Shown one piece after another: positions 1-64,000 of a stretch of 64,000 nucleotides of DNA (position 1 is its first letter; the number at the start of each line of letters is the position of its first letter). The DNA comes from Candidatus Poribacteria bacterium (lineage in GTDB: Bacteria; Poribacteria; WGA-4E; WGA-3G). The stretch spans positions 2,181,864 to 2,245,863 of the forward strand of contig OY282386.1 of NCBI GenBank assembly GCA_958295945.1. The letters are read 5' to 3'. The position numbers were made by a program, and so were the translations under genes. Below the pieces are notes generated by a model. It searched no databases. It saw nothing but the letters and a program-made list of their open reading frames with translations, and was not told the DNA's origin.

Positions 1-1431
1 TTTCATGATGTAAAGTTACGTGCAGATGCAAGAGAAGCTGTATATCAACTGCCGAATAAAGTGCGTTCTATTGCAGAAATGTACTATCTGGATTTATTTA
101 GTGTGAATGATATTGCTGAAGAATATAACCTACCAATTGGAACGGTAAAGTCAAAACTGAGCGAAGTCCGACAACTACTACGAAAAGAATTTCAAATTGA
201 ACCTACAAAGGAGAACACAATGTCAACAAAACATGACAAACATGAAAATGGTGGAATTAAATGTAAGATAATTGGTGTAGGTGGAGCAGGATGCAATGCT
301 GTCAAACAGCTCAACAAAAAAGAAGACACTGACATAATTGATTATGGGATGGATGATAGAACTGAATTAGAATTCTATGCGATTGATACAGACAGTGAGA
401 CTTTAAAATCTTGTAATGAAATCACTCAGATTCAAATTGGTGCTACCGTTACACAAGGACAAGGAACGGGAGGGAGTCTTGAACTTGGTAGAAGAGCAGC
501 TGCCGAAAACATGGATGACCTTCACTCCATAGTATCAGATTCTGATATGCTTTTTATTATCGCTGGAATGGGCGGTGGAACGGGGACTGCAGTTGCACCC
601 GTACTCGCATCTTTAGCACGTGTACATAAAACATTGACTGTCTGCATTGCAACCCGACCACTTGACACTGAGAAAAAACACAAAAAAGAAAATGCTGATG
701 AAGGATTGAGTGAACTCCAAGAGGATCCAGATTCATGTGCAGATGCTATTATCGTGATACCGAACGGGCAAATCTTAAATTCACAAGGACTGAATTTGCC
801 AATGAATGAATTATTCCAGCAAAACAATGAAATACTCGTCCATGGAGTTAGCATCATTTTAGATATATTGGTAGAAGAATGTGAGATCACCGTTGGAATT
901 GATGACATACGAAGTCTTCTTAGTAATCAAGGAACTATGTTGATGGGAATTGGGAAGGCAAAGGGGGAAAATCGAGCAACAATTGCTGCCGAAAACGCAA
1001 TTAACTCGCTTCTCATTCAAGAAAACACAGTTGAATCAGATGCCGATATGTTAGTTAACATATATTCACCACCCAATTTCACAATGCATGAACTTGACCA
1101 AGCGATGCGTGTCATTTGTGAAAAATATCTCGATGCACAACCCATCTTTGGATTAATCTTTAAGGATGAATTAGAAAAGAACGATGAATTAATTGTTACG
1201 ATAATATCAAGTTGTGCAGAAAAGCAAGAAACATCTGCCCCATCAATTCCTCCACGGGATAGAGGCAAAACTCCAATAGATGACCACCAAGCACCATCTT
1301 CATCTGATCCTGATTCTTTATCATCACAAAGTCGAGATTTATTTAACATATTGATCAATGACCAACAGATACCAGAATCTGTACAGTTAGCTATTGATAA
1401 CAGTGTATCTGTTGTAATTCTTCCAGACTAA
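1..1431 (+). CDS. Partial (5' truncated) sigma-70/ECF region-4 domain fused in frame to an FtsZ/tubulin-like GTPase domain
   Basis: Frame 1 is open from base 1 (FHDVKLRADAREAVYQLPNKVRSIAEMYYLDLFSVNDIAEEYNLPIGTVKSKLSEVRQLLRK = sigma4-type HTH), followed by FtsZ motifs IIGVGGAGCNAV, AIDTD, GQGTGG, AGMGGGTGT, GTMLMGIG. Confidence 0.85.
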   Translation, partial: FHDVKLRADAREAVYQLPNKVRSIAEMYYLDLFSVNDIAEEYNLPIGTVKSKLSEVRQLLRKEFQIEPTKENTMSTKHDKHENGGIKCKIIGVGGAGCNAVKQLNKKEDTDIIDYGMDDRTELEFYAIDTDSETLKSCNEITQIQIGATVTQGQGTGGSLELGRRAAAENMDDLHSIVSDSDMLFIIAGMGGGTGTAVAPVLASLARVHKTLTVCIATRPLDTEKKHKKENADEGLSELQEDPDSCADAIIVIPNGQILNSQGLNLPMNELFQQNNEILVHGVSIILDILVEECEITVGIDDIRSLLSNQGTMLMGIGKAKGENRATIAAENAINSLLIQENTVESDADMLVNIYSPPNFTMHELDQAMRVICEKYLDAQPIFGLIFKDELEKNDELIVTIISSCAEKQETSAPSIPPRDRGKTPIDDHQAPSSSDPDSLSSQSRDLFNILINDQQIPESVQLAIDNSVSVVILPD

Positions 1432-1540
1432 ATCTCGGAGTACCACTATACTCACCTGAGTTGCTATCTATCGCTTGTAGGAGTGAATCAACTCCAAATA
1501 CGCGAAATCTACTAATACTAAATATCCCTGCAATAACAAC

Positions 1541-1675
1541 GGGTGTGGGGTGTATAAAGTCTTTGTCACTAACTTCTCACCATGAATTGTAGGGGCGGGT
1601 CTCTGTGCCCGCCCGTTGCATTACAGGACAAGGAATGGCGGCGCACAGAGACCCGGGGAACGCCAAAAGGCGTTC
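1541..1675. repeat. REP-like inverted doublet (GTAG-GGGCGGGTCTCTGTGCCCGCCC family) with conserved flank
   Basis: gtaggggcgggtctctgtgcccgccc at 1589-1614, inverted partner ggcggcgcacagagaccc at 1638-1654; flank gggtgtataaagtctttgtcactaacttctcacc recurs inverted at 14268-14300. Confidence 0.8.
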
Positions 1676-2282
1676 ATACCGTTGATTTCTTGATTTCTTG
1701 AATTGGCACTTTGTCAGTGCTCTGGACTTTAATCTCAAATTACCCTATTTATTTCCTAATCTTCATTAGGACGATATGTCTGTACTACCCAGTGCTCATA
1801 ACCATATCGTCCTTACAGGCCTAAAAAATGTGTGTTGAACAATGAAAAATATGTCCATTGCCAAAAAAATAATTTGACATAAGTCCATTTATATGTTAAT
1901 ATATATTTATTATTTATTTTAACATGCGTGTTACATACAATATAACAAATCTAAGAAATTTATAAGAGCAAAATAATGGAAACTATTATGAAGATAAAAG
2001 ACGATATTCATGCAATTCATCACACATTTCTATACAAAAATAACGGACAAATCTCAGCATCTCAAAAAAATCTTACAGTTTTGCGAAATTCAAATTTTAG
2101 TGTCATCAAAATATGTCCTATAAACCCATACAGAAACTGAGTCTATAGGCAATTTTCCCGTCTTACAGTTGTAAGAGATTTCTTACAGTTTCGTAACTTT
2201 TCAAGAAGAAGACAGACCATGAAATTGCAAGATAAACACAATGAATTTGTCATCAGATACTACACAAAAATGACTACTCTCA

Positions 2283-2374
2283 TAGTCCTGGTTAGGTGGG
2301 GTTTCCTAACCGAACCTAACGGTACTGGAAGGACGCTAAATTGACGACTATAGTGACAAAAACTTTACACACCC
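2283..2374. repeat. REP-like element (GGTTTCCTAACC hairpin + ctaaattgacgactatag + tagtgacaaaaactttacacaccc)
   Basis: Same sub-motifs recur at 14053-14133, 14275-14300 and 36049-36114. Confidence 0.7.
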
Positions 2375-2448
2375 ACAACAGCTAACATATTTGAAATAAT
2401 ATCCCATCCGTGCTATACTATCACGACATACATAAACGGTAGCAAAAT

Positions 2449-3186
2449 ATGCACATACGACCAAACTTTCTACAACAAACCATTGAATCTGCAATCACAT
2501 TTATATATCCAGCACAGTGCCACGTCTGTAAAAAACAACTCGGTTTTGAATCTGCTCCATATATCTGCGATACATGTTGGAAATTTATTGAATTTATTCA
2601 ATCGCCATGGTGTGAAATCTGCGGAATACCATATACTGAAGACCTGTGTAATTCCTGTGCAACGAAACCACCACGTTTCGGCAAACTGCGGACGATTGCA
2701 GTGTATGAAAACACTATACAACAAGCAATACATCTATTTAAATTTAACAAACGATATTCACTCAGTCATACCCTAAAACAACTCATTTTGGATAACATAC
2801 CATGCGACTTAAACCTAACTGACTATGACTACGTCCTTCCAGTACCTATTCACAAAAAACGTCTACGTGAACGTGGGTTTAACCAGTCTACGTTGTTGGC
2901 AAAAGGGATCGCGAAAGTAGTAGGTCTTAGAGTATTAGAGGATGTACTTATTAGAGAAAAAAACACATCACCGCAAAGTAGTTTAGACAGAGAAGCACGT
3001 CAAACTAACATCAAGGGTGCATTCAAAATACAGAATGCTGACATAATACGTGACAAACATATTCTTGTGTTTGATGATGTCTTTACCACGGGTGCTACTG
3101 TGCGTGAAGTTGTAAATGTCCTATGGGATGCCGACCCAATGGAAATCGACGTGCTAACTTTAGCAAGGACTCTAAACCCCTATTGA
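2449..3186 (+). CDS. comF: ComF family amidophosphoribosyltransferase-like protein with double zinc ribbon
   Basis: CHVC/CDTC/CEIC/CNSC zinc ribbon, PVPIH..RLRERGFNQS and LVFDDVFTTGATV PRTase motif. Confidence 0.9.
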   Translation: MHIRPNFLQQTIESAITFIYPAQCHVCKKQLGFESAPYICDTCWKFIEFIQSPWCEICGIPYTEDLCNSCATKPPRFGKLRTIAVYENTIQQAIHLFKFNKRYSLSHTLKQLILDNIPCDLNLTDYDYVLPVPIHKKRLRERGFNQSTLLAKGIAKVVGLRVLEDVLIREKNTSPQSSLDREARQTNIKGAFKIQNADIIRDKHILVFDDVFTTGATVREVVNVLWDADPMEIDVLTLARTLNPY

Positions 3187-3283
3187 AACCAATCAATAAT
3201 GTTTATCGTATATACAAGTAGGTTAACTGCATGATAATAAAGCGTTAATATATAGATTTTACAATTGTCCTGACATTTGATTT

Positions 3284-3435
3284 GTAGGAGGGAACGCCGT
3301 TTCCCGACTTCCATACTGTTTCGTCGCGATACGGAGAACGTTCCTATAGAAATGCTGTAACACATTTTTTAAATTCCTATAGAATAACCCGAGTTGCCAC
3401 CTATGGTTTGTTAGAGGGTTTATAACCCCGATTTA
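3284..3435. repeat. REP-like cluster upstream of smc
   Basis: gtaggagggaacgccgtttcccgac hairpin; aacccgagttgccacctatgg...gggtttataaccccgattta (3386-3435) is repeated at 8076-8126. Confidence 0.65.
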
Positions 3436-3477
3436 GAACAGAAAGCATTAAGATAATTTATTGGTAGGAGGAAAATT

Positions 3478-6400
3478 TTGCACTTAAAAAGCATCAAAAT
3501 CAGAGGATTCAAGAGCTTCGCCGAAGAAGTTGATTTATTACTCGAACCTGGCATCACAACCATTGTCGGTCCAAACGGATGTGGTAAGAGTAATGTTTCC
3601 GATGCAATACGATGGGTATTAGGTGAACAGAGTCCCAGAGCACTTCGCTGCACCAGCATGCGAGACCTACTATTTAACGGTGGATCAAACTTTAATCCCG
3701 CTCAAAAAGCAAGTGTTACACTCGCACTTACCAATATTTCTGAAAAACTATCAATTCAGTCACCTGATGTTGAAGTTTGCAGACAACTCACACGCGATGG
3801 AGAGAGTAGTTATCTTATCAACCAGACAGCATGTAGACTACGCGATATCAGCGAACTATTTATGGATACAGGTGTTGGAGTTGATGCATACTCTGTGATG
3901 GAACAGAGTAAAATTGATATGATACTTAACGTTCGTCCAGAAGAAAGACGCTTTCTATTTGATGAAGTTGCGGGTATTACAAAATCTAAGCATAACAAAA
4001 AGACTGCTCTACGTAAGTTAGAAGAGACAAAACAGAATTTAGTCCGGATAAACGATGTGATTCAGGAATTAGAACGTGAAACGGAATCTCTAAAATCACA
4101 GGCTGAACAAGCCGAACGCTATAAATCACTGAAAGAACAACAACAGAAATTAGAATTAGGTCTTGCATATCGGGAATACGAAAAACTTGCAGTTGAACAT
4201 CTTGAAGCACAAAATAAACTGAATGAATTAATAAACCAAGTCAGTGAAGCAAATCAAGATATACAGGAGGCTGAAGATAGAGTTGAAAGCGCATCTATTA
4301 AAAGAAGTGAACTGGATACTGCAATCGCTACTGCGCAAGAAAAGAAAAATGAAATAGAAGGTCAAATAGATAAGATTGAACGACAGCTTGTAGTATACAA
4401 AGAAAACCAAATAAATATAGCACAGCAGCGGCAAAGAGCATTGCAAACACTTGAATCCTTAAAAACACAACATATTCATCTACAAACGCAGAAAAAGGAG
4501 CGGTTACAAGAAAAGAAAAGAAAAGAGGCATCATTAAAAATTGAGGAAAGTCGAGTATCAGGACGTAAGCAACTTTTACAGGAATTGAGTACACGAATTG
4601 ACAATACCAATCAAACTATACAAGAGGCACAAAACGATCTGCAGGAGACTATCGCTGAACTTTCCCATCTTCAAAATAAAAGAACTTCCATTGAAGATAA
4701 GGTTACAAATACACAGAACAGTCTTGACCGGTTGAAAGAAAATTCTGACACGCTAAATGCTGAACTAAAAACTGCAAATGACAACCGTGAGGAAATACAA
4801 CATGCCGCTACAAAATTAGATGCTGACATAATACAGATTGAAACTGAAAAAGAGAAAGTTGAAGCAACGTTCAACGAAACTCAAGACGCTCTTCGTCAGA
4901 TTGATACAAGAATACGCGGGTTACAAGATACATTAGGTATAAATCAAACCCAACATAGAACCTTGACGCAAATGCAAGCCTCCTATAGAGGATACTATGC
5001 TGGTGTCAGTGCAATTATGCAAGCAAAAGAGCATTATCCTGAACAGTTTAGCGGGATTTGCGGTGTTGTCGCAGAACTCATACAGACACAAAACGATTAT
5101 GAGGTCGCTATTGAGGTATCACTCGGCAGTGCAATACAAAATGTTATCGCTGAGACTGCAGATGATGCTGATGCAGGAATAAGATTTCTAAAAAAGCATA
5201 ATGCAGGTAGAGTGACATTTATACCACTTGACATTATCCGACGGAGAAATTTCACTGACGATGCGCTTCTTGATGAACCCGGTGTGATCGGAGTAGCTGA
5301 AGATTTGGTGGATTTCGACTACATCTATCAACCCGCAGTACAACATCTATTAGGCAACACACTTGTCATAGATAATTTGGACAATGCTATCTCACTCAAA
5401 AGAAGGTGCAACCCAAACGCTCGATTGGTTACCTTAGAAGGTGAATTGATAAATACATCTGGAGCAATCACAGGGGGGCATACTGAACAAAGAAAAACAG
5501 GACTTCTCAGTAGAACCAACGAGCTTGATGTTTTACAGACAAAGATTGATGAATTAACAAAATTAGTAAATCAGACCGAACAAAAACGTAAATCTTATGC
5601 AGCAACTATTGCACAAGCACAACAATCAAGACAGTCATTTTCAACACAATGGCAGGATAAAAAAATTGAAAGAGCTGCTATAACCAAAGATATTGAACAA
5701 ATTGACCAAAACATTGTCCGAATTGAAAAACAAATAGCAGAAAATGAAGTTGAAAATAGACAACACGAGGAAACTGCTGATCTTTCAAGAGATGAACAAC
5801 TGCAACTTTATGAAAAAATAGAAGAACTCACGAAAAAAAGAACTCAAAATGAAAATAGAATAAAACGTGTTACTGAAAGTATAGATAGTGATAAACGTAA
5901 ACAGGATGAAGTGGCTAACGAAGTTCAGGAGAATGAAATCTTTTTGGCAGGACAACACGGTATTATCGATGGTATGAGTACTGAACTTGAAGGTTTTGAT
6001 GACAGAGAAATTCAAATTGAAGAGGAAATGAAAAAACAACAGGACATAATTAACAATGATGAACAAACTAAACAAGACATATCTGACCAAATTAGAGAAG
6101 CGGAACGAAAATTCCTCCAAATTCAAGGTGATTTTGCAGAAGCTGAAGCAGAATATGACGAACTAGTTGAAGAACGAGATGAACTAGTAATAGAAATTGA
6201 AAATCTACAGAAAGATATGCGTGGAACACGAAGATTGTATGAAAAGCAGAATCGAGCACGGACGCAACTTGAGATTAAAACTACGCAACTTGAAATGCGA
6301 ATCAAATCCAACTCCACACGGATCCTTGATAAATACCAAGTTTCTATTGAAGAACTGCCAAAGCCTATGCTCAATGTTTCAAATTCTGAAAATGAAACTA

Positions 6401-7089
6401 ATACCTACGAAGCAAATCAGTCAGAAATCAATGAAATTGACATGATGGATGAAATTGAGAAATTGAAAGCTGAATTGGCTGCAATGGGAGATATCAATCT
6501 CAAGGCAATTGAAGCACATGAGGAACACAAGAAGCGACTGGATTTCCTTGTTTCACAACGTGAAGACGTTCAACAATCTATACAATCCTCATATCAAGCA
6601 ATACAAAAAATTAACGAAACATCATGTGAAGTGTTCCTGAAAACATTCGAACAGGTAAAAACCAATTTCCAAGAAGTTTTTTCCCAACTCTTTGGTGGTG
6701 GTGAAACAGAATTAAGATTGACTGATGAAACAAATCTATTAGAATCGGGAATTGATATTATCGCTCGTCCACCGGGTAAACGTCCACAGAGCATTACACA
6801 ACTTTCTGGTGGTGAACGTTCACTTGTTGCAATCGGGTTGTTGTTCGCTGTTTTCAAAATAAAACCGAGTCCTTTCTGTGTGCTTGATGAAGTAGATGCA
6901 GCACTTGACGAAGCAAACGTACTCCGTTTCACAAATCTCATCCGCGCATATTCGGACAACACCCAGTTCGTCATTATCACACATAACAACCGCACAATGG
7001 AAATAGCAGACGTAATGTATGGTGTTACAATGGAACAGGCAGGAATGTCAAAAATCGTCTCTGCAAAGTTTTCAAGATTGATAGCATAA
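3478..7089 (+). CDS. smc: Chromosome segregation protein SMC
   Basis: GFKSF, GPNGCGKSN Walker A, long coiled coils, hinge (GRVTFIPLD, VTLEGE..GAITGG), LSGGE signature, LDEVDAALD; TTG start with GGAGGA SD. Confidence 0.97.
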   Translation: MHLKSIKIRGFKSFAEEVDLLLEPGITTIVGPNGCGKSNVSDAIRWVLGEQSPRALRCTSMRDLLFNGGSNFNPAQKASVTLALTNISEKLSIQSPDVEVCRQLTRDGESSYLINQTACRLRDISELFMDTGVGVDAYSVMEQSKIDMILNVRPEERRFLFDEVAGITKSKHNKKTALRKLEETKQNLVRINDVIQELERETESLKSQAEQAERYKSLKEQQQKLELGLAYREYEKLAVEHLEAQNKLNELINQVSEANQDIQEAEDRVESASIKRSELDTAIATAQEKKNEIEGQIDKIERQLVVYKENQINIAQQRQRALQTLESLKTQHIHLQTQKKERLQEKKRKEASLKIEESRVSGRKQLLQELSTRIDNTNQTIQEAQNDLQETIAELSHLQNKRTSIEDKVTNTQNSLDRLKENSDTLNAELKTANDNREEIQHAATKLDADIIQIETEKEKVEATFNETQDALRQIDTRIRGLQDTLGINQTQHRTLTQMQASYRGYYAGVSAIMQAKEHYPEQFSGICGVVAELIQTQNDYEVAIEVSLGSAIQNVIAETADDADAGIRFLKKHNAGRVTFIPLDIIRRRNFTDDALLDEPGVIGVAEDLVDFDYIYQPAVQHLLGNTLVIDNLDNAISLKRRCNPNARLVTLEGELINTSGAITGGHTEQRKTGLLSRTNELDVLQTKIDELTKLVNQTEQKRKSYAATIAQAQQSRQSFSTQWQDKKIERAAITKDIEQIDQNIVRIEKQIAENEVENRQHEETADLSRDEQLQLYEKIEELTKKRTQNENRIKRVTESIDSDKRKQDEVANEVQENEIFLAGQHGIIDGMSTELEGFDDREIQIEEEMKKQQDIINNDEQTKQDISDQIREAERKFLQIQGDFAEAEAEYDELVEERDELVIEIENLQKDMRGTRRLYEKQNRARTQLEIKTTQLEMRIKSNSTRILDKYQVSIEELPKPMLNVSNSENETNTYEANQSEINEIDMMDEIEKLKAELAAMGDINLKAIEAHEEHKKRLDFLVSQREDVQQSIQSSYQAIQKINETSCEVFLKTFEQVKTNFQEVFSQLFGGGETELRLTDETNLLESGIDIIARPPGKRPQSITQLSGGERSLVAIGLLFAVFKIKPSPFCVLDEVDAALDEANVLRFTNLIRAYSDNTQFVIITHNNRTMEIADVMYGVTMEQAGMSKIVSAKFSRLIA

Positions 7090-7114
7090 CAATTCAATAA
7101 TACAATAACAACCC

Positions 7115-8077
7115 ATGTTTGATCGTTCCCAACTCAATATCTTACCATTATCAGAACGCCAACATAAAATGACTGTAGAGGACATTTACGAGTTAGATGC
7201 CAAAACACCTCCTTATGAAAATGAAAATATCAACATCGTTGCTGAGCGGATAGTCCAAGCACGGAAAAACGGTAAGGAAGTCATCTGGATGATGGGGGCA
7301 CATGTGATGCGACGAGGAAACTCACGTTATATTATTGACCTGTTGAATAAACATGTGATAACAGCTATTGCAACAAATGGGGCATGTGCAATACACGATT
7401 TTGAACTGGCACATATCGGAGCAACACTTGAAGACGTTGAGTTATATATAAAGGATGGCAAGTTTGGCAACTGGGAGGAAACTGGACGTTATCTGAACGA
7501 AGCAATTATTAGAGGATATGAATATAAAATCGGTTTTGGTGAAGCAATCGGTAGACTGATTGCCCTCGACGAAGAGGATATCGTCTTTCCACATGATGAC
7601 ATAAGTATATTTGCTGCAGCTTACCGTTTAGGCATGCTTATAACGGTTCACAAGGGTATCGGTTACGACATAACAGACCAACATCCTGCTGCAGATTATG
7701 CCGCAATAGGTTGGACAACAGGAGAGGACTTTCTAAGTTTCGTCTCCGTTGTTTCTCGTTTGGAAGGAGGCGTTTTCCTAAACTTAGGTTCAGCGGTAAT
7801 GGGACCAGAAGTCTATCTCAAGAGTCTATCCATGGCACGAAATATCGCAGCACAACGTGGTGAAGATATTCGGAATTTCACGACTGCTAACTTTGATCTA
7901 ATCGATTTCCCAGATTTTCAGCAGGAAGGAAAGCCAACAGAAGCACATTACTATCACCGTCCAAAGAAGACAATCCTTATTCGAACAGTAAAAGACGGAG
8001 GAGAAAGCTACCACATTTCAGGTGATTTTTCTGAGACAATCCCACGTCTATATCAATTGATTCTCAAATATAGTTAA
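7115..8077 (+). CDS. Deoxyhypusine-synthase-like (DHS-like fold) hypothetical protein
   Basis: MMGAHV..RGNS, IATNGACAIHDFELA, GYDI, NLGSAVMGPEVYLKSLSMARN resemble DHS-like NAD-binding proteins (recalled pattern, not searched). Confidence 0.55.
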   Translation: MFDRSQLNILPLSERQHKMTVEDIYELDAKTPPYENENINIVAERIVQARKNGKEVIWMMGAHVMRRGNSRYIIDLLNKHVITAIATNGACAIHDFELAHIGATLEDVELYIKDGKFGNWEETGRYLNEAIIRGYEYKIGFGEAIGRLIALDEEDIVFPHDDISIFAAAYRLGMLITVHKGIGYDITDQHPAADYAAIGWTTGEDFLSFVSVVSRLEGGVFLNLGSAVMGPEVYLKSLSMARNIAAQRGEDIRNFTTANFDLIDFPDFQQEGKPTEAHYYHRPKKTILIRTVKDGGESYHISGDFSETIPRLYQLILKYS

Positions 8078-8126
8078 CCCAAGTTGCCACCTATTATTTC
8101 ATGGAGGGGTTTGTAACCCCGATTTA
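8076..8126. repeat. REP-like ~50-bp element, direct copy of 3386-3435
   Basis: aacccaagttgccacctatt...ggggtttgtaaccccgattta. Confidence 0.7.
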
Positions 8127-8221
8127 TATGAAATGGCACCAAAATATGCAGAAATCCTTTGTTTCTTCGTTCAATAAAGTAATTTGATGATTAATATTCA
8201 GTAAGTAGCAACTTAGGTTAG

Positions 8222-10960
8222 TTAACCAACTGAGGCAATATCTAAATGTGCTTTCCAGTGCGCATTTAGCATTTTCTTCATCAACTGATGTTCAGGTCTT
8301 TCAAGATGAGGATCCTCTTTTATCAATTCAATCGCTTCTTTTTTTGCTGTTTCCAATAGTGTGGCATCACTAATAATATTGGCAATCTTGAATTTTGGTA
8401 GACCTGACTGACGTGTGCCGAAGAATTCTCCGGGACCACGAATATTCAAATCCTCTTCGGCAATAACAAAACCATCATTAGACCGAATCATCACTTGAAT
8501 TCTACGATACGATTCATCTGTTTTTGGTGTAGCAACAAGATAACAAAAGGATTTATCACTACCTCTACCGACTCTACCGCGCAACTGATGAAGTTGTGCT
8601 AAACCAAACCGTTCCGCATTTTCAATGACCATTAGAGTCGCATTCGGCACATCAATACCGACTTCAATGACAGTTGTTGATACCAATATATCAAGTTCTT
8701 GTGCATTAAACTGCGACATTATCTCCTGTTTTTCAACGGATTTCATCTGTCCATGTAACAATCCAACGCGCAACTGTGGAAAGACATCTTTCTGTATGTG
8801 CTCAGCCATACTCGTCGCAGCTTTCAACTCCTCCAGTTTTTCGGATTCTTCTACAAGTGGATAGACTATATATGCCTGTTTGCCTCTTTTAATCTCACGC
8901 TGAATTTTATTGTATAACTCTGAACGATCTTTCTCCTTTACCCATCTCGTATCAATCTTCTGTCTACCGGGTGGCATCTCATCAATCACAGAGATATTGA
9001 GGTCACCATATATCGTTAAGGATAATGTCCTCGGTATAGGTGTAGCAGTCATAACCAATACATCAGGTTCATACTTATCCTCGCTGCTCTGCCCATCTGC
9101 TGACTTTGCTTTTCCCATGAGTGTTGCCCGTTGCATCACACCAAATCTATGCTGTTCATCAATTATAACAAGTCCAAGTTTGTGGAATTCAACACCCTCC
9201 TGAATTAATGCTTGTGTGCCGACGATAATGTTTGCTGATCCATCGATAATTGCAGACAATGCATCTTCACGTTCAGCTTTTGGCAGATCGCTTTTGAGTA
9301 GCACTACCTCTACACCCAGAGGCGTTAACAAGGATGACAAATTCTGGTGATGTTGTTCAGCAAGGATTTCAGTTGGTACCATAATAGCACCTTGATAGCC
9401 GTTTTCAATTGCACATATCAACGCCATCGCAGCGACGGCAGTTTTACCTGAACCGACATCTCCTTGAATAAGACGGTTCATCACACGTTGGCTTTGCATA
9501 TCTCCACATATTTCATTGAAGACCCGTTTCTGAGCATTTGTCAAGGAAAAAGGTAAGGAATCAACAAACTTCTTTAGAAGATAACTTTCATTTTCTCTAT
9601 TATTATGTATCGCAAACATAATACCTTTTTGTGATGTTCTGTTGTCCTTTCGCATCTCCATTCCAAGGCTCAGTAGAAAGAATTCATCAAAAGCGAGTCT
9701 ACGTTGAGCAGCCTGTCTATGTGCTTCTGATGATGGATAATGAATCTCATGTATTGCTTGTTGACGGTCAAGTAATGCGTGTTTTTTTCGTAGTGAGAGA
9801 GGGAGGATTTCTGAGATTTCATCACCATGTTGGTCCAAGGCATTCCGGACAGCAGTTCGCACCATTCTTGCAGTTAGCTTCGCAGTTAAAGGATATTTTG
9901 GGACGATTCGCTTGGTATGAATAAGATTGTCTTCTTCAAATATCTCAAATTCGTAATCTGTTGTTTGGATTTCATTATAACGTCGAGTGAATTTGCCGCT
10001 AATCACCACCTCAGTATCAGCTGGCAGAATTGATTTGATATAACCGATTCTCCTACCGAAGTTCACTAATATCGCAACACCAGTACCATCATATATCGAA
10101 ACCTTACCAATGCTTTTACGCCCCTTCGCTACAGGAGGAGTCGTAACATGATTAACAACACGTCCCTGAATAGTCTCTGGTTCACCATCCTCTCTTCTGC
10201 CGACACTATATATTTCAACTGTTTTTGATCTATCAATGTAGTCTCGTGGATAGTATTCCAACAATCCACCAACAGTATGTATACCTATCTCGTCCGCCAA
10301 AATCTCAGCACGTTTAGGACCAATTCCCTTGACATATTGGAGAGGGTTGTTGAAAACATCAAGAGATTCTACATCTGTTGATACAGGGGTATCACCAAGT
10401 ATAACAGGAATATCCTTCTCATCATTTCCATCTGTCTCTGTTGTTGTATCTGCATCAAATGGTATTAAGGTTTCATTTGCATTCTGTGAATTACTATCTG
10501 AAGCAGTGTTATTTGTGGTCAGGTCGATATCTGGTGAGATGTCCAAATCTTGAAACAGCGGTAAGTTATCATTTTGGTTTGTTGATACCGGTTCTGTTTG
10601 TTTCTTATTAATAGGTTTGTTGGTTTTTTTTGAGGAAGTTGGAATATGTCCAGCATCTTTCTTAGGTAGTGTGTTGTCTAGAGTTTTTCCAGCAAGCGAT
10701 GCTTCAATCAATTCAGTTGCTTTTTCAATAGCACTTTTCCGTTCAATAGGTTTAAAATTGACATAATTCTCAAATAGTTCATCTATACGATTGAGAAACT
10801 GTGTTTCATCAGAGGTAAGATTGAGTTTCCTTGCATTTCCAACCCAGAGTCTAACATAATCTCCCATTCCATTGATAACTACATCGTCTTGACAACCCTT
10901 ACGAATTTCTTGCTGAAACGGACGACAAATGGTAGATAAAATTTGCTTATAATCGTTCAT
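8222..10960 (-). CDS. recG: ATP-dependent DNA helicase RecG with ~200-aa N-terminal extension
   Basis: YYPRDYIDR wedge region, QGDVGSGKT, IIDEQHRFG, MTATPIPRTL, TTVIEVGIDVPNA, QLRGRVGRG, RGPGEFFGTRQSG. Confidence 0.97.
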   Translation of the reverse strand: MNDYKQILSTICRPFQQEIRKGCQDDVVINGMGDYVRLWVGNARKLNLTSDETQFLNRIDELFENYVNFKPIERKSAIEKATELIEASLAGKTLDNTLPKKDAGHIPTSSKKTNKPINKKQTEPVSTNQNDNLPLFQDLDISPDIDLTTNNTASDSNSQNANETLIPFDADTTTETDGNDEKDIPVILGDTPVSTDVESLDVFNNPLQYVKGIGPKRAEILADEIGIHTVGGLLEYYPRDYIDRSKTVEIYSVGRREDGEPETIQGRVVNHVTTPPVAKGRKSIGKVSIYDGTGVAILVNFGRRIGYIKSILPADTEVVISGKFTRRYNEIQTTDYEFEIFEEDNLIHTKRIVPKYPLTAKLTARMVRTAVRNALDQHGDEISEILPLSLRKKHALLDRQQAIHEIHYPSSEAHRQAAQRRLAFDEFFLLSLGMEMRKDNRTSQKGIMFAIHNNRENESYLLKKFVDSLPFSLTNAQKRVFNEICGDMQSQRVMNRLIQGDVGSGKTAVAAMALICAIENGYQGAIMVPTEILAEQHHQNLSSLLTPLGVEVVLLKSDLPKAEREDALSAIIDGSANIIVGTQALIQEGVEFHKLGLVIIDEQHRFGVMQRATLMGKAKSADGQSSEDKYEPDVLVMTATPIPRTLSLTIYGDLNISVIDEMPPGRQKIDTRWVKEKDRSELYNKIQREIKRGKQAYIVYPLVEESEKLEELKAATSMAEHIQKDVFPQLRVGLLHGQMKSVEKQEIMSQFNAQELDILVSTTVIEVGIDVPNATLMVIENAERFGLAQLHQLRGRVGRGSDKSFCYLVATPKTDESYRRIQVMIRSNDGFVIAEEDLNIRGPGEFFGTRQSGLPKFKIANIISDATLLETAKKEAIELIKEDPHLERPEHQLMKKMLNAHWKAHLDIASVG

Positions 10961-10963
10961 ATC

Positions 10964-12370
10964 CTACCTATACAATTGCTTTAGAAATATATCACCACTA
11001 TCACGATTACTGTTGCTCCAGATGACAGACACTTTCTCATCACTAACAGAGACAACGAAGGGAGGAAAATGTTCTCCATCACTGGTAGAAATAGGAACAC
11101 CTTCTTTATTCAACAACAAATTCCCATCCAAATCTATTTTCTGGCTGAAGATCCCATCCACACTTTTTTCACCAAAATCTCCACGATAGTCTAACCATGC
11201 AACGAAGAAATGGTCGTCTAGGGTACGCACAATGTCCGGTCTATCTTGATGACCACCGACTGTGCATATAGGTATGCCATCTTCTTGCCAAAGTAATGTT
11301 CCATCAGCCTGAATCCTTTGGGCATATAGGTCTGAATAGATGTCACGTTCATCACGCCAAACTACAATTGCCCCGCCATGACCGTCATCAACAATTGCTG
11401 GATTCTTCTGAATTCCAGCAGCAGTGCAGATTGGAATGCCTTCCTCCTGCCAGAACTTGCTACCATCAGAGGAAACCCGTTGCGCGAATAATTGATCATT
11501 AATAAAATTCTCGTAAACCTGCCATACAACAATAATTCCACCTTCGCCATCAGAAACGACGCGATGCACACCTTGTATCCCATCATTTGGAGTAATTAGA
11601 ACAGGTTTATCCCAAAATGGTTTTGCATCCAAACTGATCCTGTAAGCCATTATGTTCCATTGATCCGTACCAATAACATCCCACCAAACTACATAAAATC
11701 CATTCATCTCATCGGGAATTAGAATGGGTTCACTCTGTAGAGATTCAGAGGGAAATACAGGAATCCCATCGTGTTTCCACATCGGTTCTCCAAAAGCATT
11801 CACTCGTTGGATATAAAGATCTTGGAATTCCGTGCTTCTCCGTTCATCCTCCCACACAAGGACTGCGCCGCCCTCACCATCACTTACTATAGCTTGAGTG
11901 GATTGATCTGAAGTATTTACACAGATTGGCACTCCATCTTTTTCCCACAACACTTGACCTTCAAAATCTATGGCTTGTGCATAGATATCCCAACTACTGC
12001 GTCCACGTCTATCGTTCCAAACTATAATAGCGTGTGTGTCGTATCCAACCATCCGTAAACGGCGTTGATTATTTGCTGCCAGAGAAATTGGTAGACCGTT
12101 CGGTTCCCACAATGCAACATTACCGTTGTCAATATATTGTCCGTATACATCCCAATCTTTACCTGTTCTGTAATCTTCCCATATAACAATTAATCCACCC
12201 TTTCCATCTGGGACGGCTTGCGGAAATAGTTGTCCATCAACAGCATCAGAGACGATTATATCCGCTATTGTTTTTGTAGACTGCATATAGGTGAATAGTC
12301 CAAATGTGATGGATATGAGCAACGGAATTAAATGGATATTTAATCGTTGAATAGTGTTTTGGGTGTCCAT
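10964..12370 (-). CDS. Exported repeat protein, probable beta-propeller (DG.GG..VVW.D.R....D.YAQR repeats)
   Basis: N-terminal hydrophobic segment; about 8 repeats of ~55 aa, e.g. IVSDGEGGAVLVWEDERR, IVDDGHGGAIVVWRDERDIYSDLYAQRI. Confidence 0.7.
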   Translation of the reverse strand: MDTQNTIQRLNIHLIPLLISITFGLFTYMQSTKTIADIIVSDAVDGQLFPQAVPDGKGGLIVIWEDYRTGKDWDVYGQYIDNGNVALWEPNGLPISLAANNQRRLRMVGYDTHAIIVWNDRRGRSSWDIYAQAIDFEGQVLWEKDGVPICVNTSDQSTQAIVSDGEGGAVLVWEDERRSTEFQDLYIQRVNAFGEPMWKHDGIPVFPSESLQSEPILIPDEMNGFYVVWWDVIGTDQWNIMAYRISLDAKPFWDKPVLITPNDGIQGVHRVVSDGEGGIIVVWQVYENFINDQLFAQRVSSDGSKFWQEEGIPICTAAGIQKNPAIVDDGHGGAIVVWRDERDIYSDLYAQRIQADGTLLWQEDGIPICTVGGHQDRPDIVRTLDDHFFVAWLDYRGDFGEKSVDGIFSQKIDLDGNLLLNKEGVPISTSDGEHFPPFVVSVSDEKVSVIWSNSNRDSGDIFLKQLYR

Positions 12371-12837
12371 AAATTGACCAATTTCCCTTTAGTGGACAAA
12401 TCCAACATTTTCCAATGTTCTATAGGAAGTTGAAAATGAGCAATTGCTGCGGTAGGCATCCGATGTAGTTCTCCGGAAAGATGTGAGACAAGTTGTTCCA
12501 TTGTAGGGTTGTGTCCCACCACCATGACACACTGATATTTGTTGGATAATTCCTGAAGATACTCATAGTAGACACCTGGTGGAGCAAGATATAGGTCATC
12601 CAATCTGTTTATCTTTTCGGTGTATCCACAGGCTTTAGCAACTTTAGATGCAGTTTTTCTTGCACGTTTTGCTGATGAAGTAAGAATACAATCTGGAACT
12701 AAACCTTGTTGGTTGAGATGCTTTCCTATTCTTGGTGCATCCCGTTTACCGCGCTTGTTTAATGGACGATCATAATCGGATAAGGCAGGATTATCCCAAC
12801 TGGATTTTGCATGTCGTAATATAAGAAGGGTTTTCAT
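12340..12837 (-). CDS. sixA: SixA-type histidine phosphatase
   Basis: LRHAKS, RPLNKRG, SSAKRARKT, VGHNPT motifs. Confidence 0.9.
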   Translation of the reverse strand: MKTLLILRHAKSSWDNPALSDYDRPLNKRGKRDAPRIGKHLNQQGLVPDCILTSSAKRARKTASKVAKACGYTEKINRLDDLYLAPPGVYYEYLQELSNKYQCVMVVGHNPTMEQLVSHLSGELHRMPTAAIAHFQLPIEHWKMLDLSTKGKLVNLWTPKTLFND

Positions 12838-12882
12838 GTTTAATTATACTGTCTGTCGTTAGGTTGGAAAGTATCTACAACA

Positions 12883-13893
12883 TTATACCTGGGTCCAATC
12901 CATGATGACACCTAAGTATTTGTCTTTATGATCTGTCAAACCATCATAAGCAGATTGCGCATCTTCTGGGTTAATTACATGTGTTAGCAATTCCTCAACC
13001 TTAAACTTACCATCCACAATGAGTGAATAAACTATTTGCGAATTTCGTTCAAGTGAGTGTTTTGATTCACCTGAGTGCATTGTTGGAAACACCCATTCAT
13101 GCGCGCTTTTTAGGGAAATTGCACCTCTACCTATGAGATGAGTATAGTTGAAAATGTCCGTAACATTCGTGACATATTCACCGCGAGGTGATCCGAGAAG
13201 GATTACCTCTCCTTTTCTTCCTGTCAGTTGATAGGCTAATTCTACAAGGCGTGGATTGCCAATTGCTTCAACGGTAACCACCGCTTTGTTACCTCCAGTA
13301 ATCTCATTAACCCTTTCATGGACATTTTCTTTATCAGGATTGATCAAGTGCTTTATCCCACAATTACGAGCAATTTCTATACGTTCAGGTACGCGTTCTA
13401 CACTAATAACATTCATTCCTGCTAAGTTGAAGAGTTGTGATGCCGAATTACCTACTAACCCTAAACCGATGATGACAACCGTATCACCAAATTCTGCAGA
13501 GGACACACGAAGTGAAGTCATAGCAACCGTTGCCATACGCACAAAAGGGACCAGTTTGGCATCTATCTCTAATGGAGGTTTGAATGATAACATTATGGAT
13601 GAAGTTTTAACAATAGAGGCGTGTGAACTATAGCAAAAGACAAAATCACCAACTGCACACTTTGTTACTTGCTCACCAACTTTTAGGACCTCGCCAATAG
13701 CCGTATATCCTGACCCGTGGGGAAACCGAGTACCACTTTCTAAGCCGGTAAATCCTGCTCCTTCTGTGCCGGGACTGATTAGACTGTAATGTGTTTTGAG
13801 TAATATTTGATTAGGTGCAAGTGTTTCGTCCAGTTCAAAATCCGCTAAGGTTGCCACTCTTTGTTCAGGCATGATAATCTGTTTGCCTTTCAT
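12883..13893 (-). CDS. MDR (zinc-binding-dehydrogenase family) oxidoreductase lacking the structural Zn lobe
   Basis: SLISPGTE, GYTAIGEV, GLGLVG Rossmann motif. Confidence 0.8.
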   Translation of the reverse strand: MKGKQIIMPEQRVATLADFELDETLAPNQILLKTHYSLISPGTEGAGFTGLESGTRFPHGSGYTAIGEVLKVGEQVTKCAVGDFVFCYSSHASIVKTSSIMLSFKPPLEIDAKLVPFVRMATVAMTSLRVSSAEFGDTVVIIGLGLVGNSASQLFNLAGMNVISVERVPERIEIARNCGIKHLINPDKENVHERVNEITGGNKAVVTVEAIGNPRLVELAYQLTGRKGEVILLGSPRGEYVTNVTDIFNYTHLIGRGAISLKSAHEWVFPTMHSGESKHSLERNSQIVYSLIVDGKFKVEELLTHVINPEDAQSAYDGLTDHKDKYLGVIMDWTQV

Positions 13894-14052
13894 AAATCGT
13901 TCCTCACACTGATTTTTTCTTTTTCAATAGGTATTTCAATATCATAGCAAAGCAAATACTCTCTGTCAAGATGTTCGCAGTTATAATTAGGGTCATTTAG
14001 TTTTCGGTTTTTCTTGTATTTTTCACAAATGCTAAATTATCCAAGGCGGTAT

Positions 14053-14300
14053 GTGCGGTTTCCTAACCGCACTGAATTTGTGCTAAAACCTTCCATGGTC
14101 AGTTTCCTCACCGCACCATAGGCGTCAATTTAGCGATTCTTTTTGTTAGACGCATTTGAGATAGTCCAAAACTGCCATCCATTGTAGAGCGGGGTCTCCG
14201 TGCCCCGCCGAAATCTACTACATTCAAACAATGTGCGGGGCACGGAGACCCCGCTCTACAATGGTTGGTGAGAAGTTAGTGATAAAATCTTTACACACCC
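14053..14300. repeat. Composite REP-like cluster including inverted GTAG doublet
   Basis: gtgcggtttcctaaccgcac 14053-14072; ccataggcgtcaatttag 14116-14133; gtagagcggggtctccgtgccccgcc 14184-14209 and inverted copy 14235-14259; flank ggtgagaagttagtgataaaatctttacacaccc. Confidence 0.85.
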
Positions 14301-14536
14301 TATTCATTCTTGATGGAAAGATCTCTTACTCCGATTTCACACAATCATACTTATTTATTGAGTTTCAATAACGATTTAGAATTAATCCCTAATTCACACA
14401 TCAACAAATCACGTTAATTCTAAGCACTCATCTATCAATATTTGAAACACGTTTGTAGTCGCGTAATTCACTGTCTCTAATACATTCTAGCTCAAAAGAA
14501 AATTCATAAATAGAATCAATATTTCTAAATTCTCAA

Positions 14537-14896
14537 CTATTCTTCTCTGTATTCTTCAGGTGACTCCACATTTTTGGAAGATCTATTGCGTTGAAAAAGA
14601 GAAACAACAAGATATTTGGCACCCTTTAGTCCAATCAAGAGTAAAATAACGACTATACCTATAAGAATAACGACTATACCTATAAGAATTACCCAATCAA
14701 TAAGACTTAACAATTTATTCATAACTTTGACTATAAAGACAATGCCATCAGATGGATTTTTCCATCTTGGAGCTGAAGGTAGAGGAACTCTCAATTTAAA
14801 TGGAGATTCTTCAAATCCGAACCATTGTAGGTAAAATGTTCCAGCAATAGTAGCTGCACAACCACAAAGTATCAAAAGCAACTTATCTTTTTTCAA
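14537..14896 (-). CDS. Small membrane protein, hypothetical
   Basis: TTG start after GGAGAGGTG SD; two hydrophobic segments; internal 21-bp tandem duplication. Confidence 0.55.
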   Translation of the reverse strand: MKKDKLLLILCGCAATIAGTFYLQWFGFEESPFKLRVPLPSAPRWKNPSDGIVFIVKVMNKLLSLIDWVILIGIVVILIGIVVILLLIGLKGAKYLVVSLFQRNRSSKNVESPEEYREE

Positions 14897-14942
14897 TTAC
14901 TTCACCTCTCCACCTGCATGTTTTAATAATCAAATATACTGA

Positions 14943-16079
14943 CTATTCAAGGCACACTTTCCTCTTAATACAAAATGGACTGATGTCAAAATCGGTTCTA
15001 TCGTTTAAAGCCAACTCACACATAATCCTACCCACAAGAGAACAGAACTTAAATCCGTGTCCTGAAAACCCAGCTGCTATCAGAACATTTGGACAATCAG
15101 GATGTGTGTCAATTATGAAATCTTCATCTGGTGTTTCAGTATATAAACATACTTCAGAATGGGTTACTTTACCAAGACTTGGGATACGTTCTTTTACAAA
15201 AGCGTTTATGTGTTTGTCATAATCAGCATCAGGTTCTCGTTCACACATATCAGGTAAAAAGGTTTTTCCTAATCCATGCCGTGCTACCCTTGCTCCGTTC
15301 TTTCCGAAATATGGTATACCATATATGAACTCATCATCTGCCGTATTTTCTGTGAAGACAGGATAATTGTTAGGTCGAAACATCTCAGTATTAGTGGGTT
15401 TGAAATAACACACCTGCTGCTTTGTCACTGTAAGTGGAAGATCAAGTTTAGATAGGAGAGAAGAAGTCCACGCTCCAGCTGTCACAACAACCTTTCTGCC
15501 GAGATATTGCTCCTTTTCAGTCCGTATGGTTGGCACATCTGTTTGCCATTCAATCCTATTGACTTGTGTTTTTTCACGGACAATTGCACCGTGTCGTTCA
15601 GATAACTCCAAATGGGTTAACACACATTCAGATGCATACAGAAACCCTGTATCCTTTTGCCAGAGAATATCATAATGGTCTGGAACAAAGAATTGTGGGA
15701 ATCGTTTCGTCAGTTCTTTTTTATCCCACCACGCATAGTTGACTCCTGCTTCATTTAAACTTTCACTTACGGCTTTCATATACTTATTCCCTTTTGTCCC
15801 AAGATTGATACTACCTGTAATAAACAACAATTGCTTATCAGACTCAGACTCAAGAGATCGCCATTCGGTATATGCTGTTTTCATCAATTCTGTATAGAAA
15901 GGTTTGTCGTAGAAGAATCGAATGATACGCGTTTCACCGTGTGAACTACCAAAAGTATGGCCACGATTGAACTGTTCCAAAACAAGTACCCTTGCGCCAG
16001 ACTTGGCAAGGTGATATGCAGTGGCACTTCCCATACCACCTGCACCAATCACGATAACATCATAGATGTGTGAATGCAT
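14943..16079 (-). CDS. solA: N-methyl-L-tryptophan/monomeric sarcosine oxidase family (FAD)
   Basis: VIGAGGMGSATAYHLA, GSSHGETRIIR, CLYTETPDEDFIID, GFSGHGFKF. Confidence 0.9.
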   Translation of the reverse strand: MHSHIYDVIVIGAGGMGSATAYHLAKSGARVLVLEQFNRGHTFGSSHGETRIIRFFYDKPFYTELMKTAYTEWRSLESESDKQLLFITGSINLGTKGNKYMKAVSESLNEAGVNYAWWDKKELTKRFPQFFVPDHYDILWQKDTGFLYASECVLTHLELSERHGAIVREKTQVNRIEWQTDVPTIRTEKEQYLGRKVVVTAGAWTSSLLSKLDLPLTVTKQQVCYFKPTNTEMFRPNNYPVFTENTADDEFIYGIPYFGKNGARVARHGLGKTFLPDMCEREPDADYDKHINAFVKERIPSLGKVTHSEVCLYTETPDEDFIIDTHPDCPNVLIAAGFSGHGFKFCSLVGRIMCELALNDRTDFDISPFCIKRKVCLE

Positions 16080-16116
16080 TTCTTTTCCTGTGTATTAGGA
16101 GCTCATTAATATTAAA

Positions 16117-16899
16117 CTAATGGATTAGCGGGAAAGGGTTAGAAACAGTTGTAAAATTTTGGTGACGATCTTCACCACGCAACAGAATAGGTTTCCAAGG
16201 ACGTTTCAACGAATTATCTTCTGCTTGCTTAACTGATGGAGAGATATAACGGACTGTCAGACCGCAACGCCTGCGAGTTGAATGGTTTGGTAGACTCCCA
16301 TGAATAATCTGACCATGATGTATTGACATCTCACCTGCTTTCAGGACCAAGTCAACAGCAGTGTTTGCGAGATCTTCGGTTACTGGAACTTCCTGATTGA
16401 TACTTAGCAGATTACCTTCCTGTTCAGATTTGCCGTGTTCTTGGATTCCTTTGTGGTGGCTGCCCGGTATCACCTGCATACACCCGTTACCAACGTCGCT
16501 GTCATCAATCGCATACCATGCAGTGACAGCATCTGGTGGTTCCAATCCCCAATATGTCACATCCTGATGCCATGCAACGAATTTCTCTCGTGGACCATAC
16601 TTGCAGAAAAAGTGTGTTGCCAGCAGCATCATATCTGGTCCAATAAGTGCTTCAATTACATCAAGGATCTTAGGGTGAGTGGAAATTTGCCAAATAAACT
16701 CATAATCAAAATGCCAATCAATGAGCCCAATTTCGCATTTTTCTTTACCCACTTCTGCCTCTAAGGCATCGTATTCTACACGATATTTCGATGCCTCAGC
16801 ATCATCTGCTACATGTATTCCAGTCAAATATCCATCTGTCTGATACATATTCAAGAGTTGTCCGTATGTTGATTTCATGTGATGTCCTCTTTCAATCAA
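16117..16899 (-). CDS. Phytanoyl-CoA dioxygenase (PhyH) family Fe(II)/2-oxoglutarate dioxygenase
   Basis: WHQD facial-triad motif, NGCMQVIPGSH, HHGQIIHGS, RRCG. Confidence 0.9.
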   Translation of the reverse strand: MIERGHHMKSTYGQLLNMYQTDGYLTGIHVADDAEASKYRVEYDALEAEVGKEKCEIGLIDWHFDYEFIWQISTHPKILDVIEALIGPDMMLLATHFFCKYGPREKFVAWHQDVTYWGLEPPDAVTAWYAIDDSDVGNGCMQVIPGSHHKGIQEHGKSEQEGNLLSINQEVPVTEDLANTAVDLVLKAGEMSIHHGQIIHGSLPNHSTRRRCGLTVRYISPSVKQAEDNSLKRPWKPILLRGEDRHQNFTTVSNPFPLIH

Positions 16900-16948
16900 G
16901 TTTTGGTATCTTCCATTGATGGAACCATTGAGAATCTTCAGGTATAAC

Positions 16949-19222
16949 TTAAATATTTACCTCTACAATCGTCATTGTATCATTGCCGAAAATGTCTACA
17001 ACCTTGACAGCAATTTTTCTGGAACCCGGTTTGCATTCATGTGCTATGCTCTTTAATTCCAAAGACCGATCCTTCTTGGTGCGAAAACTTTGCCACTCAT
17101 TTTCAAAGACATACTCGCCTGTCCACTGTTCTTTCCACGCCTCTGTATCTGTGTCCTGCACACGGATAATCTCGCGTTTACTCTCAAATTCAAAATCAAC
17201 AGACCAATAATCTATCCAGTCAGTCCATTCTTTCGTCAAAATATCTTTCGTAACGACCCCCTCAGAATCTTTGCTAACCTTTACAACTTGTCCTTTTTCC
17301 ACGACAATTTTACTGCTTTTGTTCTTTAGTGTTTGTTCAGCACCTGAGATTGAATCTTGTGAATAGAAAACAGAGAAATCGGTCAATTCTACCGTTACTG
17401 TCGCTGGTCTATCATTTTTACCATTTGTAGTATGCGTTTTCACTTCAATGAACGCTACATCATGAAACACAACTTGATTCTGCTCCACTGCGCGTTTGTC
17501 AAATACTTCCGCGGGGATGTATTTCGGTGCAAGGTCAATGCCTTTATCTTTCGCTTCCTGTAACACATTGGGAAACAATCCCATCTCAAACTCAAAACCG
17601 AGAACGTCAACACGGGTAACCTGATGTCTTCTGCATTCAAGGATAATCTCTTCTATGAATAGACGCGTTACTGGTAAATTGACGGGCCCAATTGCGATTA
17701 ACCTGCCCGCTTTTTTACCTGGAAAACTGGCAAAACCTTCAGCCTTTTCGGCAGAATAAGCGCGTAGGATAAGGTCAATAAATGTCTTTTCCTTTTCTTC
17801 TAACTGTTGCTGTTGTTCTAACTCTCGTAGGTTTGGATTGACACCGACATAGTGCTGACGTTCATATTTGCCGAGGTTGAGGATTTCAAAGGCACGGTAG
17901 TCTTCACCCTCCTTTTTAAGTTCACGTTGTACTCCGATCAACCGTTTTCGTGTGGTGTGAATGGCAAACTTGCCGAGGTCTGTGACAATCCACTTGCGTC
18001 CAAGTTTTTCTGCAACGGCAGCAGTAGTCCCTGACCCACAGAAAAAGTCAGCGACAAGGTCACCTTCATTAGAAGATGCTTCTATGATGCGTTCAAGTAA
18101 GGCTTCAGGTTTTTGTGTCGGATAATCAAGAATCTCTGCAGTCGTACCTTGCAAATTTGGAATATCATCCCACAAATTGTTTGCTAACTTTCCTTCATTT
18201 TCACGCTCATTCCAATAAGCTTTTTCCTGAAGAGTATTTCCTTCTAAATAGAGTCTGTTTTCATTTTCCAACGTTTTTAACTTTTCATATTTCATCCGCC
18301 ATCCCTTTTTAGGACATTTCCATGTTTTTCCATTATTATCAATATAATCGTATGTCGTTTCGGGTCCAGGACTAGCAGTTTTTTGCAGTGGATAGAGTCT
18401 ATAATTTCCCCTGCCATCTTCATCATTCCTAGTATACATTGCTTTTGTAGTAGGGGATAAGGGTTTAAAAACTGAGTTTACTATGTATTTATCACTTTTA
18501 GAATACCAAAATATTGTATCTGTGTCCCTAGATAAGTTTCTTGAAATTGTCTTACCACTAGAACTTCTTTGCCAAATAATTTCATTATGAAAATTATCGC
18601 TTCCGAACACTTCATCTAAAACGAGCCTTAAAAAACCAGAAACCCGCCAATCACAATGGGCATAAATACTACCATCTATTGCCATCAAGTCTCGCATCAG
18701 AATCAGCCTCTCGTAAATCATAGCGATGAAAGAGTCCGCACCTTTCCCCCAAGTATCACGGTAGGCAATTTCTTCCAGGATATTCGGGTTTTTGGTAAGC
18801 GTTTCACCACCTATCTCAATATCCATAGAAAAATCCGCACCTACGTCAAAGGGTGGGTCAATATAGATAAGTTTGAGTCCATCTTGTGCCTCAATTTCCT
18901 CGCGCAGTGGTCCGTTCTTGAGTGATGATAGTATCAGTTTGTTATCACCCCAGATTAACTTGTTTGTCCAGCCTTTGCGTTGTCTGCCGCGTTCATCAAA
19001 TAAACCGAGTTGTTCACTGGATTCTGCACGTGGTTCGTCTACGTGTTCAATAGTCTGGAATGGTAGTACGATGTTGCAAACTTCGTTTGTCTTGCCATTC
19101 CAAACGAGTTCTACTTCGCGTTTGTCTTCAAAGAGCAGGAAGCGGTATTTTTCGGGTAGTGGTTTGTCTGCTTCTATGTAGCGGATGATTTCTTGCTGTT
19201 CTGATTCTGTGAGTCGTGGCAT
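16949..19222 (-). CDS. mod: Type III-like R-M modification methyltransferase (beta-class N6-adenine MTase)
   Basis: IYIDPPF motif IV precedes TRD and [19 protein letters not shown] motif I; C-terminal [14 protein letters not shown]. Confidence 0.9.
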
Positions 19223-19298
19223 ATTTTGTCTTTCGTTATTTTTCGTTAATGTTTACCTGTTTTGGGACTTTTTCCGATTTCCACTGCTTTGGTTCTAA

Positions 19299-19889
19299 TT
19301 ACCAAATGTTGGTGAGTCTGTAAGTTGACTCAATATGTATTTTCATGCCGTTGTCAGTAGCCTTAACAAGATTTTTGAAGAATGCCTCAGTGTCTTGAGC
19401 GGTTTTGCTCGTTAGGCGGATGTTTCCACTCGGTGATCGTGTCCAATCGTAAGGTGGCATATCAAAACCGTGCGCGAAACTATGACGAACACGTAAGATC
19501 TCATTCAATCTTGCACGCACCTGAAAACCGTTCATCCTACGTCGACTCCATATCCAATCGTTGATAGGATCATATCCTGTACAGTCTACAAGAAATTTCT
19601 GTGTATTTTCCCAGTTCGGCGTATTAAATCTCCCCGATGCTCTTTCTGCTGCTTGCTGGGCGATCACGTAAACAGGAGATGAATTAGGTATCACATCGTA
19701 GAAGTCCCGCACGAGGTTTTTTATGTATCCGTTCCATACTGCAACATAGGCCGTAAGTGCTGCGTGATAGTAAACCTGTATTTCATCATTGTGCAACATA
19801 GGATGCAACTGCTTATCTGTTGCAGTCCTGCGAAGTGTCTGTATGCGATTTACTGAGGTTGTGTAGGTTGATAATGCTGGTGATGGCAC
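19299..19889 (-). CDS. HEPN-domain protein (putative RNase)
   Basis: All-helical pattern with N-terminal Y.AVW..Y and LNEILRVRHSFAHG RxxxxH motif at 19470-19487; starts 9 bp after the ParA stop. Confidence 0.75.
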   Translation of the reverse strand: MPSPALSTYTTSVNRIQTLRRTATDKQLHPMLHNDEIQVYYHAALTAYVAVWNGYIKNLVRDFYDVIPNSSPVYVIAQQAAERASGRFNTPNWENTQKFLVDCTGYDPINDWIWSRRRMNGFQVRARLNEILRVRHSFAHGFDMPPYDWTRSPSGNIRLTSKTAQDTEAFFKNLVKATDNGMKIHIESTYRLTNIW

Positions 19890-19898
19890 AAGAAACCT

Positions 19899-21002
19899 TT
19901 AGAGACAATTTACAAATTCGGTGAGTGCTTTCCGATACTGATTTAATGGATCGGGATTGAGTTGAACCTGTTTACCGTGAACCATATTTGGTCCGGCTTG
20001 AAGGTCATTCAAAGGTATTCCTTTAAGTGTCATAATAACACAAGCACTGTGATAGTCAGGTATCTCTATAAACCTTTGACTTGGTGAATCTTTCGGTGTT
20101 GCGTAGATTTGACGGTGCTTTTTGTGGAGCTCATCCAACGTGACTTTAATGGACTCATTCACTGCCTTAAAAGCTTTGCTTGCTTTGCGGCCATAGAGGG
20201 TTACACGATTACTAACAAAGGTGTGGAGTTTCGGAACATCTAGTTCTTTCTCCTTCGCTCTATTAGCAAAGTTGATTCTTGCATAAGTATCTATTTTGGG
20301 ATCACTTATACCGTGGCCATAAAGCAGTGCGACGACATTCTCCAAAGCGCGACGCGAACTATCATCTGGTGTAAAAGGAATAATAAGATTTTCGGCTGCA
20401 GCGAGAGCCAATTGGGTGTAGATGGCGAAACTCGGATTACAGTCAATGATAAAAAGTGCATCTCGATTCCCGCTCCGCTTACGTAATGCAGATGTTAAAT
20501 CTTTGATCCAACTGAGGACTTGCTTCCAAGCATCCACTGGGATGGCAAGTTGTGAAGTTTGACGAATTGCTTCCGATAGAATTTCCAGTAGATAGTCACC
20601 GCAAACTAAACGCAAATTTCCTGGAAGTCTTGAGTTAAAGTCCTTAGGGTGACAAAAATACGGAGATACATTTTCAATGACACGGAAAGGAGAATTCAAC
20701 CGTGCTTCAATGTAACCCGCAACTGTAGCACGTGGCGTTTGTCCTATCAGTTTATTTATAACATCATAATTTTTGTGAATTACATTATAATTTTCGTCAT
20801 CGGATACTTCATCGTTATCATCAGAATTAGTTAAAATATCAGAATTCAGAAGTAACATCTCAGATACATTTGCTTGGGGGCAAAGGTCTATAACATAGAC
20901 ATCAGTGTCCGGATATGTGCGTGCATACTCGGTTGCTGCAACAAAACTTAAGAAACTCTTCCCGACCCCTCCTTTGTTGTTCCAGAATGCGTAAGCTGTC
21001 AT
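19899..21002 (-). CDS. ParA/Soj/MinD-family ATPase
   Basis: Deviant Walker A NNKGGVGKS, VIDLCPQAN, IIDCNPS Walker B. Confidence 0.9.
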   Translation of the reverse strand: MTAYAFWNNKGGVGKSFLSFVAATEYARTYPDTDVYVIDLCPQANVSEMLLLNSDILTNSDDNDEVSDDENYNVIHKNYDVINKLIGQTPRATVAGYIEARLNSPFRVIENVSPYFCHPKDFNSRLPGNLRLVCGDYLLEILSEAIRQTSQLAIPVDAWKQVLSWIKDLTSALRKRSGNRDALFIIDCNPSFAIYTQLALAAAENLIIPFTPDDSSRRALENVVALLYGHGISDPKIDTYARINFANRAKEKELDVPKLHTFVSNRVTLYGRKASKAFKAVNESIKVTLDELHKKHRQIYATPKDSPSQRFIEIPDYHSACVIMTLKGIPLNDLQAGPNMVHGKQVQLNPDPLNQYRKALTEFVNCL

Positions 21003-21137
21003 AATATAACCCCCTCAAAAAAATGAAAACACATAATAAATCTCGTTTAAAATTCTAACACAAATTGGTATGAATGTCAAAAGCTTGTTGCTTTTTGCTT
21101 TTGCAACGCTACATTATCATTGACAAGACTTACACAT

Positions 21138-21218
21138 TCCCCCTTGATAAGGGGGTTAGGGGTTAAAAAGTCGTTATTCAGTGATTTGCCCCCTAAATTC
21201 CCCTTATCGGAGGGACTT
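21138..21218. repeat. REP-like inverted doublet (CCCCCTTGATAAGGGGG family)
   Basis: tcccccttgataagggggttagggg 21138-21162 and ccccctaaattccccttatcggagggactt 21189-21218. Confidence 0.7.
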
Positions 21219-21248
21219 TAAGATAAGAGGAAATGCGTCCATCCTCCG

Positions 21249-21626
21249 TTATTTCTCGTTATTGTCTTCCTGTTCTGGTTCGTCTATTTCAAGGACTTGT
21301 ACGACAGGATCTCCAATATTTACAATGGCTCTGCTCAAAGATAATAGAGATTTACTAAATGAACCTTTGCCTCCTGATGACAAAGGTTTGTCTTTTGAGA
21401 ATAAAACAGTTATATGTTCTTGAACATCATCAACGTATAAATAAACAATAGGCCATTCAACCTTACCTATTTCTTTAGACGTATCAGGATCTCTTACAGG
21501 AATAATTTCTGAGATATAAAACTCCATACCGTAAGTTACACCATCTACCTCACCTATATTTATTACGAGTGCCCTTTCGTTCAAAATTCGTGCTACTTTA
21601 CCGCGAATTGGTTTAGTTTGTGTCAC
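21249..21626 (-). CDS. Small beta-rich hypothetical protein (FlgT C-terminal-like pattern); probable GTG start at 21626
   Basis: GKVARILNERALVINIGEVDGVTYGMEF..VRDPDTSKEIG; SD GGAGGG before GTG; overlaps the upstream gene stop. The ORF track starts at 21656. Confidence 0.7.
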   Translation of the reverse strand: MTQTKPIRGKVARILNERALVINIGEVDGVTYGMEFYISEIIPVRDPDTSKEIGKVEWPIVYLYVDDVQEHITVLFSKDKPLSSGGKGSFSKSLLSLSRAIVNIGDPVVQVLEIDEPEQEDNNEK

Positions 21627-22089
21627 TATCAATCCCTCCTTGTATTTTAGATTCAAGTTGTTGTTTTAACTCTTCTACATCTTCTGGAACAATGTCTCTC
21701 CAATCTTCCAATGCATCATCTGCTGCGTTTAGTTGCTCAGTAACAATTGCGTCAAGTTTGGCAACTAATACTTTATAGTCTTCTGGAGATTCCAAATTGT
21801 TTATTGATTGTATCTCAGTTGAAGCACGCGAAAGACTCTCGTAGAGTGAAACAAGACGTCTAAAAGCAGATCGTGCATGTGGTTTGATTATTTCTTTTGC
21901 TACTTCTTTAGCAGACTGTCGACCAAAAATAAAAGAACCTGTAAGTCCCGCGGTAAGGACAAAAACTTGCCAAATTGTACTTTCTACAGTGGTTAAAACT
22001 CTTGTAGTTGTTGTGTAAATGACTAAAACTGATACACCCAAAGAGATTAAGATTAGAAAACTTGCAAGAACCCAATTTAAGTTTTTCAT
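21613..22089 (-). CDS. Two-TM membrane protein with cytoplasmic helical domain, hypothetical
   Basis: Two hydrophobic helices (LNWVLASFLILISLGVSVLVIY; IWQVFVLTAGLTGSFIFG) then amphipathic helices. Confidence 0.75.
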   Translation of the reverse strand: MKNLNWVLASFLILISLGVSVLVIYTTTTRVLTTVESTIWQVFVLTAGLTGSFIFGRQSAKEVAKEIIKPHARSAFRRLVSLYESLSRASTEIQSINNLESPEDYKVLVAKLDAIVTEQLNAADDALEDWRDIVPEDVEELKQQLESKIQGGIDSDTN

Positions 22090-22157
22090 AATTTACTATT
22101 GTATCAAAAAATGTGGTGTTTGTCAAAAAATGAGGATGTTTATTGAGAGCTTTATCA

Positions 22158-24845
22158 CTACGGTTTGTATTCTGTAAAACCGTCAAGCAATTGCTGAAAA
22201 GTTGTCGGTGAATATGTTCTGAAACTCTCCTCGTCAACAAAAACAAAATCATAGTCAACATCGGTTGAGATTTCGTTAACATCCTCACACCATTGCGATA
22301 AACGTTCCATCTTGAGCGGTACATCTAAATCTTCTAATCCCTTAGTTTCGACTACAACTACACTGCCATCCATCAATTTGACGATAAAATCGGGATAGTA
22401 ATTAGAAATATCACCATCAGCATTGACATAATCAAGTTTAAACTGCACGCCATAATAGTTTTTTGTATAGGATACAACGTCCGGGCACGCCTCCAGAAAT
22501 TTAGCGAATTCCAATTCCAAATGACTATCACCTGTGATGATGTTGAATACAGATTTTGACGGTACTAAATGGTCTTGGTCTTTGACTATAAAGGGTCTTG
22601 TACTGCTGATTTTAGAAGTTTCGCTTAATTCTGCATTTCCTTTGTCCTGGACTGTAAGGTCATTGATTGCACGTTTGAATGTTTCAATAATCGTTTTTGT
22701 GGCGCGGAGTTCCGCGAGATTTTTTATGGTGATGGGATCGTCTAATGCTACCGTTTCACCAAAGAGATGGTGCTGGACAAATTCTTTTACCTTTGCATAC
22801 AACACATCATAACCGCCGACAAGTCGGAGTTCTTTCATTAGAGTTTGGGCAAAATAACCGAGAGCGTTTCGGTAGTCTTCTGTACCTGGACTTTCCAATA
22901 CTGTCGTATGTGCGACTTCGCTTGTCGTCATATATCGGAATTCAATTTCTCGTATCTCGGTTTCGCCAAACTGTTCATACTCAACAGGTTCAAAGTCAAG
23001 GCGTGTAACGTCCAAGTCTGCGAGATTGTTGTACTCACGGTAAACACGGCGCGTCAAAATGGGAATTTCAATATCAAGCGCGCCGATGTCTTTGTCCACA
23101 TTTTCCTTGTCAACCTCAATAACAAGAGGTGCTATGGGTTTTGTGCCTTCTCCCATTTCTTTGCGTTCTAATTCGACCCCTTCCTCTTGAATCTTTTCAA
23201 CAAAATCCATGAAGGCATCTGTACCGATGACACTAACAGACTCATCTACTGAATTATTATACATTCGCCTGAGGCCGCGTCCTAAGGTCTGTTCTGGTAG
23301 AATGTTGGCTTTTGCAGAATATGCACGGAGCCCAACAATGGTTGTAACGTTCTTGACATCCCACCCCTCTTTAAGCATTAAAACGGAAACAATTGCCTTA
23401 TATGGATTTTTGTCTATCGCTAAATCGATCGCATTCGCTTGCTTTCGAAGCTCTTCAAGTTCTTCTTTCTTTTTTCCAGATGTAGCCTCAGAGATTTCAC
23501 CATTATTCTTTGTATGAATCACCAGTACAGCATCTTTTAAGTCTTGGTAATGGTTTTCAAGATAAGTTGCTACCTCATCGCAGTTTTTCGTATCATCGGT
23601 CATCACAAACAGAATGGCTTTCTTACCCAACTTTTCGTGTCGTTCGAACGCTTTGCGCCACTCAACCACACCCAGGTGGAGATAGTCCGCATACTTCTCT
23701 GTAAACTTCACACTCTGTTTTTCCTCAAGTTTCTTCCTGCTTTCATCATCTGGAAGAATAGGGTGTTTCACGACGTTTTGTGAAATAGCCTCTACAAGCG
23801 GATAATCCGCGACTGTCTGGACAAAAATTGCACCGTTATTATGCTTTGGGGTTGCAGTTACATCAACTTGTAATGATAACTCGCTGTCTTTTTGCACAAG
23901 GCGATTGCGGATATCCTCAATTGACTTGAACCATGCCATCTTTGGATCATGGATATGATGTGCTTCATCGTTAAGTACCATCAATTCGTCAATATCTCGG
24001 ACGATGTCCCCGAGGTCCACTTTGGAATCTGTTGTTGCACCAGTCGGTTTTTTACCTAAGTAGTAATCCATACTGTTATCATCATCGGGGGATGGTGGTG
24101 TTTGGTCACTGGAATAGACGCGGTGAATATTCGTGAGAAAGATGTTACCTGTAGGCCGGACAGTTCGCACTTCATCTTGTACATGCAAGGTGAGTTGAAA
24201 ATCATTTCTCCAATTCTGACCTTCATAACCGTTGTCTGGTAACACTGGGTCATCAAAAAAGATGCTTAATCCTTTGAAATCATGATAAAGCCTGTCAAGG
24301 ACAATGATATTAGGTGCAATGACAAGAAAATTTCGAGAGAGTTCAGAATCTGTTTCATACAACTTGTGAAAGAAACTCCATGCGATAACAAGACTCATCA
24401 CCTTAGTTTTACCTGTGCCTGTTGCCATTTTTATGACGAATCGTTTCCAATTTTCGTCAAACATTCCTCTTGAAACAGCACCTGAACTGTCAAACTTTAT
24501 CAAATCAACTTCATCTTGGACCTTGACGACATCATAGAGGTAGACAATAGTTTCCAGTGCTTCGCGCTGTGCGAAATAGTACTGAAATTCTGTTGTTGTA
24601 CCATCAGATTGTTCTCTCAAGTGCGGTTCCTTGAACCACCAATTGAGTAGTGCTTTGCTTGTTTCAGATGCACCTCTATAGTTGTCATCACGCCAAGTCT
24701 TAACTGCATCACGTATCTTTTGTACGAGTGGTGGGAGTAACGTCCCCATGCCTGTCAAGGGCATCTGTGCGACATCAGGTGTCCAGCGCACAGAAGGGTC
24801 AATGATTTCGTGTGGTGATTCAGGAAATTCTGGGTGTAATGGCAT
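22158..24845 (-). CDS. res: Type III-like restriction subunit (SF2 DEAH helicase + C-terminal PD-(D/E)xK nuclease)
   Basis: FAQREALET, KMATGTGKT, LNDEAHH, MLKEGWDV, EQTLGRGLRRM, YYPDFIV..VVETKG. Confidence 0.9.
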   Translation of the reverse strand: MPLHPEFPESPHEIIDPSVRWTPDVAQMPLTGMGTLLPPLVQKIRDAVKTWRDDNYRGASETSKALLNWWFKEPHLREQSDGTTTEFQYYFAQREALETIVYLYDVVKVQDEVDLIKFDSSGAVSRGMFDENWKRFVIKMATGTGKTKVMSLVIAWSFFHKLYETDSELSRNFLVIAPNIIVLDRLYHDFKGLSIFFDDPVLPDNGYEGQNWRNDFQLTLHVQDEVRTVRPTGNIFLTNIHRVYSSDQTPPSPDDDNSMDYYLGKKPTGATTDSKVDLGDIVRDIDELMVLNDEAHHIHDPKMAWFKSIEDIRNRLVQKDSELSLQVDVTATPKHNNGAIFVQTVADYPLVEAISQNVVKHPILPDDESRKKLEEKQSVKFTEKYADYLHLGVVEWRKAFERHEKLGKKAILFVMTDDTKNCDEVATYLENHYQDLKDAVLVIHTKNNGEISEATSGKKKEELEELRKQANAIDLAIDKNPYKAIVSVLMLKEGWDVKNVTTIVGLRAYSAKANILPEQTLGRGLRRMYNNSVDESVSVIGTDAFMDFVEKIQEEGVELERKEMGEGTKPIAPLVIEVDKENVDKDIGALDIEIPILTRRVYREYNNLADLDVTRLDFEPVEYEQFGETEIREIEFRYMTTSEVAHTTVLESPGTEDYRNALGYFAQTLMKELRLVGGYDVLYAKVKEFVQHHLFGETVALDDPITIKNLAELRATKTIIETFKRAINDLTVQDKGNAELSETSKISSTRPFIVKDQDHLVPSKSVFNIITGDSHLELEFAKFLEACPDVVSYTKNYYGVQFKLDYVNADGDISNYYPDFIVKLMDGSVVVVETKGLEDLDVPLKMERLSQWCEDVNEISTDVDYDFVFVDEESFRTYSPTTFQQLLDGFTEYKP

Positions 24846-24876
24846 AATTGCCTCTTTCCAACATCAATATTAACTT

Positions 24877-25062
24877 TCACTCATTCCATTCCTTGAAAAC
24901 AACACCGCATCTTGGACACTGTGTTGACAAACCCGTTTGTCGCTGCCCACAGTTCGGACACCATGTTCTGATTCCTTGTTTACGCCGATACATCGTTAAT
25001 ATGATCATCCAAACTACTACAAGAATGATGGCAATGAGTGGAAAAGCAATTTGATTATACAT
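24877..25062 (-). CDS. Small single-TM protein with C-terminal zinc ribbon
   Basis: Hydrophobic N-terminus then CPNC-x10-CPRC; 31 bp upstream of res. Confidence 0.6.
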   Translation of the reverse strand: MYNQIAFPLIAIILVVVWMIILTMYRRKQGIRTWCPNCGQRQTGLSTQCPRCGVVFKEWNE

Positions 25063-25117
25063 TGTTTTCTATCATCCACCCTTCAAAAGACTCATCTCAT
25101 TTCTGAGTTAATGAACA

Positions 25118-25990
25118 CTAATTGATCAGGTTCAAAGTTCTGCATATCTTCTTTGCACCAGCAAGATTAGGCTGCAACTCAAATGCCATCAATAAAACCT
25201 GACGTGCATGTGGGAACAAGTCTATTTCAACATAAAATTCAGCAATCTTTTTATACATCCATGCAGTTTCACGTTTCGGTAGATTTAGATCCTGAATCTT
25301 TGACAACGGAATGTGACACATCTGTTGATGGCCTTCAACACTATAATGGTAAAGATAGATTCTCTTGAGACGATCCTTTACCTCTGTAATAAAGTGCTTG
25401 AAGCAGGGACGTTGTCCTTCTGCAGACAATAATGTCTCGTAAATGTGCATCGCTTGTTCTAAATTTCTGTGTCGGTCTGAAATAGAACAATCTCCATTTG
25501 CAAATCCGAGATTCTGATATGCTTCTGCAAGAAGGAATTCGCAGTCGCGACTATCTTCATAGTTGAAGAAATCATCTGGACACCATTTCGTGCCATTACT
25601 CTCACATTTCTCACAGAGCTGCTCATACATGGAGATACCGATTTCATAGTTCCGGTGCAAGAGCGCGTGAAACAACAACTCCAATTTTGCCCAATCAGAG
25701 TTGATTTGATTTAGTCTGTCATAATACGATTGATATTTCTTTTGTTTGCATTCAATATTCTGTATTCTTCGATCATATTCAGATTTACGTTTGGCGTCAG
25801 AAAGCACATCATAAGCATTCAAAACATCGCGGAACATCTGTTCTGTACATCCAATTTGATCCGGACTGAAGTTGATGTTAATCTTGTCTGGATGGTATCT
25901 CTTTGCGAGTATTCTAAATGCCTTTTTTATTTCGGATGCAGAGGCATCACGTTGAATCTCTAAAATTTGATAATAGTTTGGAATACGCAT
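25118..25990 (-). CDS. DnaJ (J-domain) protein with C-terminal TPR-like helices
   Basis: NYYQILEI..ASASEIKKAFRILAKRYHPDK, AYDVLSD..RSEYD; SD AAGGAG-like site not seen, ATG start from ORF track. Confidence 0.85.
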   Translation of the reverse strand: MRIPNYYQILEIQRDASASEIKKAFRILAKRYHPDKININFSPDQIGCTEQMFRDVLNAYDVLSDAKRKSEYDRRIQNIECKQKKYQSYYDRLNQINSDWAKLELLFHALLHRNYEIGISMYEQLCEKCESNGTKWCPDDFFNYEDSRDCEFLLAEAYQNLGFANGDCSISDRHRNLEQAMHIYETLLSAEGQRPCFKHFITEVKDRLKRIYLYHYSVEGHQQMCHIPLSKIQDLNLPKRETAWMYKKIAEFYVEIDLFPHARQVLLMAFELQPNLAGAKKICRTLNLIN

Positions 25991-26243
25991 AAGGAGTTAG
26001 TGGAATTAAGTATGTGGAATTATAATTCCATGTATTTGTGGATTTGTCAAGTGGAAATTTGGAAAGAGAATGTGTATTTTATTAAAAATGTTGATACATT
26101 ATCTGTTTTAGGTTTCTACTATACCCATCCTGCTAAAATTAGATGGCGGAGTTCAAGAAGCAAGCGAGGTTGATGTATTATAGTGAAATACAAAGATTTA
26201 TTCACACTTTTGGTACGTGAGACCTAAACTAATGGACTGTGCC

Positions 26244-26299
26244 GTAGCACAAACTGCCAGTTTGTGCAGTAGTGTACGCAAACTGGCAGTTTGCGCTAC
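26244..26299. repeat. REP-like inverted doublet (GTAGCACAAACTGCCAGTTTGTGC family)
   Basis: gtagcacaaactgccagtttgtgc 26244-26267 and inverted cgcaaactggcagtttgcgctac 26277-26299; related copy at 45113-45136. Confidence 0.8.
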
Positions 26300-26669
26300 A
26301 ATTGTGTGCAAGTAATTATAGATTTCACTATAACATTGTTTGAAGTATTTTTAACAGTGTCATTTGATTGCTGGGTACTTTAGAGAGTGCTTCTGCGTAC
26401 TTATCAAGCATTTCATACAATCAATACACTTTGGTTGGTCAATTTTAAGATGTGTATCTATAAGTTCAATTATATTTTCTGGACATACTGCTACGCATGC
26501 ACCACAATAAACACATAATTCTTCTTTTATATGAATCATCTAATTCCTCATTGCACGTAATCTGTTTTTGTTATTCATAATTATATGCATTGATGTAATT
26601 CGGTCAAGAAATATGAGTGAATACTGGTAACAAATCAAGATGACTTAATTAAGAGAATGGATTTGATAC

Positions 26670-29600
26670 CTAAATTATTTCACGGAGGAAACGAGCAGTA
26701 TGTGATTCTTTCACTTCAGCCACCTCTTCAGGTGTGCCCATCCCTACAATGTATCCTCCAGCATCACTTCCCTCAGGTCCCAAATCAATAACCCAATCAG
26801 CAGATTTAATGACATCCAGATTATGTTCAACTGCAACGATGGTATTACCTGCATCAACAAGTTTATTTAGGACATTGAGAAGTTTCTGTACATCATCAAA
26901 GTGTAGCCCGGTTGTGGGTTCATCCATGATATAAAGGGTCTTTCCAGTCTGTCTTCTTGCAAGTTCCTTCGCAAGTTTAACACGTTGTGCTTCTCCACCA
27001 GAAAGTGTAGTCGCCGCTTGACCCAATTGGATATAATCCAAACCCACATCTGCTAAAGTTTGAAGTGTGCGTTTAATCCGGTTGATGTTACTAAACAGTT
27101 CAAGTGCCTCTAGTACTGTCATCTGTAACACTTCGGCTATGTTTTTGCCTTTGTATTTCACTTCAAGCGTTTCAGCATTATATCCTGTGCTATCACAGTT
27201 TTCACAAGGTATCCATACATCGGGTAGGAAATGCATCTCAACACGATTGTAACGTTGTCCGTCACATACTTCACATTGCCCATAAGATAGGTTGAAACTG
27301 AAACGTCCACGATTAAACCCACGAAGTTTTGCATCAGGTAATTCAGCATACATTTCTCGGATTTTTGTAAATAAGTCGGTATAGGTTGCTGGATTAGATC
27401 GTGGTGTTTCACCTATCGGTTTCTGATCAATATGTATCATACGTTCAACAGAGCTTACACCTTGTATTTTGTCATAGTTCTCAGTTACATTGTTTTTTCC
27501 AGTGTTCTTTTCATTTTCCCGATTTGATTTCCTGGATTCCATCGCAGGTCGTAATGTGCCTTCAATCAGTGAACTCTTTCCACACCCAGAAACACCCGTC
27601 ACACAGGTAAGCGTTCCTATTGGAATGCTTATGTCAATGTTTTTAAGATTGTTAGTTCTTGCACCGAACAGTTTAAGCCATTTTCCAGAACCTTTCCGAC
27701 GAACCGCAGGAACAGGGATTTGCATTTCATTTGATAAGTATGACTGTGTTAATCCTTTTTTGGCTGTAAGATTTGCATCTCTTGCAGATTCATCTCCATT
27801 ATCTGATTGAATGGTAGTTTCTATAGAAATTGGTTCTGAGTTGGCAAATGCACTTGGTGTTCCAACCGCAACTATTTCTCCTCCCTGTTTTCCTGCATTT
27901 GGACCGAAATCAATAACATGATCTGAAGACATAATCGTATCTCTGTCGTGTTCAACAACCAGAACACTATTACCGATGTCGCGCAGATCTTTCATTGCAT
28001 ATATCAACCGTTCTTGATCGCGCGGGTGCAGACCTATACTCGGTTCATCAAGGATATAAGTAACCCCAGTAAGTCCTGTTCCAAGTTGGCTTGCGAGACG
28101 AATTCTACGGATCTCTCCACCTGAAAGCGTTGGGGCAGTTCTATCTAAACCGAGGTATCCAAGACCGATATCTTCTAAAAAACTCAGTCGTAACTGAATT
28201 TGCCTTAAAAGTTGAGCTTCAAATTCAGGTGATGTATGCGCATGAAGTCTTGGGTGAGTTGCCCTTGAAGTAGAAACGTCTTGCACTTGCTTCTTTGCCG
28301 TTTCTGCTTCCTTAGCACCTGCAGTTGTTGTTAGATGTTTCTCAATCGTTACAATCTGTCCACTGAAAAACGACGAAATCTCAGCGATTGACAAAGCCAT
28401 CAATTCTGCAATTGTTTTGTCAGTATATCTGACATTTCTTGGAAATTCGTCTAATCTTGTCCCATCACATTCATCACAGATTGATTGATCATCACTTAAT
28501 TCTCTACCAATACCATCACAAGTGCTGCATGCACCTAATCTATTGTTGAATGAGAAGTGACGAGGTGTTAGTTGCGGAAAATTCCGTCCACATTTTGAAC
28601 ACATAGCGTGTTCACTGAAGAAATGTCTTTCGGCTAATTCTTTATTATCATTTGGTTCTATGATAACAAAACCTTCACTTTCAATGAGTGCTAATTCTAC
28701 TGCCTCAGTGAAACGACTTGTCTCATCTTCAACAAGCTTCAAACGATCAATGACCAAGAATACTTCATGTCGACGACGTTTTCTGATATCAGGTGCTTCA
28801 TCAAGCCTATGGATTTCACCATCAATCTGTACGCGAGCAAATCCTGTTCGTTGCAGTCTTTGAAATGCATCGGCATAATCCTCGTTTCCCTTTAGACCTG
28901 GTGTCCGTTCTGCACCAATAACCACCTCAGTATCATTTTCGATAGATTTGAAATTCGTGAGTGGTGAAAGTACATCTACTCTTTTGCCTTTCAGATTCTT
29001 GAAAGAACGTTCTACAATCTGCTGTGCTGTTTGTGGACGAACTACCACTTCACATGATGGACAGTACGGTTGACCCCATCTGGCATATAGTGTTCGAAGA
29101 CCGTCATGGATTTCAGTTATCGTTGCAACGGTAGAACGCGGGTTTTGACTTGGACTTGAGTGAGTAATAGCAATTGCAGGTGACAATCCTTCAATCTTAG
29201 AGACTTTCGGTTTGTCCATACTTCCAATAAATTGACGTGCATAAGTGCTAAGTGTCTCAATGTATCTTCGTTGTCCTTCCGCGTAAATTGTATCAAGGGC
29301 AAGAGATGTTTTGCCAGATCCACTAACACCTGTAAACGCTGTCAACTTCTGATGCGGTATTTCAATATTAATGTTCTTAAGGTTGTTCTCACCTGCACCT
29401 TGAACCAAAATGGATTTACGCATTTCGGATTGTTTTTGATCAAGAAGATCTTGTGCGATATCACCGTTTTCTTTAACTGAAGGTTCAGATTTCACCGATT
29501 TCCATAGATCATATTCCCCATGTAATGCTTTTCCAGTATACGATTCGGATATATCTTTCACCTCTTCAGGCGTGCCAACTGCAATAATCTGCCCACCATC

Positions 29601-32387
29601 AATTCCACCCTCAGGACCTAAATCAATAAGATAATCAGCAGAATTAATCACTTCAAGATTGTGTTCCACCACAACAACAGTATTACCTTCATCAACTAAT
29701 CTATGAAGAATAGTTAACAACTTATTGACATCTTCAAAGTGTAGACCTGTTGTCGGTTCATCAAGGATATAAAGAGTCTTACCGGTACTGCGTTTTGAAA
29801 GTTCTTTTGAGAGTTTAATTCTCTGCGCTTCACCACCGGAAAGAGTTGGAGCCGGTTGTCCAAGTTTGATGTAATCCAAACCTACGTCGTGAAGTAATTG
29901 AAGTCCTCTTGCAATTTTAGGGTGATCCGCAAAATGTTCAAGTGCAGATTCAATATCCATCTCCAATACATCGGATATATTCTTGCCTTTGTATTTTATA
30001 GTGAGAGTTTCATTGTTATACCGTTTCCCATTACAAACATCACATTCAACCCACACATCGGCAAGTATGCCCATGTCAACTTTTTTCGCACCGTTGCCTG
30101 TACAAGCTTCGCATCTACCACCCGGAACGTTGAAACTAAAGCGTCCCGGTTTATATCCGCGCAGTTTAGCGTCGGGTAAGTTTGTATAAAATGCTCTGAT
30201 TGAATCAAAAACTTTTGTATAGGTAGCAGGATTGGAGCGCGGAGTGCGACCTATCGGTGACATATCTATGTTGATAATTTTGTCTATGACATCTGAGACA
30301 GGGACAGGTTCATCATCAATAATCCCTTGAATCTTTTCATAATCACCTGGCACAGTCTTTGCTTTCATTAGGTCTCTTGCAAGTGCTTTGTATAGAATAT
30401 CATGAATAAGAGAACTTTTCCCTGATCCACTAACTCCTGTTACGCAACAGAGCGTGCCAATCGGTATCCTTGGATTGATACTTTTTAGATTGTTTTGTTG
30501 TGCTTTACATATTTGCAGCCACTTATCTCCATTTTTACGACGTTCTTCTGGATGAACAATCTCTTTATCACCACGCAAATATTGTGCAGTCAGCGAGTCT
30601 GTCTCCTCAATCAATTGATCGGGTGTTCCAATACCGGTAATCTCTCCACCTCTAATCCCTGCACCTGGACCAAAATCAACAATCAGATCCGCCACCAACA
30701 TTGTCGCTTCATCATGTTCAACTACAATGACTGTATTGCCTTGATTCCTTAGATTGATAAGGGTTTTCAGCAAACCCGCATGGTCACGAGGGTGTAGACC
30801 AATGCTCGGTTCATCAAGGACATACGTAACATCGCGTAAACCCGCACCAACTTGACTGGCAAGTCGTATCCTTTGTGCTTCGCCACCCGATAGTGTTGGT
30901 GCAGAACGTGATAACGTGAGGTAACCCAATCCTACATCCATAAGAAAACCGAGTCGAGTGCGTATCTCTTTCAAGAGTTCAGATGCTATCACATTCTGCC
31001 TTTCAGATAGTTTCAGCCCATTGAAGAAGGATGTCGCATCCTGAATTGACATATTCAAAACTTCTGTAATATCTACATCAGTAAGTTTAACTCCTGTTAC
31101 AACTTGATTCAGTCGTGATCCATTGCATTCTCTACATGGTGCTTTAACGAAAAAATCCGGCAGGTATGATTCCCCTTCTTCTTTGACATGCAACGATAGG
31201 AATTGCTTTTCATGGGATGGGATCAATCCTTCAAATCTTCCTCGTATACGTCTACTTCTTCTGCGGCCTTTTGAAGGTTCACGAAATGAAAGGACTTTAT
31301 CACCCGTACCATATAGTATTGCATGTTGTTGATCAGGAGATAGGTCTTTCCACGGTGAGTTGATTTTGAATTTAAGATGTGATGCTAATGTCTGTAAGAC
31401 CATTTTCGCCTGATGATCAGGATTTTCACACAAAATTATTGCCCCATCTAAAATGGAAAGTGATTCATCCACTACTATTAATTTGGGGGAAATTGCCATC
31501 TGCACACCCAAACCTCTACAATGTTGACACATTCCGTAAGGACTATTAAATGAGAAATGACGGGGTTCAGGAACATCGTAACTTATTTGACAATCTACAC
31601 AGGCATACTGTCTGCTAAATAGGAGATCTTCACCTTCTGATCCTTTGCTTGAAGTAGAACTATCGGAAGAAACAACATTGACAATTAGACTATCATCTCC
31701 AAGTGAGAGTGCTGTTTCAACTGCTTCTGCGACACGACTATCAATACCATCCTTAATAATTATTCTATCAACTACAAGATCAATGTTATGCCGTTGATTT
31801 GGGTTGAGTGCGACATTCGAACTGATCTCGTGAACTTCACCGTCAATTCTTGCACGCACGAATCCCATCTTACGTGCATCTGAAAACTCTTTGCGATACT
31901 CACCCCGTCTTCCTCTGACTATCGGAGCCAATATCATAAGACGAGTGCGCGGCGGGAAAGTAAGGATATGTGATACGATGTCAGCTATCGTTTGCGATCC
32001 GACTAACTGACCACATTCAAGACAATGGAATTGTCCTGCTCGTGCAAACAGCACTCTAAGATAATCGTATATTTCAGTTACGGTAGCAACCGTTGATCGT
32101 GGATTGTGTCCTGACGATCCTTGATCAATCGCTATTGAGGGAGATAAACCGACTATCTTGTCGACTTCAGCTTTTCCGAGTTGTCCTAAAAACTGACGTG
32201 CATACGCAGATAGTGATTCAATGTAACGACGTTGTCCTTCTGCATATAATGTATCAATTGCAAGTGACGATTTCCCTGAACCACTAACACCTGTGAAGAC
32301 AATAAGTTTATCCTTAGGTAGGCTGATATCTATATTTTTTAGATTGTGTTCTCTTGCACCGTGTATTTCAATTGACGCTCCTGCCAT
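26670..32387 (-). CDS. uvrA: Excinuclease ABC subunit A, internally duplicated (four ABC ATPase domains, 1905 aa)
   Basis: Four Walker A motifs ([32 protein letters not shown]), four LSGGE and DEP(S/T) motifs, two PRSNPATYT, multiple CxxC Zn fingers. Confidence 0.97.
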
Positions 32388-32416
32388 AGCATCATTACCT
32401 CTATAGTATTTTAATG

Positions 32417-33367
32417 TTATTCTAAAAATCCACCTAACTCTTTTAACTTGCTTCTATCTCTTCGCCAATTAGTCTTTACCGTAACATAAAGTTCTAAATA
32501 AACAGGCATCTCCATAAACTTCTCTATATCAAGACGTGCTAATTCACCGACTCGTTTAACGATGTTACCACCTTTTCCAATAATTATTTGCTTCTGCGTC
32601 TGTTTCTCTGCATATATAATTGCTCGTATATAAAGTATCTCATCCGAATTCCTTCGTTTTCGTTTCTCAAACTCCTCAACCACAACTGCACAAGAATAGG
32701 GTACTTCTCTTTTTGTTATGAGCAATAACTTCTCTCTTACTGTTTCAGATATAAAGAATCGTTCTGGAAGATCGCTCAGTTGATCTTCAGGATAATAGAG
32801 TGGACCAGATGGTAGGAAAGTTGCAACCTGTTCAAGGAGGGAAGACACACCATCACCCGTTTTCGCTGAAATCGGTACAATTTCATCAAATAAAGATTTC
32901 TCATTGAAATCCTCAATGAGTGGCAAGAGCGTACGTTTGTCAACTAAATCTATTTTATTTAGAATGAGCATCTTATTAGCTTTTTTTAAACGTTGAATTT
33001 GTTCAATAATTTCTGTTGCAATTGCTTCATTTTGCCGTGATACATCAACAACTAATAGAATTACATCTGCATCACGCATGGCACCATAGGCAGTTCGTAC
33101 CATCTCAGATTGCAGAAGATACTTCGGATCCATCAATCCTGGTGTATCAACAAATATTATCTGATGTGTGTCGGTAGTAACAATGCCGCGAATTTGATTA
33201 CGTGTAGTTTGTGGTTTGGGGGTGACGATCGCTAATTTCTGTCCTAATATTGTATTCAGGAGTGTAGATTTCCCTACATTCGGTGCACCAATAATACTTA
33301 CATATCCAGATCTGAAATCTTGTTCTCCAGATGATCCTTCCGATTCTTGAGGTTGATTTTCTGTCAT
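32417..33367 (-). CDS. era: GTPase Era
   Basis: GAPNVGKSTL, KPQTTR, DTPG, NKID, EVPYS, KH-like IIIGKGG. Confidence 0.97.
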   Translation of the reverse strand: MTENQPQESEGSSGEQDFRSGYVSIIGAPNVGKSTLLNTILGQKLAIVTPKPQTTRNQIRGIVTTDTHQIIFVDTPGLMDPKYLLQSEMVRTAYGAMRDADVILLVVDVSRQNEAIATEIIEQIQRLKKANKMLILNKIDLVDKRTLLPLIEDFNEKSLFDEIVPISAKTGDGVSSLLEQVATFLPSGPLYYPEDQLSDLPERFFISETVREKLLLITKREVPYSCAVVVEEFEKRKRRNSDEILYIRAIIYAEKQTQKQIIIGKGGNIVKRVGELARLDIEKFMEMPVYLELYVTVKTNWRRDRSKLKELGGFLE

Positions 33368-33413
33368 TTATAGGTCCTATAAGTTACAAAATCTGATTAT
33401 TAATTCAATAGTA

Positions 33414-33692
33414 TCATAAATGTCTGTGATGCATCTTTTTGCCTTCACTGTCCTGAGAGAAATCGCGTTCACAAGATGGGCAAGTGGGTATATCTGTTAA
33501 AACTCTCAATCCGCACCCTGGACTGATACGTCCCGGATAGAACATCTTCCAACGATACCGTCGTCCATTTTTATCAGTTTCTGTATAACTGAAAATACGA
33601 ATCAACAGCCAACAAATAAATAAAACTGGTACAACGACAAATCCAACGCCGACTACATAGGGAACAAACTCAAACAAGTCGAATAATGCCAT
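33414..33692 (-). CDS. Small TM protein with C-terminal zinc-ribbon-like motif
   Basis: TM segment then PGRISPGCGLRVLTDIPTCPSC; paralogue of 33748-34008. Confidence 0.6.
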   Translation of the reverse strand: MALFDLFEFVPYVVGVGFVVVPVLFICWLLIRIFSYTETDKNGRRYRWKMFYPGRISPGCGLRVLTDIPTCPSCERDFSQDSEGKKMHHRHL

Positions 33693-33747
33693 TATATTGA
33701 CTCTCCTATTAGGATACTATCGTTGTTATTTTCTTGAAAAAACAACC

Positions 33748-34008
33748 TTAAAATAAAGGACGCGCAATTTTATTTATACGATCTTTCTGAAATTTCGTTT
33801 TACATGAAGGACAAGTTGGAATTTGTGTTATTGCCCTAAAACCGCATTCTGGACAGATTCGCCCTGGACGATAATATGGTCTTCGGTATTTTTTCCCGAA
33901 TCTGTTTGTTTTGTCATTATCGGATTTATTGGAAAACTCTTGAAAAACATTAATGATGGCAACAAAGAATGCCAATAAAGATAGACTTATGCTGACTAAA
34001 GGATGCAT
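33748..34008 (-). CDS. Small TM protein with C-terminal zinc ribbon
   Basis: TM segment then PGRICPECGFRAITQIPTCPSC. Confidence 0.6.
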   Translation of the reverse strand: MHPLVSISLSLLAFFVAIINVFQEFSNKSDNDKTNRFGKKYRRPYYRPGRICPECGFRAITQIPTCPSCKTKFQKDRINKIARPLF

Positions 34009-34029
34009 TTTTTCACCTTTGTATGAAGA

Positions 34030-35034
34030 CTACCGTTTAGGACGCGCAGGTGTTTTTGTTTCCGCAGACTCGTAAATCAAATCCATAAGCTCTGATTGGA
34101 TTATACCATTCAAAGGATTGGTGCGTGGTTCTGCCCTTCCTAAAATAGCATCAATGAAGTTGTCATCCGGATTACCAGCAGACATCTCTGGTGTAATCGG
34201 AGGTGGATCTAATGCTTCGCCACCTTTCCAAACACGAATCCAGCCACCACCCCAACCATCTACTTCTATTCTACCGTTGTCAAAAATGAGTGCCATGTGC
34301 GTACCACCTGGACTTGGACAATTCCCACTTATCACCATTGATGCAAGCACACCGGTTTCAAACTTGATGTTTATTGATGAATTGATGTCAACTTCTGTCT
34401 CTTGATTGTCAGTATAGGCATATACTTCTTTAACTTTCGACTCAACTGTCCAGCAGAGACTGTTCAATAGATGTGCACCACTATCATACGCTTGTCCACC
34501 ACCAGAGAGTTCAGGTTTCTGTCGCCATGCACCCACCGTTGCTTTCTTCCAATTTTGTGTGATATAACCGATTACTAATTCCAGCTTTCCAAATTCACCA
34601 CTACGAACAATCTCACGGATATAGTGGAAATTAGCTGAACAAGGTGTATTGTAACCAATTGTCAATATAAGTCCAGTTTCCTCAACTTTCTCTGCAAGTT
34701 TGTATGCATCTTCAGAAGATGTTACCATCGGCTTTTCCATTAGAACATGACAGCCTGCTTCCAATGCTTGCATACCTTGCTCAAAATGTAAAGTATGTGG
34801 TGTTGAGATAACTACTGCATCGGGGTTTGCCTCAGACAACATCTTCGTTATGTTATCATACCCTTCAGGACGTGGTTTAAGGTCAGATAGATTTCGGTCA
34901 ATATAGGAATTGGCTATATCTGTATTGACATCACAAGTACCAACGATTTGCACATCAGGATTAGAATTCATCCGTCTTGCGTGTCCCGAAGAATTACCAC
35001 CACAACCAATCATGGCAAGCCGAATTTTTGACAT
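34030..35034 (-). CDS. Gfo/Idh/MocA family oxidoreductase
   Basis: MIGCGG, ISTPHTLH, HVLMEKPM, GGGQAYDSGAH. Confidence 0.92.
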   Translation of the reverse strand: MSKIRLAMIGCGGNSSGHARRMNSNPDVQIVGTCDVNTDIANSYIDRNLSDLKPRPEGYDNITKMLSEANPDAVVISTPHTLHFEQGMQALEAGCHVLMEKPMVTSSEDAYKLAEKVEETGLILTIGYNTPCSANFHYIREIVRSGEFGKLELVIGYITQNWKKATVGAWRQKPELSGGGQAYDSGAHLLNSLCWTVESKVKEVYAYTDNQETEVDINSSINIKFETGVLASMVISGNCPSPGGTHMALIFDNGRIEVDGWGGGWIRVWKGGEALDPPPITPEMSAGNPDDNFIDAILGRAEPRTNPLNGIIQSELMDLIYESAETKTPARPKR

Positions 35035-35090
35035 TATTTGCTCCTAAAATGTAATGCTTTTAACTTGAGAGATTACCTTGAATTCAATGT

Positions 35091-35891
35091 TTATGCTGTT
35101 TTAGCCAAATCATCTAAACTCAATGCACCTTCACCGAAAACGCGCCTAAATGTTCCACCACGGTTAGACTTTGTATCCCCATGCATATAGCACACACTAA
35201 ATGCGCGCCGTGGAATATCTGTTTCATTTGTACCTGAACTGTGTAGCAACCAATTGTGCAACAATACCACCTCTCCTGCCTCTAATTCTAAGGGTAAAGG
35301 AGTGGAATTCTCAACAATATCATCAATCTGCTCTTGATTCAGAAAACCAGATCCGTGCGAGGGGTTTATAAGGTCACTATGTGATCCGGGTATGATGTGT
35401 ACACAACCGTTTTCTATAGTTGCTGTGTCTAATGCTGTATAGATGGTTATCTGTGGATCACGGTCAAGGTCTGTCCATCGATCTTGGTGCCATACAAGGT
35501 ATGTTCCTTCACCTGCTGGTTTATTCATAAACATCGCGCGGAAACATAGTATAGGTACACCTTCACCGTATATCTTCTGACAAACTTCTTCAAAAGTAGG
35601 GTTTTGTAGGTATGCTAAAAATAGGGGGTCAAATTCAAGATTTTGTATTTTGCGATACAACAAAGTTGCACCTTTATGTCCAGCGGATTGCGGACCGGGT
35701 CTATCTGTGCCAGGTTCCCTATCAAGTTGCATCATAATTTGGTCATAATTCAGTGGTGCCTTTCCAAGCATGATGTCATCCATACGCTGCTGTAACTGCG
35801 CAAACTCATCATCTGTGACTACCTGACCAATACGTACAAAACCTTGTTCATTGAAATGTTCCCACTGTTCATCTGTTATCACCTGTGCCAT
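35091..35891 (-). CDS. Phytanoyl-CoA dioxygenase (PhyH) family protein
   Basis: MFMNKP, WHQD, NGCVHIIPGSH, LHNWLLHSS. Confidence 0.9.
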   Translation of the reverse strand: MAQVITDEQWEHFNEQGFVRIGQVVTDDEFAQLQQRMDDIMLGKAPLNYDQIMMQLDREPGTDRPGPQSAGHKGATLLYRKIQNLEFDPLFLAYLQNPTFEEVCQKIYGEGVPILCFRAMFMNKPAGEGTYLVWHQDRWTDLDRDPQITIYTALDTATIENGCVHIIPGSHSDLINPSHGSGFLNQEQIDDIVENSTPLPLELEAGEVVLLHNWLLHSSGTNETDIPRRAFSVCYMHGDTKSNRGGTFRRVFGEGALSLDDLAKTA

Positions 35892-36031
35892 TCAACGCCT
35901 CCTACAAGTGAATTAGCATTCTTATAAAATCTTAGAAATTGAATTATCTTATGTTAAAGTATAACACATATACATTCAAATTGAAAATAATTATGAATGT
36001 CCACCAAGAAAGCCAAATACAATAATTAAGG

Positions 36032-36114
36032 AAATCCGCAATTGTTGGCGGAGTTTCTAACCCAGCCAACAATTGCGGATTTAGGTTGGGTAACCGCTAA
36101 ATTGACACCTATGG
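36032..36114. repeat. 18-bp perfect-stem palindrome plus REP-family tail
   Basis: aaatccgcaattgttggc (36032-36049) / gccaacaattgcggattt (36065-36082); followed by ctaaattgacacctatgg. Confidence 0.8.
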
Positions 36115-36443
36115 TGTGAAGAATCTTTCTATTAACTTCCTGCCAACCATAGTAAGTCGACCTCTCAATGTCCCGACTTCTAATACGAAATGTCTAAATG
36201 ACATTGATTAACGATTTCTAATTCCAATAACAACTGTCTTGTGTCACTCATTGAGCCTTTGTTTATGATGTATCTTTTATAATCAGAAGACGTTTTATTA
36301 ATGGTAAGTTCTACACATATCAGCAGAATTTTTCTATTGATCGTATAGACAACAGACATTAGTAGAATGTCCTATTTTTATTTCGTTCTACGTTACTCTT
36401 TCTTCCTTAGATAAATAGAGTAACGGTTATTTTGGATTTGACT

Positions 36444-38333
36444 ATGGCATCCTTTGATAAACTATCACAAAATATATCGGATAAATTTCAACCAGTGGCG
36501 ACACGGCGCGCTGCAGTGATTGAAATTGCTGAGATAGATGGTGAAGAAACTCTAACCATCATTCTTCAGGCATTGTCTGACGATGCCCCTGGAGTCCGAC
36601 GTGAGGCAGCAAATGTACTACAGAGATTCAATACATCAGAAGTTACGACAGCACTACTGGATGCAATAAAAACAGAAGATAATGATCTTACACTATGGAC
36701 ATTTATGGAGGTACTTGGAAATATAGGAACGATGACTGCACTTCCTGTGCTTCAAGACCTTATAGACACCACGCTCTCGCCATTGACACGACGGGTAATT
36801 GAAAAGAGTATTGATCAGATTACCTCCAGATTACCAAACAACGAACATGATGTACAAGTTACATCACAAGTAAATGATGAAGAAAAACCGAGAGTCATTA
36901 ATCTGTCTAATCCTACTATTGTTGAAAGTGATCAACAAACGGAAGATCAAGGGTTACAGAACGAAAATAAAGCTGAAGTTGCAGATGAACAACAACAATT
37001 AACACTGGACCCTGATGAGAGCATTGAGAATAGAACCGATAGTAATCAGGATGAAGAAGAACTAAACACTGGAAGTGCCGAAGTTTCAGTTGAGAATGTA
37101 AAAGTTGGACAAGTTCAACGAACTGAAATGACAGCACCTGATGAGTCAGAACAAAAAGAAATCCCAGAACATGAAAATGAGATAAGTTCAGACAGTGATA
37201 CGGATGCCGTTGAGGATACATTGGAGGATCAGCAATCAAATGGAAGTGGCATGCTAATGTCAGGAACATCACCTGCATTGCCAGTACTTGTGCCGAATAC
37301 TTCTGTTGTGGTTTATGAACCAGAAGAACAACTATTCCAACCTGGTGTATTCGATTTGGTTCTTCGACCAACGGCATACCTGTCCAAGAGATGGGTATCA
37401 CGCACACGGCTATACTTGGTGTTGTTAAGCCTTCTCGTAGCAGCAACATTTATACTTGTCTTTTCACAAGTACAGCGTTTACCTCGTTCACCCTATCGTC
37501 CGAATGCAGCAATAGCCTATATGGAAAATCCTGAGAAGTACTTCAATGCTGGGATTTTCTTCATTCAACAAGGAGATTACAACAGCGCAATAGAAACACT
37601 TCAATTCTTACGCGGTGTTGAGTCTATAGATGTGGAGTTATATAAACAATTAGGGTACGCATATTTTCATGCAAATCAATATGCTTCAGCAATTGAAGCT
37701 TATGAATACTATTTTAGTTTAAGAAAAGAGAATACATACCAACCATTTATTGCTGAAGCCGCTTATCATGACAATGTGGACGATAAAGACAAATCTTCAG
37801 ATTATATGACATATAATTTGCTTGGAACTGCTTATAAACGACTTGGAAACATTCATAAGGCACGTCAGATATTTGAAGATGCGATTAAATTAGCACCATT
37901 TGAAGCAGAAGCATATAGCAACCTTGCAAAGTTATATACTGATGGTTTTCAACAGAAACTTATGCTTTCTGAAGCACTTGCTCACGCTGCCGTAGGTATA
38001 AATTCAGATATCTCATCTTATCACGATACTTTGGGATGGATATATGTAAAAAACGGACGATTGTATAAGGGGACAAATACTCTAAAACAAGCAATCCGTC
38101 TACAGAGCGATTATATTCCTGCTCACTATCATCTTTCAAGAATCGCACAGAATTCTAATGCTTCTGATGATGCTATGAATGTGGTAAAAAAAGACTTGAT
38201 TGACAAGTTACGACCTACAAGCTATTCACAGTCTGATATGATTGAAGTGTTATCATACATCTACGAAACTAAATCACAAAATATTCCTAAGTATAATCCA
38301 TCCTTCCATCATCAACGTATTATCCGAAGATGA
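36444..38333 (+). CDS. HEAT-repeat + acidic linker + single TM + TPR-repeat protein (probable ATG start 36444)
   Basis: LQALSDDAPGVRREAA HEAT/PBS-lyase-like repeats; D/E/Q-rich linker; LYLVLLSLLVAATFILVF TM; TPR motifs LGYAYF, LGTAYKRLG..KA..FEDAI, HDTLGWIY. The ORF track starts at 36432. Confidence 0.75.
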   Translation: MASFDKLSQNISDKFQPVATRRAAVIEIAEIDGEETLTIILQALSDDAPGVRREAANVLQRFNTSEVTTALLDAIKTEDNDLTLWTFMEVLGNIGTMTALPVLQDLIDTTLSPLTRRVIEKSIDQITSRLPNNEHDVQVTSQVNDEEKPRVINLSNPTIVESDQQTEDQGLQNENKAEVADEQQQLTLDPDESIENRTDSNQDEEELNTGSAEVSVENVKVGQVQRTEMTAPDESEQKEIPEHENEISSDSDTDAVEDTLEDQQSNGSGMLMSGTSPALPVLVPNTSVVVYEPEEQLFQPGVFDLVLRPTAYLSKRWVSRTRLYLVLLSLLVAATFILVFSQVQRLPRSPYRPNAAIAYMENPEKYFNAGIFFIQQGDYNSAIETLQFLRGVESIDVELYKQLGYAYFHANQYASAIEAYEYYFSLRKENTYQPFIAEAAYHDNVDDKDKSSDYMTYNLLGTAYKRLGNIHKARQIFEDAIKLAPFEAEAYSNLAKLYTDGFQQKLMLSEALAHAAVGINSDISSYHDTLGWIYVKNGRLYKGTNTLKQAIRLQSDYIPAHYHLSRIAQNSNASDDAMNVVKKDLIDKLRPTSYSQSDMIEVLSYIYETKSQNIPKYNPSFHHQRIIRR

Positions 38334-38371
38334 CTGATTCTGAGTATGTAATTTCATTGTATTACAATGAC

Positions 38372-41300
38372 TTAACGCAAAACAGAGACTTTACCAACTC
38401 TACTTTCAGATTCAGATTCTACCATATAAATATAGACTCCACTACTAACACCGTCTAATTGCCATATATATTTACATCTATTTCCAGAATGTACTGTTTC
38501 TGATGGAATAAGCGATTTTAGAAGGTTTCCACTGACATCATATATGGAAATTCGACTATCTGCAGCCAACCTATCAAATGTAATACTATCTCCACGTGCG
38601 GGATTTGGATAAACAATCAATCCAGATTGTGTCTGTTCTTGAAATTCTACTAATATTGTATTCTCACCTTCTGGTATTTTGGTGCCATGTAAATCAGAAA
38701 GACCTATTGTTTCTACTTGATATTGGAAGCCTTCTACAAAAACATTATTTTCAAAAGTTAACACAACCCTTTTTTGAGTTCTATCAAGTATAGCTGATAG
38801 TGGGACATAAAACTGCTTGTTATGACTATCTAATACATCAATCTGTGTTGCGTTGTCGGTAGGTTCAAATTGATGAAGGATATATAGAGATGCATTTGCA
38901 GCTGATACATCCATCTGCTTGTCAAACGAAATTAGCAGTTGTTTTGGAGGAGAATGTATAGCTGAAACCACTCGGGGAGTAGATGTTGGTACTACTGGAT
39001 TGGAATCCGATTCAGTTATTACATTGCCGTTGGAATTAGTATCATCAAATACAGAGAAACCGGACGGAGTATTAAACATCAGTTCATTGTTGTCATCATT
39101 ATCTATATCAGTAACAATTGGATTGAAGGTATTAGTTGATGGATGATGCCAAATAGTTCTGTAAGATATTCCATCGTGTTGTAGAAGATAGAAGTTCGGA
39201 GAAACAGAAATACACAATTCGTTCATACCGTCATTGTTTGCATCTCCGATTGTTATACCATTCAGACCGTCACTTAATTCACGAATTCGCTGTTTCCATT
39301 CTAAGTGGTATGAATTATCTCCATCTGTCGTATAGATAGATATATCCCAATGTTGTCGGGGTAAATCAAATTCAGTAGTCCATACCTCAGCTCCAACGAC
39401 AAATTCAGGTATCGTATCACCGTTTAAATCCCCTGATGCAAATAACAATGGTCGTCCATTGATGAGTTTATCACTCCAAGTATGTTGGTATAAGTTGTCA
39501 CCGGTATTTTCATAAATGAATAATTCGGTGTCACTATCTGCAGATAGTATCTCACTTTTTCCATCAGAATCAAAATCAGCAATAGCGAATCCAGTAAAGA
39601 GTTGATTTTTCCCTTCAGTAGGGTTGTTTAAAATAGCAACATTTGGATAGCTGTTGTCTCCATCTGATTCATAGATCCGTATAGAATTTGATGCATCATG
39701 TATTGATATGATTTCAGGTTTTCCATCTAAATCTGTATCAGCAATTGTCCCACCCCATATCCCGTCAGCTAACAAAGTTTTATGTGTTGGATATTTTCCA
39801 GGTTCAGTTTGTTCAAGCAAGAACGTCTCTTCAGATTCGTTTGCTAAGATTTCAAGAAGTCCATCTCCATCAATATCTGCTACTGCCCATAGCAATGAGA
39901 TGGATTTATCAATTGTCTCTATTCTATTCAGGAATCCGGTATCGCTAAATTCATAGATGTGTGGAGTATCTGTGTTTTTTTCACGTGCGATGAGTTCTAC
40001 CTTACCATTACCATTCATATCAATAGGTGAAACTAATACTTGTAACTCTTGACTTGCGGAAATAACTTTACTTAGATGCGTAGAGTCAATCTGTTCATCA
40101 CTGATATTAATCTTATAGAGTTGACCGTCATTATCATCAATACGGAGTAAACCTGACCGATTCTGTGATTTCAATTTATATAGATATTCGCCTGCTGACA
40201 ACTCTAAATCAGAAATGTTTACCAAATGTTGTGCGTGTACAGAATCTGAATATGCAATTCGTAATGGTTTCTGCATTTCTGTAATATCATATATTTCTAA
40301 AGATCCTGTTGTAAGCACATCGGTTTGCCAGATAACTGTAGATTCATAACGATTTCCGGTTAACCATTCTGATCCTTCATGATTGAAGATTGTTGGTAAT
40401 TGATGGCGTATTTCTACAACTGTTGTATCTCTAACTGTTTTACCAATTTCTGATTTTACAGATAGTCGTAATGTATAAATCCCTTCAACCAGATGAGAAA
40501 TATCCCACTCATGTAGCAATGTATTATATTTGGGATCTGTCTGTGGCAATAAAATAGGAAACCATAGATCAGGAGTTTCAGAAATCCCGTAATCAATCCA
40601 ATAGTGTAAGAATCCTGTTCCACCAGCACTCCCAGAAATTTCTACCATGTTATCTTTGTGTATCTGATTAATTTCAATGTTTGCTATAGGTTCATCTGTT
40701 GCTGTCAATGCAGCATACGCATCAATGAGTCCTGCGCCTACAAGTTGAGGTATTCTGAGCTGACGAGTTGTATGTGTTAGCCATTGTTTAACCTGTAAGT
40801 TACTACACGAAGGATTTGCTGAAAACAGCAAAGCGGCAACACCTGACACATGCGCAGCCGCCATTGACGTGCCAGATTTGTAACCATATCCATCTTCTCC
40901 TGAAGAGCCATTGGCATATAAATCTGTTGTCAAGATATCCTCTCCTGGGGCAGCTATGCCAATTGATGATCCAAAGTTTGAACCACCCAATTGCCAATCT
41001 CTATCAAGAGCTGCGACTGAAATCACATTCTGTAGTGCTGCAGGAAATAATGAAAACGGTTCGGATGAATTTCCTGCAGCAGCTATCAGAAGACATTCTC
41101 GGTTGTATGCATATTCAACAGCATCACGTATCAAAAAAGCATTAACTGTATCACCAAGACTTAAATTTATGATGTCAGCTCCGTTGTCAGCTGCGTAGAC
41201 AATCGCAGCGGCAACATCATCATTCTGTAGAAAAGAACCCCCACCAACACGAAATCCTGCACGTAGACTCATGATTCGACTGTTTGGTGCGATCCCTGCA

Positions 41301-42064
41301 ATTCCTATACCGTTATCTGTTTCTGCTGCAATTATTCCAGACACTTGTGTTCCATGTCCTGTTTCATCGTAAGGTTGGTTATCACGGTTTACCCAATCGC
41401 CATGTCCATTCAGTGTCGGGGCATCACTGAAATCCCAACCGATTATATCATCGACATATCCATTGCGATCATCATCAATACCGTTTGATGGAATTTCATT
41501 TGAGTTGTGCCATAACTGATTCTCTATATCAGGATGATCTATCTGAATACCGCTATCAACAACTGCTACGACTACAGATGGTTCTCCTTTTTCAAGTTGC
41601 CATGCTTCTGACACATTCATAGATGTCAAATTCCACTGTTCACTAAATCGCGCATCGTTAGGCGTTGTCTCAGAACAGAAACGATTTAATCGATTCATTT
41701 CAACTTCATTTACGAATGGTTGTTCTAAGAACTTATGCTGTAGCTGTTCTGATGCAATACCTTTAGGAAATCTAATTTGATAGATACGACTTAGTGTCGG
41801 GTCTTTTCCTGCAGGTGTCTCAGGTGAGAATATGGGTTTGACAGACTCTGCACCTAATACTTTACAGAATTTAATAAGCTGGGTATCCGTAGAAATTGGA
41901 TTTAACTTGACTATGAGTTCACGAGGAGAATAAGGCAAGAGTGTTTGATTATGTTGATGTGAATTGGAGTGCGAAGCAATGGTATTTATATCTGGATAGC
42001 AGAAATTTATACAATGTGGCGAAAATAACAGTAAAATATGTAAAAAAAAGAAAAATTTCCTCAT
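38372..42064 (-). CDS. Secreted S8 subtilase with FG-GAP/VCBS propeller, Ig-like domain and T9SS-like/FlgD-like C-terminal domain
   Basis: Signal peptide; triad VAVVDSG / HGTQVSG / GTSMAAAHVSG; seven DxDGDG-type repeats; C-terminal VYPNP..IYDVSGNL..SSGVYIY. Confidence 0.9.
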   Translation of the reverse strand: MRKFFFFLHILLLFSPHCINFCYPDINTIASHSNSHQHNQTLLPYSPRELIVKLNPISTDTQLIKFCKVLGAESVKPIFSPETPAGKDPTLSRIYQIRFPKGIASEQLQHKFLEQPFVNEVEMNRLNRFCSETTPNDARFSEQWNLTSMNVSEAWQLEKGEPSVVVAVVDSGIQIDHPDIENQLWHNSNEIPSNGIDDDRNGYVDDIIGWDFSDAPTLNGHGDWVNRDNQPYDETGHGTQVSGIIAAETDNGIGIAGIAPNSRIMSLRAGFRVGGGSFLQNDDVAAAIVYAADNGADIINLSLGDTVNAFLIRDAVEYAYNRECLLIAAAGNSSEPFSLFPAALQNVISVAALDRDWQLGGSNFGSSIGIAAPGEDILTTDLYANGSSGEDGYGYKSGTSMAAAHVSGVAALLFSANPSCSNLQVKQWLTHTTRQLRIPQLVGAGLIDAYAALTATDEPIANIEINQIHKDNMVEISGSAGGTGFLHYWIDYGISETPDLWFPILLPQTDPKYNTLLHEWDISHLVEGIYTLRLSVKSEIGKTVRDTTVVEIRHQLPTIFNHEGSEWLTGNRYESTVIWQTDVLTTGSLEIYDITEMQKPLRIAYSDSVHAQHLVNISDLELSAGEYLYKLKSQNRSGLLRIDDNDGQLYKINISDEQIDSTHLSKVISASQELQVLVSPIDMNGNGKVELIAREKNTDTPHIYEFSDTGFLNRIETIDKSISLLWAVADIDGDGLLEILANESEETFLLEQTEPGKYPTHKTLLADGIWGGTIADTDLDGKPEIISIHDASNSIRIYESDGDNSYPNVAILNNPTEGKNQLFTGFAIADFDSDGKSEILSADSDTELFIYENTGDNLYQHTWSDKLINGRPLLFASGDLNGDTIPEFVVGAEVWTTEFDLPRQHWDISIYTTDGDNSYHLEWKQRIRELSDGLNGITIGDANNDGMNELCISVSPNFYLLQHDGISYRTIWHHPSTNTFNPIVTDIDNDDNNELMFNTPSGFSVFDDTNSNGNVITESDSNPVVPTSTPRVVSAIHSPPKQLLISFDKQMDVSAANASLYILHQFEPTDNATQIDVLDSHNKQFYVPLSAILDRTQKRVVLTFENNVFVEGFQYQVETIGLSDLHGTKIPEGENTILVEFQEQTQSGLIVYPNPARGDSITFDRLAADSRISIYDVSGNLLKSLIPSETVHSGNRCKYIWQLDGVSSGVYIYMVESESESRVGKVSVLR

Positions 42065-42263
42065 ATTATGCTAAACCTTCTGGATTTAAGTTCTTTGTTG
42101 ATTGTAAAATATATTTTCTTCCGTTAAAGTAAACTTTGTAAATACAATATGGTTTTAATGATAAAGAGTATTAAAATTGCATTATCAGATATAATCTGCT
42201 ATAGTAATTGTATTGAATTCCCATGTCAAAAACAACATATATGTTGTTCTGAGGAGAAGTATT

Positions 42264-43901
42264 ATGAAAGCATCAGAATTGACTGTCAAATGTTTGGAAA
42301 ATGAAGACGTTGAATATATATTTGGATTACCCGGTGAGGAAAATATGGACATGCTTGATGCTCTATTGGACTCTGAAATCCAATTTATACAGACTCGTGA
42401 TGAGCGCGGCGCAGCGTTTATGGCAGATGTTTACGGTCGGTTGACAGGAAAGGCAGGAGTCTGTCTTGCAACACTTGGACCTGGGGCAATGAATCTTGTC
42501 ACTGGTGTTGCTGATGCAAATATGGACAGAGCACCATTAGTTGCAATTACGGGACAAGCAAGTCTGGATAGAATGCACAAGGAATCCCATCAATACATGG
42601 ATGTGGTTTCTGTCTTCAAACCGATGACAAAGTGGAATACGTTGATACATCTCCCGGAAATAATCCCTGAATCAATTAGTAAAGCATTCAAATTAGCAAC
42701 GAGTGAAAAGCCTGGTGCTACACACATTGATCTTCCTGAAGATGTAGCAAAGATGCAAATAGATGCAGAACCGATGAGACACGATTTTCATAGTGATGCA
42801 GAACCCATTGACTCCTGTCTTCAAAAGGCAGCGCAGTTGATCAACGATTCAAAACAACCGATCATTCTTGCCGGTAATGGAGTTGTCAGACAAAATGCAT
42901 CTCGTATTCTGACCCAATTTGCAGAGATGACGAATATACCTGTTGCACACACATTTATGGGTAAAGGGAGTATTCCTTGGACACATCATTTATCACTACT
43001 AAGCGTAGGACTTCAGGCACATGATTTTGTTTCATGTGGATTTGACAGGGCAGACCTTGTTATTGCTGTTGGATATGATATCGTTGAATACCATCCAAGC
43101 CTTTGGAATCCAAACCGGGATAAAAAACTAATACATATAGACACAGAACAGAGTGAGAGTGATGCTTCTTATGTCACAGATGTTGAGATGGTAGGTAACA
43201 TTAGACAGGGACTTAGACATCTGATGACACAAGAAATATATCCAAAAGATGCAGAATATGCATCAAAAACATTGAGGAAAATTATACTTGATCAACTATC
43301 ACAACATCGTGATGACAAAGAATTCCCAATGAAACCTCAAAAAATATTAAGTGATGTCCGTTCTGTACTTGACAAGGACGATATTCTTATCTCGGATGTT
43401 GGTGCACATAAAATGTGGATTGCACGTATGTATCCCTGTTATAAACCAAACACATGCATTATATCAAATGGGTTTGCTTCTATGGGGATAGCAGTGCCGG
43501 GGGCTTATGTGGCAAAACTCATTCATCCAGAACGGAAATGTCTTGCTGTCTGTGGAGATGGCGGATTCATGATGAATTCACAGGAACTTGAAACAGCAAT
43601 ACGGACCAATGTACCATTCGTAACACTCATCTTCAATGATGAGGCTTACGGACTAATTGAATGGAAACAGATGAACGGTTTTGGTAGACCATCACATATA
43701 GATTTCACGAATCCTGATTTTGTCAAATATGCCGAAGCTTTCGGAGCTAAAGGATATAGAGTTGAGGGAAGTGATGAATTGGTGCCAATACTAAACGATG
43801 CATTTAGTCAGAATGTACCTTCAGTGATTGATTGTCCAGTCAATTATGCTGAGAACCTTCGATTAACTGAGGAACTCGGACACTTAACTTGTCCGATTTA
43901 A
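42264..43901 (+). CDS. TPP-dependent acetolactate synthase large subunit-like enzyme (probable ATG start 42264)
   Basis: FGLPGEEN, TRDERGAAFMAD, TLGPGA, GDGGFMMN..ND TPP motif; GAGGAG SD before MKAS. The ORF track starts at 42213. Confidence 0.88.
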   Translation: MKASELTVKCLENEDVEYIFGLPGEENMDMLDALLDSEIQFIQTRDERGAAFMADVYGRLTGKAGVCLATLGPGAMNLVTGVADANMDRAPLVAITGQASLDRMHKESHQYMDVVSVFKPMTKWNTLIHLPEIIPESISKAFKLATSEKPGATHIDLPEDVAKMQIDAEPMRHDFHSDAEPIDSCLQKAAQLINDSKQPIILAGNGVVRQNASRILTQFAEMTNIPVAHTFMGKGSIPWTHHLSLLSVGLQAHDFVSCGFDRADLVIAVGYDIVEYHPSLWNPNRDKKLIHIDTEQSESDASYVTDVEMVGNIRQGLRHLMTQEIYPKDAEYASKTLRKIILDQLSQHRDDKEFPMKPQKILSDVRSVLDKDDILISDVGAHKMWIARMYPCYKPNTCIISNGFASMGIAVPGAYVAKLIHPERKCLAVCGDGGFMMNSQELETAIRTNVPFVTLIFNDEAYGLIEWKQMNGFGRPSHIDFTNPDFVKYAEAFGAKGYRVEGSDELVPILNDAFSQNVPSVIDCPVNYAENLRLTEELGHLTCPI

Positions 43902-43939
43902 TTATTTTTTAGATATGTAGGAGGAGAACGTATCCTAAT

Positions 43940-44980
43940 ATGGCAGTATCAACAATTGAATGGGAAGATGGAAGAATAAAACTAATTGATCAAACACTGT
44001 TACCAAATGAATTCAAACAGATATATTGTGATGACTTACCCACTATCTGGGAAGCGATAAAATCATTGCGTGTACGCGGGGCACCAGCTATTGGTATCGC
44101 GGGTGCTTTAGGAGCAGTCCTCGGAATATGGAATTCACAAGCTGAATCTTATGATGAGTTTGCTGCTGAACTGAAATCCGCGGTTGATTATCTTGCAACA
44201 TCAAGACCAACAGCAGTCAATCTGTTTTGGGCATTAGACAGAATCTCAAGGATAGCAGAGGAATACAAAGACCTTGCTATTTCTGATCTCAAAGGCGTTT
44301 TACTTTCAGAAGCACAGATAATTATAGAAGAGGACAAAGCAATGTGCCGTGCAATCGGTCAGCACGGGATGGCATTACTCAATGAGAACGATACGATCTT
44401 GACACATTGCAACGCGGGTGGTTTAGCAACATCCGACTATGGTACCGCCTTAGCTGTTATGTTCAGTGCACACGATGCAGGAAAGAAAATTAGTGTTTTT
44501 GCTGATGAGACCCGACCTTTATTGCAAGGTGCACGCCTTACAACATGGGAACTGATGCAGGCTGGAATTGATGTTACACTTATTTGTGATAATATGGCTG
44601 CACAGGTTATGAAAGAAGGTAAAATCCAATGCGTAATCGTTGGCGCGGATCGAATTGCTGCTAACGGTGATACTGCTAACAAGATCGGTACATACAATGT
44701 TGCCATTCTCGCAGAAGCACATGACATACCTTTTTATGTTGCCGCACCGACTTCTACATTAGATTATGCACTGGCAACTGGTGAAGAAATCCCAATTGAA
44801 CAACGTTCAGCCGATGAAGTAACAGAGGGTTTCGGTAAACTGACTGCACCAAAAGGCGTAAAAGTTTATAGTCCTGCCTTTGATGTAACACCAGCATCAT
44901 TGGTCACTGCGATTATAACTGAAAAAGGAGTAGCACGTCCACCCTACAAGGTAAGTTTACAAGCATTACAAGATACATAA
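43940..44980 (+). CDS. mtnA: S-methyl-5-thioribose-1-phosphate isomerase
   Basis: DQTLLP, VRGAPAIG, SRPTAVNL, THCNAGGLAT..GTAL, ETRPLLQGARLT, ANKIGTY, PAFDVTP. Confidence 0.97.
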   Translation: MAVSTIEWEDGRIKLIDQTLLPNEFKQIYCDDLPTIWEAIKSLRVRGAPAIGIAGALGAVLGIWNSQAESYDEFAAELKSAVDYLATSRPTAVNLFWALDRISRIAEEYKDLAISDLKGVLLSEAQIIIEEDKAMCRAIGQHGMALLNENDTILTHCNAGGLATSDYGTALAVMFSAHDAGKKISVFADETRPLLQGARLTTWELMQAGIDVTLICDNMAAQVMKEGKIQCVIVGADRIAANGDTANKIGTYNVAILAEAHDIPFYVAAPTSTLDYALATGEEIPIEQRSADEVTEGFGKLTAPKGVKVYSPAFDVTPASLVTAIITEKGVARPPYKVSLQALQDT

Positions 44981-45194
44981 TACCATTTCATCACCAAGAT
45001 AGATGTTTGTGGTAGCGCAATTCATTGCGCCTCTTACATTCACAAAACCTATCAAATCTTGTAATGAAACTTTATATCTTATACCATTTCTAATAGAAAA
45101 CTTCGCATTTTTGTAGCACAAACTTTCAGTTTGTGCTGTCCTTCAAGATATTCTTAACAAATGTTAATGGGATGAACATTTATAGAAATGGTAT
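44980..45194. repeat. Composite REP-like cluster between convergent genes
   Basis: gtagcgcaattcattgcgc 45012-45030; gtagcacaaactttcagtttgtgc 45113-45136; flanks ataccatttc (44980, 45081) and inverted tagaaatggtat (45183-45194). Confidence 0.75.
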
Positions 45195-45259
45195 TAGAAT
45201 TGATATGAGTTAAAATCTCAGAATGAAATATTCTATATTCAATATAGATAATTGGTATA

Positions 45260-46567
45260 TCAAGCAGCCTCTGCTATGTTAGACCGTGTTCCTTGTACAT
45301 CAAAACAATCATATTGATTGGTATACATAATTTGTGTGGCAAATGCCATCGCCTGTTTCTCTGTGAGATATCCATCTGCTATTTCTGCTTCAAGCGCACG
45401 TTGAATTTCATTCCGTGCTTGCAGTGAGTAAGCATAAGCACTTGTAGGCCATCCAGTGTCTCCACCAAAGGCAAATAACTTATTTGCAGGAACAGCATGA
45501 ATACATCTCCGCAGAAAATCACGAGAACTATATGGATCAATACTCCATGCCCAACAGAAGTCTATCCAGATATTACGATAATGTTTTGCAAGTGCGACTA
45601 ACTCATCATTGTAAGGATATGCAATGTGCATCAACACAAACTTGGCATCCAGATAACGAGAAAACAATTCACACATATTCCCGGCAGGTATCCGACTGAC
45701 AGGCATTCTATTATTTCCTGCGTAATAGCCGGTGTGGATTTTGAAAGGAAGGTGGTGTTCAATAGTAAGTTCCACACCACGTGCCCAACACCAATCACCA
45801 AGACATAAACGTGTAGAGGTGTCAATCTGATCTGAAGGTTTTGTTAAGATGACGTTGAGAGCGTTGGCTGCATCATCATCACTACGTTCAATCCACTTCA
45901 AGGTACGATTGTATGCATGCTGAGATTTTACTGCAATCGCACATGGTGCATGCTTGCTAAAAATAGCGTCCATACCTGTTTTCAAAGTAGCAAGGTCTTT
46001 CACTTCAATACCAGTTTCAGAATGGATAGCTTCAGGATTCACTTGACCATTACAGAAATTTGCCCAAGAAAGATCATACAAGAAAAAATCTGGTCCAGAA
46101 GTGTCTGGTGAACACTGCCAACTGAAGTCATCTGTTTGGATATGATCAAGTTTGGCAATTTCATGCAAAATATGATGACGCTTTCCCGGTTTGCGAATTG
46201 TCTTTACTTTCTCTTGTGCTTTCTCAAGGGAATCACCTGTTAACTCATCAAGGTCGTAGATGTGTTTGGCTATGAGACTAACGGCTTCACCGTAGCCAGT
46301 GAATTGTGTTGCTTGCCAAGCTTCACGTATTCCATTAAACCGAGATTTTACGTCTTTATTTGGATCCATCAAATTCTGCATCGCTTCGGCTGAAGCACCC
46401 GCTGTATGTAAGTCTGCTGGAACATAATTACCGAATAAATCCTGGAGGATATCAGGTCCGTTCTGCACCCAATCGTTTTCTCGTCGCATGTGTTCATGTG
46501 TATCAACCATACGGATAGATTGAACGTGATGTGCTAATTCTGTTCTCATGAATGTATTCCTTCCCAT
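45260..46567 (-). CDS. Amidohydrolase family protein
   Basis: VDTHEH, KIHTG, VLMHIAYP, FGGD metal-binding pattern. Confidence 0.8.
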   Translation of the reverse strand: MGRNTFMRTELAHHVQSIRMVDTHEHMRRENDWVQNGPDILQDLFGNYVPADLHTAGASAEAMQNLMDPNKDVKSRFNGIREAWQATQFTGYGEAVSLIAKHIYDLDELTGDSLEKAQEKVKTIRKPGKRHHILHEIAKLDHIQTDDFSWQCSPDTSGPDFFLYDLSWANFCNGQVNPEAIHSETGIEVKDLATLKTGMDAIFSKHAPCAIAVKSQHAYNRTLKWIERSDDDAANALNVILTKPSDQIDTSTRLCLGDWCWARGVELTIEHHLPFKIHTGYYAGNNRMPVSRIPAGNMCELFSRYLDAKFVLMHIAYPYNDELVALAKHYRNIWIDFCWAWSIDPYSSRDFLRRCIHAVPANKLFAFGGDTGWPTSAYAYSLQARNEIQRALEAEIADGYLTEKQAMAFATQIMYTNQYDCFDVQGTRSNIAEAA

Positions 46568-46951
46568 TAATCTGGATATTTTTCTCTAGTATAATTTCAT
46601 ACTTGACAAACTCACAACAATATGATTAACTATATAGAAACTATAAAAGACACATTATTTTTATTTAGATATGCTTGTTAACATTCATTGTGTTTATAGT
46701 GTCGTGAAGTCTACTTTTGATTATAGACAAATTGTAATGTTCTGTCAAAAGAAACATCTAATTCGTATGCAAAACTATTCTTACTTCTAAATATAATCGT
46801 AAACAACAATATGAATTTTTATATAGGAGATTATATCATCAGATTTTTAGTTACATTTAAGTTTATGCATGCCTTCTGCTTTAAATTCTCACCATATTTG
46901 TACATCAGTAGAGAAACTTTCATCAGCAGAAGACAAACATAGGAGCATATA

Positions 46952-47902
46952 ATGCCTACAGGTCGGATAAAATATTATAATTTAGATAAGGGATTCGGTT
47001 TCATAGCACAAGATAACAGTGAAGAAGATGTTTTCTTACACAGTTCCGCGATTAAATATGCAGATTATGAGGAACTCCGTGTCGGTCAACGCGTTAAATA
47101 TAATGTCGTTGAAGGAGATAAAGGGTTAGTCGCTAAGAATGTTGAAGTCTTGTTGACACCAACAGAAAGAAGATGGCTACGGCAAGGCAAGACAATAATC
47201 CCAAGAGGATATTCTGGATTCCAATCACAAAACCAAGACAGTATCGACAATAATACGAAGCCAATCAGTGATAATGTGGTGAATGAAAATGATGATAATC
47301 ATCCAAAACATACACCCACAGATTGGAAAAGCAGGTCTCAGAAGGAAAGATCGGATGTTCAAACGAATAGGACACCTGATGAAAAAGAACAGACTTCCAG
47401 ACAACTAAGTTTTGGTGATCTCTATATCCTCAAACAGATCAATTATGAAACACCGATGTATTTTGCAATGTACAATCATGAGCATTTGCCTGCTGTCGTC
47501 TTAGAGATGACTCTTTCTGAATTAACGCTCAATTGTAATGCGAAGGAAAGTACTATAAAAAAATCTGACATCAAGTATTGCTATAAGGATGTTGATGCAA
47601 AGAATGTAACTGCCTTACTTCAATTTAACGATGAAGTAAAAAACAAGCAGCTACAACCAATTCTGTCTAATGATGAGCAATATATTATTGATGCTGAGGC
47701 TGTCAAGAATGCGCGACATGAGGGAAATGCAATCAATATTACACTCCGTGAAGGTGAGATTTTTCAAGGAGTCGTTGATTGGATCAGTCCCTATGAAATA
47801 AAGTTAGTTTTGAATAATGGTGCTAAGATAGTTGTTTTCCTACATGCTATATGCGATTTTTCAGTTGTCAAAATGGAGGAGAAGATTGAAAACACAACCT
47901 GA
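46952..47902 (+). CDS. Cold-shock domain fused via a low-complexity linker to two Hfq/Sm-like domains
   Basis: GRIKYYNLDKGFGFI..DVFLHSSAI (RNP1/RNP2); C-terminal AINITLREGEIFQGVVDWISPYEIKL..VVFLHAICDF matches the Hfq Sm1/Sm2 pattern; AGGAG SD. Confidence 0.75.
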   Translation: MPTGRIKYYNLDKGFGFIAQDNSEEDVFLHSSAIKYADYEELRVGQRVKYNVVEGDKGLVAKNVEVLLTPTERRWLRQGKTIIPRGYSGFQSQNQDSIDNNTKPISDNVVNENDDNHPKHTPTDWKSRSQKERSDVQTNRTPDEKEQTSRQLSFGDLYILKQINYETPMYFAMYNHEHLPAVVLEMTLSELTLNCNAKESTIKKSDIKYCYKDVDAKNVTALLQFNDEVKNKQLQPILSNDEQYIIDAEAVKNARHEGNAINITLREGEIFQGVVDWISPYEIKLVLNNGAKIVVFLHAICDFSVVKMEEKIENTT

Positions 47903-48479
47903 AGAAGTCATGGCAACTTATCAACAACTCGTAGATGAGATTTCGCAAGACATAGAAAGATTGCAGGAGGAATACGGACGTGGTCCTTGTCCATCAAACT
48001 GCTTTCAATGCTGTCTTAACACATCAACGATTCCAATCAGTGAAGTTGAAGCGCGTGATTTGAAAATTGGTCTTGACGCATTACCCGAACCAATACGACA
48101 ACATATCCGTGAAAAAGCGCAGAGAACAATTGAGGTGTTAGAGAATAAAGGTTTTTCTCCAGATAAAATGGTTCAGGATGCTGGAATGAAAGCAATTGAT
48201 GTCATTAAAGGTAAATCTTTTGGTGAATGTCCTATGCTCGTAGGAGGAGTTTGTACTGTCTACGAACATCGGCCAGTAATCTGTCGTGTATGGGGATATC
48301 CCATTGATAACGGAACAGAATTGGCATGTTGTAAAAAGACCTTTATCGGTGTGCGTCGCAACTTCAAACCCATAGATTATGCGAATTATTGGAGGAGATG
48401 TAAAGAATTGAGTCTGGCACTTGGCGCAGAAGAAAAAACACCAAATTGCTATTTAGTATTAAAGTTGTTAGATGATTAG
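47886..48479 (+). CDS. YkgJ family cysteine-cluster (CxxCxxCC) protein; probable TTG start 47886
   Basis: CPSNCFQCC, CPML..CTVYEHRPVICR; GGAGGA SD before TTG, which overlaps the upstream stop. The ORF track starts at 47832. Confidence 0.85.
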   Translation: MKTQPEEVMATYQQLVDEISQDIERLQEEYGRGPCPSNCFQCCLNTSTIPISEVEARDLKIGLDALPEPIRQHIREKAQRTIEVLENKGFSPDKMVQDAGMKAIDVIKGKSFGECPMLVGGVCTVYEHRPVICRVWGYPIDNGTELACCKKTFIGVRRNFKPIDYANYWRRCKELSLALGAEEKTPNCYLVLKLLDD

Positions 48480-48514
48480 TTGATATGATTTAATGGTCTT
48501 TATACGCTAAACTC

Positions 48515-48829
48515 CTAATCGTCCATTGGATCGATGAGTTCGCGTAAAAATTTGAAAGTATAAATTCCGGTCTTGTGTCCGTCACTCCACTGAAGTTGAA
48601 TTGCGTACCTTCCAACAGGTTGAATCCCAACCAAATGCAGTTTTTCCCAATAATCATCTGTAGGTAACATTCGAAAAGGGTCATTCTGCTGCTTATCAGC
48701 ATCACACCGTGCACATGGACATTTCTCTCTGAGTAACCTATAAGGAAGTTCACTATAATGTCCATCTTTCCATTGTATTGACAAACTATGTGGTAGTCGT
48801 TTGATTTCTGTAGGTTGCATATTTTTCAT
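48515..48829 (-). CDS. DUF971 / GBBH-like N-terminal domain protein
   Basis: LSIQWKDGH..LREKCPCARC, VGRYAIQLQWSDGHKTGIY. Confidence 0.85.
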   Translation of the reverse strand: MKNMQPTEIKRLPHSLSIQWKDGHYSELPYRLLREKCPCARCDADKQQNDPFRMLPTDDYWEKLHLVGIQPVGRYAIQLQWSDGHKTGIYTFKFLRELIDPMDD

Positions 48830-48919
48830 TTTTAATCTTAATTGACTAAGAAGGTTTGTTATGATATACTAAATGAATATATAAAACTAAGGAAATAAAT
48901 GATCTTAGCTTTGAAAGTC

Positions 48920-50050
48920 TGAAGTGCCAACGGTAATTCAGACCAAAAAATCAGCAAAGTTAAGACAAGTTTTTTCGTTGAAATTCCACAGGTGTCAGAT
49001 AGTCTAACGCCGAGTGCGGGCGTTTCTGGTTGGACACCTGTGGAATAAAATGCCCAATTCGGGCTTTCGCTTCGTGGATGTCCTCGTAGTCATTGAGGTG
49101 AACTTCTTCTTCTTTGAGAGTGCGGATTAGTCTTTCAGCATATCCGTTCTCCCAAGGATGCCCTCTACGGGCAACCGAAATCTCAATCCTATGACGCTTC
49201 AACATTGACACGTAAGCATTTGAAAGATATTGAACGCCTTGATCGGAATGATGGATCTCTGGAACACTTTGACGCAATGCTGTCTCTAATGGTTTCAAAG
49301 TCAGAGATTGCGTCAAGTGCTGACTGATATGCCAAGCTCTGACCATGCGCGTGAAGACATCCATAAGCAGACAAACATAGATGAAGTGTCCCTTGAGACA
49401 GACGTAAGTAATATCGCCTACCCAGACCTGATCACATCGGGAGACCTGAAGGTTTTCAAGGCGATTCCCCCAAGGACGTACACCTTCAATGGAGTTCGTA
49501 GTTTGACAGGCACGCTTGACTGCGACTGAGAGGTTCGCAGCTTTCATCAAGCGAGCGACCACGCCTATAACCGACAGAGTATCCTTTAGACACCAGTAAC
49601 GCTGTGATACGCCTATAACCGTATGTCGGATACCGTAGAGTCTGTAGTTCTTGAACCATTTCTCGCTGCTCCATTGGAGTTAGCTCAACCAAGTCGAGGC
49701 TTTTTTTTGGATGTCAAGTGCCACGGTCAACCGCCCAACGAGTCGTTCAAGGTGTGCGATCCGTTTTTATATTGGCATCAGACTGCTTATCAGCGGGTTC
49801 AAAGAGGGTCGCTGCATTTTCAAGAAGTTGTCGCTTCCACTTTGAGAGTTGTTCATCGCTGAGGTTGTGTCTCCGACACAGTTCCGCTTGTGAACTTTCA
49901 CCCGTAAGTGCCTCAAGAACAACTTCGGCTTTAAACTCGGGAGTGAAGTTTCTTCGTTTTCGTTTCGCCATCGGATACTCCTTTCCAGTAGATGGATATT
50001 ATACCATAATCTTGTCTTAGAGAGTGGCCCGAATTTCCGATGGCAGTACA
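48920..50050 (-). mobile_element. IS3-family insertion sequence, full length but frameshifted
   Basis: Terminal IRs TGTACTGCCATCGGAAATTCGGGCCA (50050 inward) vs TGAAGTGCCAACGGTAATTCAGACCA (48920 inward), 20/26 match; orfA HTH (FTPEFKAEVV); A8 slippery tract 49701-49708; orfB DDE (WVGDITY, HHSDQG, ENGYAER). Confidence 0.9.
48960..49971 (-). pseudogene. IS3 transposase pseudogene (orfA/orfB with two extra frameshifts)
   Basis: orfA breaks near 49765 (the continuation KRIAHLERLVGRLTVALDIQKK is in another frame); orfB breaks near 49562 (GYRR / VARLMK in different frames). Confidence 0.8.
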
Positions 50051-50185
50051 CTTATTAGAATTCTAATTCCACTCAAAACATTCGCTCATATTAACCAAGC
50101 CCGGTAATTCTCGAATGTTGCGGTTTTACCCGTTATGTGCTTAAAATGGATGCAGAACACATAACTATCATTCAGGGAGGCAATC

Positions 50186-50761
50186 ATGACATCTGTTGCA
50201 GCCGAAAAATACATTTCACCTGAGGAATACCTCACTGCAGAACGCAGGGCAGAATATAAAAGCGAATACATCTACGGTGAGATATTCGCAATGTACGGGG
50301 CAAGTAACGCACATAACATTATCACAGTAGAAATTACCACTGAACTGAACATCCAATTAAGACAGCGTGGTTGCTTCGTTTACAGCGGTGATATGCGCGT
50401 TAAAACGAAGCCGACAGGTTCTTATTTCTATCCAGATGTCGTTGTTGTGTGTGATAAACCCCGTTTTGAAGATAATGTTTTCGATACCCTCTTGAACCCC
50501 ATCCTTGTCGTAGAGGTACTTTCACCATCAACTGAGGCGTTTGACAGAGGTGAAAAATTCGCACATTATCAGGAACTTGTGTCCTTGCAAGAATATATCC
50601 TTGTATCACAAGATAGGATGCGTGTTGAACACCATCGTTTGATTGAGACGCAGTGGGTAGGAAAGACGTTTGAAGCACCGGAAGATGTGCTGAAGTTCAA
50701 TTCCATTGAATGCGAATTGCCACTGCGGGATATATATACCCGCAGTTCATTTTCTGATTGA
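50186..50761 (+). CDS. Uma2 family (DUF820) putative restriction endonuclease-like protein
   Basis: EEYL..ER..EY.YGE, YPDVVVVC, LVVEVLSPSTEAFDRGEKF..YQ; AGGGAGG SD. Confidence 0.9.
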   Translation: MTSVAAEKYISPEEYLTAERRAEYKSEYIYGEIFAMYGASNAHNIITVEITTELNIQLRQRGCFVYSGDMRVKTKPTGSYFYPDVVVVCDKPRFEDNVFDTLLNPILVVEVLSPSTEAFDRGEKFAHYQELVSLQEYILVSQDRMRVEHHRLIETQWVGKTFEAPEDVLKFNSIECELPLRDIYTRSSFSD

Positions 50762-50803
50762 CAATCGGAACGCCAATTCCATCCGAAACAATAACACAAT
50801 AAA

Positions 50804-51142
50804 ATGCAAACATTGGTTCACATCAAGCAAACTACCGATCTACAACTCACAGATGATGATAATGATAAATTGCGAATCGGCATTGCGTGGGACGCATCGT
50901 CTCCGAATTCCAGACGTGCTTATCAACTGGCTTGGCGACAACTCAATGACTTCCTCTCAGCGAAAGGTGAAACACTGGACAACATTACAGATGCTAATAC
51001 TCGCATTGGACCTTTTATTGAACAAGTGTCCAACCAGAAACGATCTCACTCGGTATTAGGTTATTTAACACCTATTGAATTTGATCAAAAAAACTTGTCT
51101 TAACTTTACGAAAGTTTGGTCTAAAAAATCGATGGCACTTCA
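50804..51142 (+). pseudogene. Chimeric remnant: tyrosine-integrase-like N-terminal fragment joined to IS3 transposase C-terminus and right IR
   Basis: SPNSRRAYQLAWRQLNDFL then RIGPFIEQVSNQKRSHSVLGYLTPIEFDQKNLS (paralogous to the end of the 48960 orfB); IR end cttgtcttaacttt...gatggcacttca ends at 51142. Confidence 0.65.
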
Positions 51143-51268
51143 ACCCTTTAGTTATAGGAATGCATCATGGTAATACTGCAGCACTTGTATATCTGTGAGT
51201 GTCGGTTCACAGTCATAAGTTCGGTTGCTCTTGTCGTATTCCATGATGACATATTTATTCTCAGTGAT

Positions 51269-51739
51269 TTAGAATTTCCAACCTTCCCTTTCCATAAAAC
51301 CTTGAAGGTTAGTACAGTCAATGTTAAAGTATTCACATACATTTGGTATTTTGGTAGCGTTAGGTTTCTTTTTTTCTTGAGTGACTACACACCCATCTTT
51401 CGTTTTCGCTAAAGCAATGACAAACGGATCAGCAATTGGTCGACCAGTTATTTGATTTCTTTCAGTTACTAACTTTTGAAAATGCGGAACTAAAAATATA
51501 GATTCTGTAAATTGTGTTACTGAAGTATCGGGAATCTCAAAAATGCTTTTATTTTCATTTATCCAATCTATTAAATGTGGTAAACTAGCTTCATTGTCTA
51601 ATTCTCTAAAGACTTCACGTGCAGATATTATTCTTTTATCATTTACAGCCAGATTAAATTTATCCCAAAATCTTGGAAATTGCTGTGGATAATAATGACC
51701 TGTTACTATGAAGCTGCTGGTATCAAATACATAAACCAT
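51269..51739 (-). CDS. DUF4411-type PIN-like domain protein (putative toxin/RNase)
   Basis: YVFDTSSFI, EVFREL, ADPFVIALA, VVTQE, KIPNVC. Confidence 0.85.
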   Translation of the reverse strand: MVYVFDTSSFIVTGHYYPQQFPRFWDKFNLAVNDKRIISAREVFRELDNEASLPHLIDWINENKSIFEIPDTSVTQFTESIFLVPHFQKLVTERNQITGRPIADPFVIALAKTKDGCVVTQEKKKPNATKIPNVCEYFNIDCTNLQGFMEREGWKF

Positions 51740-52893
51740 TATTTAAGAGTTTTCAGTAAACGATCTTCAAATTGAGGTATCTGTTTGACCTTTACATTCA
51801 GATAATCTGCAAGTTCCTCAATTGAACATAATCCTTGATTGTATCTATTAAATGCAAGTGCCATATATTTATAGCCTAGATATGTAGCTTGAGTATTATA
51901 ATAGGATCCTCCACCTGGGGAATCCTTATCTGACTTTTTCTTTTTGTGTAAATCATATAGAGATGTCCACCTTTTTACTCTATATTGATAATCTTCAAAG
52001 TTAAGAATCCTTTTTTCAACCAATTTCAATAAAATTACAGGACGACTAACCTTATAGTGAGTAGCTAACTTTTCTACTACATCATCATCATATTCAACAT
52101 AATTCGTATGGGTTTCAAAGTCATCAGAAGGCACAAGAAATTCAGCAGCAAATTTGTTGCAAAATGTCTCAATTTTTGTACCATGTGGATTGATTCCGCG
52201 GGTAACACCATTTTTTCCAAGTAATATGTGTGCTAATTCATGCATCAGAGTAAAAATCTGTCTTACTGCTGCTCTACTATTATTCAGATAAATTACTGGA
52301 AATTCAGGATGTAATAAGCAAAATCCATCTACAGAATTATCTTTGAATGCATCTTTAAAAATAAAGACACCTTTTTCTTCAATACAATTTCTCCAATTTC
52401 CTAATGCTTCAGTAGTGTTCTTCCATTTGGTTTGCATGTTTGTGTCTATATTTATATACACACGAATTTTCTTTGCCAATTCAATAGGAGAATCGTTGAG
52501 CTTAGCATTAAAATCAAGATATAATTTGTTTTCTGCTAGATTTGTATTATTATTCAGTTCCATTAAAGAGAGTTGTCGTGAGTAAGCATGCCGCAATAGA
52601 AAATGAACCCTCGGTTCTAACTTCTTGACTTCTGATCTTCGTAATGCAAGTTTGTCAACGAAATTCTCCTCTTCTGGTGGATTGGGTAAAAAGAATAAGG
52701 CAACAGGACGTTTGTACTTATCAGCAAGTTTTTCAAGTTGAACATAAGTAAGTGCCCGTTCGCCAGACTCACATTCAATGATAAATGATTTGTCCTTATT
52801 CAAAGATTTTGCAGCTGCTTCTACCGAATAACCAGAACGTTCGCGTGCCCATTTGAGGATATTGAAATTAGTCCCATTAATGTATTTTGCCAT
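51739..52893 (-). CDS. XRE HTH + ImmA/IrrE family Zn metallopeptidase
   Basis: LKWARERSGYS..LEKLA..YKRP HTH; RQIFTLMHELAH (HExxH), ETFCNKFAAEFLVP; stop overlaps the DUF4411 start. Confidence 0.9.
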   Translation of the reverse strand: MAKYINGTNFNILKWARERSGYSVEAAAKSLNKDKSFIIECESGERALTYVQLEKLADKYKRPVALFFLPNPPEEENFVDKLALRRSEVKKLEPRVHFLLRHAYSRQLSLMELNNNTNLAENKLYLDFNAKLNDSPIELAKKIRVYINIDTNMQTKWKNTTEALGNWRNCIEEKGVFIFKDAFKDNSVDGFCLLHPEFPVIYLNNSRAAVRQIFTLMHELAHILLGKNGVTRGINPHGTKIETFCNKFAAEFLVPSDDFETHTNYVEYDDDVVEKLATHYKVSRPVILLKLVEKRILNFEDYQYRVKRWTSLYDLHKKKKSDKDSPGGGSYYNTQATYLGYKYMALAFNRYNQGLCSIEELADYLNVKVKQIPQFEDRLLKTLK

Positions 52894-53031
52894 ACTGTTT
52901 TTCTCTCTGCTAAAGCATTATTTCAATTTTTAAATAATTTCTACTTCTAAACTTCCAATTTCAATCCATCACACATGTATGTTAAGCACATAATAACATA
53001 ATAGGTTGAAGAATACAATTGAAATAATGAC

Positions 53032-54450
53032 TTACGGCTGCAAACCGAGTTTTTGATAGGATTCAGCAGTCGGGAAGATTTTACCGGGATTACAGAGTCC
53101 TGTTGGATTGAAGATGTCTTTTACATTTGCCATCACCTGTAAATCTACGGTACTGAAGATAAGTGGCATATAATCCATCTTTTCAACGCCTATTCCGTGT
53201 TCCCCAGTGATAGTACCGCCGACTTCCGCACAGACAGTTAGTATTTCCTTGTTTACATGTTCCACACGTTCACATTGGTCAGCATCACGTTCATCAAACA
53301 AGACAATCGGATGAATATTACCGTCACCAGCATGGAATACATTTGCTATTGCAATCTGATATTTTTCTGAGATTTCAGATATTCGTCTCAAAACCTTTGG
53401 CAACGTTGTACGAGGCACTACGCCATCTTGAGTGATGTAGTTCGGGGCAAGTCTACCGAATGAACCAAATGCGCTTTTCCGAGCTTTCCACAGTTCTTGA
53501 CGTTCAGCATCATCCTTAGCGTAGTTCACCTCACGCGCATTATGTTGATTGAATATATCCAGTATCCTATCAGTTTGATTCTGCATGCCTGCTTCTATTC
53601 CGTCAAGTTCCACGATGAGGATAGCTTCTGCATCAAGTGGAAAACCAAAATGGAACGCATCTTCCAATGCTTGGATTACAAGCGTATCCATCATTTCAAG
53701 AGCTGCTGGGATAATTCCTGCACCTATAATCGTTGAAACAGCATTAGATGCATCATCCATTTTGTCAAATACGGCAAGGGCAGTTTGATATGCTTGCGGA
53801 TTCCGTGTGAGCCGGACTGTGGCTTTGGTCACGATACCCAAAGTTCCTTCGGATGCGATGAACAAGCCGCGTAGGTCATATCCAAGAACTTCTTCAACTT
53901 CGCCACCTAACTCCATTATCTCACCATCAGGCATCACTACTTCCAACCCAATAATATGGTCAGACGTAACACCGTATTTTAAAGTATGTGGTCCACCTGA
54001 GTTTTCAGCGATATTGCCACCGATGGTGCATGCCTTCTGGCTTGATGGATCGGGTGCATAATGGTAACCTTGCCCTTGAACCGCTTGAGATAAGAGAAGA
54101 TTGACAACACCAGGTTCTACGACTGCTCTTTCGTTTTCAATATCAATTTCCAAGATGCGATCCATTCGGTTGAGAGCAATAATAATACCACCTTGAACAG
54201 AAAGCATACCTCCACTCAATCCCGTTCCTCCGCCTCGTGCGATGAAGGGAGTGTTGAACTTATTCGCTATCTTCACTATATCCGACACCTGTTGAGTCGT
54301 ATCAGCAAAGACGACCACATCCGGTAGTGCCTTGAATGAAGGTGCAGCATCACATTCATAGACTGACAAAGCAGTTAGGTCTGTTAACACATTTCTTTTT
54401 CCAAGTAGGTCTGTAAGTTCTTGAATGAGTTGTTCCTTTTGGTCCATCAT
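53032..54450 (-). CDS. glcD: Glycolate oxidase subunit GlcD-like FAD-linked oxidase
   Basis: ARGGGTGLSGG, YAPDPSSQKACTIGGNIAENSGGPH.LKYG, HAGDGNIHP, GEHGIG, NPGKIF. Confidence 0.88.
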   Translation of the reverse strand: MMDQKEQLIQELTDLLGKRNVLTDLTALSVYECDAAPSFKALPDVVVFADTTQQVSDIVKIANKFNTPFIARGGGTGLSGGMLSVQGGIIIALNRMDRILEIDIENERAVVEPGVVNLLLSQAVQGQGYHYAPDPSSQKACTIGGNIAENSGGPHTLKYGVTSDHIIGLEVVMPDGEIMELGGEVEEVLGYDLRGLFIASEGTLGIVTKATVRLTRNPQAYQTALAVFDKMDDASNAVSTIIGAGIIPAALEMMDTLVIQALEDAFHFGFPLDAEAILIVELDGIEAGMQNQTDRILDIFNQHNAREVNYAKDDAERQELWKARKSAFGSFGRLAPNYITQDGVVPRTTLPKVLRRISEISEKYQIAIANVFHAGDGNIHPIVLFDERDADQCERVEHVNKEILTVCAEVGGTITGEHGIGVEKMDYMPLIFSTVDLQVMANVKDIFNPTGLCNPGKIFPTAESYQKLGLQP

Positions 54451-54549
54451 ACATTCCTTTTTCCAAATTATCTTGATATGCAGATTACCATATTTCCGTT
54501 TGTTTGTCCAATTAGAATTGTGAGATCGTGAGATTGGATTACAAAAATC

Positions 54550-54578
54550 TTGACTTTCAACCTGAATTGTGATAGAAT
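54550..54578 (+). promoter_or_regulatory. Putative sigma70 promoter for cimA
   Basis: TTGACT-17 bp-TAGAAT with TG extension. Confidence 0.5.
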
Positions 54579-54673
54579 TTTGTTGGAAAGATTGTGTGCT
54601 ACAACATTATGGGAACGCGGAATTTTTGCTTTTTAACTTGCTATATTCTATCCAGAAATAGCGTAAACCAAGG

Positions 54674-56260
54674 ATGCTGTTAGATAACATGGTTGAATTT
54701 TATGATACAACACTTAGGGATGGAAGCCAAGCAGAAGGTGTAGCCTTTTCTGTTGAAGATAAGCTCATAATTATAGAAGAACTTGATAAATTAGGTATCC
54801 GTTATATTGAGGGTGGATATCCCGGTTCCAATCCCAAAGATATTGAGTTTTTCAAGCGCGCCAAAGGTATGACTTTAGAAACAGCAACGATTGTACCATT
54901 CGGTAGTACTCGTTATCCAACCTTTGAACCCGACGAAGATCCCAATCTATTAGCATTGTTGGATACTGGTGCCAGAATAGTTACGATCTTTGGAAAGACT
55001 TGGCGACTGCATGCGACTGATGTTCTACGTGTTTCAGCGGAAGAGAACTTGGTGATAATTGAAAGTTCTGTTCAGTATCTTGTGGAGAATGGACGCGAAG
55101 TCATATACGACGCGGAACACTTTTTTGATGGATATGCTGATGACCCGGAATATGCTATTGAAACACTTCGGGCTGCTACTTCTGGCGGGGCAAAATGTTT
55201 AGTGTTATGCGATACAAATGGTGGTAGGTTGCCAATAGAAATACAAGATGGTGTGAAAACTGCAATGTCTTCTTTCTCTTTACCTATCGGCATTCATGCA
55301 CATAACGACGCAGGTATGGGGGCAGCAAACTCTGTTTTAGCTGTTCAAGCAGGAGCTAATCATGTTCAAGGAACGTTCAACGGATATGGAGAACGTTGCG
55401 GAAACGCAAATCTGGCATCAATCATCCCAACGATTCAATTGAAGTTAGGCATAGAATGTATCAGTGAAACGCAACTACAGTCAATTACAAGAGTATCCAG
55501 GTTAGTGAGTGAGTTAGCGAACCTTCCACACGATGAACGACAACCGTATGTTGGTCGTTCTGCCTTTGCCCATAAAGGTGGATTACACACAGATGCAATC
55601 CGAAAAAACCGTCTGACTTACGAACATATTGAACCTGAAAGAGTTGGAAATACACAACGTATTCTCGTCTCTGATCAAGCAGGTCGCGGAACTATCATGA
55701 AGAAAATTGAGAAGGAATATCCTGATTACGATAAGAACTCACCACAGGTGTTGGAACTCTTTAATCGACTGAAAGAAGCAGAAAGCGAAGGTTATCAATA
55801 TGAAGCCGCTGAAGCATCGTTTGAGTTACTAACACATAGAGTTTTCAATGGTTATGAATCGTTTTTTGAGCAACTCGGTTTTCGTGTTATTATAGAGAAG
55901 TTCACGGATCATACTATGCGATCAGAGGCAACTGTCAAAGTAACTACGCCAGATGATTTCACAACACATACAGCAGCAGATGGAGATGGTCCGGTCAATG
56001 CTTTGGATACAGCGTTAAGAAAGGCGTTGGAGCAGTATTATCCAGTTTTGCAGAAAGTGCGCTTGATTGACTATAAAGTTAGGGTTTTGGATACCAAAGC
56101 AGGGACGGGTTCAAAAGTGCGTGTCCTGATTGAAGCGAGTGATGGGAAGAATAGTTGGCTGACTGTCGGGGTATCTGAAAATATCATTTCTGCAAGTTTT
56201 GAAGCACTCATTGAGAGTTTTGAATATAAGCTGCATAAAGATAAATATTCAATCAGTTGA
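54674..56260 (+). CDS. cimA: Citramalate synthase (LeuA family with regulatory domain)
   Basis: YDTTLRDGSQAEG, IEGGYPGSNPKD, DAEHFFDG, HAHND, GERCGN, FAHKGGLH, AADGDGPVNALD. Confidence 0.9.
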   Translation: MLLDNMVEFYDTTLRDGSQAEGVAFSVEDKLIIIEELDKLGIRYIEGGYPGSNPKDIEFFKRAKGMTLETATIVPFGSTRYPTFEPDEDPNLLALLDTGARIVTIFGKTWRLHATDVLRVSAEENLVIIESSVQYLVENGREVIYDAEHFFDGYADDPEYAIETLRAATSGGAKCLVLCDTNGGRLPIEIQDGVKTAMSSFSLPIGIHAHNDAGMGAANSVLAVQAGANHVQGTFNGYGERCGNANLASIIPTIQLKLGIECISETQLQSITRVSRLVSELANLPHDERQPYVGRSAFAHKGGLHTDAIRKNRLTYEHIEPERVGNTQRILVSDQAGRGTIMKKIEKEYPDYDKNSPQVLELFNRLKEAESEGYQYEAAEASFELLTHRVFNGYESFFEQLGFRVIIEKFTDHTMRSEATVKVTTPDDFTTHTAADGDGPVNALDTALRKALEQYYPVLQKVRLIDYKVRVLDTKAGTGSKVRVLIEASDGKNSWLTVGVSENIISASFEALIESFEYKLHKDKYSIS

Positions 56261-56287
56261 TTTGGATGGATTTCCTCTAAACTTTCC

Positions 56288-56316
56288 TTGACAATTATTT
56301 TCATATATGTTATACT
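56288..56316 (+). promoter_or_regulatory. Near-consensus sigma70 promoter
   Basis: TTGACA (56288-56293)-17 bp-TG-extended TATACT (56311-56316); GGAGGT SD upstream of ATG 56344. Confidence 0.65.
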
Positions 56317-56343
56317 AATTATAACATATATTGGAGGTATAAG

Positions 56344-56895
56344 ATGGGAAAATTAGACAATATTGAGAATTCTGCACAGAAACTGATTGTGTTGTGTCAG
56401 AAAGAGAAACCGACAAAGACTGATAAACAGAAGATGTTAGCACTTCATGCTGAAATCCTTGAAGGAATTGAAGGTCTTACTGAATGTGAATTGTGTGGTA
56501 CCATCAGTGAAGTGATTGTTACAATGACATTGGCAGATGTAACGGCTAAATTGTGTAAGGAATGTGGTGTTAAAGCATTGGATGTTGGTAAAATACAGAA
56601 GTCTACTCCGCGTAAACGCACACGATCTACGAAAACAGCGAAACCTACCCCTAAAAAATCGGATAAGAAAGTAGAAGAACCCGAAACTCCTGCAGAATTA
56701 CACGCTCGCGTAGAAGAACAGACAGGAATAAAGAAAACAGAGGTTAAACGTCTCCATAAAATAATCGAGGATATTGCGACACCGATGAACCTTGAAAATA
56801 CTTTGACGTATGTAAAGCGTGAAGTTGAGAATGCTAAATTGAAAGTTGAGGAAAAGGCATTAGAGAAAGCTGTTGATATACTAACTACTGCATAG
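56344..56895 (+). CDS. Hypothetical protein with CxxC..CxxC zinc site and Lys/Arg-rich linker
   Basis: CELC-x19-CKEC; KSTPRKRTRSTKTAKPTPKKSDKK; strong promoter and SD. Confidence 0.75.
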   Translation: MGKLDNIENSAQKLIVLCQKEKPTKTDKQKMLALHAEILEGIEGLTECELCGTISEVIVTMTLADVTAKLCKECGVKALDVGKIQKSTPRKRTRSTKTAKPTPKKSDKKVEEPETPAELHARVEEQTGIKKTEVKRLHKIIEDIATPMNLENTLTYVKREVENAKLKVEEKALEKAVDILTTA

Positions 56896-56943
56896 ATTTA
56901 CATTGCTTGAGAAGATATTCTATTCTTTGAAATGCTATACATT

Positions 56944-56969
56944 GGCGGGGCACAGAGACCCCGCCCTAC
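56944..56969 (-). repeat. Single REP (GTAG-GGCGGGGTCTCTGTGCCCCGCC family)
   Basis: ggcggggcacagagaccccgccctac, reverse complement of the 1589/14184 family, between convergent genes. Confidence 0.8.
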
Positions 56970-57051
56970 AAGATGATCAGTCACATCTGTGCCAAATCTT
57001 TATCATGCGATAGAGGTCCAGCTCTACAATGTGTAAAGGTCTATGTCGCTC

Positions 57052-58023
57052 TTAGAATGATACGCCTAATTTGACACTGCGTTCAGGATGATTGTCCATT
57101 TCAATGTATGCCTCAACGGAGTCTTCAAAAGGAACAATAGGGTCAACAATATCTTCGCAGTCAAACCGACCTTCAGCGAGCCATTTCCAGCAAGTTTCTC
57201 TGATTCGTGCGAAGTTCCAGCGCGGATGGTCCCGGTTTGGATCGCTGTTTGCACGGGCAAAGATAAGGTTTGGTATGTTGAAATGCGCAACAGCACCGAG
57301 GTCTAATCCACCAGTGCACTCTTTTGCCCAACCTGCCACAACGACCGTACCTTCAAACGCAACACTCCGAATTGCATCATCAAGAGCATTGTAATTCGCG
57401 CTTGTTTCAATTGCAACATCAAGACCTAATCCCCCTGTTGCTGCTTTCAGCTCTTCACCGACATTACATGCAGTTGGATCTAAGACGAGATCGGCACCGG
57501 TCTTTTCTGCAACAGCGCGCCGTCTCTCAATTGGATCAACACAAGCGATGAAATCAGCACCTGCTTCTTTCGCATATTGTTGTGTTACCAATCCGATTGC
57601 ACCGAGACCGAAGACTGCGACACGGTCACCAACTCGTACCTGTCCATCACGTATGGCGGACAATGCAAAGTGTGCAGGGTCATAACAGACAGCATCTTTC
57701 CAAGTCATCTTGTCTGTCATCTTTAGCACACCGTTCGCATTCCATGTATGTGTTTCTTTTAGGTGTCCGTGTCCAGCAACAAGTTCTCCGACTTCGCAGT
57801 TTTCAACATTTTCACCGATTTCTATGATTTTTCCAACGCACATGTTACCAAGTCCTTGAGGGAATCCTGCACCTCTATGTCCATAATACATGGTCATCTC
57901 GGTGCCGCGTTTGGGTGCACCGAATTCAATTTGGACGCGGACACTGTTTGCTGGAACGGGTCCGTCTTCATATTCTTTCAGGACAGGTTGCCGCGGAGCA
58001 ACTGCGACTAATTCTTTTGGCAT
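57052..58023 (-). CDS. MDR (zinc-binding-dehydrogenase family) oxidoreductase lacking Zn-lobe cysteines
   Basis: GAPKRGTE, GLGNMCVGKI, VFGLGAIG, VACVDP. Confidence 0.8.
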   Translation of the reverse strand: MPKELVAVAPRQPVLKEYEDGPVPANSVRVQIEFGAPKRGTEMTMYYGHRGAGFPQGLGNMCVGKIIEIGENVENCEVGELVAGHGHLKETHTWNANGVLKMTDKMTWKDAVCYDPAHFALSAIRDGQVRVGDRVAVFGLGAIGLVTQQYAKEAGADFIACVDPIERRRAVAEKTGADLVLDPTACNVGEELKAATGGLGLDVAIETSANYNALDDAIRSVAFEGTVVVAGWAKECTGGLDLGAVAHFNIPNLIFARANSDPNRDHPRWNFARIRETCWKWLAEGRFDCEDIVDPIVPFEDSVEAYIEMDNHPERSVKLGVSF

Positions 58024-58080
58024 ATTTTCTCCTTAGAGTAGTAGGCACACTCTGTGTGCAGTGAATGAATTTTCTGTCTC

Positions 58081-60576
58081 TTAATGTGGAATTCCTAACT
58101 GATGCATTCGTTTGTGTATCGCTTCGCGTGCTTCTTGGAATGGTCGTGAGAGATATTCCAAATGATCGTCTTCACCGTGATGATGCGTTACTGTTCCCGG
58201 TTCATGATGTCTGGCGGATTGTTGAATGTAAGACAATCCGCCCTCAATCAATGTTAGCATATAATTTGCTGTTTCTGGGTCGAACATCCACCATTCACCA
58301 CCAACCGCAATATATACAGGAGATGTGTGTGCGATGATTCCACGTCTCCATCCATCGTGATGTGGCACTGCTTGAGCATAGTTTGGACCACCACATCGGG
58401 CAGCAATCCACGAATGTCTATCAACCTTCAGTTTTGCTTTGATAGATAGTTTATGTGAACCATTGTTTTCCTCCGTAGAAGCGACTACCTCTCCTGCTTG
58501 CACAATTTGCAAGGTATGGATAGGAAAGATAGAATCTGCTGATGCCTCTACTTCAACTGTGCCACCATTCCCCGGTAGGTTGATCGTACTTCCGATGGGT
58601 TGTCCGTTTACAGTCATACGAATTATCGGTCCACCGCTAAGGAAGGTGTTACCTGCACTCATATATTTGCACCAGTTCTCGTAGTTGAATTCTTCGTCGT
58701 CGGGTATGTGAACGTAGGTTCTGTAGACTCCTACAGGCACATCAGCAGTCATCTTATCTGTCCCACCGACAAGAGGCAATTTATATCCACAGTTTAGGTA
58801 GCGATAGTATTCAATGTGTCCATACATAGCGTTGGTAAGGTATTCAACAGCATCTACGCGTCCTGTGGCAATCAGCGTTGCAGGTTCACAGTTTGGATTA
58901 GGAATGTGTGGTAAAACGACGGTGCCCCCTTGATCATGACATGCATCTGCCCAATGAGAAAGTGTGACCTCTAAGTTTCCACCGAGTTCTGCTTCACCAG
59001 GACCATCCGAACACCACGGTGAAACTTGTTCTTTTAATCCGAGAAGTGTTAGGTGTCCAAGAACATGCTGTCTGTTCTCCTGCGTTGCATAGACGATGCT
59101 CCGACCATCAGCAGATGTCGTGGGTCTTCCGATAAATTCCTCAGTATTGGTAAAGAGATGTCCCCATTGCGATAGGAGCAGATTGACAACACCGAGGTCT
59201 TCACCTTGTGCTTCGGTATGTGCGCCTTGTGTTGATAAAAAGTGAACGTGTGTATCACCGCTGAAGTAGCGTTCGGTGTTCATATTGCACCAACGTTTCA
59301 TTCGCAGTGTCAACTCGCGTTGTCCCGGTTTGATGTTGACGGTTGTGCGTAATGGCGTATATTCAAAACCGCGAGCGACATCGACGATAACATCGCCACG
59401 AGGTAGCCATCCCTGACAAGTGCCATCAATATAAGCGTAACTAATCTGTCCTAAACGCACATCTCCGCCAATATCTACGTGCCAAGTTCCCATGTTTGAA
59501 TTGACATGCGCGTGGTGTCCATGCGGTGCGTATGGAACACCGTGTGGCGAACGGAAGTGGATGCGACAAGGAACAGGTTTATTCGTGTCTTCGTCAATCA
59601 CGGTGGTATGCACCCAGTTTCTACCGGTGTCAATGACTTCCACCTTGACACGATCATTCGGTTGAACAACATTCTTATCTTGAAGTTCACCCCAGTTAAC
59701 ACTTCCGAGGGATTCTCCCTGATTTTTTACTTCAACGGTTGCAGAAGGTGTAGCGGATATCTCAGTGTATGCAGGACTGCTTTTGTTGTTCTGGAATTCT
59801 CCCCAACCTTTGAAATCGTCATTGAGAAATGCATCAGTATCATCTTCAGGTAATGGATACGGATAGGTTGCAGTGCCGCGGTCAACATTTACTTCCATGT
59901 CAAAAGGTCTGTCTGCATCTTCTGCTTGTGTGAGTGTGATCTTAACTTCACGGTTTGGCTGGCGTGGGATCGGGTCTTCGTCTAGATATCCGAGTGTGAT
60001 TGCTGCAATGATAAACTTCCGTTCTTGTGGTTGAATCTCTATTGAAGTTACCTCAACATCAGGATGAGGGTTCTTCCATATCCATAGGTAGTAGTTGCGA
60101 GGAACACATTGCAGTGCTTCTGTCTGTCGATTTCCTGCAGAACCCCACGGTCCTTGATGTCGTGCATGCAAACTCTCTTTTGTATCAGGGACAGCAATGA
60201 ATGTCTGTTGTCCCCAACCTTGTGGTACACTACCAATCTCAAAACGTTCGCGAATAGGAACACTTTCCTGTTCTCCGTTTGCATAATGGAATACATAGTT
60301 AGCGATGTGTTTTCCAATCGGTTCGCCTTCATGGATACGGGATTCAAGCAAACGATGTGCTATGATGATCCGCTTCGGTTTTGTATTCACAGGAATATTT
60401 ATCGCGTCTGTATTGACACCATCACCAAAACCCAAAAAACTCTTTTCACCTTCGGAGATGTGAAAGGGGAGACCGTGGAATGATTGTGGTCCTAAGTTTG
60501 GTGTTGCGTTTGTGCCGATTATTTCTGCGTTGACGTTGCATAAATCGGAGAGAGAGATAGGTTGATAGTCTTGCAT
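58081..60576 (-). CDS. CehA/McbA-type (PHP-like) metallohydrolase
   Basis: FSGDTHVH, LGHL, PH.P, YYRYLNCGYKLPLVGGTD, TFLSGGP; family recalled from motif pattern. Confidence 0.7.
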   Translation of the reverse strand: MQDYQPISLSDLCNVNAEIIGTNATPNLGPQSFHGLPFHISEGEKSFLGFGDGVNTDAINIPVNTKPKRIIIAHRLLESRIHEGEPIGKHIANYVFHYANGEQESVPIRERFEIGSVPQGWGQQTFIAVPDTKESLHARHQGPWGSAGNRQTEALQCVPRNYYLWIWKNPHPDVEVTSIEIQPQERKFIIAAITLGYLDEDPIPRQPNREVKITLTQAEDADRPFDMEVNVDRGTATYPYPLPEDDTDAFLNDDFKGWGEFQNNKSSPAYTEISATPSATVEVKNQGESLGSVNWGELQDKNVVQPNDRVKVEVIDTGRNWVHTTVIDEDTNKPVPCRIHFRSPHGVPYAPHGHHAHVNSNMGTWHVDIGGDVRLGQISYAYIDGTCQGWLPRGDVIVDVARGFEYTPLRTTVNIKPGQRELTLRMKRWCNMNTERYFSGDTHVHFLSTQGAHTEAQGEDLGVVNLLLSQWGHLFTNTEEFIGRPTTSADGRSIVYATQENRQHVLGHLTLLGLKEQVSPWCSDGPGEAELGGNLEVTLSHWADACHDQGGTVVLPHIPNPNCEPATLIATGRVDAVEYLTNAMYGHIEYYRYLNCGYKLPLVGGTDKMTADVPVGVYRTYVHIPDDEEFNYENWCKYMSAGNTFLSGGPIIRMTVNGQPIGSTINLPGNGGTVEVEASADSIFPIHTLQIVQAGEVVASTEENNGSHKLSIKAKLKVDRHSWIAARCGGPNYAQAVPHHDGWRRGIIAHTSPVYIAVGGEWWMFDPETANYMLTLIEGGLSYIQQSARHHEPGTVTHHHGEDDHLEYLSRPFQEAREAIHKRMHQLGIPH

Positions 60577-60865
60577 GGTATTCCTTAAATCATGATTGTA
60601 GTTAGATATAGCAAAAATTGTATCCTATACTCATATTTCAATGCTTTTCAAGAAAGGTACAGGTGATTCATTCCTTATCTTCTAATACAGTTAATTCAAC
60701 AAATTGCTTGATTTATGAAGTAATTCTTTGTTTCATCATTTTAATTTTTATCATTCAACCTTTTTGTTAAATGAATATGTAAGATGTTTCCTTCAACGAG
60801 TCTGTATTCCCCAGGCTTTGGCTTTTGAAGTTCTCCACGATCTACCAATGAGCCCAACATCTTAT

Positions 60866-63800
60866 TTACTGTTTCACTGTAGTAAGTACCAACGAGCCAG
60901 CTTTATCCGTTAACTCACCGCGTTCAATCATTTTATAAATTATGCCTTCAATTTCGTCTTGCATGTCCCAATTAACCTTTTTAAAACCAAACAACCTACA
61001 AGTTGCATGAGGTAAATCGTCTCGTTCTATGCCACAAGATTCCGATACAACCAACTTAATTGCCTCTTGTATTTCTTCGGGGGCAATAAGTTGAAACTTG
61101 CGTGAAGCATTTGGGAGTTCACCACGATCTCGCACAGTGATCTTTTTTTGTCCAGTCCAATAAAGAAATTTCTCAAATAGAGATGTCTCTTTGATCTGAA
61201 TATCTTCAGAACGAGCTGCTGCCCTTGCAGCATTTTCAACCGCTTCTTGGATGCGATTGCCAACCTTCTTCAGTCCGGCAGCACTTGTGATGCGTTTTGC
61301 TATTTCTTTAAGATGCACTGGACTCTCAATTTCAACAATTTGCTGAATCCATTTCGCCATCGTGTTTGGTGGAACCGCATGTAAATCAAGTCCATTAGTG
61401 GAAATGGTTAGTTCAGCGAGTTTATACTTTTCCGCCAGTGAATTTGACTTTGGTTCTGGAGTTGGACCATCAGTTACACCAACTTCTGTTTCTGATTTAT
61501 CCTTATCTTCATTGGAATCATGATCATTAGTTTCTGGCGTTTGGTCAATAGCGAAGGGTGTGTGTGCCTTAGCTGCCTCGATTGCTTCAGCCGCCTTTTT
61601 GAGTTCAGAGTCTGGAGATCTAAACCAATCGGTACTCCAAATACGATGGATACGCCAACCTAAGTCTTCAAGATGATTCTGTCTTATTCGGTCACGGTCA
61701 CGAGCTGATTGCGCGCTGTGATAGGTTGCTCCGTCACATTCAATACCTAATAAGTAACGCCCAGGACGTTCCGGGTCCTTAACCCCGAGATCAATAAAAT
61801 AGCCCGCAATACCAATCTGATAGTCAATTTTATAGCCGCATCCACGTAAGGCCTCTGCCACCTCTACCTCAAAAGGAGAGTCTGGTGATCTACCGTTTGA
61901 TTCTGGGATGTCATCAAGTTCGTCTGTCTGTGCATATTTCAAGTAACGTTTTAGTGCCACAACACCAGATGGGTTGGTAGGTCCAGGATCAATGTCATCA
62001 GCTGTCAAATTAGTAAACACTTCACTACGTTGTTTTGCCCGTGTAATCAATACATTCAATCGTCTTTCTCCCCCTTTTTTGTTAAGGGGACCGAAGTTCA
62101 TCGTAATTTTTCCCTTAATATCGCGTCCATAACCAACACTAATGAAAATAACATCACGTTCATCTCCTTGAACGTTTTCCAGATTTTTGATAAAAAACGG
62201 TTCTTCGGGATGAGCGTTAAAGAACGTTTGTTCGACTGATGAGTCCTCTCGGCGTAGGAGTTCAAGTTGATCTTGAACCGCTTGCATTTGAGCCGTACTA
62301 AACGTTGCCACGCCAAGCGTCAAGTCAGGACGTGTGCGTGCATGTTCCATGACTCTTTCTGCAACTATTTGGGCTTCTTTTGGGTTGCTTCTACTCCCTC
62401 CACGGTCATAAGCAGTATCAGGCAGGTGATGATAAACCAGTCCAACTTTTTCCCTCGCAGCATCCGGACTTGGAAAGATTATAAGTCTATTTTTGTAAAA
62501 TACATAGTTTGATACCGCAATCAACGAAGGATGTCGGCTACGATAGTGCCAACGTAACATGCGTTCTGGCGCGTTTTGAGCACTGAACAATCCCAAAATG
62601 CTCTCTGTATCACCTGGTAAGTCTTCCTCCGTGTCTTCGGTATCAGTATCGTCACCTATGTGCTTATCAAAGAAAGAAGTCGGTGGAAGTTGTTCGCTAT
62701 CACCAACGACCACAGTTTGTTTGCCTCGAATAATTGCTCCGAAAGCATCAACAGGTTTTACTTGGCTTGCTTCGTCAAAAACTACCAAGTCAAAGTCAAC
62801 ACTATTCGGTGGTAGAAACGTCGCTACTGAGAGCGGACTCATCATAAATATCGGCTTAATTGCTTGTATTGCATTTCCTGCCCTGGTCATAAGTTGACGA
62901 ATTGGTAGATGCCGCTTCTTTTTTTGAAATTCCCGCTTGAGCAATCCTAATTGTCCACTTGACGTTTCGGACTGAGGTAGATGTTTCCAATGTTCGTACG
63001 CCACTTTTGTCTTATTGTATTCAAGTGAGCTGCAGTCTAACTTTTTGAACCGTTCAACAATATGCTGATGGGTATCACTACTAAAACCTGCAAGAACCGA
63101 GCGTTCCTGCATTGCTATCTCAATTTTTGCGCTATACCACGCATGTTCAAGTATATCCGACAAACATTCGCCCGCATCTTGCCAGACATTTGCAACCTTC
63201 ACAATTTCAGCGAAACCACTATCTGTTAACGCATCTGTCAGGTGATTATACGAAACCATATCTAGTAGACTGTCTGATTCAGTTTCCCAACATTTAAAGA
63301 TCTTTGCTTGTTCAGCAAATGAGAGTTGTTTTAATCCGTTATCGCTTCCAAAACGCACTTTTTCATCAAGTTGAATTTTATCAATCACAACTTGGAGGTG
63401 ATTAGGATAGTTCCTCTGGTGCTCCTCAACGGTTGCAAGTAGCCCCTTAAGTGTCTCAAAATTCGGATTTGTTGCGAGGTAGGCAACTAACGCTTCTGGC
63501 AATTCACTGTTTGTTACCGATTCGTGCAGAGCGGAAAGGTACTGGACAATTCCTCGGAGTTGATTCCAATCCGAGGAATGTCCGTGCCAGTGTGTACCAA
63601 ATGATTCTTGGCTGATTTCTTGTATTCGTTCGAAATGGGGCAATTCGCGTTGCGCTTCAAGAATCGCATCAACTATATGGAGTCGTGCATCATGGGCTTT
63701 TGGGAGTTGCCGTGAGCATAAACCTTTGAGTTCATTATGGGCACGTCGAAATTTCCCCGAAAGTATACGCCACCACTTATCTCCATAAGCCGCCAGTATT

Positions 63801-64000
63801 TTCCGAATCTCAAGTACGTCTTGTTGCCATGCTTCACGGATAAGGATATCATCGTGTGCGTTATGAAGTTCGCTTAACCTCTCTCCTGCGTTTAAGCCTA
63901 CTTCAAAATCATTACTATACGTTTTCCATGCCGTTGACTGTACAGCAACACCTGATAAGTCTGGTGCATCTAACGCGCGGAGTGCTGCTCGAATGAGATT
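60866..64000 (-). CDS. Partial (5' beyond window) superfamily I helicase with Vsr/very-short-patch-like nuclease and DUF3320-type C-terminus
   Basis: Frame stays open to 64000; MMSPLSVA, VVFDEASQV, VVGDSEQLPPT, LRWHYRSR, KNLENVQGDERD, RRLNVLITRA; DSPFE..IECDGATYH..ARDRDR..GW..HRIWSTDW. Confidence 0.9.
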   Translation of the reverse strand, partial: NLIRAALRALDAPDLSGVAVQSTAWKTYSNDFEVGLNAGERLSELHNAHDDILIREAWQQDVLEIRKILAAYGDKWWRILSGKFRRAHNELKGLCSRQLPKAHDARLHIVDAILEAQRELPHFERIQEISQESFGTHWHGHSSDWNQLRGIVQYLSALHESVTNSELPEALVAYLATNPNFETLKGLLATVEEHQRNYPNHLQVVIDKIQLDEKVRFGSDNGLKQLSFAEQAKIFKCWETESDSLLDMVSYNHLTDALTDSGFAEIVKVANVWQDAGECLSDILEHAWYSAKIEIAMQERSVLAGFSSDTHQHIVERFKKLDCSSLEYNKTKVAYEHWKHLPQSETSSGQLGLLKREFQKKKRHLPIRQLMTRAGNAIQAIKPIFMMSPLSVATFLPPNSVDFDLVVFDEASQVKPVDAFGAIIRGKQTVVVGDSEQLPPTSFFDKHIGDDTDTEDTEEDLPGDTESILGLFSAQNAPERMLRWHYRSRHPSLIAVSNYVFYKNRLIIFPSPDAAREKVGLVYHHLPDTAYDRGGSRSNPKEAQIVAERVMEHARTRPDLTLGVATFSTAQMQAVQDQLELLRREDSSVEQTFFNAHPEEPFFIKNLENVQGDERDVIFISVGYGRDIKGKITMNFGPLNKKGGERRLNVLITRAKQRSEVFTNLTADDIDPGPTNPSGVVALKRYLKYAQTDELDDIPESNGRSPDSPFEVEVAEALRGCGYKIDYQIGIAGYFIDLGVKDPERPGRYLLGIECDGATYHSAQSARDRDRIRQNHLEDLGWRIHRIWSTDWFRSPDSELKKAAEAIEAAKAHTPFAIDQTPETNDHDSNEDKDKSETEVGVTDGPTPEPKSNSLAEKYKLAELTISTNGLDLHAVPPNTMAKWIQQIVEIESPVHLKEIAKRITSAAGLKKVGNRIQEAVENAARAAARSEDIQIKETSLFEKFLYWTGQKKITVRDRGELPNASRKFQLIAPEEIQEAIKLVVSESCGIERDDLPHATCRLFGFKKVNWDMQDEIEGIIYKMIERGELTDKAGSLVLTTVKQ

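What the first reader, a model, noticed from the sequence alone, without database searches (positions are those of the whole stretch)
1..1431. Sigma-factor region 4 fused in frame to an FtsZ-like GTPase domain
The frame is open from base 1, reads as an ECF-type sigma4 HTH (SVNDIAEEYNLPIGTVKSKLSEVRQLLRK) and continues without a stop into a full FtsZ fold with both the GTPase and C-terminal subdomains. There is no FtsZ C-terminal anchor peptide (DIPAFLR-like) and no dcw gene neighbours. ECF sigmas with regulatory C-terminal extensions are established, but I do not know a characterised FtsZ/tubulin extension. Inference: a GTP- or polymer-sensing sigma factor, possibly linking transcription to GTP level or to the division apparatus.
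Basis: partly seen in the sequence, partly recalled or inferred. Interest (0 to 1): 0.82.

Follow-up and report, generated by a model that had tools for sequence, protein, structure and literature searches.

The report
Sigma factor fused to FtsZ paralogue
A sponge-associated bacterial phylum (Poribacteria) carries a conserved gene that joins a transcription-initiation (ECF sigma) factor to a diverged extra copy of the cell-division GTPase FtsZ; I found no description of this pairing, and it may link gene expression to a cytoskeletal or nucleotide-binding module.

Summary
Frame 1 is open from base 1 to a TAA at 1429-1431. It encodes the end of an ECF sigma factor (sigma4 helix-turn-helix), a short linker, then a complete FtsZ fold. 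The window cuts the gene: its 476 residues are exactly the C-terminus of a 597-aa database protein that also has sigma2.

The fusion is not an artefact. About 33 protein clusters (42-95% identity), every named source being Candidatus Poribacteria, keep the same architecture in conserved upstream synteny. Both halves are under purifying selection. A canonical ftsZ sits separately in a dcw cluster.

- A Shine-Dalgarno plus ATG inside the linker is conserved at DNA level, so a sigma-less FtsZ-like isoform is probably also made.
- The DIPAFLR anchor is replaced by a different conserved C-terminal peptide.
- The hydrolysis loops (T2, T3, T7) are altered while the phosphate loops T1 and T4 are kept.
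- Relatives swap the cargo: sigma-FtsZ-DnaE, sigma-DnaE, sigma-DnaN and DnaN-FtsZ.

Best reading: an autoregulated one-component ECF sigma gated in cis by the FtsZ-derived module. The mechanism is untested. I found no paper describing it. I rate it a new variant of a known kind, of high interest.

The parts
1..186 (+). C-terminal part of an ECF sigma factor: the end of the sigma2-sigma4 linker and the sigma4 helix-turn-helix. The gene is cut by the window edge; 121 further N-terminal residues, including sigma2, are known from the identical protein P0390.
   Evidence: Pfam Sigma70_r4_2 at aa 11-59. NCBIfam ECF models align aa 5-65 to their C-termini. Exact identity to P0390 residues 122-597. 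P0002 passes TIGR02937. Ka/Ks of sigma4 is 0.10-0.23 (0.43 in the closest pair, L001-L002).
187..219 (+). Linker EFQIEPTKENT, probably a former stop and intergenic region now read in frame. It contains a Shine-Dalgarno-like AAGGAG at nt 208-213.
   Evidence: The standalone family member P0169 ends at ...LLRKEFGVE*. A purine-rich SD lies 5-8 nt before the ATG in all 9 DNA loci although the encoded residues differ (KEN, KRS, RGK, KGE, RRK, REG). The linker evolves near neutrally and has pLDDT below 50.
220..222 (+). Internal ATG (Met74 of the window ORF, Met195 of the full protein). It is the probable start of a sigma-less FtsZ-like isoform of 403 aa.
   Evidence: This column is Met in 25 and Val in 5 of 30 fused proteins. 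It is preceded by the conserved SD.
262..780 (+). FtsZ/tubulin GTPase (N-terminal) subdomain. Motifs: T1 GVGGAGCN nt 274-297; T2 DTDSETL nt 385-405; T3 GQGTGGSLELG nt 457-489; T4 GMGGGTGTAVAP nt 565-600.
   Evidence: Pfam Tubulin E 3e-36. Motif coordinates. Column comparison of 30 fused against 38 canonical poribacterial FtsZ. Alignment to Staphylococcus FtsZ. Ka/Ks 0.14-0.36.
883..909 (+). T7 'synergy' loop region EITVGIDDI. The canonical sequence is EINVDFADV, so only the last Asp of N-x-D-x-x-D is kept here.
   Evidence: Among 30 fused proteins the Asn is kept in 20, the first Asp in 15 and the last Asp in 30.
931..1209 (+). FtsZ C-terminal subdomain.
   Evidence: Pfam FtsZ_C E 5e-13. pLDDT about 90. 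Ka/Ks 0.13-0.70, most relaxed within the window's own clade.
1216..1332 (+). Disordered linker rich in Ser, Pro, Thr, Asp and Glu.
   Evidence: pLDDT 25-35 in both models. Poorly conserved, Ka/Ks 0.3-0.8.
1333..1428 (+). Family-specific conserved C-terminal peptide RDLFNILINDQQIPESVQLAIDNSVSVVILPD. It takes the place of the FtsA/ZipA-binding DIPAFLR peptide.
   Evidence: The motif [FY]..[LMI]......P[ED]SV[QR]..I[DE][ND]S[VI]S is shared by all fused clades except the DnaE-fused one. It is predicted helical, with pLDDT about 82 in the full-length model but about 50 when sigma is left out.
1429..1431 (+). TAA stop codon. It is followed by about 1 kb of poorly conserved non-coding DNA before the next gene (ComF-like, 2449-3186).

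Best explanation
The gene encodes an autoregulated, 'one-component' ECF sigma factor of Candidatus Poribacteria. Its cognate regulator is not a separate anti-sigma factor but a fused module derived from a duplicated FtsZ. That module has the GTPase core and C-subdomain, a disordered linker, and a new conserved C-terminal peptide.

Shown:
- The fusion exists, is full length in the source genome, and is conserved across the phylum in fixed upstream synteny.
- Both halves are under purifying selection.
- It is an extra paralogue beside a canonical dcw-cluster ftsZ.
- It keeps the nucleotide phosphate-binding loops (T1, T4) but has altered hydrolysis loops.
- A family-specific promoter-like motif, (G/A)AACC-N17-CCTCT, lies upstream of this gene family only.
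- An internal SD plus ATG is conserved.

Inferred:
- The sigma domain drives its own promoter.
- The mRNA yields two products: the sigma-FtsZ fusion, and from the stronger internal ribosome-binding site a sigma-less FtsZ-like protein.
- The C-terminal peptide folds back on sigma2/sigma4, or otherwise needs sigma to become ordered, and holds sigma inactive.
- The nucleotide state, the self- or co-assembly of the FtsZ module (with the short isoform or with canonical FtsZ), or a ligand bound to it releases or sequesters sigma, and so sets the transcription of the locus.
For: Architecture and identity.

Conservation: about 33 fused clusters at 42-95% identity. All six genome hits carrying the fused gene are Candidatus Poribacteria. 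Upstream synteny is AP_endonuc_2, enolase-type, SDR, TatD, ABC permease, then the gene, in L001-3, L005, L006 and L009. No orthologue has a stop at the junction.

Selection (Ka/Ks): sigma2 0.08-0.19, sigma4 0.10-0.23 (0.43 in one close pair), FtsZ N-domain 0.14-0.36, FtsZ C-domain 0.13-0.70.

Paralogy: canonical FtsZ P0068, with DIPAFLR, lies in murG-murC-ftsA-ftsZ on the same chromosome as fused P0021.

No anti-sigma gene is adjacent. Lack of an anti-sigma factor is reported to be typical of ECFs with regulatory C-terminal extensions (PMC7826278, PMC8999054).

Promoter: TTTAAACC-N17-CCTCT lies about 30 nt before the start in seven long-class loci, two short-class loci and a standalone family member. 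It occurs upstream of no other gene in about 270 kb examined: two further exact matches to the looser pattern lie inside other sequence and look like chance, and the stricter pattern hits only these start regions.

Internal SD plus ATG.

Fold: TM-score 0.92-0.93 to solved FtsZ.

Tail: conserved. Its pLDDT is 82 with sigma and about 50 without.
Against: - There is no biochemical or expression evidence for any step.
- I could not read model coordinates or PAE, so tail-sigma contact rests only on a pLDDT difference between two runs with different alignments.
- pTM is 0.55, so the domain arrangement is uncertain.
- The tail is absent in the DnaE-fused clade, yet sigma stays under purifying selection there. 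The tail therefore cannot be a universal requirement.
- Relatives with the FtsZ domain truncated (about 400 aa) or cleanly deleted (P0388), and several disrupted copies, show that the intact FtsZ module is dispensable in some lineages.
- GTP-contact and catalytic residues are relaxed, which weakens a nucleotide-sensing role.
- The promoter motif was found upstream of the family's own genes only, so no regulon is known.
Confidence: 0.4

Rival explanations
1. The fusion is a relic of a bicistronic operon. A sigma gene and a downstream ftsZ paralogue lost the intervening stop. The working products are still a sigma (as the N-terminal part of a tolerated fusion) and a free FtsZ-like cytoskeletal protein made from the internal start. 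The covalent link has no regulatory meaning. The sigma simply drives expression of its cargo.
For: - The internal SD plus ATG is conserved at DNA level and looks stronger than the SD at the 5' start (AAGGAG against GGGAA).
- The linker evolves neutrally and is predicted disordered.
- The standalone sigma of the same family stops exactly where the linker begins.
- The promoter motif is found upstream of the family's own genes only, so the 'output' may be the cargo itself.
- The cargo is exchangeable: DnaE, FtsZ N-domain, WD40.
Against: - The reading frame across the junction has been kept open in about 33 clusters down to 42% identity. It also survives cargo rearrangements, for example the in-frame FtsZ deletion in P0388. 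If the link were neutral, stops or frameshifts at the junction should be common, and none was seen.
- The DnaE cargo in L004-6 has no Met at its junction, so there it can only be made as a fusion.
Confidence: 0.2
2. Physical coupling of transcription to the replisome or nucleoid. The FtsZ-like domain is an oligomerisation adaptor within a network of ECF sigma, FtsZ-like, beta-clamp and Pol III alpha domains. It tethers sigma (directly or through FtsZ:FtsZ contacts) to DNA-loaded replication proteins. This would be analogous to clamp-dependent late transcription in phages T4 and Mu.
For: Rosetta-stone pattern within Poribacteria:
- sigma-FtsZ-DnaE in three MAGs.
- sigma-DnaE (P0388, P0233).
- DnaN-FtsZ in about 13 clusters, one member named Candidatus Poribacteria.
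- sigma-DnaN in more than 80 clusters.
- sigma-DnaN and a short sigma-FtsZ lie 3 kb apart in one locus (L013).

SMC and RecG lie downstream in the window. Clamp-dependent transcription is documented for phage Mu (PMC12867686).
Against: - The sigma in sigma-DnaN belongs to a different ECF family.
- Co-occurrence of the long sigma-FtsZ with DnaN-FtsZ in one genome was not established.
- The fused DnaE lacks the OB and tau-binding C-terminus and was lost to IS insertion in L009.
- The DnaN-FtsZ gene is not at an origin-type locus.
- The downstream neighbours of the long class vary between clades.
Confidence: 0.15
3. Sequencing or assembly artefact, or a decaying pseudogene private to this genome.
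For: Some relatives are frameshifted or interrupted:
- P0389 plus P0001, an A-run frameshift in the sigma2-sigma4 linker.
- P0104 plus P0017.
- P0126 plus P0007.
- P0129, P0139 and P0158.
Against: - The ORF is intact in the window and in its source genome.
- The same architecture is found in NCBI, ENA and Logan assemblies, including megabase contigs.
- Both domains are under purifying selection.
- The observed breaks lie inside domains, not at the sigma/FtsZ junction.
Confidence: 0.02

Closest known systems
[quoted passage not shown]
   Same: The core is sigma2-sigma4 followed by a fused C-terminal domain of more than 50 aa. There is no adjacent anti-sigma gene, and an autoregulatory-type promoter lies upstream. 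The extension is expected to contact sigma2/sigma4 and gate activity (PMC7826278, PMC8999054).
   Different: The extension here is about 400 aa and is a complete FtsZ/tubulin-fold GTPase with its own disordered linker and terminal peptide. No FtsZ, tubulin or GTPase extension is mentioned in either review (0 occurrences). It has an internal translation start. Within the sigma family the cargo is exchangeable.
Canonical bacterial FtsZ (the cell-division protein of the dcw cluster)
   Same: It has the same two-subdomain fold (TM-score about 0.92) and the tubulin signature GGGTGT. The layout is also the same: core, then disordered linker, then conserved C-terminal peptide. It is 45-60% identical to poribacterial FtsZ, its closest relatives.
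   Different: - It scores below the TIGR00065 cut-off (253-256 against 295 bits).
- It has fixed changes in T1 (GGAGC), T2, T3 and T7.
- It lacks the DIPAFLR peptide and is not in the dcw cluster.
- It evolves much faster: 57% mean identity among fused copies against 89% among canonical copies.
- It is fused to a sigma factor.
SpoIIE - FtsZ - sigmaF pathway of Bacillus subtilis
   Same: It is a known case in which sigma-factor activation is tied to the FtsZ division machinery (PMC2953957, PMC10990147).
   Different: In Bacillus the coupling is indirect: a phosphatase binds FtsZ and acts on an anti-anti-sigma factor. The components are separate proteins, and the sigma is not an ECF. Here sigma and an FtsZ paralogue are one polypeptide.
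Sliding-clamp-dependent late transcription of phages T4 (gp45/gp55/gp33; from my own knowledge) and Mu (PMC12867686)
   Same: It offers a conceptual parallel for the wider poribacterial set (sigma-DnaN, DnaN-FtsZ, sigma-FtsZ-DnaE): a promoter-recognition factor physically linked to replication proteins.
   Different: The phage systems use non-covalent contacts and phage-specific factors. The window gene itself carries no clamp or polymerase domain.

Membership tests
ECF (group 4) sigma-70 family | Sigma2 and sigma4 domains only, recognised by family models | tested here: met
   In the window, Sigma70_r4_2 scores 25.6 bits, just under the cut-off of 25.7. The 95%-identical full-length P0002 scores 62.6 bits on TIGR02937 sigma70-ECF (cut-off 42.9). 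Sigma70_r2 and r4_2 are above cut-off in L003-L005. The window equals P0390 residues 122-597.
ECF (group 4) sigma-70 family | Autoregulated promoter with an AAC-containing -35 and a conserved -10 at about 16-17 nt spacing | tested here: inconclusive
   A conserved (G/A)AACC-N17-CCTCT motif lies upstream of long, short and standalone family members, and upstream of no other gene in the DNA examined. That it is a promoter used by this sigma is inferred, not shown.
ECF (group 4) sigma-70 family | Binds core RNA polymerase and directs initiation | not testable with these tools
   Needs in vitro transcription or a reporter assay.
ECF sigma with regulatory C-terminal extension | Fused C-terminal domain of more than 50 aa, conserved across the group, with no cognate anti-sigma gene next to it | tested here: met
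   A 400-aa extension is present in about 33 clusters. The neighbours are an ABC permease upstream, and non-coding DNA then a ComF-like gene downstream.
ECF sigma with regulatory C-terminal extension | The extension contacts sigma2/sigma4 or the linker and modulates activity | tested here: inconclusive
   The only hint is the pLDDT of the tail: 82 with sigma against about 50 without. No coordinates or PAE were available.
FtsZ (cell-division orthologue, TIGR00065) | Tubulin/FtsZ GTPase domain plus FtsZ_C domain, and the FtsZ fold | tested here: met
   Pfam E 3e-36 and 5e-13. Foldseek TM-score 0.92-0.93 to solved FtsZ.
FtsZ (cell-division orthologue, TIGR00065) | Score above the curated equivalog cut-off | tested here: not met
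   255.9 bits (window) and 253.1 bits (P0002) against a cut-off of 295.2.
FtsZ (cell-division orthologue, TIGR00065) | Intact catalytic T7 loop N-x-D-x-x-D and canonical T2/T3 loops | tested here: not met
   The window has T-V-G-I-D-D. T2 is DTDSETL (canonical NTDxQAL) and T3 is GQGTGGSLELG (canonical GLGAGANPEIG).
FtsZ (cell-division orthologue, TIGR00065) | Conserved C-terminal peptide (DIPAFLR type) that binds FtsA/ZipA, and dcw-cluster context | tested here: not met
   The tail is RDLFNILINDQQIPESVQLAIDNSVSVVILPD. The canonical copy with DIPAFLR sits beside ftsA in a dcw cluster elsewhere.
FtsZ (cell-division orthologue, TIGR00065) | GTP binding, GTPase activity and polymerisation | not testable with these tools
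   T1 (GGAGC) and T4 (GGGTGT) are retained, which suggests nucleotide binding. Activity needs biochemistry.

The most novel reading that the evidence does not exclude
Integrated-decoy (target-mimic) sensing. Poribacteria fuse ECF sigma domains to extra, fast-evolving, catalytically relaxed copies of essential proteins. From my own knowledge, these proteins are favourite targets of phage-encoded inhibitors and of natural-product antibiotics: FtsZ, the beta clamp DnaN, and Pol III alpha DnaE.

Binding of an inhibitor to the decoy domain would release or activate the sigma and switch on the locus. The short sigma-FtsZ and the sigma-DnaN genes sit among MacB/ABC2-type exporter genes (L010, L013). 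The window gene would be the FtsZ-decoy member of this sensor class.
Probability: 0.12. Interest if true: 0.95.

Novelty: new variant of a known kind. Interest (0 to 1): 0.8.

Why it matters
ECF sigma factors with fused regulatory domains are treated as the 'one-component systems' of the sigma world. The known extensions are small ligand- or protein-binding domains. A whole FtsZ-fold GTPase as the extension would add a new input class: nucleotide state, filament assembly, or binders of FtsZ.

It would also be a direct, covalent link between promoter selection and a cytoskeletal protein.

The fusion is conserved across an uncultured, sponge-associated phylum. It sits in a wider set of sigma/DnaN/DnaE/FtsZ fusions. 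It therefore gives concrete constructs with which to test:
- how FtsZ paralogues are re-used outside division;
- whether bacteria couple transcription to replication or division machinery, or to attack on that machinery, through fused sensor domains.

Tried and rejected
1. Artefact or private stop loss: rejected.
2. 'Orthologues are split': the only split versions break inside domains (frameshifts or insertions), not at the junction.
3. Regulon search: the promoter motif gave no hit in the 64-kb window. In about 200 kb of related loci it hit only the family's own start regions, apart from two chance-looking matches to the looser pattern. No targets were identified.
4. Rfam, tRNA and terminator scans of the window and the downstream gap found nothing. 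The 1-kb gap is poorly conserved.
5. PADLOC defence models gave no hit for sigma-FtsZ, DnaN-FtsZ or sigma-DnaE, and only a marginal CARF-domain hit (E 3.5e-4) for sigma-DnaN.
6. The NJ tree of FtsZ N-domains recovered the fused set as one clade, but its long branch prevents placing it reliably within Poribacteria. The origin from poribacterial FtsZ rests on pairwise identity.
7. Fusions outside Poribacteria: an exhaustive HMMER search found only one other, P0266. It has an unrelated RpoE-like sigma plus an FtsZ N-domain, on a single 2-kb contig, and may be an artefact.
8. Co-occurrence of the long sigma-FtsZ with DnaN-FtsZ or sigma-DnaN in one genome could not be established from cluster listings.
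9. The supplementary ECF group tables of PMC7826278 are not held, so an unnamed group with this architecture cannot be excluded.
10. The exact look-up of P0390 to fetch the window's upstream DNA found no record.
Full report
**1. What is in the window**

Frame 1 of the + strand is open from nt 1 to a TAA at 1429-1431, giving 476 codons. Domain hits on this protein (Pfam):
- Sigma70_r4_2 at aa 11-59, E 1e-5, 0.1 bit under the gathering score.
- Tubulin/FtsZ GTPase at aa 88-260, E 3e-36.
- FtsZ_C at aa 311-403, E 5e-13.

NCBIfam aligns aa 5-65 to the C-terminal ends of many ECF sigma models. It aligns aa 73-413 to ftsZ TIGR00065 at 256 bits, below the 295-bit equivalog cut-off. There is no stop between the two parts. 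The window truncates the gene. Its 476 residues are identical to residues 122-597 of P0390, a 597-aa protein recorded from NCBI and ENA on a 5.34-Mb contig, and the first 121 residues of P0390 contain sigma2. The 95%-identical P0002 passes the ECF superfamily model TIGR02937 (62.6 bits, cut-off 42.9).

**2. The fusion is real, conserved and specific to one phylum**

A search of 5.8 billion proteins returned about 33 clusters carrying sigma, Tubulin and FtsZ_C domains. Thirty of these are full length (575-642 aa), at 42-95% identity. A scan of one genome per species found the fused gene in six genomes, all titled Candidatus Poribacteria (L001-L006). An exhaustive HMMER search of 1.84 billion representatives added only one unrelated sigma-FtsZ protein, on a single 2-kb contig (P0266).

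The upstream genes are syntenic in all clades: AP_endonuc_2, an enolase-superfamily gene, an SDR, TatD, and an ABC permease. The downstream genes vary.

Ka/Ks values:
- sigma2 0.08-0.19
- sigma4 0.10-0.23 (0.43 in the closest pair, L001-L002)
- FtsZ N-subdomain 0.14-0.36
- FtsZ C-subdomain 0.13-0.70
- linkers about neutral

A few relatives are broken, but inside domains and not at the junction. The refutation condition 'orthologues normally split' is not met.

**3. It is an extra FtsZ paralogue**

On the chromosome that carries fused P0021, a canonical 448-aa FtsZ with a DIPAFLR C-terminus lies in a murG-murC-ftsA-ftsZ cluster. The fused FtsZ domains are closest to poribacterial FtsZ (45-60% identity) and more distant from other phyla. 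They evolve far faster, with 57% mean identity among fused copies against 89% among canonical copies.

I compared 30 fused with 38 canonical sequences and aligned the window protein to Staphylococcus FtsZ. The fused set shows these fixed differences:
- T1: GGAGG becomes GGAGC (30 of 30).
- T2: NTD.Q becomes DTD.E.
- T3: GLGAGANPEIG becomes GQGT.GSLELG.
- T4: the signature GGGTGT is kept.
- T7: only the last Asp of N-x-D-x-x-D is invariant. The window has T-V-G-I-D-D.
- The Asp of helix H7 that contacts guanine (role recalled from the FtsZ structural literature, not tested here) is Asn in half of the sequences.

In L004 and L005 even T1/T4 glycines are replaced. AlphaFold2 models of the FtsZ part are confident (pLDDT about 90) and match solved FtsZ structures at TM-score 0.92-0.93. 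My inference is that nucleotide binding is probably retained, while hydrolysis is slowed or lost in the window's clade.

**4.

(a) *Internal start.* The 11-residue linker contains AAGGAG (nt 208-213) six bases before an ATG (nt 220-222). In all nine DNA loci a purine-rich Shine-Dalgarno element precedes this ATG although the encoded residues differ (KEN, KRS, RGK, KGE, RRK, REG). In L003 the AGGAG sits in a different codon phase. The column is Met in 25 of 30 and Val in 5 of 30 proteins. A standalone member of the same sigma family stops exactly at ...LLRKEFGVE*. The linker therefore looks like a former stop plus intergenic region whose ribosome-binding site is still under selection. A 403-aa sigma-less isoform is probably made alongside the fusion.

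(b) *A new C-terminal peptide.* After a disordered Ser/Pro/Thr/acidic linker comes a conserved peptide of about 30 aa ([FY]..[LMI]......P[ED]SV[QR]..I[DE][ND]S[VI]S). It is present in every fused clade except the DnaE-fused one. The canonical FtsZ layout of core, disordered linker and terminal 'hook' is kept, but with a different hook. In the full-length model the hook is helical with pLDDT about 82. In a model of the sigma-less isoform it drops to about 50. This hints that it packs against the sigma domains. I could not inspect coordinates, so this is only suggestive.

(c) *A family promoter.* About 30 nt upstream of the start, TTTTTTAAACC-N17-CCTCT is conserved across clades. The same motif precedes the short paralogues (L010, L013) and, as CTGAACC-N17-CCTCTA, a standalone family member. 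Two further exact matches to the looser pattern lie inside other sequence in L003 and L009 and look like chance. The stricter pattern hits only the family's start regions, and neither pattern occurs in the window. It resembles ECF promoters, with an AAC -35 element and 17-nt spacing. Autoregulation is inferred.

**5. Family context**

Searching with the sigma part alone shows a Poribacteria-specific ECF family at 45-85% identity, with the next best hits at about 25-31%. Its members carry different in-frame C-terminal cargo behind the same linker:
- nothing (186-200 aa);
- full FtsZ (this gene);
- the FtsZ GTPase subdomain only (about 400 aa, at a separate locus among ABC2 and MacB/FtsX permeases and DUF5916 genes);
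- WD40 repeats;
- a second sigma2-like domain;
- decayed versions.

In three MAGs the ORF continues from FtsZ straight into a true DnaE1. This DnaE part scores 1022 bits on PRK05673, aligning to model positions 3-884 of 1146. It lacks the OB and tau-binding part and has no Met at the junction. P0019-22 and L009 keep only a 25-aa DnaE remnant followed by IS605- and IS4-type transposases. P0388 is sigma-DnaE with the FtsZ domain cleanly deleted in frame.

Separately, Poribacteria encode DnaN-FtsZ fusions (about 13 clusters; L012, not at an origin-type locus). They also encode sigma-DnaN fusions with a second ECF family (more than 80 clusters). One sigma-DnaN gene lies 3 kb from a short sigma-FtsZ in L013.

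**6. Mechanism**

Best-supported reading (confidence about 0.4): this is an autoregulated one-component ECF sigma. The anti-sigma function is supplied in cis by the FtsZ-derived module. The tail, the assembly state or the ligand state of that module decides whether sigma is free for core polymerase. The short isoform is a possible co-assembly partner.

The architecture, conservation, selection, motif changes, internal ribosome-binding site and promoter motif are shown. Everything about activity is inferred.

Rivals:
- A tolerated relic of a sigma-ftsZ-like bicistron (0.2).
- A physical tether between transcription and replisome proteins, suggested by the Rosetta-stone network and by clamp-dependent phage transcription (PMC12867686) (0.15).
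- An integrated decoy of inhibitor-targeted essential proteins (0.12; see the section on the most novel reading).
- An artefact or pseudogene (0.02).

**7. Comparison with the known, and novelty**

It works most like ECF sigmas with regulatory C-terminal extensions such as ECF41, ECF42 and CorE. It meets their structural criteria. However, neither the 2021 ECF reclassification nor a 2022 review mentions FtsZ, tubulin or GTPase extensions. Full-text searches for sigma/FtsZ fusions and for Poribacteria with FtsZ or sigma found nothing relevant.

It is not a member of the FtsZ equivalog family. The score cut-off, the T7 loop, the C-terminal peptide and the dcw context were all tested and not met.

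Verdict: a real, conserved feature not described in the literature I could search. It is a new variant of a known kind, with interest 0.8.

Noticed in passing
L004, L005 and L006, 10001 to about 14326 (Poribacteria MAGs PCPOR2a, RHO1_bin_11, jk18x22bins.76); also P0230: Triple fusion sigma-FtsZ-DnaE (1430-1442 aa). The DnaE part is a true DnaE1 ending after the HhH domain, with no OB or tau-binding region, and there is no Met at the FtsZ/DnaE junction. P0019-22 and L009 retain only 25 aa of DnaE, followed by IS605 TnpB and DDE transposase genes.
   Followed up: partly
P0388 (1084 aa) and P0233 (502 aa): Sigma-DnaE proteins in which the whole FtsZ domain has been deleted in frame. The junction reads ...GETMSIEQKK|FVHLHNHSEYS.
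   Followed up: partly
L012 8001-10121 (P0241 and about 13 clusters; one member is named Candidatus Poribacteria, RKU30103.1): A beta sliding clamp (three DnaN domains) fused to a diverged FtsZ domain, about 700 aa, with no C-terminal tail. It is not at a dnaA/oriC-type locus. The FtsZ part is about 50% identical to poribacterial FtsZ, with T2 DTD and T7 SVGFAD.
   Followed up: partly
L013 7001-8719 (P0413; more than 80 clusters, P0408-P0514): An ECF sigma of a second family fused N-terminally to a full DnaN clamp (about 575 aa), annotated by NCBI simply as 'DNA polymerase III subunit beta'. I found no paper on such fusions. In L013 it lies 3 kb from a short sigma-FtsZ (12007-13236), among MacB/FtsX, ABC2 permease, DUF5916 and DUF5694 genes.
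   Followed up: partly
P0144, P0157, P0175, P0238-P0247; P0125, P0128, P0137, P0138, P0149; L010 13150-14850: The same poribacterial sigma families also occur fused to WD40/beta-propeller regions (300-900 aa), to a second sigma2-like domain, or to unknown extensions of about 370 aa. They all sit behind the same '...EFGVE..GGIMS' type linker.
   Followed up: no
P0232, P0243, P0250 (731-840 aa; taxa unknown): Tandem FtsZ-FtsZ proteins with two complete Tubulin plus FtsZ_C units in one polypeptide.
   Followed up: no
P0389 (104 aa) plus P0001 (493 aa) on a 101-kb contig; P0126 plus P0007 on a 6.4-Mb contig: Strain-level disrupted copies of this same gene. One has a frameshift in an A-rich run of the sigma2-sigma4 linker (possibly a long-read homopolymer error). 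The other has an insertion after sigma2 plus an in-frame insert in the FtsZ C-subdomain.
   Followed up: partly
window 26670-32387 (-): A 1904-aa ORF made of two UvrA-like units (two UvrA_inter hits, one UvrA_DNA-bind hit, and ABC ATPase hits spread along the whole length). This is about twice the length I recall for a typical UvrA.
   Followed up: no
window 16949-24845 (-): A restriction-modification-like block: a 756-aa N6/N4 DNA methylase, an AAA_31 protein, and an 894-aa ResIII helicase/nuclease subunit.
   Followed up: no
window 60866-63643 (-): A 924-aa protein combining an AAA_11/AAA_12 superfamily-1 helicase with an MTES_1575 restriction-endonuclease-like domain and DUF3320.
   Followed up: no
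window 38372-42064 (-): A 1229-aa S8 subtilase with FG-GAP repeats and a type IX secretion C-terminal sorting domain (Por_Secre_tail).
   Followed up: no
window 2449-3186 (+), 3478-7089 (+), 8222-10960 (-): The genes downstream of the fusion are a ComF-like protein, SMC and RecG. The ComF-like protein has a double zinc ribbon and a PRTase domain, and its PRTase part also matches PADLOC PsyrT/ShosT. This order is shared with L001 and L003 but not with the DnaE-fused clade.
   Followed up: partly
window 1588-1658 (+): A GC-rich inverted repeat (TGTAGGGGCGGGTCTCTGTGCCCGCCCG ... GGCGCACAGAGACCCGGGG) in the otherwise AT-rich 1-kb gap after the gene. A similar TGTAGGAGCG... element lies upstream of the gene in L004, so it may be a REP-like repeat.
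   Followed up: no

What the first reader, a model, noticed from the sequence alone, without database searches (positions are those of the whole stretch)
16949..24845. Type III-like R-M locus split by two inserted cassettes (nested defence island)
Order on the minus strand: res - [2TM + beta-rich protein] - REP doublet - [ParA + HEPN] - mod. res and mod are normally adjacent; here ~2.9 kb of co-oriented cargo sits between them. Established: R-M loci host backup abortive-infection modules such as PrrC, a HEPN anticodon nuclease inside a Type I locus. Inference: a hotspot carrying two candidate accessory defence modules that may guard the R-M complex.
Basis: partly seen in the sequence, partly recalled or inferred. 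Interest (0 to 1): 0.75.

Follow-up and report, generated by a model that had tools for sequence, protein, structure and literature searches.

The report
Restriction locus carrying two nested defence-like cassettes
A Type III-like restriction-modification gene pair in a sponge-symbiont (Poribacteria) genome has two self-contained, self-promoted two-gene cassettes inserted between its genes, and related genomes show this gap is a general docking site for small defence or toxin-type modules, a known theme seen here in a new host system with two untested modules.

Summary
On the minus strand lie res (24845-22158), a membrane protein (22089-21613), a small all-beta protein (21626-21249), a REP-like hairpin, a ParA-like ATPase (21002-19899), a HEPN RNase (19889-19299) and mod (19222-16949).

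res and mod are an intact Type III-like pair with conserved helicase, nuclease and methylase motifs and a hypervariable target-recognition region. Each cassette has its own near-consensus promoter. Both cassettes also occur alone, between housekeeping genes, in other genomes.

In 71 relatives sampled through res, 41 have 0.4-3.8 kb between mod and res. The cargo includes validated systems (IetAS, PD-T4-4) and PADLOC candidates. In Poribacteria the gap holds shuffled combinations of ParA, HEPN, the membrane/beta pair, an Mrr-like nuclease and a multi-TM protein. The closest syntenic relative lacks the membrane/beta cassette.

So the "hotspot with nested cargo" reading is supported. "res and mod are normally adjacent" is only half true. 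The PrrC-like "guard" idea is untested, and the cassettes' autonomy weakens it.

The ParA+HEPN pairing was predicted as a toxin-antitoxin pair in 2013, and embedding is known for Type I, BREX, DISARM and Hma. Neither cassette matches PADLOC models. Verdict: a new variant of a known kind, of moderate interest.

The parts
22158..24845 (-). res: Type III-like restriction subunit (895 aa), an SF2 helicase-ATPase with a C-terminal PD-(D/E)xK nuclease
   Evidence: ResIII PF04851 8e-17. PADLOC REase_III 7e-21. NCBIfam BPTD_3080 restriction endonuclease 9e-81, but below its cut-off. Walker A (KMATGxGKT), DEAH (NDEAHH), QTLGRGLR and the PDF...ETKG nuclease motif are at least 95% conserved in 104 homologs. 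NCBI names relatives 'type III restriction endonuclease subunit R'.
22098..22126 (-). Promoter of the membrane/beta cassette (TTGACA-17-TACAAT, with TG extension)
   Evidence: One of the two best sigma-70-type matches (11 of 12) in 16.8-25.2 kb. A related TGATACAnT element lies 8-9 nt before the ATG of this gene in other loci, and the full promoter is present in L009 and L031.
21613..22089 (-). tm2: small membrane protein (158 aa) with one confident and one probable N-terminal TM helix plus a conserved helical cytoplasmic domain
   Evidence: No Pfam, NCBIfam, PADLOC or PHROG match. Hydropathy. 447 representative clusters in 1.84 billion proteins. Always followed by the beta gene.
21249..21626 (-). 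beta: small all-beta protein (125 aa; corrected GTG start), translationally coupled to tm2 by a 14-nt overlap
   Evidence: Exact match to P0121. AlphaFold pLDDT 81.8, all strands. Weak fold similarity to FlgT (3w1e, E 1.3e-4, TM 0.55) and to the beta-barrel crown of F1-ATPase subunits. Invariant IRGK...DPDT...GDPVVQ motifs.
21125..21245 (-). REP-like long imperfect hairpin that closes the tm2/beta cassette; a likely transcript end or boundary element
   Evidence: -48.5 kcal/mol, z = -4.4. GATAAGGGG arms at 21146-21154 and 21200-21208. A 52-nt copy at 90.6% identity in L001. Related motif in the same spacer of L007, L022 and L064. No Rfam match.
21052..21080 (-). Promoter of the ParA-HEPN cassette, probably also driving mod (TTGACA-17-TAGAAT, with TG extension)
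   Evidence: 11 of 12 match. Promoter and 5'UTR are conserved upstream of ParA in L001 and in many R-M-embedded and stand-alone Poribacteria copies.
19899..21002 (-). ParA-like deviant Walker-A ATPase (367 aa); predicted regulator, antitoxin or sensor
   Evidence: AAA_31 4.6e-12, CbiA 6e-5. PHROG_164 1e-31. K10-G-G-V-G-K15, D39 and D187 are invariant in 30 homologs. 3,983 homolog clusters, most of those listed at 70-92% identity.
19299..19889 (-). HEPN RNase (196 aa, RiboL-PSP-HEPN family); predicted toxin or effector
   Evidence: PF18735 7.5e-10, 39.5 bits against a cut-off of 28.4. R135-x4-H140 is invariant in 48 homologs. Starts 9 nt after the ParA stop.
16949..19222 (-). mod: Type III-like beta-class N6-adenine DNA methyltransferase (757 aa) with a central hypervariable target-recognition region (about aa 200-360; DNA 18129-18645)
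   Evidence: N6_N4_Mtase 2e-44. PADLOC MTase_III 2e-113. EcoP15I Mod 4zcf 1.2e-16. DPPF and FxGSG are conserved, while the TRD is 1-39% conserved in 75 homologs. The TRD segment diverges even in a strain that is 96% identical overall. There is no terminator or strong promoter in the 76-nt HEPN-mod spacer.

Best explanation
The locus is an intact Type III-like restriction-modification pair. Res is a helicase-nuclease and Mod is an N6-adenine methylase that carries the specificity domain.

The inter-gene gap is used as a landing site by small, autonomous conflict modules. Two are present here, each with its own promoter.

Cassette 1 (tm2 plus beta) encodes a small membrane protein whose gene overlaps that of a soluble beta-barrel protein, and it ends in a REP-like hairpin. 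I infer a two-component abortive-infection or toxin-antitoxin-type module in which the membrane protein is the effector and the beta-barrel protein its partner or regulator.

Cassette 2 encodes a ParA-type ATPase with an intact deviant Walker A, followed 9 nt later by a HEPN RNase with an invariant Rx4H site. I infer that the ATPase holds the RNase inactive, or senses a trigger through its nucleotide-dependent dimer or DNA-bound state. When that control is lost, the RNase cuts cellular or phage RNA and stops growth.

mod appears to be read from the ParA promoter.

Shown: the gene identities, motif conservation, promoters, autonomy of both cassettes and variability of the gap. Inferred: toxicity, the roles of each partner, and anti-phage function.
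For: R-M identity and integrity.

Own promoters: the two best promoter matches in the region sit exactly upstream of tm2 and of ParA. The ParA promoter and 5'UTR are conserved in embedded and stand-alone copies.

Indel: tm2-beta-REP is absent from the syntenic L001 locus and present in 96%-identical strains.

Autonomy:
- ParA-HEPN lies between housekeeping genes in Poribacteria, Caldilineaceae, cyanobacteria, Gammaproteobacteria, Micromonospora, Alphaproteobacteria and a Ralstonia megaplasmid.
- The tm2-beta pair lies alone between housekeeping genes.

Hotspot:
- 41 of 71 res-anchored relatives have a gap of at least 300 nt between mod and res. 28 of these carry genes with a Pfam match.
- Cargo includes IetA/IetS (3e-143 and 0), a PD-T4-4_A/PDC-M47A-like ATPase (1e-157 and 5e-199) and PDC-S22 (3e-134).
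- Poribacteria gaps carry shuffled sets of ParA, HEPN, tm2-beta, an Mrr_cat nuclease (2e-17), a 250-aa multi-TM protein, a CPBP protease and TnpB.

Catalytic motifs are invariant.

Prior prediction of ParA/Soj+HEPN as a toxin-antitoxin pair: PMC3710099. The 'guilt-by-embedding' principle: bioRxiv 10.1101/2024.01.29.577857.
Against: - There is no experimental evidence for either cassette.
- Neither matches any PADLOC v2 model, and no paper characterising them was found.
- tm2 and beta have no informative homology. The FlgT-like fold match is weak (TM about 0.5) and says nothing about function.
- The ParA structure model failed (pLDDT 45.7), so nothing is known about its roughly 100-aa extra regions.
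- The same ParA family occurs alone, without HEPN, on small enterobacterial plasmids and in a prophage immunity region. The ATPase can therefore act without a HEPN partner, and a simple antitoxin role may be too narrow.
- Several 'cargo' ORFs in GC-rich relatives are probably spurious, so the gapped count is an upper bound.
Confidence: 0.6

Rival explanations
1. ParA-centred modular system. The ParA-like ATPase is the constant sensor or regulator, and the genes that follow it (HEPN RNase, tm2+beta, Mrr-type nuclease, multi-TM protein) are interchangeable effectors of one family. Here tm2-beta would be a second effector of the same ParA rather than an independent cassette.
For: HEPN is replaced directly after ParA by tm2-beta in L010, L031, L034, L035, L040 and L064, and by an Mrr-like nuclease in L062. 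tm2 or Mrr genes also accompany stand-alone ParA-HEPN in L003, L016 and L009. ParA is more conserved than HEPN (mean pairwise identity 0.76 against 0.68). A different ParA-like ATPase pairs with a Schlafen/AlbA_2 protein in the same gap in L127 and L129. [quoted passage not shown]
Against: tm2-beta has its own promoter here. It occurs with no ParA in L164 and in non-Poribacteria genomes. ParA occurs alone on plasmids and in a phage. Sharing a hotspot would also produce these adjacencies by chance.
Confidence: 0.25
2. Guard model. The cargo monitors the Res/Mod complex, as PrrC does with EcoprrI, and fires when a phage inhibits restriction.
For: ParA-HEPN directly follows res in 31 of the 64 ParA-anchored loci, counting only full-length res matches. 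mod appears to depend on the ParA promoter. Established knowledge: PrrC is a HEPN anticodon nuclease embedded in a Type I locus (PMC3710099).
Against: ParA-HEPN is common without any R-M genes, including at the same lpdA/pfkB chromosomal site where other genomes have the full res...mod island. ParA and res divergence are uncorrelated (r = 0.08, against res-mod 0.54). R-M-embedded and stand-alone ParA copies interleave in the tree. 80 res relatives from other environments lack it entirely. The architecture differs from PrrC: a SIMIBI ATPase on a separate polypeptide, not an ABC ATPase fused to HEPN.
Confidence: 0.12
3. Purely selfish addiction modules. Both cassettes are toxin-antitoxin-type elements that persist by post-segregational killing and stabilise the island, with no anti-phage role.
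For: ParA-HEPN persists at the lpdA/pfkB site where res and mod are absent. Decayed partners occur next to intact cassettes: mod is fragmented in L159 and ParA is frameshifted in L161. Both are compact two-gene modules with overlapping or nearly abutting genes.
Against: The slot is shared with experimentally validated defence systems. Addiction and defence are not mutually exclusive.
Confidence: 0.2
4. Non-conflict functions. ParA acts in DNA or protein positioning, and tm2/beta act in an envelope process (the FlgT-like fold).
For: ParA family membership. Weak FlgT_C resemblance of beta.
Against: There is no ParB or centromere partner; the partner is a HEPN RNase with an intact catalytic site. 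Distribution is patchy, mobile and hotspot-linked. No flagellar or envelope genes lie nearby.
Confidence: 0.05

Closest known systems
Type III restriction-modification systems (EcoP15I/EcoP1I type)
   Same: Mod is a beta-class N6-adenine methylase with a central variable TRD, and its best solved relative is EcoP15I Mod. Res combines an SF2 helicase ATPase with a C-terminal PD-(D/E)xK nuclease. Most relatives elsewhere have the canonical mod-then-res order with a gap of about 15 nt.
   Different: Res is far from EcoP15I Res: no PDB sequence hit at E 0.01, and NCBIfam PRK15483 scores only 22.8 bits against a cut-off of 564. It is nearest to the BPTD_3080 family but below that cut-off too. The order here is res...mod, with 2.9 kb of cargo between. 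Mod has a conserved C-terminal extension of about 300 aa. There are no simple-sequence phase-variation tracts.
Defence genes embedded in multi-gene immune systems ('guilt-by-embedding', Payne et al. 2024 bioRxiv; PDC candidates in PADLOC)
   Same: Extra co-oriented genes are nested between components of a known system. The same slot in relatives holds validated or candidate systems (IetAS, PD-T4-4-like, PDC-S22).
   Different: That study analysed Hma, BREX, DISARM and Type I R-M, not Type III. ParA, HEPN, tm2 and beta match none of the PADLOC v2 models, including the PDC candidate models.
ParA/Soj-like ATPase + HEPN dyad predicted as a toxin-antitoxin system (Anantharaman et al. 2013)
   Same: A two-gene unit of a SIMIBI-type ParA/Soj ATPase followed by a HEPN protein with an Rx4-6H motif. 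It is proposed that the ATPase acts as antitoxin and the RNase as toxin.
   Different: The HEPN here belongs to the RiboL-PSP-HEPN family (PF18735). It hits the MAE_28990/MAE_18760-like model only weakly (E 0.0021, below cut-off). The pair remains experimentally untested as far as my searches show.
PrrC / RloC anticodon nucleases in Type I R-M loci
   Same: A HEPN RNase associated with an NTPase and nested inside a restriction-modification locus.
   Different: PrrC is a single polypeptide (ABC ATPase fused to HEPN) in a Type I locus and depends on the R-M complex for latency. Here the ATPase is a separate ParA-type protein, the host system is Type III-like, and the pair is often found with no R-M genes.
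MNT-HEPN (HepT/MntA) toxin-antitoxin modules
   Same: A compact two-gene module in which a nucleotide-using enzyme is paired with a HEPN RNase. MNT genes occupy the same mod/res gap in L105 and L108.
   Different: The partner is a P-loop ParA-type ATPase, not a nucleotidyltransferase, so the neutralisation chemistry (AMPylation in HepT/MntA) cannot be assumed.

Membership tests
Type III restriction-modification | Mod subunit: beta-class (motif IV before motif I) N6-adenine methyltransferase with a central target-recognition domain | tested here: met
   N6_N4_Mtase 2e-44. PADLOC MTase_III 2e-113. EcoP15I Mod 1.2e-16. DPPF at about aa 122 and FCGSG at about aa 393, with a hypervariable segment between them.
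Type III restriction-modification | Res subunit: SF2 helicase-type ATPase plus PD-(D/E)xK endonuclease domain | tested here: met
   ResIII 8e-17. Walker A, DEAH and motif VI, plus a C-terminal PDF...ETKG motif, are at least 95% conserved in 104 homologs. There is a weak TnsA-like nuclease hit, E 0.0047.
Type III restriction-modification | Res reaches the curated equivalog threshold of a named Type III or BPTD_3080 endonuclease model | tested here: not met
   NF012027: 22.8 bits against 564. NF046055: 272 bits against 800. The locus is therefore 'Type III-like', a distinct subfamily.
Type III restriction-modification | mod and res form one adjacent operon (mod first) | tested here: not met
   Here the order is res first with 2.9 kb of cargo. 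The canonical adjacent mod-res form is seen in 28 of 71 relatives.
Type III restriction-modification | ATP-dependent cleavage needing two inversely oriented asymmetric sites, with hemimethylation of one strand | not testable with these tools
   Needs methylome sequencing and cleavage assays.
ParA/Soj + HEPN toxin-antitoxin dyad (Anantharaman 2013) | ParA/Soj-type ATPase with deviant Walker A next to a co-directional HEPN gene with Rx4-6H | tested here: met
   NKGGVGKS and RHSFAH are both invariant across homologs, and the spacer is 9 nt.
ParA/Soj + HEPN toxin-antitoxin dyad (Anantharaman 2013) | HEPN belongs to the MAE_18760 family | tested here: not met
   PF18737 E 0.0021, 18.7 bits against a cut-off of 26.8. 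The best match is PF18735 RiboL-PSP-HEPN, at 39.5 bits.
ParA/Soj + HEPN toxin-antitoxin dyad (Anantharaman 2013) | HEPN is toxic and is neutralised by the ATPase | not testable with these tools
   Needs expression experiments.
PrrC-type guard of an R-M system | ABC-ATPase domain fused to the HEPN anticodon nuclease | tested here: not met
   The ATPase is a separate ParA/SIMIBI protein, and HEPN is a 196-aa stand-alone protein.
PrrC-type guard of an R-M system | Obligate genomic association with the R-M genes it guards | tested here: not met
   At least 25 ParA-HEPN loci have no res or mod. This includes loci at the same chromosomal site where other genomes have the full island.
Embedded defence candidates (guilt-by-embedding) | Located between the genes of a known defence system, in a slot that holds known defence systems in homologous loci | tested here: met
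   IetAS, a PD-T4-4_A-like ATPase, PDC-S22 and CapP/RmrA-like genes lie in the mod/res gap of relatives.
Embedded defence candidates (guilt-by-embedding) | Match to an existing PADLOC system or PDC model | tested here: not met
   No hit at E 0.01 for tm2, beta, ParA or HEPN.
ParABS partition system | ParA accompanied by a ParB centromere-binding protein | tested here: not met
   The neighbours are HEPN, tm2, beta, res and mod, and no ParB-family hit was found among them.

The most novel reading that the evidence does not exclude
The highly conserved ParA-like ATPase is the hub of a previously unrecognised modular immune family. One nucleotide-switch sensor would be coupled to interchangeable effectors: a HEPN RNase, a membrane protein with a beta-barrel partner, an Mrr-type DNase, a multi-TM protein, and Schlafen/AlbA_2 in a sister branch. 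Solo versions would act on small plasmids and in prophage immunity regions. Poribacteria would keep this family docked inside a Type III-like R-M operon so that mod is transcribed from the cassette's promoter.
Probability: 0.25. Interest if true: 0.75.

Novelty: new variant of a known kind. Interest (0 to 1): 0.55.

Why it matters
Nesting of backup defences inside restriction systems has been documented for Type I R-M, BREX, DISARM and Hma. This locus and its relatives show the same logic in a widespread Type III-like family.

That gives a cheap way to find new candidates: read whatever sits between mod and res. It singles out two untested modules, ParA+HEPN and the membrane/beta-barrel pair. 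Both are compact, self-promoted and easy to clone.

ParA-type ATPases are not among established defence regulators. A demonstration that one controls a HEPN RNase, or several alternative effectors, would add a new type of switch to bacterial immunity.

The data also give a natural series (full island, R-M lost, cargo swapped) in uncultured sponge symbionts, in which defence gene turnover is otherwise hard to study.

Tried and rejected
- AlphaFold model of ParA from a 25-sequence alignment: pLDDT 45.7, unusable. No fold search was run on it.
- Rfam scan of 16-26 kb at E 0.1: nothing.
- Tandem-repeat scan for phase-variation tracts in mod and res: nothing relevant.
- PDB sequence search with HEPN and res: no meaningful hits.
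- Exact-sequence look-up of the window's ParA: not on record.
- Literature searches for an experimental ParA+HEPN defence system: only the 2013 prediction was found.
- Viral-contig scans with beta and HEPN: 2 weak matches and 1 marginal match, so no evidence of phage carriage.
- My interim conclusion that ParA-HEPN is a constant core of the Poribacteria locus. It came from ParA-anchored sampling, and I rejected it after res-anchored sampling found res-tm2-beta-mod without ParA or HEPN (L164) and a frameshifted ParA (L161).
- The idea that loss of the cassette promoter would make the R-M system suicidal. Type III Res needs Mod for target recognition (established knowledge), so loss of mod expression is not expected to be lethal.
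- A partition role for ParA: no ParB, and the partner is an RNase.

Full report
**What is there.**
- All genes of the finding lie on the minus strand: res 24845-22158, a small membrane protein (tm2) 22089-21613, a small beta protein, an intergenic hairpin, a ParA-like ATPase 21002-19899, a HEPN protein 19889-19299 and mod 19222-16949.
- Pfam, PADLOC and NCBIfam confirm the identities:
  - res: ResIII, 8e-17; REase_III, 7e-21.
  - mod: N6_N4_Mtase, 2e-44; MTase_III, 2e-113.
  - ParA-like: AAA_31, 4.6e-12.
  - HEPN: HEPN_RiboL-PSP, 7.5e-10, above Pfam's cut-off.
- tm2 and beta match nothing in Pfam, NCBIfam, PADLOC or PHROGs.
- The beta gene really starts at GTG 21626, giving 125 aa. It has a GGAGGG ribosome-binding site and a 14-nt overlap with tm2. 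It is identical to an independently called protein, P0121.
- The window comes from a Candidatus Poribacteria genome, a sponge symbiont, as shown by close relatives.

**The R-M pair is real and intact.**
- Mod's best solved relative is EcoP15I Mod (1.2e-16).
- Across 75 Mod homologs, DPPF and FxGSG are conserved, while residues of about 200-360 (the target-recognition region) are almost unconserved.
- The TRD DNA segment, 18645-18129, is the only part of the locus that diverges in a strain that is otherwise 96% identical.
- Across 104 Res homologs, Walker A, DEAH, motif VI and a C-terminal PD...ExK nuclease motif are at least 95% conserved.
- Res is below the curated thresholds of both NCBIfam endonuclease models and has no PDB sequence relative. 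'Type III-like subfamily' is therefore the accurate label.
- NCBI annotates relatives as Type III subunit R.

**Two self-contained cassettes.**
- The two best sigma-70-type promoter matches in 16.8-25.2 kb (11 of 12, both with TG extension) lie immediately upstream of tm2 (22126-22098) and of ParA (21080-21052).
- The tm2-beta cassette ends in a long imperfect hairpin (-48.5 kcal/mol, z = -4.4) made of two inverted G-rich units.
- A 52-nt copy of this element lies elsewhere in the related L001 locus, and similar motifs occur in the same spacer in other Poribacteria. It has no Rfam match.
- Alignment with the closest syntenic relative, L001, which shares the dnaJ-like and phyH flanks, is informative. 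In L001 the res stop is followed directly by the conserved ParA promoter region. The roughly 1.0 kb promoter-tm2-beta-hairpin unit is therefore an indel.
- Strains at 96% identity (L145, L146) have the window's order. They also carry an AriAB-like ABC ATPase after mod that the window lacks.
- The 76-nt HEPN-mod spacer has no terminator or good promoter, so mod is probably read from the ParA promoter (inference).

**Both cassettes are autonomous.**
- A genome scan with ParA gave 64 loci.
- ParA is followed by HEPN in most of them. In at least 25 there are no res or mod genes nearby. These cover Poribacteria, Caldilineaceae, cyanobacteria, Entotheonella, Thiomargarita, Micromonospora and Alphaproteobacteria.
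- There the neighbours are housekeeping or unrelated genes. A Ralstonia megaplasmid copy sits next to an IS.
- The conserved promoter and 5'UTR travel with ParA in both embedded and stand-alone copies.
- tm2-beta pairs, again with overlapping genes, also occur alone between housekeeping genes in other bacteria. A lone beta gene was also seen.
- In a neighbour-joining tree (no bootstrap support computed), R-M-embedded and stand-alone ParA copies interleave. Pairwise divergence of ParA is uncorrelated with that of res (r = 0.08), whereas res and mod co-vary (r = 0.54).
- The stand-alone ParA-HEPN of several Poribacteria sits between lpdA and pfkB. At exactly that site other genomes have res-ParA-HEPN-mod (L160) or res-tm2-beta-mod (L164).

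**The gap is a hotspot.**
- Sampling through res in metagenomes gave 80 loci at 60-73% identity.
- Among the 71 loci with both genes visible, 28 have canonical adjacent mod-res, 2 have adjacent res-mod, 27 have mod-gap-res and 14 have res-gap-mod.
- Some gap ORFs in GC-rich loci are probably spurious. Even so, 28 loci carry gap genes with a Pfam match:
  - KilA-N and Bro-N proteins.
  - DUF4325 with PIN, with or without an HATPase-like protein.
  - Schlafen/AlbA_2 with HATPase_c_4.
  - AAA_15/AAA_21 ATPases.
  - An M78 peptidase with DUF4411.
  - AAA with an S8 peptidase.
  - MNT nucleotidyltransferases, an AAA_16 ATPase, and DUF3800.
  - In two loci, an unrelated ParA-like ATPase next to a Schlafen/AlbA_2 protein.
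- PADLOC identifies several of these as validated or candidate defence systems: IetA and IetS (3e-143 and 0), PD-T4-4_A/PDC-M47A (1e-157 and 5e-199), PDC-S22 (3e-134), and CapP/RmrA-like.
- In Poribacteria the gap holds shuffled sets:
  - ParA-HEPN alone.
  - ParA-HEPN-tm2-beta.
  - ParA-HEPN with a zinc-ribbon and Mrr_cat nuclease.
  - ParA-HEPN with a 250-aa multi-TM protein.
  - ParA-tm2-beta with no HEPN.
  - ParA-Mrr.
  - tm2-beta alone.
  - Decayed versions, with a frameshifted ParA in L161 and a fragmented mod in L159.
- The window's arrangement, with tm2-beta upstream of ParA, was seen only in its own near-identical strains.

**Mechanism.**
- ParA has an invariant deviant Walker A (K10...K15) and invariant D39 and D187. 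HEPN has an invariant R135-x4-H140. Both are therefore predicted to be active.
- The pairing of a ParA/Soj ATPase with a HEPN protein was proposed in 2013 as a toxin-antitoxin system with the ATPase as antitoxin (PMC3710099).
- The HEPN family here is RiboL-PSP-HEPN, not the MAE_18760 family named in that proposal.
- I therefore favour an ATPase-gated RNase of the toxin-antitoxin or abortive-infection type.
- beta folds as a small beta-barrel (pLDDT 81.8) with weak FlgT and F1-crown similarity.
- tm2 has one confident and one probable TM helix and a conserved cytoplasmic helical domain.
- Their overlapping genes and hotspot association suggest a membrane-acting effector with a soluble partner. 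This is inference only.

**Comparison with what is known.**
- Embedding of defence genes in immune operons is established. PrrC sits in Type I loci, and 'guilt-by-embedding' has been described for Hma, BREX, DISARM and Type I R-M. That survey did not cover Type III.
- None of the four cargo proteins matches any PADLOC v2 model.
- No experimental paper on a ParA+HEPN system was found.
- The PrrC-like guard idea fails two defining tests, fusion architecture and obligate R-M association, although a looser functional link cannot be excluded.
- An alternative that the data do not exclude is a ParA-centred family with swappable effectors.

**Verdict.**
- The 'nested hotspot' interpretation is supported and extended.
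- The 'guard' inference is unsupported.
- This is a new variant of a known theme with two cloneable, untested candidates. Interest is moderate.

Noticed in passing
window 26670-32387 (minus strand): A 1,905-aa ORF that looks like two complete UvrA proteins fused in tandem, with two sets of UvrA_DNA-bind and UvrA_inter domains. This is about twice the usual UvrA length. The same 1,905-aa gene is called in the related contig L145.
   Followed up: no
window 18129-18645 (mod, about aa 193-365): The target-recognition region of mod is swapped between strains that are otherwise about 96% identical (window against L145). It also breaks at the same point in L001. This implies recent exchange of methylation and restriction specificity.
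   Followed up: partly
L145 10587-12176; L001 14462-16060; absent from the window between mod (16949) and phyH (16899): A 529-aa ABC ATPase (AAA_15/AAA_21; PADLOC AriAB 1.8e-33) overlaps the mod stop in close relatives and in 12 other Poribacteria loci (14 loci in all). It is deleted or absent in the window. A second ATPase family (PD-T4-4_A/PDC-M47A-like, 480 aa) flanks many of the same islands.
   Followed up: partly
L155 (E. coli plasmid pSUH-5, 1269-2327); L156 (Pseudomonas phage phi297, 3959-5011): The same ParA family (37-38% identity over the full length) occurs alone, without HEPN, in 160 plasmid records. Many of these are ColE1-like enterobacterial plasmids of about 5 kb. In phage phi297 it lies directly next to the CI-like repressor, in the immunity region. 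These positions are typical of exclusion or defence genes rather than partition genes.
   Followed up: partly
L160, L164 compared with L003, L016, L017, L020, L021, L023: The lpdA/pfkB-ahcY junction is a second Poribacteria island site. Its content ranges from full res-ParA-HEPN-mod-DUF4325, through res-tm2-beta-mod-ATPase-DUF4325, to bare ParA-HEPN.
   Followed up: partly
L158-L164, downstream of mod; L080, L085, L095, L097, L116 in the mod/res gap: A small DUF4325 (STAS-like) gene, often with a PIN protein and an HATPase-like protein, recurs next to this R-M family. It lies after mod in Poribacteria and inside the gap elsewhere. It looks like another uncharacterised three-gene module.
   Followed up: no
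window 24877-25062 (minus strand): A 61-aa ORF with an N-terminal hydrophobic helix and a CPNC...CPRC zinc-ribbon motif ends 31 nt before the res start. It is conserved in L001 (68% identity). It has no Pfam match, and its relation to res expression is unknown.
   Followed up: no
window 22090-22126 and upstream of tm2 in L009, L010, L019, L025, L031: The -10-like element of the tm2 promoter (TGATACAnT) lies only 8-9 nt before the ATG, which would give a leaderless or nearly leaderless transcript. There is also a 19-nt direct repeat at 22104-22141.
   Followed up: no

What the first reader, a model, noticed from the sequence alone, without database searches (positions are those of the whole stretch)
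19299..21002. ParA-family ATPase + HEPN RNase two-gene module with no ParB/parS
ParA (KGGVGKS, DLCPQAN) is followed 9 bp later by a 196-aa protein with an intact HEPN RxxxxH motif (RHSFAH). No ParB partner is present and it sits inside an R-M locus, so partitioning is unlikely. Inference: an ATPase-gated RNase (toxin-antitoxin or abortive infection) where ParA senses DNA or nucleotide state and controls HEPN. This is the best candidate for a poorly characterised defence system in the window; ParA-HEPN neighbourhoods may have been noted computationally, which I cannot verify.
Basis: partly seen in the sequence, partly recalled or inferred. Interest (0 to 1): 0.8.

Follow-up and report, generated by a model that had tools for sequence, protein, structure and literature searches.

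The report
ParA-type ATPase plus HEPN RNase module
Two tightly linked genes, a ParA-like ATPase and a predicted HEPN RNase, form a small mobile operon. Here it sits as cargo between the two genes of a restriction-modification system in a sponge-symbiont (Poribacteria) genome. It is most likely an untested toxin/abortive-infection type defence module, of a design predicted on paper in 2013.

Summary
The ParA-like ATPase gene (19899-21002, minus strand) has an intact deviant Walker A. Nine nucleotides downstream lies a 196-aa gene (19299-19889) with an invariant RHSFAH motif, and it matches Pfam HEPN_RiboL-PSP above threshold.

The pair is a real, co-inherited unit:
- ParA sits directly upstream of the HEPN gene in 39 of 39 assessable genome loci. 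These come from Poribacteria, Caldilineaceae, Thiotrichaceae, Methylobacter, Paracoccus and an actinomycete.
- The same holds in cultured Ralstonia, Delftia and Stenotrophomonas.
- Gene spacing is -4 to +15 nt. Pairwise identities of the two proteins correlate (r = 0.95).
- The pair carries its own conserved promoter.

It is optional cargo, not a restriction-modification subunit. None of 80 related Res loci carries it, and that slot holds other conflict genes instead (RhuM, PIN, Schlafen, KilA-N). Many pairs stand alone among housekeeping genes.

There is no ParB, no centromere-like repeat, and no match to any PADLOC defence model. The only precedent found is a 2013 computational prediction of ParA/Soj-HEPN toxin-antitoxin dyads, made for a different HEPN family (MAE_18760).

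The mechanism (ATPase-gated RNase) remains inferred. Structural confirmation of the HEPN fold was inconclusive. I rate it a new variant of a predicted but uncharacterised kind, of moderate interest, and testable in cultured hosts.

The parts
19899..21002 (-). ParA/MinD-class (SIMIBI) deviant-Walker-A ATPase, 367 aa. It is the first gene of the module and carries a variable acidic insert at about residues 53-78.
   Evidence: Pfam AAA_31 46.7 bits > 27. PHROG ParA-like 1.3e-31. Invariant K10, G11, G14, K15, D39, D187. Foldseek top hits are DIP2308, Soj, ParA, McdA and MinD, although the model is weak (pLDDT 64).
19299..19889 (-). Stand-alone HEPN-domain protein, 196 aa, GTG start, catalytic motif R135-H-S-F-A-H140. 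Predicted metal-independent RNase effector.
   Evidence: Pfam PF18735 39.5 bits > 28.4. 89 of 91 family representatives hit PF18735. R135 is invariant. The AF2 model is all-alpha, with the motif at the end of the penultimate core helix, as described for HEPN.
19890..19898 (-). 9-nt spacer between the ParA stop codon and the HEPN start codon (operon, probable translational coupling).
   Evidence: Sequence. Spacing is -4 to +15 nt in 41 intact pairs, and exactly 9 nt in 28 of them.
21052..21080 (-). Near-consensus sigma-70-type promoter of the module (TTGACA-17-TAGAAT with TG extension), about 50 nt upstream of the ParA ATG.
   Evidence: 11 of 12 match. The same promoter lies about 78 nt upstream of ParA in about 20 Poribacteria loci, whatever the upstream gene.
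21003..21127 (-). Conserved leader/promoter region that travels with ParA and marks the 5' boundary of the cassette.
   Evidence: Alignable with L001 and L009 from about 21127 to the ATG, whereas the sequence upstream differs.
22158..24845 (-). Context: Type III-like restriction subunit (Res; helicase plus C-terminal endonuclease-like region).
   Evidence: Pfam ResIII 8e-17. PADLOC REase_III 7e-21. NCBIfam BPTD_3080 family 272 bits, below the cut-off of 800.
16949..19222 (-). Context: Type III-like DNA methyltransferase (Mod).
   Evidence: Pfam N6_N4_Mtase 2e-44. PADLOC MTase_III 2.4e-113.
21249..22126 (-). Separate inserted mini-operon with its own promoter (22098-22126): sm158 (21613-22089, two predicted TM helices plus an acidic coiled-coil tail) and sm135 (21249-21656; probable GTG start at 21626). 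It is not part of the ParA-HEPN module but shares the same cargo slot.
   Evidence: The same pair occupies a different position, between HEPN and mod, in six other loci. No family match.

Best explanation
This is an autonomous, horizontally mobile two-gene operon. It encodes a ParA/MinD-class ATPase followed by a HEPN RNase of the RiboL-PSP-HEPN family. Its most likely function is a toxin-regulator conflict module of the toxin-antitoxin / abortive-infection type.

Proposed mechanism (inferred):
- The HEPN protein is the effector. It cuts RNA through its Rx4H site and arrests translation.
- The ATPase is translated first from the same mRNA and holds the RNase inactive in its ATP-bound dimer state.
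- The RNase is released when that state collapses, for example through ATP depletion, loss or damage of the DNA matrix to which ParA-type dimers bind, or a phage factor.

In this window the operon is cargo in the variable slot between res and mod of a Type III-like restriction-modification system. There it would act as a second, RNA-directed line of defence, but it does not depend on that system.

Shown: gene structure, family membership, strict linkage, co-inheritance, own promoter, optional embedding, absence of partition partners.
Inferred: RNase activity, toxicity, ATPase gating, the trigger, and the defence phenotype.
For: - Strict linkage. ParA is directly upstream of HEPN in 39/39 assessable genome loci across several phyla. 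The same holds in a Ralstonia megaplasmid, in Delftia, Stenotrophomonas and Ralstonia chromosomes, and in two remote representatives. Starting from the ParA side, HEPN follows in 3/3 places with enough DNA.
- Operon structure. Spacing is -4 to +15 nt in 41 pairs. Pairwise identities of the two proteins correlate at r = 0.95, Mantel p = 0.001.
- Intact catalytic residues. The motifs of both proteins are invariant or nearly so.
- Own promoter. A near-consensus promoter and leader are conserved across different upstream contexts.
- Cargo behaviour. 0/80 loci with 60-73% identical Res carry the pair. In 33 of the 59 that hold both genes, the mod/res gap holds other conflict genes: KilA-N, PIN, Schlafen+HATPase_c_4, Bro-N, RhuM, and an AAA_15/21 ATPase with a partner.
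- Retention without the restriction system. In one chromosomal context L009 has Res-ParA-HEPN-Mod, while L031 and L034 keep only ParA-HEPN. L013, L017 and L002 keep an intact pair next to decayed res/mod remnants.
- Defence neighbours elsewhere. These include Mrr_cat, Type ISP enzyme, PLD, AbiEii, SymE, AspBHI/Mrr and STAND-like ATPases.
- Precedent. The design principle was predicted as a toxin-antitoxin pair by Anantharaman et al. 2013. That paper also documents that at least 16 HEPN clades are linked to restriction-modification systems, and uses the PrrC paradigm.
Against: - No experiment exists. No tool here could test toxicity, RNase activity, protein-protein contact or phage defence.
- Foldseek found no significant similarity between the HEPN model and solved HEPN structures (best E 0.24). 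HEPN entries 1ylm, 7ae6 and 1jog appear only at E 1-3 with TM 0.33-0.47, and only one of five AF2 models was confident.
- ParA is more conserved than HEPN in 96% of comparisons (50% vs 27% identity at deep divergence). This is unusual for a simple antitoxin and suggests the ATPase has a constrained activity of its own.
- No homologue was found in phages or in PADLOC defence models, so nothing ties the pair directly to phage biology.
- Many pairs sit among housekeeping genes with no defence neighbours.
Confidence: 0.6

Rival explanations
1. A pure addiction (toxin-antitoxin) module with no role in phage defence. ParA neutralises the HEPN toxin by an ATP-dependent conformational change or by phosphorylation, as Anantharaman et al. 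proposed. The pair persists because losing it kills the cell, which incidentally stabilises the island it sits in.
For: The regulator-first gene order and tight coupling fit. The pair is retained intact where the flanking res/mod genes have decayed or vanished. It stands alone among housekeeping genes in Ralstonia and Caldilineaceae. The HEPN gene is broken while ParA is intact in L035 and L037, and toxin loss is tolerated in such systems. This was the 2013 prediction.
Against: The putative antitoxin evolves more slowly than the toxin. Defence-gene neighbourhoods recur and the pair occupies a slot that otherwise hosts conflict genes. Toxin-antitoxin and abortive-infection roles are not mutually exclusive, so this rival differs mainly in the trigger.
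Confidence: 0.2
2. A dedicated guard of the Type III restriction-modification system, analogous to PrrC with EcoprrI. The ATPase-HEPN complex is kept latent by contact with Res/Mod and fires when a phage anti-restriction factor disables them.
For: In 20 of 40 genome loci the pair lies directly after res and before mod, and 3 further loci hold remnants. NTPase + HEPN inside a restriction-modification operon is the PrrC/RloC architecture discussed in PMC3710099.
Against: 0/80 related Res loci carry it. The pair occurs without any Res/Mod in Caldilineaceae, Proteobacteria and some Poribacteria, with its sequence and own promoter unchanged. The ATPase is ParA-class and a separate polypeptide, not a fused ABC ATPase.
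Confidence: 0.1
3. A true positioning/partition ATPase whose small downstream partner is a non-catalytic adaptor, in the manner of ParG, McdB or MinE. On this reading the HEPN-like protein only stimulates the ATPase or links a cargo.
For: ParA-class ATPases normally work with a small partner encoded immediately downstream. The ATPase is highly conserved, as expected for a machine acting on DNA.
Against: The Rx4H catalytic motif is invariant across the whole family. No ParB domain and no centromere-like repeats are present. NCBIfam ParA_partition scores 39 bits against a cut-off of 180. The pair is chromosomal, single-copy, and sits in restriction or defence contexts. The HEPN family also occurs without ParA inside other restriction-modification loci.
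Confidence: 0.05

Closest known systems
ParA/Soj ATPase + MAE_18760-family HEPN gene dyad (computational prediction; Anantharaman, Makarova, Burroughs, Koonin, Aravind 2013, PMC3710099)
   Same: A two-gene unit with a ParA/Soj-like SIMIBI ATPase 5' of a stand-alone Rx4-6H HEPN gene. It was predicted to be a toxin-antitoxin pair with the ATPase as antitoxin.
   Different: The HEPN here scores as Pfam RiboL-PSP-HEPN (PF18735, 39.5 bits). It is below threshold for the MAE_28990/MAE_18760 model (PF18737, 18.7 bits against 26.8), and only 5 of 91 family representatives touch PF18737. The 2013 table lists the RiboL-PSP family as 'operon with ParB', not ParA. I could not obtain MAE_18760 sequences for a direct comparison. 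Neither dyad has been tested experimentally in any paper I could find.
PrrC / RloC anticodon nucleases embedded in restriction-modification loci
   Same: An NTPase coupled to a HEPN-type RNase, located between restriction-modification genes. In the paradigm the RNase is latent and backs up restriction (established knowledge of PrrC-EcoprrI).
   Different: PrrC and RloC are single polypeptides with an ABC-type ATPase, found in Type I loci. Here there are two polypeptides, a ParA-class ATPase and a Type III-like locus. The pair is frequent without any restriction-modification system.
HepT-MntA (HEPN/MNT, type VII toxin-antitoxin)
   Same: An upstream nucleotide-using enzyme and a downstream Rx4H HEPN RNase toxin in a tight two-gene operon.
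   Different: The partner here is a Walker-type ATPase, not a minimal nucleotidyltransferase that AMPylates the toxin. No evidence of covalent modification.
Abi2/AbiD/AbiF and other defence HEPNs (ApeA, PD-T4-2, PD-T4-5, PD-T7-3)
   Same: HEPN effectors in validated anti-phage systems. PMC3710099 describes the RiboL-PSP family as distantly related to AbiD/AbiF. A review lists PF18735 among domains of PD-T4-2, PD-T4-5, PD-T7-3 and ApeA.
   Different: No PADLOC model of these systems matches either protein even at E <= 1. None of them has a ParA-class partner.
ParABS / ParA-type positioning systems (Soj-Spo0J, ParF-ParG, McdAB, MinDE)
   Same: The same ATPase class with all nucleotide-binding motifs, and a small partner gene immediately downstream.
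   Different: No ParB, ParG, McdB or MinE-like partner and no centromere. The ATPase has about 100 extra C-terminal residues and scores far below the NCBIfam partition equivalog cut-off.

Membership tests
ParA/MinD-class SIMIBI ATPases | Deviant Walker A KGGxxGK[ST] including the N-terminal signature lysine | tested here: met
   K10-G-G-V-G-K15-S16. K10, G11, G14 and K15 are invariant in 100 homologues.
ParA/MinD-class SIMIBI ATPases | Walker A' (switch I) aspartate and Walker B aspartate | tested here: met
   D39 in VIDLCPQ and D187 in FIIDCNPS are both invariant.
ParA/MinD-class SIMIBI ATPases | Profile match above curated threshold, and ParA-like fold | tested here: met
   Pfam AAA_31 46.7 bits > 27. 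PDB profile hits to ParA/Soj at about 4e-5. All Foldseek top hits are ParA/Soj/McdA/MinD with probability 1.0, but the model pLDDT is only 64.
ParABS-type partition system | Adjacent ParB or adaptor gene, and a centromere (parS or iterated repeats) | tested here: not met
   The downstream gene is a HEPN. No neighbour has a ParB domain. No iterated repeats occur in 16800-25200.
ParABS-type partition system | NCBIfam ParA_partition equivalog score of at least 180 bits | tested here: not met
   39.3 bits.
HEPN superfamily | Rx4-6H motif with a polar residue after R | tested here: met
   R135-H136-S-F-A-H140. R135 is invariant, and H136 and H140 are at least 90% conserved in 91 representatives.
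HEPN superfamily | [quoted passage not shown] | tested here: met
   AF2 model with pLDDT 89.9: helices 34-66, 72-87, insert 93-111, helix 121-139 carrying the motif at its end, a loop, then helix 161-190. This matches the description in PMC3710099. Caveat: only 1 of 5 models was confident.
HEPN superfamily | Significant structural similarity to a solved HEPN domain | tested here: inconclusive
   Foldseek against PDB gave no hit at E <= 0.001. HEPN entries 1ylm, 7ae6 and 1jog have the best TM scores (0.33-0.47) but E 1-3. Profile searches of PDB sequences found nothing.
HEPN superfamily | Metal-independent RNase activity | not testable with these tools
   Requires biochemistry.
Pfam RiboL-PSP-HEPN (PF18735) | Score above the gathering threshold over most of the model | tested here: met
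   39.5 bits > 28.4, profile positions 15-187 of 191. 120 of 120 close homologues carry PF18735. 89 of 91 representatives match. There is no fusion to an L-PSP domain; the proteins are about 200-aa solos.
MAE_18760 HEPN family (the family of the published ParA/Soj-HEPN dyad) | Match to PF18737 above the gathering threshold | tested here: not met
   18.7 bits < 26.8, N-terminal 58 residues only. 5 of 91 representatives match at E <= 0.01.
MAE_18760 HEPN family (the family of the published ParA/Soj-HEPN dyad) | ParA/Soj ATPase gene immediately 5' of the HEPN gene | tested here: met
HepT-MntA type VII toxin-antitoxin | Minimal nucleotidyltransferase (MNT) partner | tested here: not met
   The partner is AAA_31/CbiA. 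No nucleotidyltransferase domain was found.
PrrC/RloC | ABC-type ATPase fused to the HEPN nuclease in one polypeptide | tested here: not met
   Two separate genes, and a ParA-class ATPase.
Known anti-phage systems in PADLOC-DB v2.0.0 | HMM match of either protein | tested here: not met
   No family at E <= 1 for ParA or HEPN.
Toxin-antitoxin system (generic) | Toxicity of one product, neutralised by the other | not testable with these tools
   Only indirect hints: gene order, coupling, retention after loss of the restriction-modification genes, and broken HEPN genes beside intact ParA in L035 and L037.

The most novel reading that the evidence does not exclude
The ParA-class ATPase would be the sensor of an immune module, not a mere antitoxin. 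As an ATP-dependent dimer spread on the nucleoid, it would tether and silence the HEPN RNase. It would release the RNase when the chromosome is degraded or displaced, or when ATP falls during infection. That would be a 'nucleoid/energy integrity' sensing principle not described for any defence system, and a new job for the ParA family. The unusually strong conservation of the ATPase fits a universal ligand rather than a fast-evolving phage protein: about 50% identity where the RNase has dropped to about 27%.
Probability: 0.15. Interest if true: 0.8.

Novelty: new variant of a known kind. Interest (0 to 1): 0.55.

Why it matters
If the module works as proposed, it adds a ParA-class ATPase to the short list of NTPases that gate HEPN RNases (ABC in PrrC/RloC, MNT in HepT-MntA, CARF/SAVED ligands in CRISPR). 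It would also turn a 2013 paper prediction into a testable system.

The family is rare: 359 representatives among 1.84 billion clusters. It nevertheless occurs in cultured, genetically tractable bacteria (Ralstonia solanacearum complex, Burkholderia, Delftia, Stenotrophomonas, Comamonas, Variovorax), so the experiments are straightforward.

The locus is also a clear example of 'guilt by embedding'. One Type III-like restriction-modification family serves as a docking slot for many different small conflict cassettes. These include a second unknown two-gene unit in this very window.

Tried and rejected
1. Structural proof of the HEPN fold. Foldseek of the AF2 model against PDB and against BFVD gave no significant match. 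PDB sequence-profile searches with a shallow and a deep alignment also failed. Membership therefore rests on the Pfam profile, the motif and the helix topology.
2. Idea that the N-terminal 25-residue helix of the HEPN protein is a ParA-stimulating peptide (as in ParB, ParG or MinE). Rejected as specific evidence, because the MxSxAxxxF N-terminus is also present in family members without a ParA neighbour (P0319, P0338).
3. Idea of an operator-like inverted repeat around the promoter. It is seen in one Poribacteria subgroup but is not conserved in the subgroup that includes the window, so I dropped it.
4. Phage origin. There is no tblastn hit of the HEPN protein in 50,697 phage records and no PHROG for it.
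5. Plasmid partition role. Plasmid hits are few (7 records). The Ralstonia megaplasmid copy is the same ParA-HEPN pair, whereas the actinobacterial plasmid homologues lack ParA.
6. Direct comparison with MAE_18760. The paper's supplement held no sequences or identifiers.
7. The ParA AF2 model was too weak (pLDDT 64) to interpret the C-terminal extension or DNA-binding surfaces.
8. Literature searches for an experimentally characterised ParA-HEPN system returned only the 2013 paper.
Full report
OBSERVATION. All genes of the region lie on the minus strand, in this order:
- res, 22158-24845, 895 aa.
- sm158, 21613-22089.
- sm135, 21249-21656.
- The ParA-like gene, 19899-21002, 367 aa.
- The HEPN gene, 19299-19889, 196 aa, GTG start.
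- mod, 16949-19222, 757 aa.

KGGVGKS is at residues 10-16 and DLCPQAN at residues 39-45 of the ATPase. RHSFAH is at residues 135-140 of the second protein. The ParA stop codon and the GTG start are separated by 9 nt. The GTG start is supported by the conserved N-terminus (M1, S3, A5) in homologues.

FAMILY ASSIGNMENT, ATPase.
- It passes Pfam AAA_31 (46.7 bits against 27) and matches a PHROG of ParA-like proteins (1.3e-31).
- It reaches only 39 bits on the NCBIfam partition-ParA equivalog, whose cut-off is 180.
- K10, G11, G14, K15, D39 and D187 are invariant in 100 homologues.
- The AF2 model is weak (pLDDT 64). Even so, its Foldseek hits are exclusively ParA/Soj/McdA/MinD-class proteins, led by the uncharacterised 361-aa DIP2308 (3pg5).

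FAMILY ASSIGNMENT, second protein.
- It passes Pfam HEPN_RiboL-PSP (39.5 bits against 28.4, nearly full model length). It is below threshold on the MAE_28990/MAE_18760 model.
- All 120 listed close homologues carry PF18735. So do 89 of 91 representatives clustered at 50% identity, against 5 for PF18737.
- Across those representatives R135 is invariant. W52, T90, P91, D107, W112, H136, A139, H140 and G141 are at least 90% conserved.
- The best AF2 model (pLDDT 89.9; the other four models were poor) is all-helical. The motif sits at the end of the penultimate core helix, and an insert lies between the second and third core helices. This is the HEPN topology as described in PMC3710099.
- Foldseek against PDB gave no significant hit. 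Solved HEPN domains (1ylm, 7ae6, 1jog) had the best TM scores but E-values of 1-3. The fold test is therefore inconclusive. Membership rests on the profile, the motif and the topology.

FAMILY SIZE. The family is small. It has 359 representatives at E <= 0.001 among 1.84 billion clusters, and almost all are stand-alone proteins of about 200 aa.

LINKAGE. A scan of one genome per species found 40 loci: about 30 Candidatus Poribacteria, 6 Caldilineaceae, and one each of Thiotrichaceae, Methylobacter, Paracoccus and an actinomycete.
- In all 39 loci with upstream DNA, the ParA homologue lies immediately upstream on the same strand.
- The same pair occurs on a Ralstonia pseudosolanacearum megaplasmid, with ParA at 45% and HEPN at 33% identity.
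- It also occurs in Delftia acidovorans, Stenotrophomonas acidaminiphila and Ralstonia chromosomes, and in two remote metagenomic representatives.
- Starting from ParA homologues instead, HEPN_RiboL-PSP followed in all three places with enough DNA.
- In 41 intact pairs the spacing is -4 to +15 nt, and exactly 9 nt in 28 of them.
- Pairwise identities of the two proteins correlate (r = 0.95, Mantel p = 0.001).
- ParA is the more conserved partner in 96% of comparisons: 68% against 55% on average, and 50% against 27% at deep divergence.
- More remote HEPN relatives have no ParA. These are the Rhodococcus and Streptomyces plasmid copies and representatives P0319, P0330 and P0338. They sit in Type IIG/ISP, GmrSD or Zorya-like neighbourhoods. 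The ParA linkage therefore defines one clade of the family.

AUTONOMY.
- A near-consensus promoter (TTGACA-17-TAGAAT with a TG extension) lies at 21080-21052. It is conserved about 78 nt upstream of ParA in about 20 Poribacteria loci, regardless of the upstream gene.
- Alignment with the closest loci, L001 and L009, shows that the leader from about 21127 to the ATG travels with ParA.
- The same alignment shows that sm158-sm135, with its own promoter at 22126-22098, is a roughly 1.03-kb insertion between the res stop codon and that leader.
- The GC skew of 19-21 kb is positive, while flanking genes on the same strand are negative.

RELATION TO THE RESTRICTION-MODIFICATION SYSTEM. Mod and Res are Type III-like (PADLOC MTase_III 2.4e-113, REase_III 7e-21; Pfam ResIII).
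- Among the 40 genome loci, 20 have the order Res-ParA-HEPN-[variable slot]-Mod. The slot is empty or holds an Mrr_cat endonuclease, sm158-sm135, or unknown proteins.
- Three further loci keep an intact pair beside decayed res/mod remnants.
- In one shared chromosomal context (Lpd ... PfkB), L009 has the full Res-ParA-HEPN-Mod, while L031 and L034 have only ParA-HEPN.
- All Caldilineaceae and proteobacterial copies lack Res/Mod and often lie among housekeeping genes.
- Conversely, 80 metagenomic loci with Res at 60-73% identity contain no ParA or HEPN. Of the 59 with both genes, 26 have mod and res abutting. The other 33 carry other embedded genes: KilA-N, PIN, Schlafen/AlbA_2+HATPase_c_4, Bro-N, RhuM, and an AAA_15/AAA_21 ATPase with a partner.
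- The pair is thus one of many alternative cargo cassettes of this restriction-modification family, not one of its subunits.

MECHANISM. Shown: a co-transcribed, co-inherited ATPase-HEPN pair with intact catalytic residues, its own promoter, mobility, and no partition partner.

Inferred: the HEPN protein is a metal-independent RNase effector, by analogy with PrrC, RNase L, HepT and Cas13 (established knowledge; PMC3710099). The ATPase, made first, controls it. The 2013 paper proposed an ATP-dependent conformational change or phosphorylation.

I favour ATP-state gating (confidence about 0.6 for the overall toxin/abortive-infection reading, and lower for the gating details). The stronger conservation of the ATPase argues that it does more than mask a toxin, perhaps by binding a universal ligand such as DNA.

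The rivals are pure addiction, a PrrC-like guard of the restriction system, and true partition. Each is weighed in its own section of this report.

COMPARISON WITH WHAT IS KNOWN.
- The closest precedent is the computational ParA/Soj + MAE_18760 HEPN dyad. The present pair shares the architecture but fails the MAE_18760 profile test and falls in the RiboL-PSP-HEPN family. The 2013 table annotates that family as 'operon with ParB'.
- No PADLOC model matches either protein.
- A review lists PF18735 among domains of PD-T4-2, PD-T4-5, PD-T7-3 and ApeA, but those models did not hit.
- Source annotations call the proteins 'hypothetical', 'HEPN domain-containing' or 'ParA family'.
- Full-text searches found no experimental work.

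VERDICT. I rate the finding a new variant of a predicted but uncharacterised kind, with interest 0.55.

Noticed in passing
window 21249-22126 (minus strand): A second unknown two-gene cassette. sm158 has two predicted TM helices and an acidic coiled-coil tail. sm135 probably starts at the GTG at 21626, behind an AGGAGGG. The cassette has its own near-consensus promoter at 22126-22098. It is a roughly 1.03-kb insertion relative to L001 and L009. In L004, L011, L014, L027, L028 and L002 the same pair sits on the other side of ParA-HEPN. No Pfam, NCBIfam or PADLOC family matches (the only PHROG hit is weak, E 0.0055), so it is a candidate small membrane-effector conflict module.
   Followed up: partly
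L005, L007, L008, L010, L012, L013, L019, L020, L021, L026, L035 at about 8600-9900: An Mrr_cat restriction endonuclease of about 302 aa (Pfam 3e-17) is the commonest occupant of the slot between HEPN and mod in Poribacteria. It also follows the pair where Res/Mod are absent. Other occupants are an unknown protein of about 245 aa (f17) and a 382-aa protein (f53).
   Followed up: partly
L044-L123 (metagenomic relatives of res/mod): This Type III-like restriction-modification family is a docking site for diverse embedded cargo between mod and res: KilA-N, PIN, Schlafen/AlbA_2+HATPase_c_4, Bro-N, RhuM, and an AAA_15/AAA_21 ATPase with a 193-aa partner. Gene order is Mod-Res in most relatives but Res-...-Mod in the Poribacteria clade.
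   Followed up: partly
window 21140-21154 and 21200-21214: Two copies, in inverted orientation, of a 15-nt G/C-clamped hairpin motif CCCCTTATCRRGGGG lie between sm135 and the ParA promoter. None of 100 shuffles gave two matches. They may be a terminator/insulator or a junction scar of the inserted cassette.
   Followed up: partly
window 26670-32387 (minus strand): A 1905-aa ORF that reads as two complete UvrA-like units fused in one frame. The N-terminal UvrA signature recurs near residue 960. Judged from the translation only.
   Followed up: no
L035 8001-8593, L037 8001-8599, L040 6955-7988: The HEPN gene is split or frameshifted while ParA is intact in two Poribacteria MAGs. The ParA gene lies in three frames beside an apparently intact HEPN in an actinomycete MAG. 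The latter may be a sequencing error; if real, it would argue against a constitutively toxic HEPN.
   Followed up: no
window 19001-21000: GC skew is positive (+0.07, +0.02) over ParA-HEPN, whereas the flanking res, mod and neighbouring genes on the same strand are negative. This is consistent with foreign origin of the pair.
   Followed up: no
ParA-like protein, residues 41, 134, 188 and about 53-78: Three invariant cysteines: C41 replaces the usual Asp in the DxDPQ switch motif, and the others are C134 and C188. An acidic low-complexity insert is present in 360-373-aa versions and absent from 342-344-aa versions of the ATPase.
   Followed up: no
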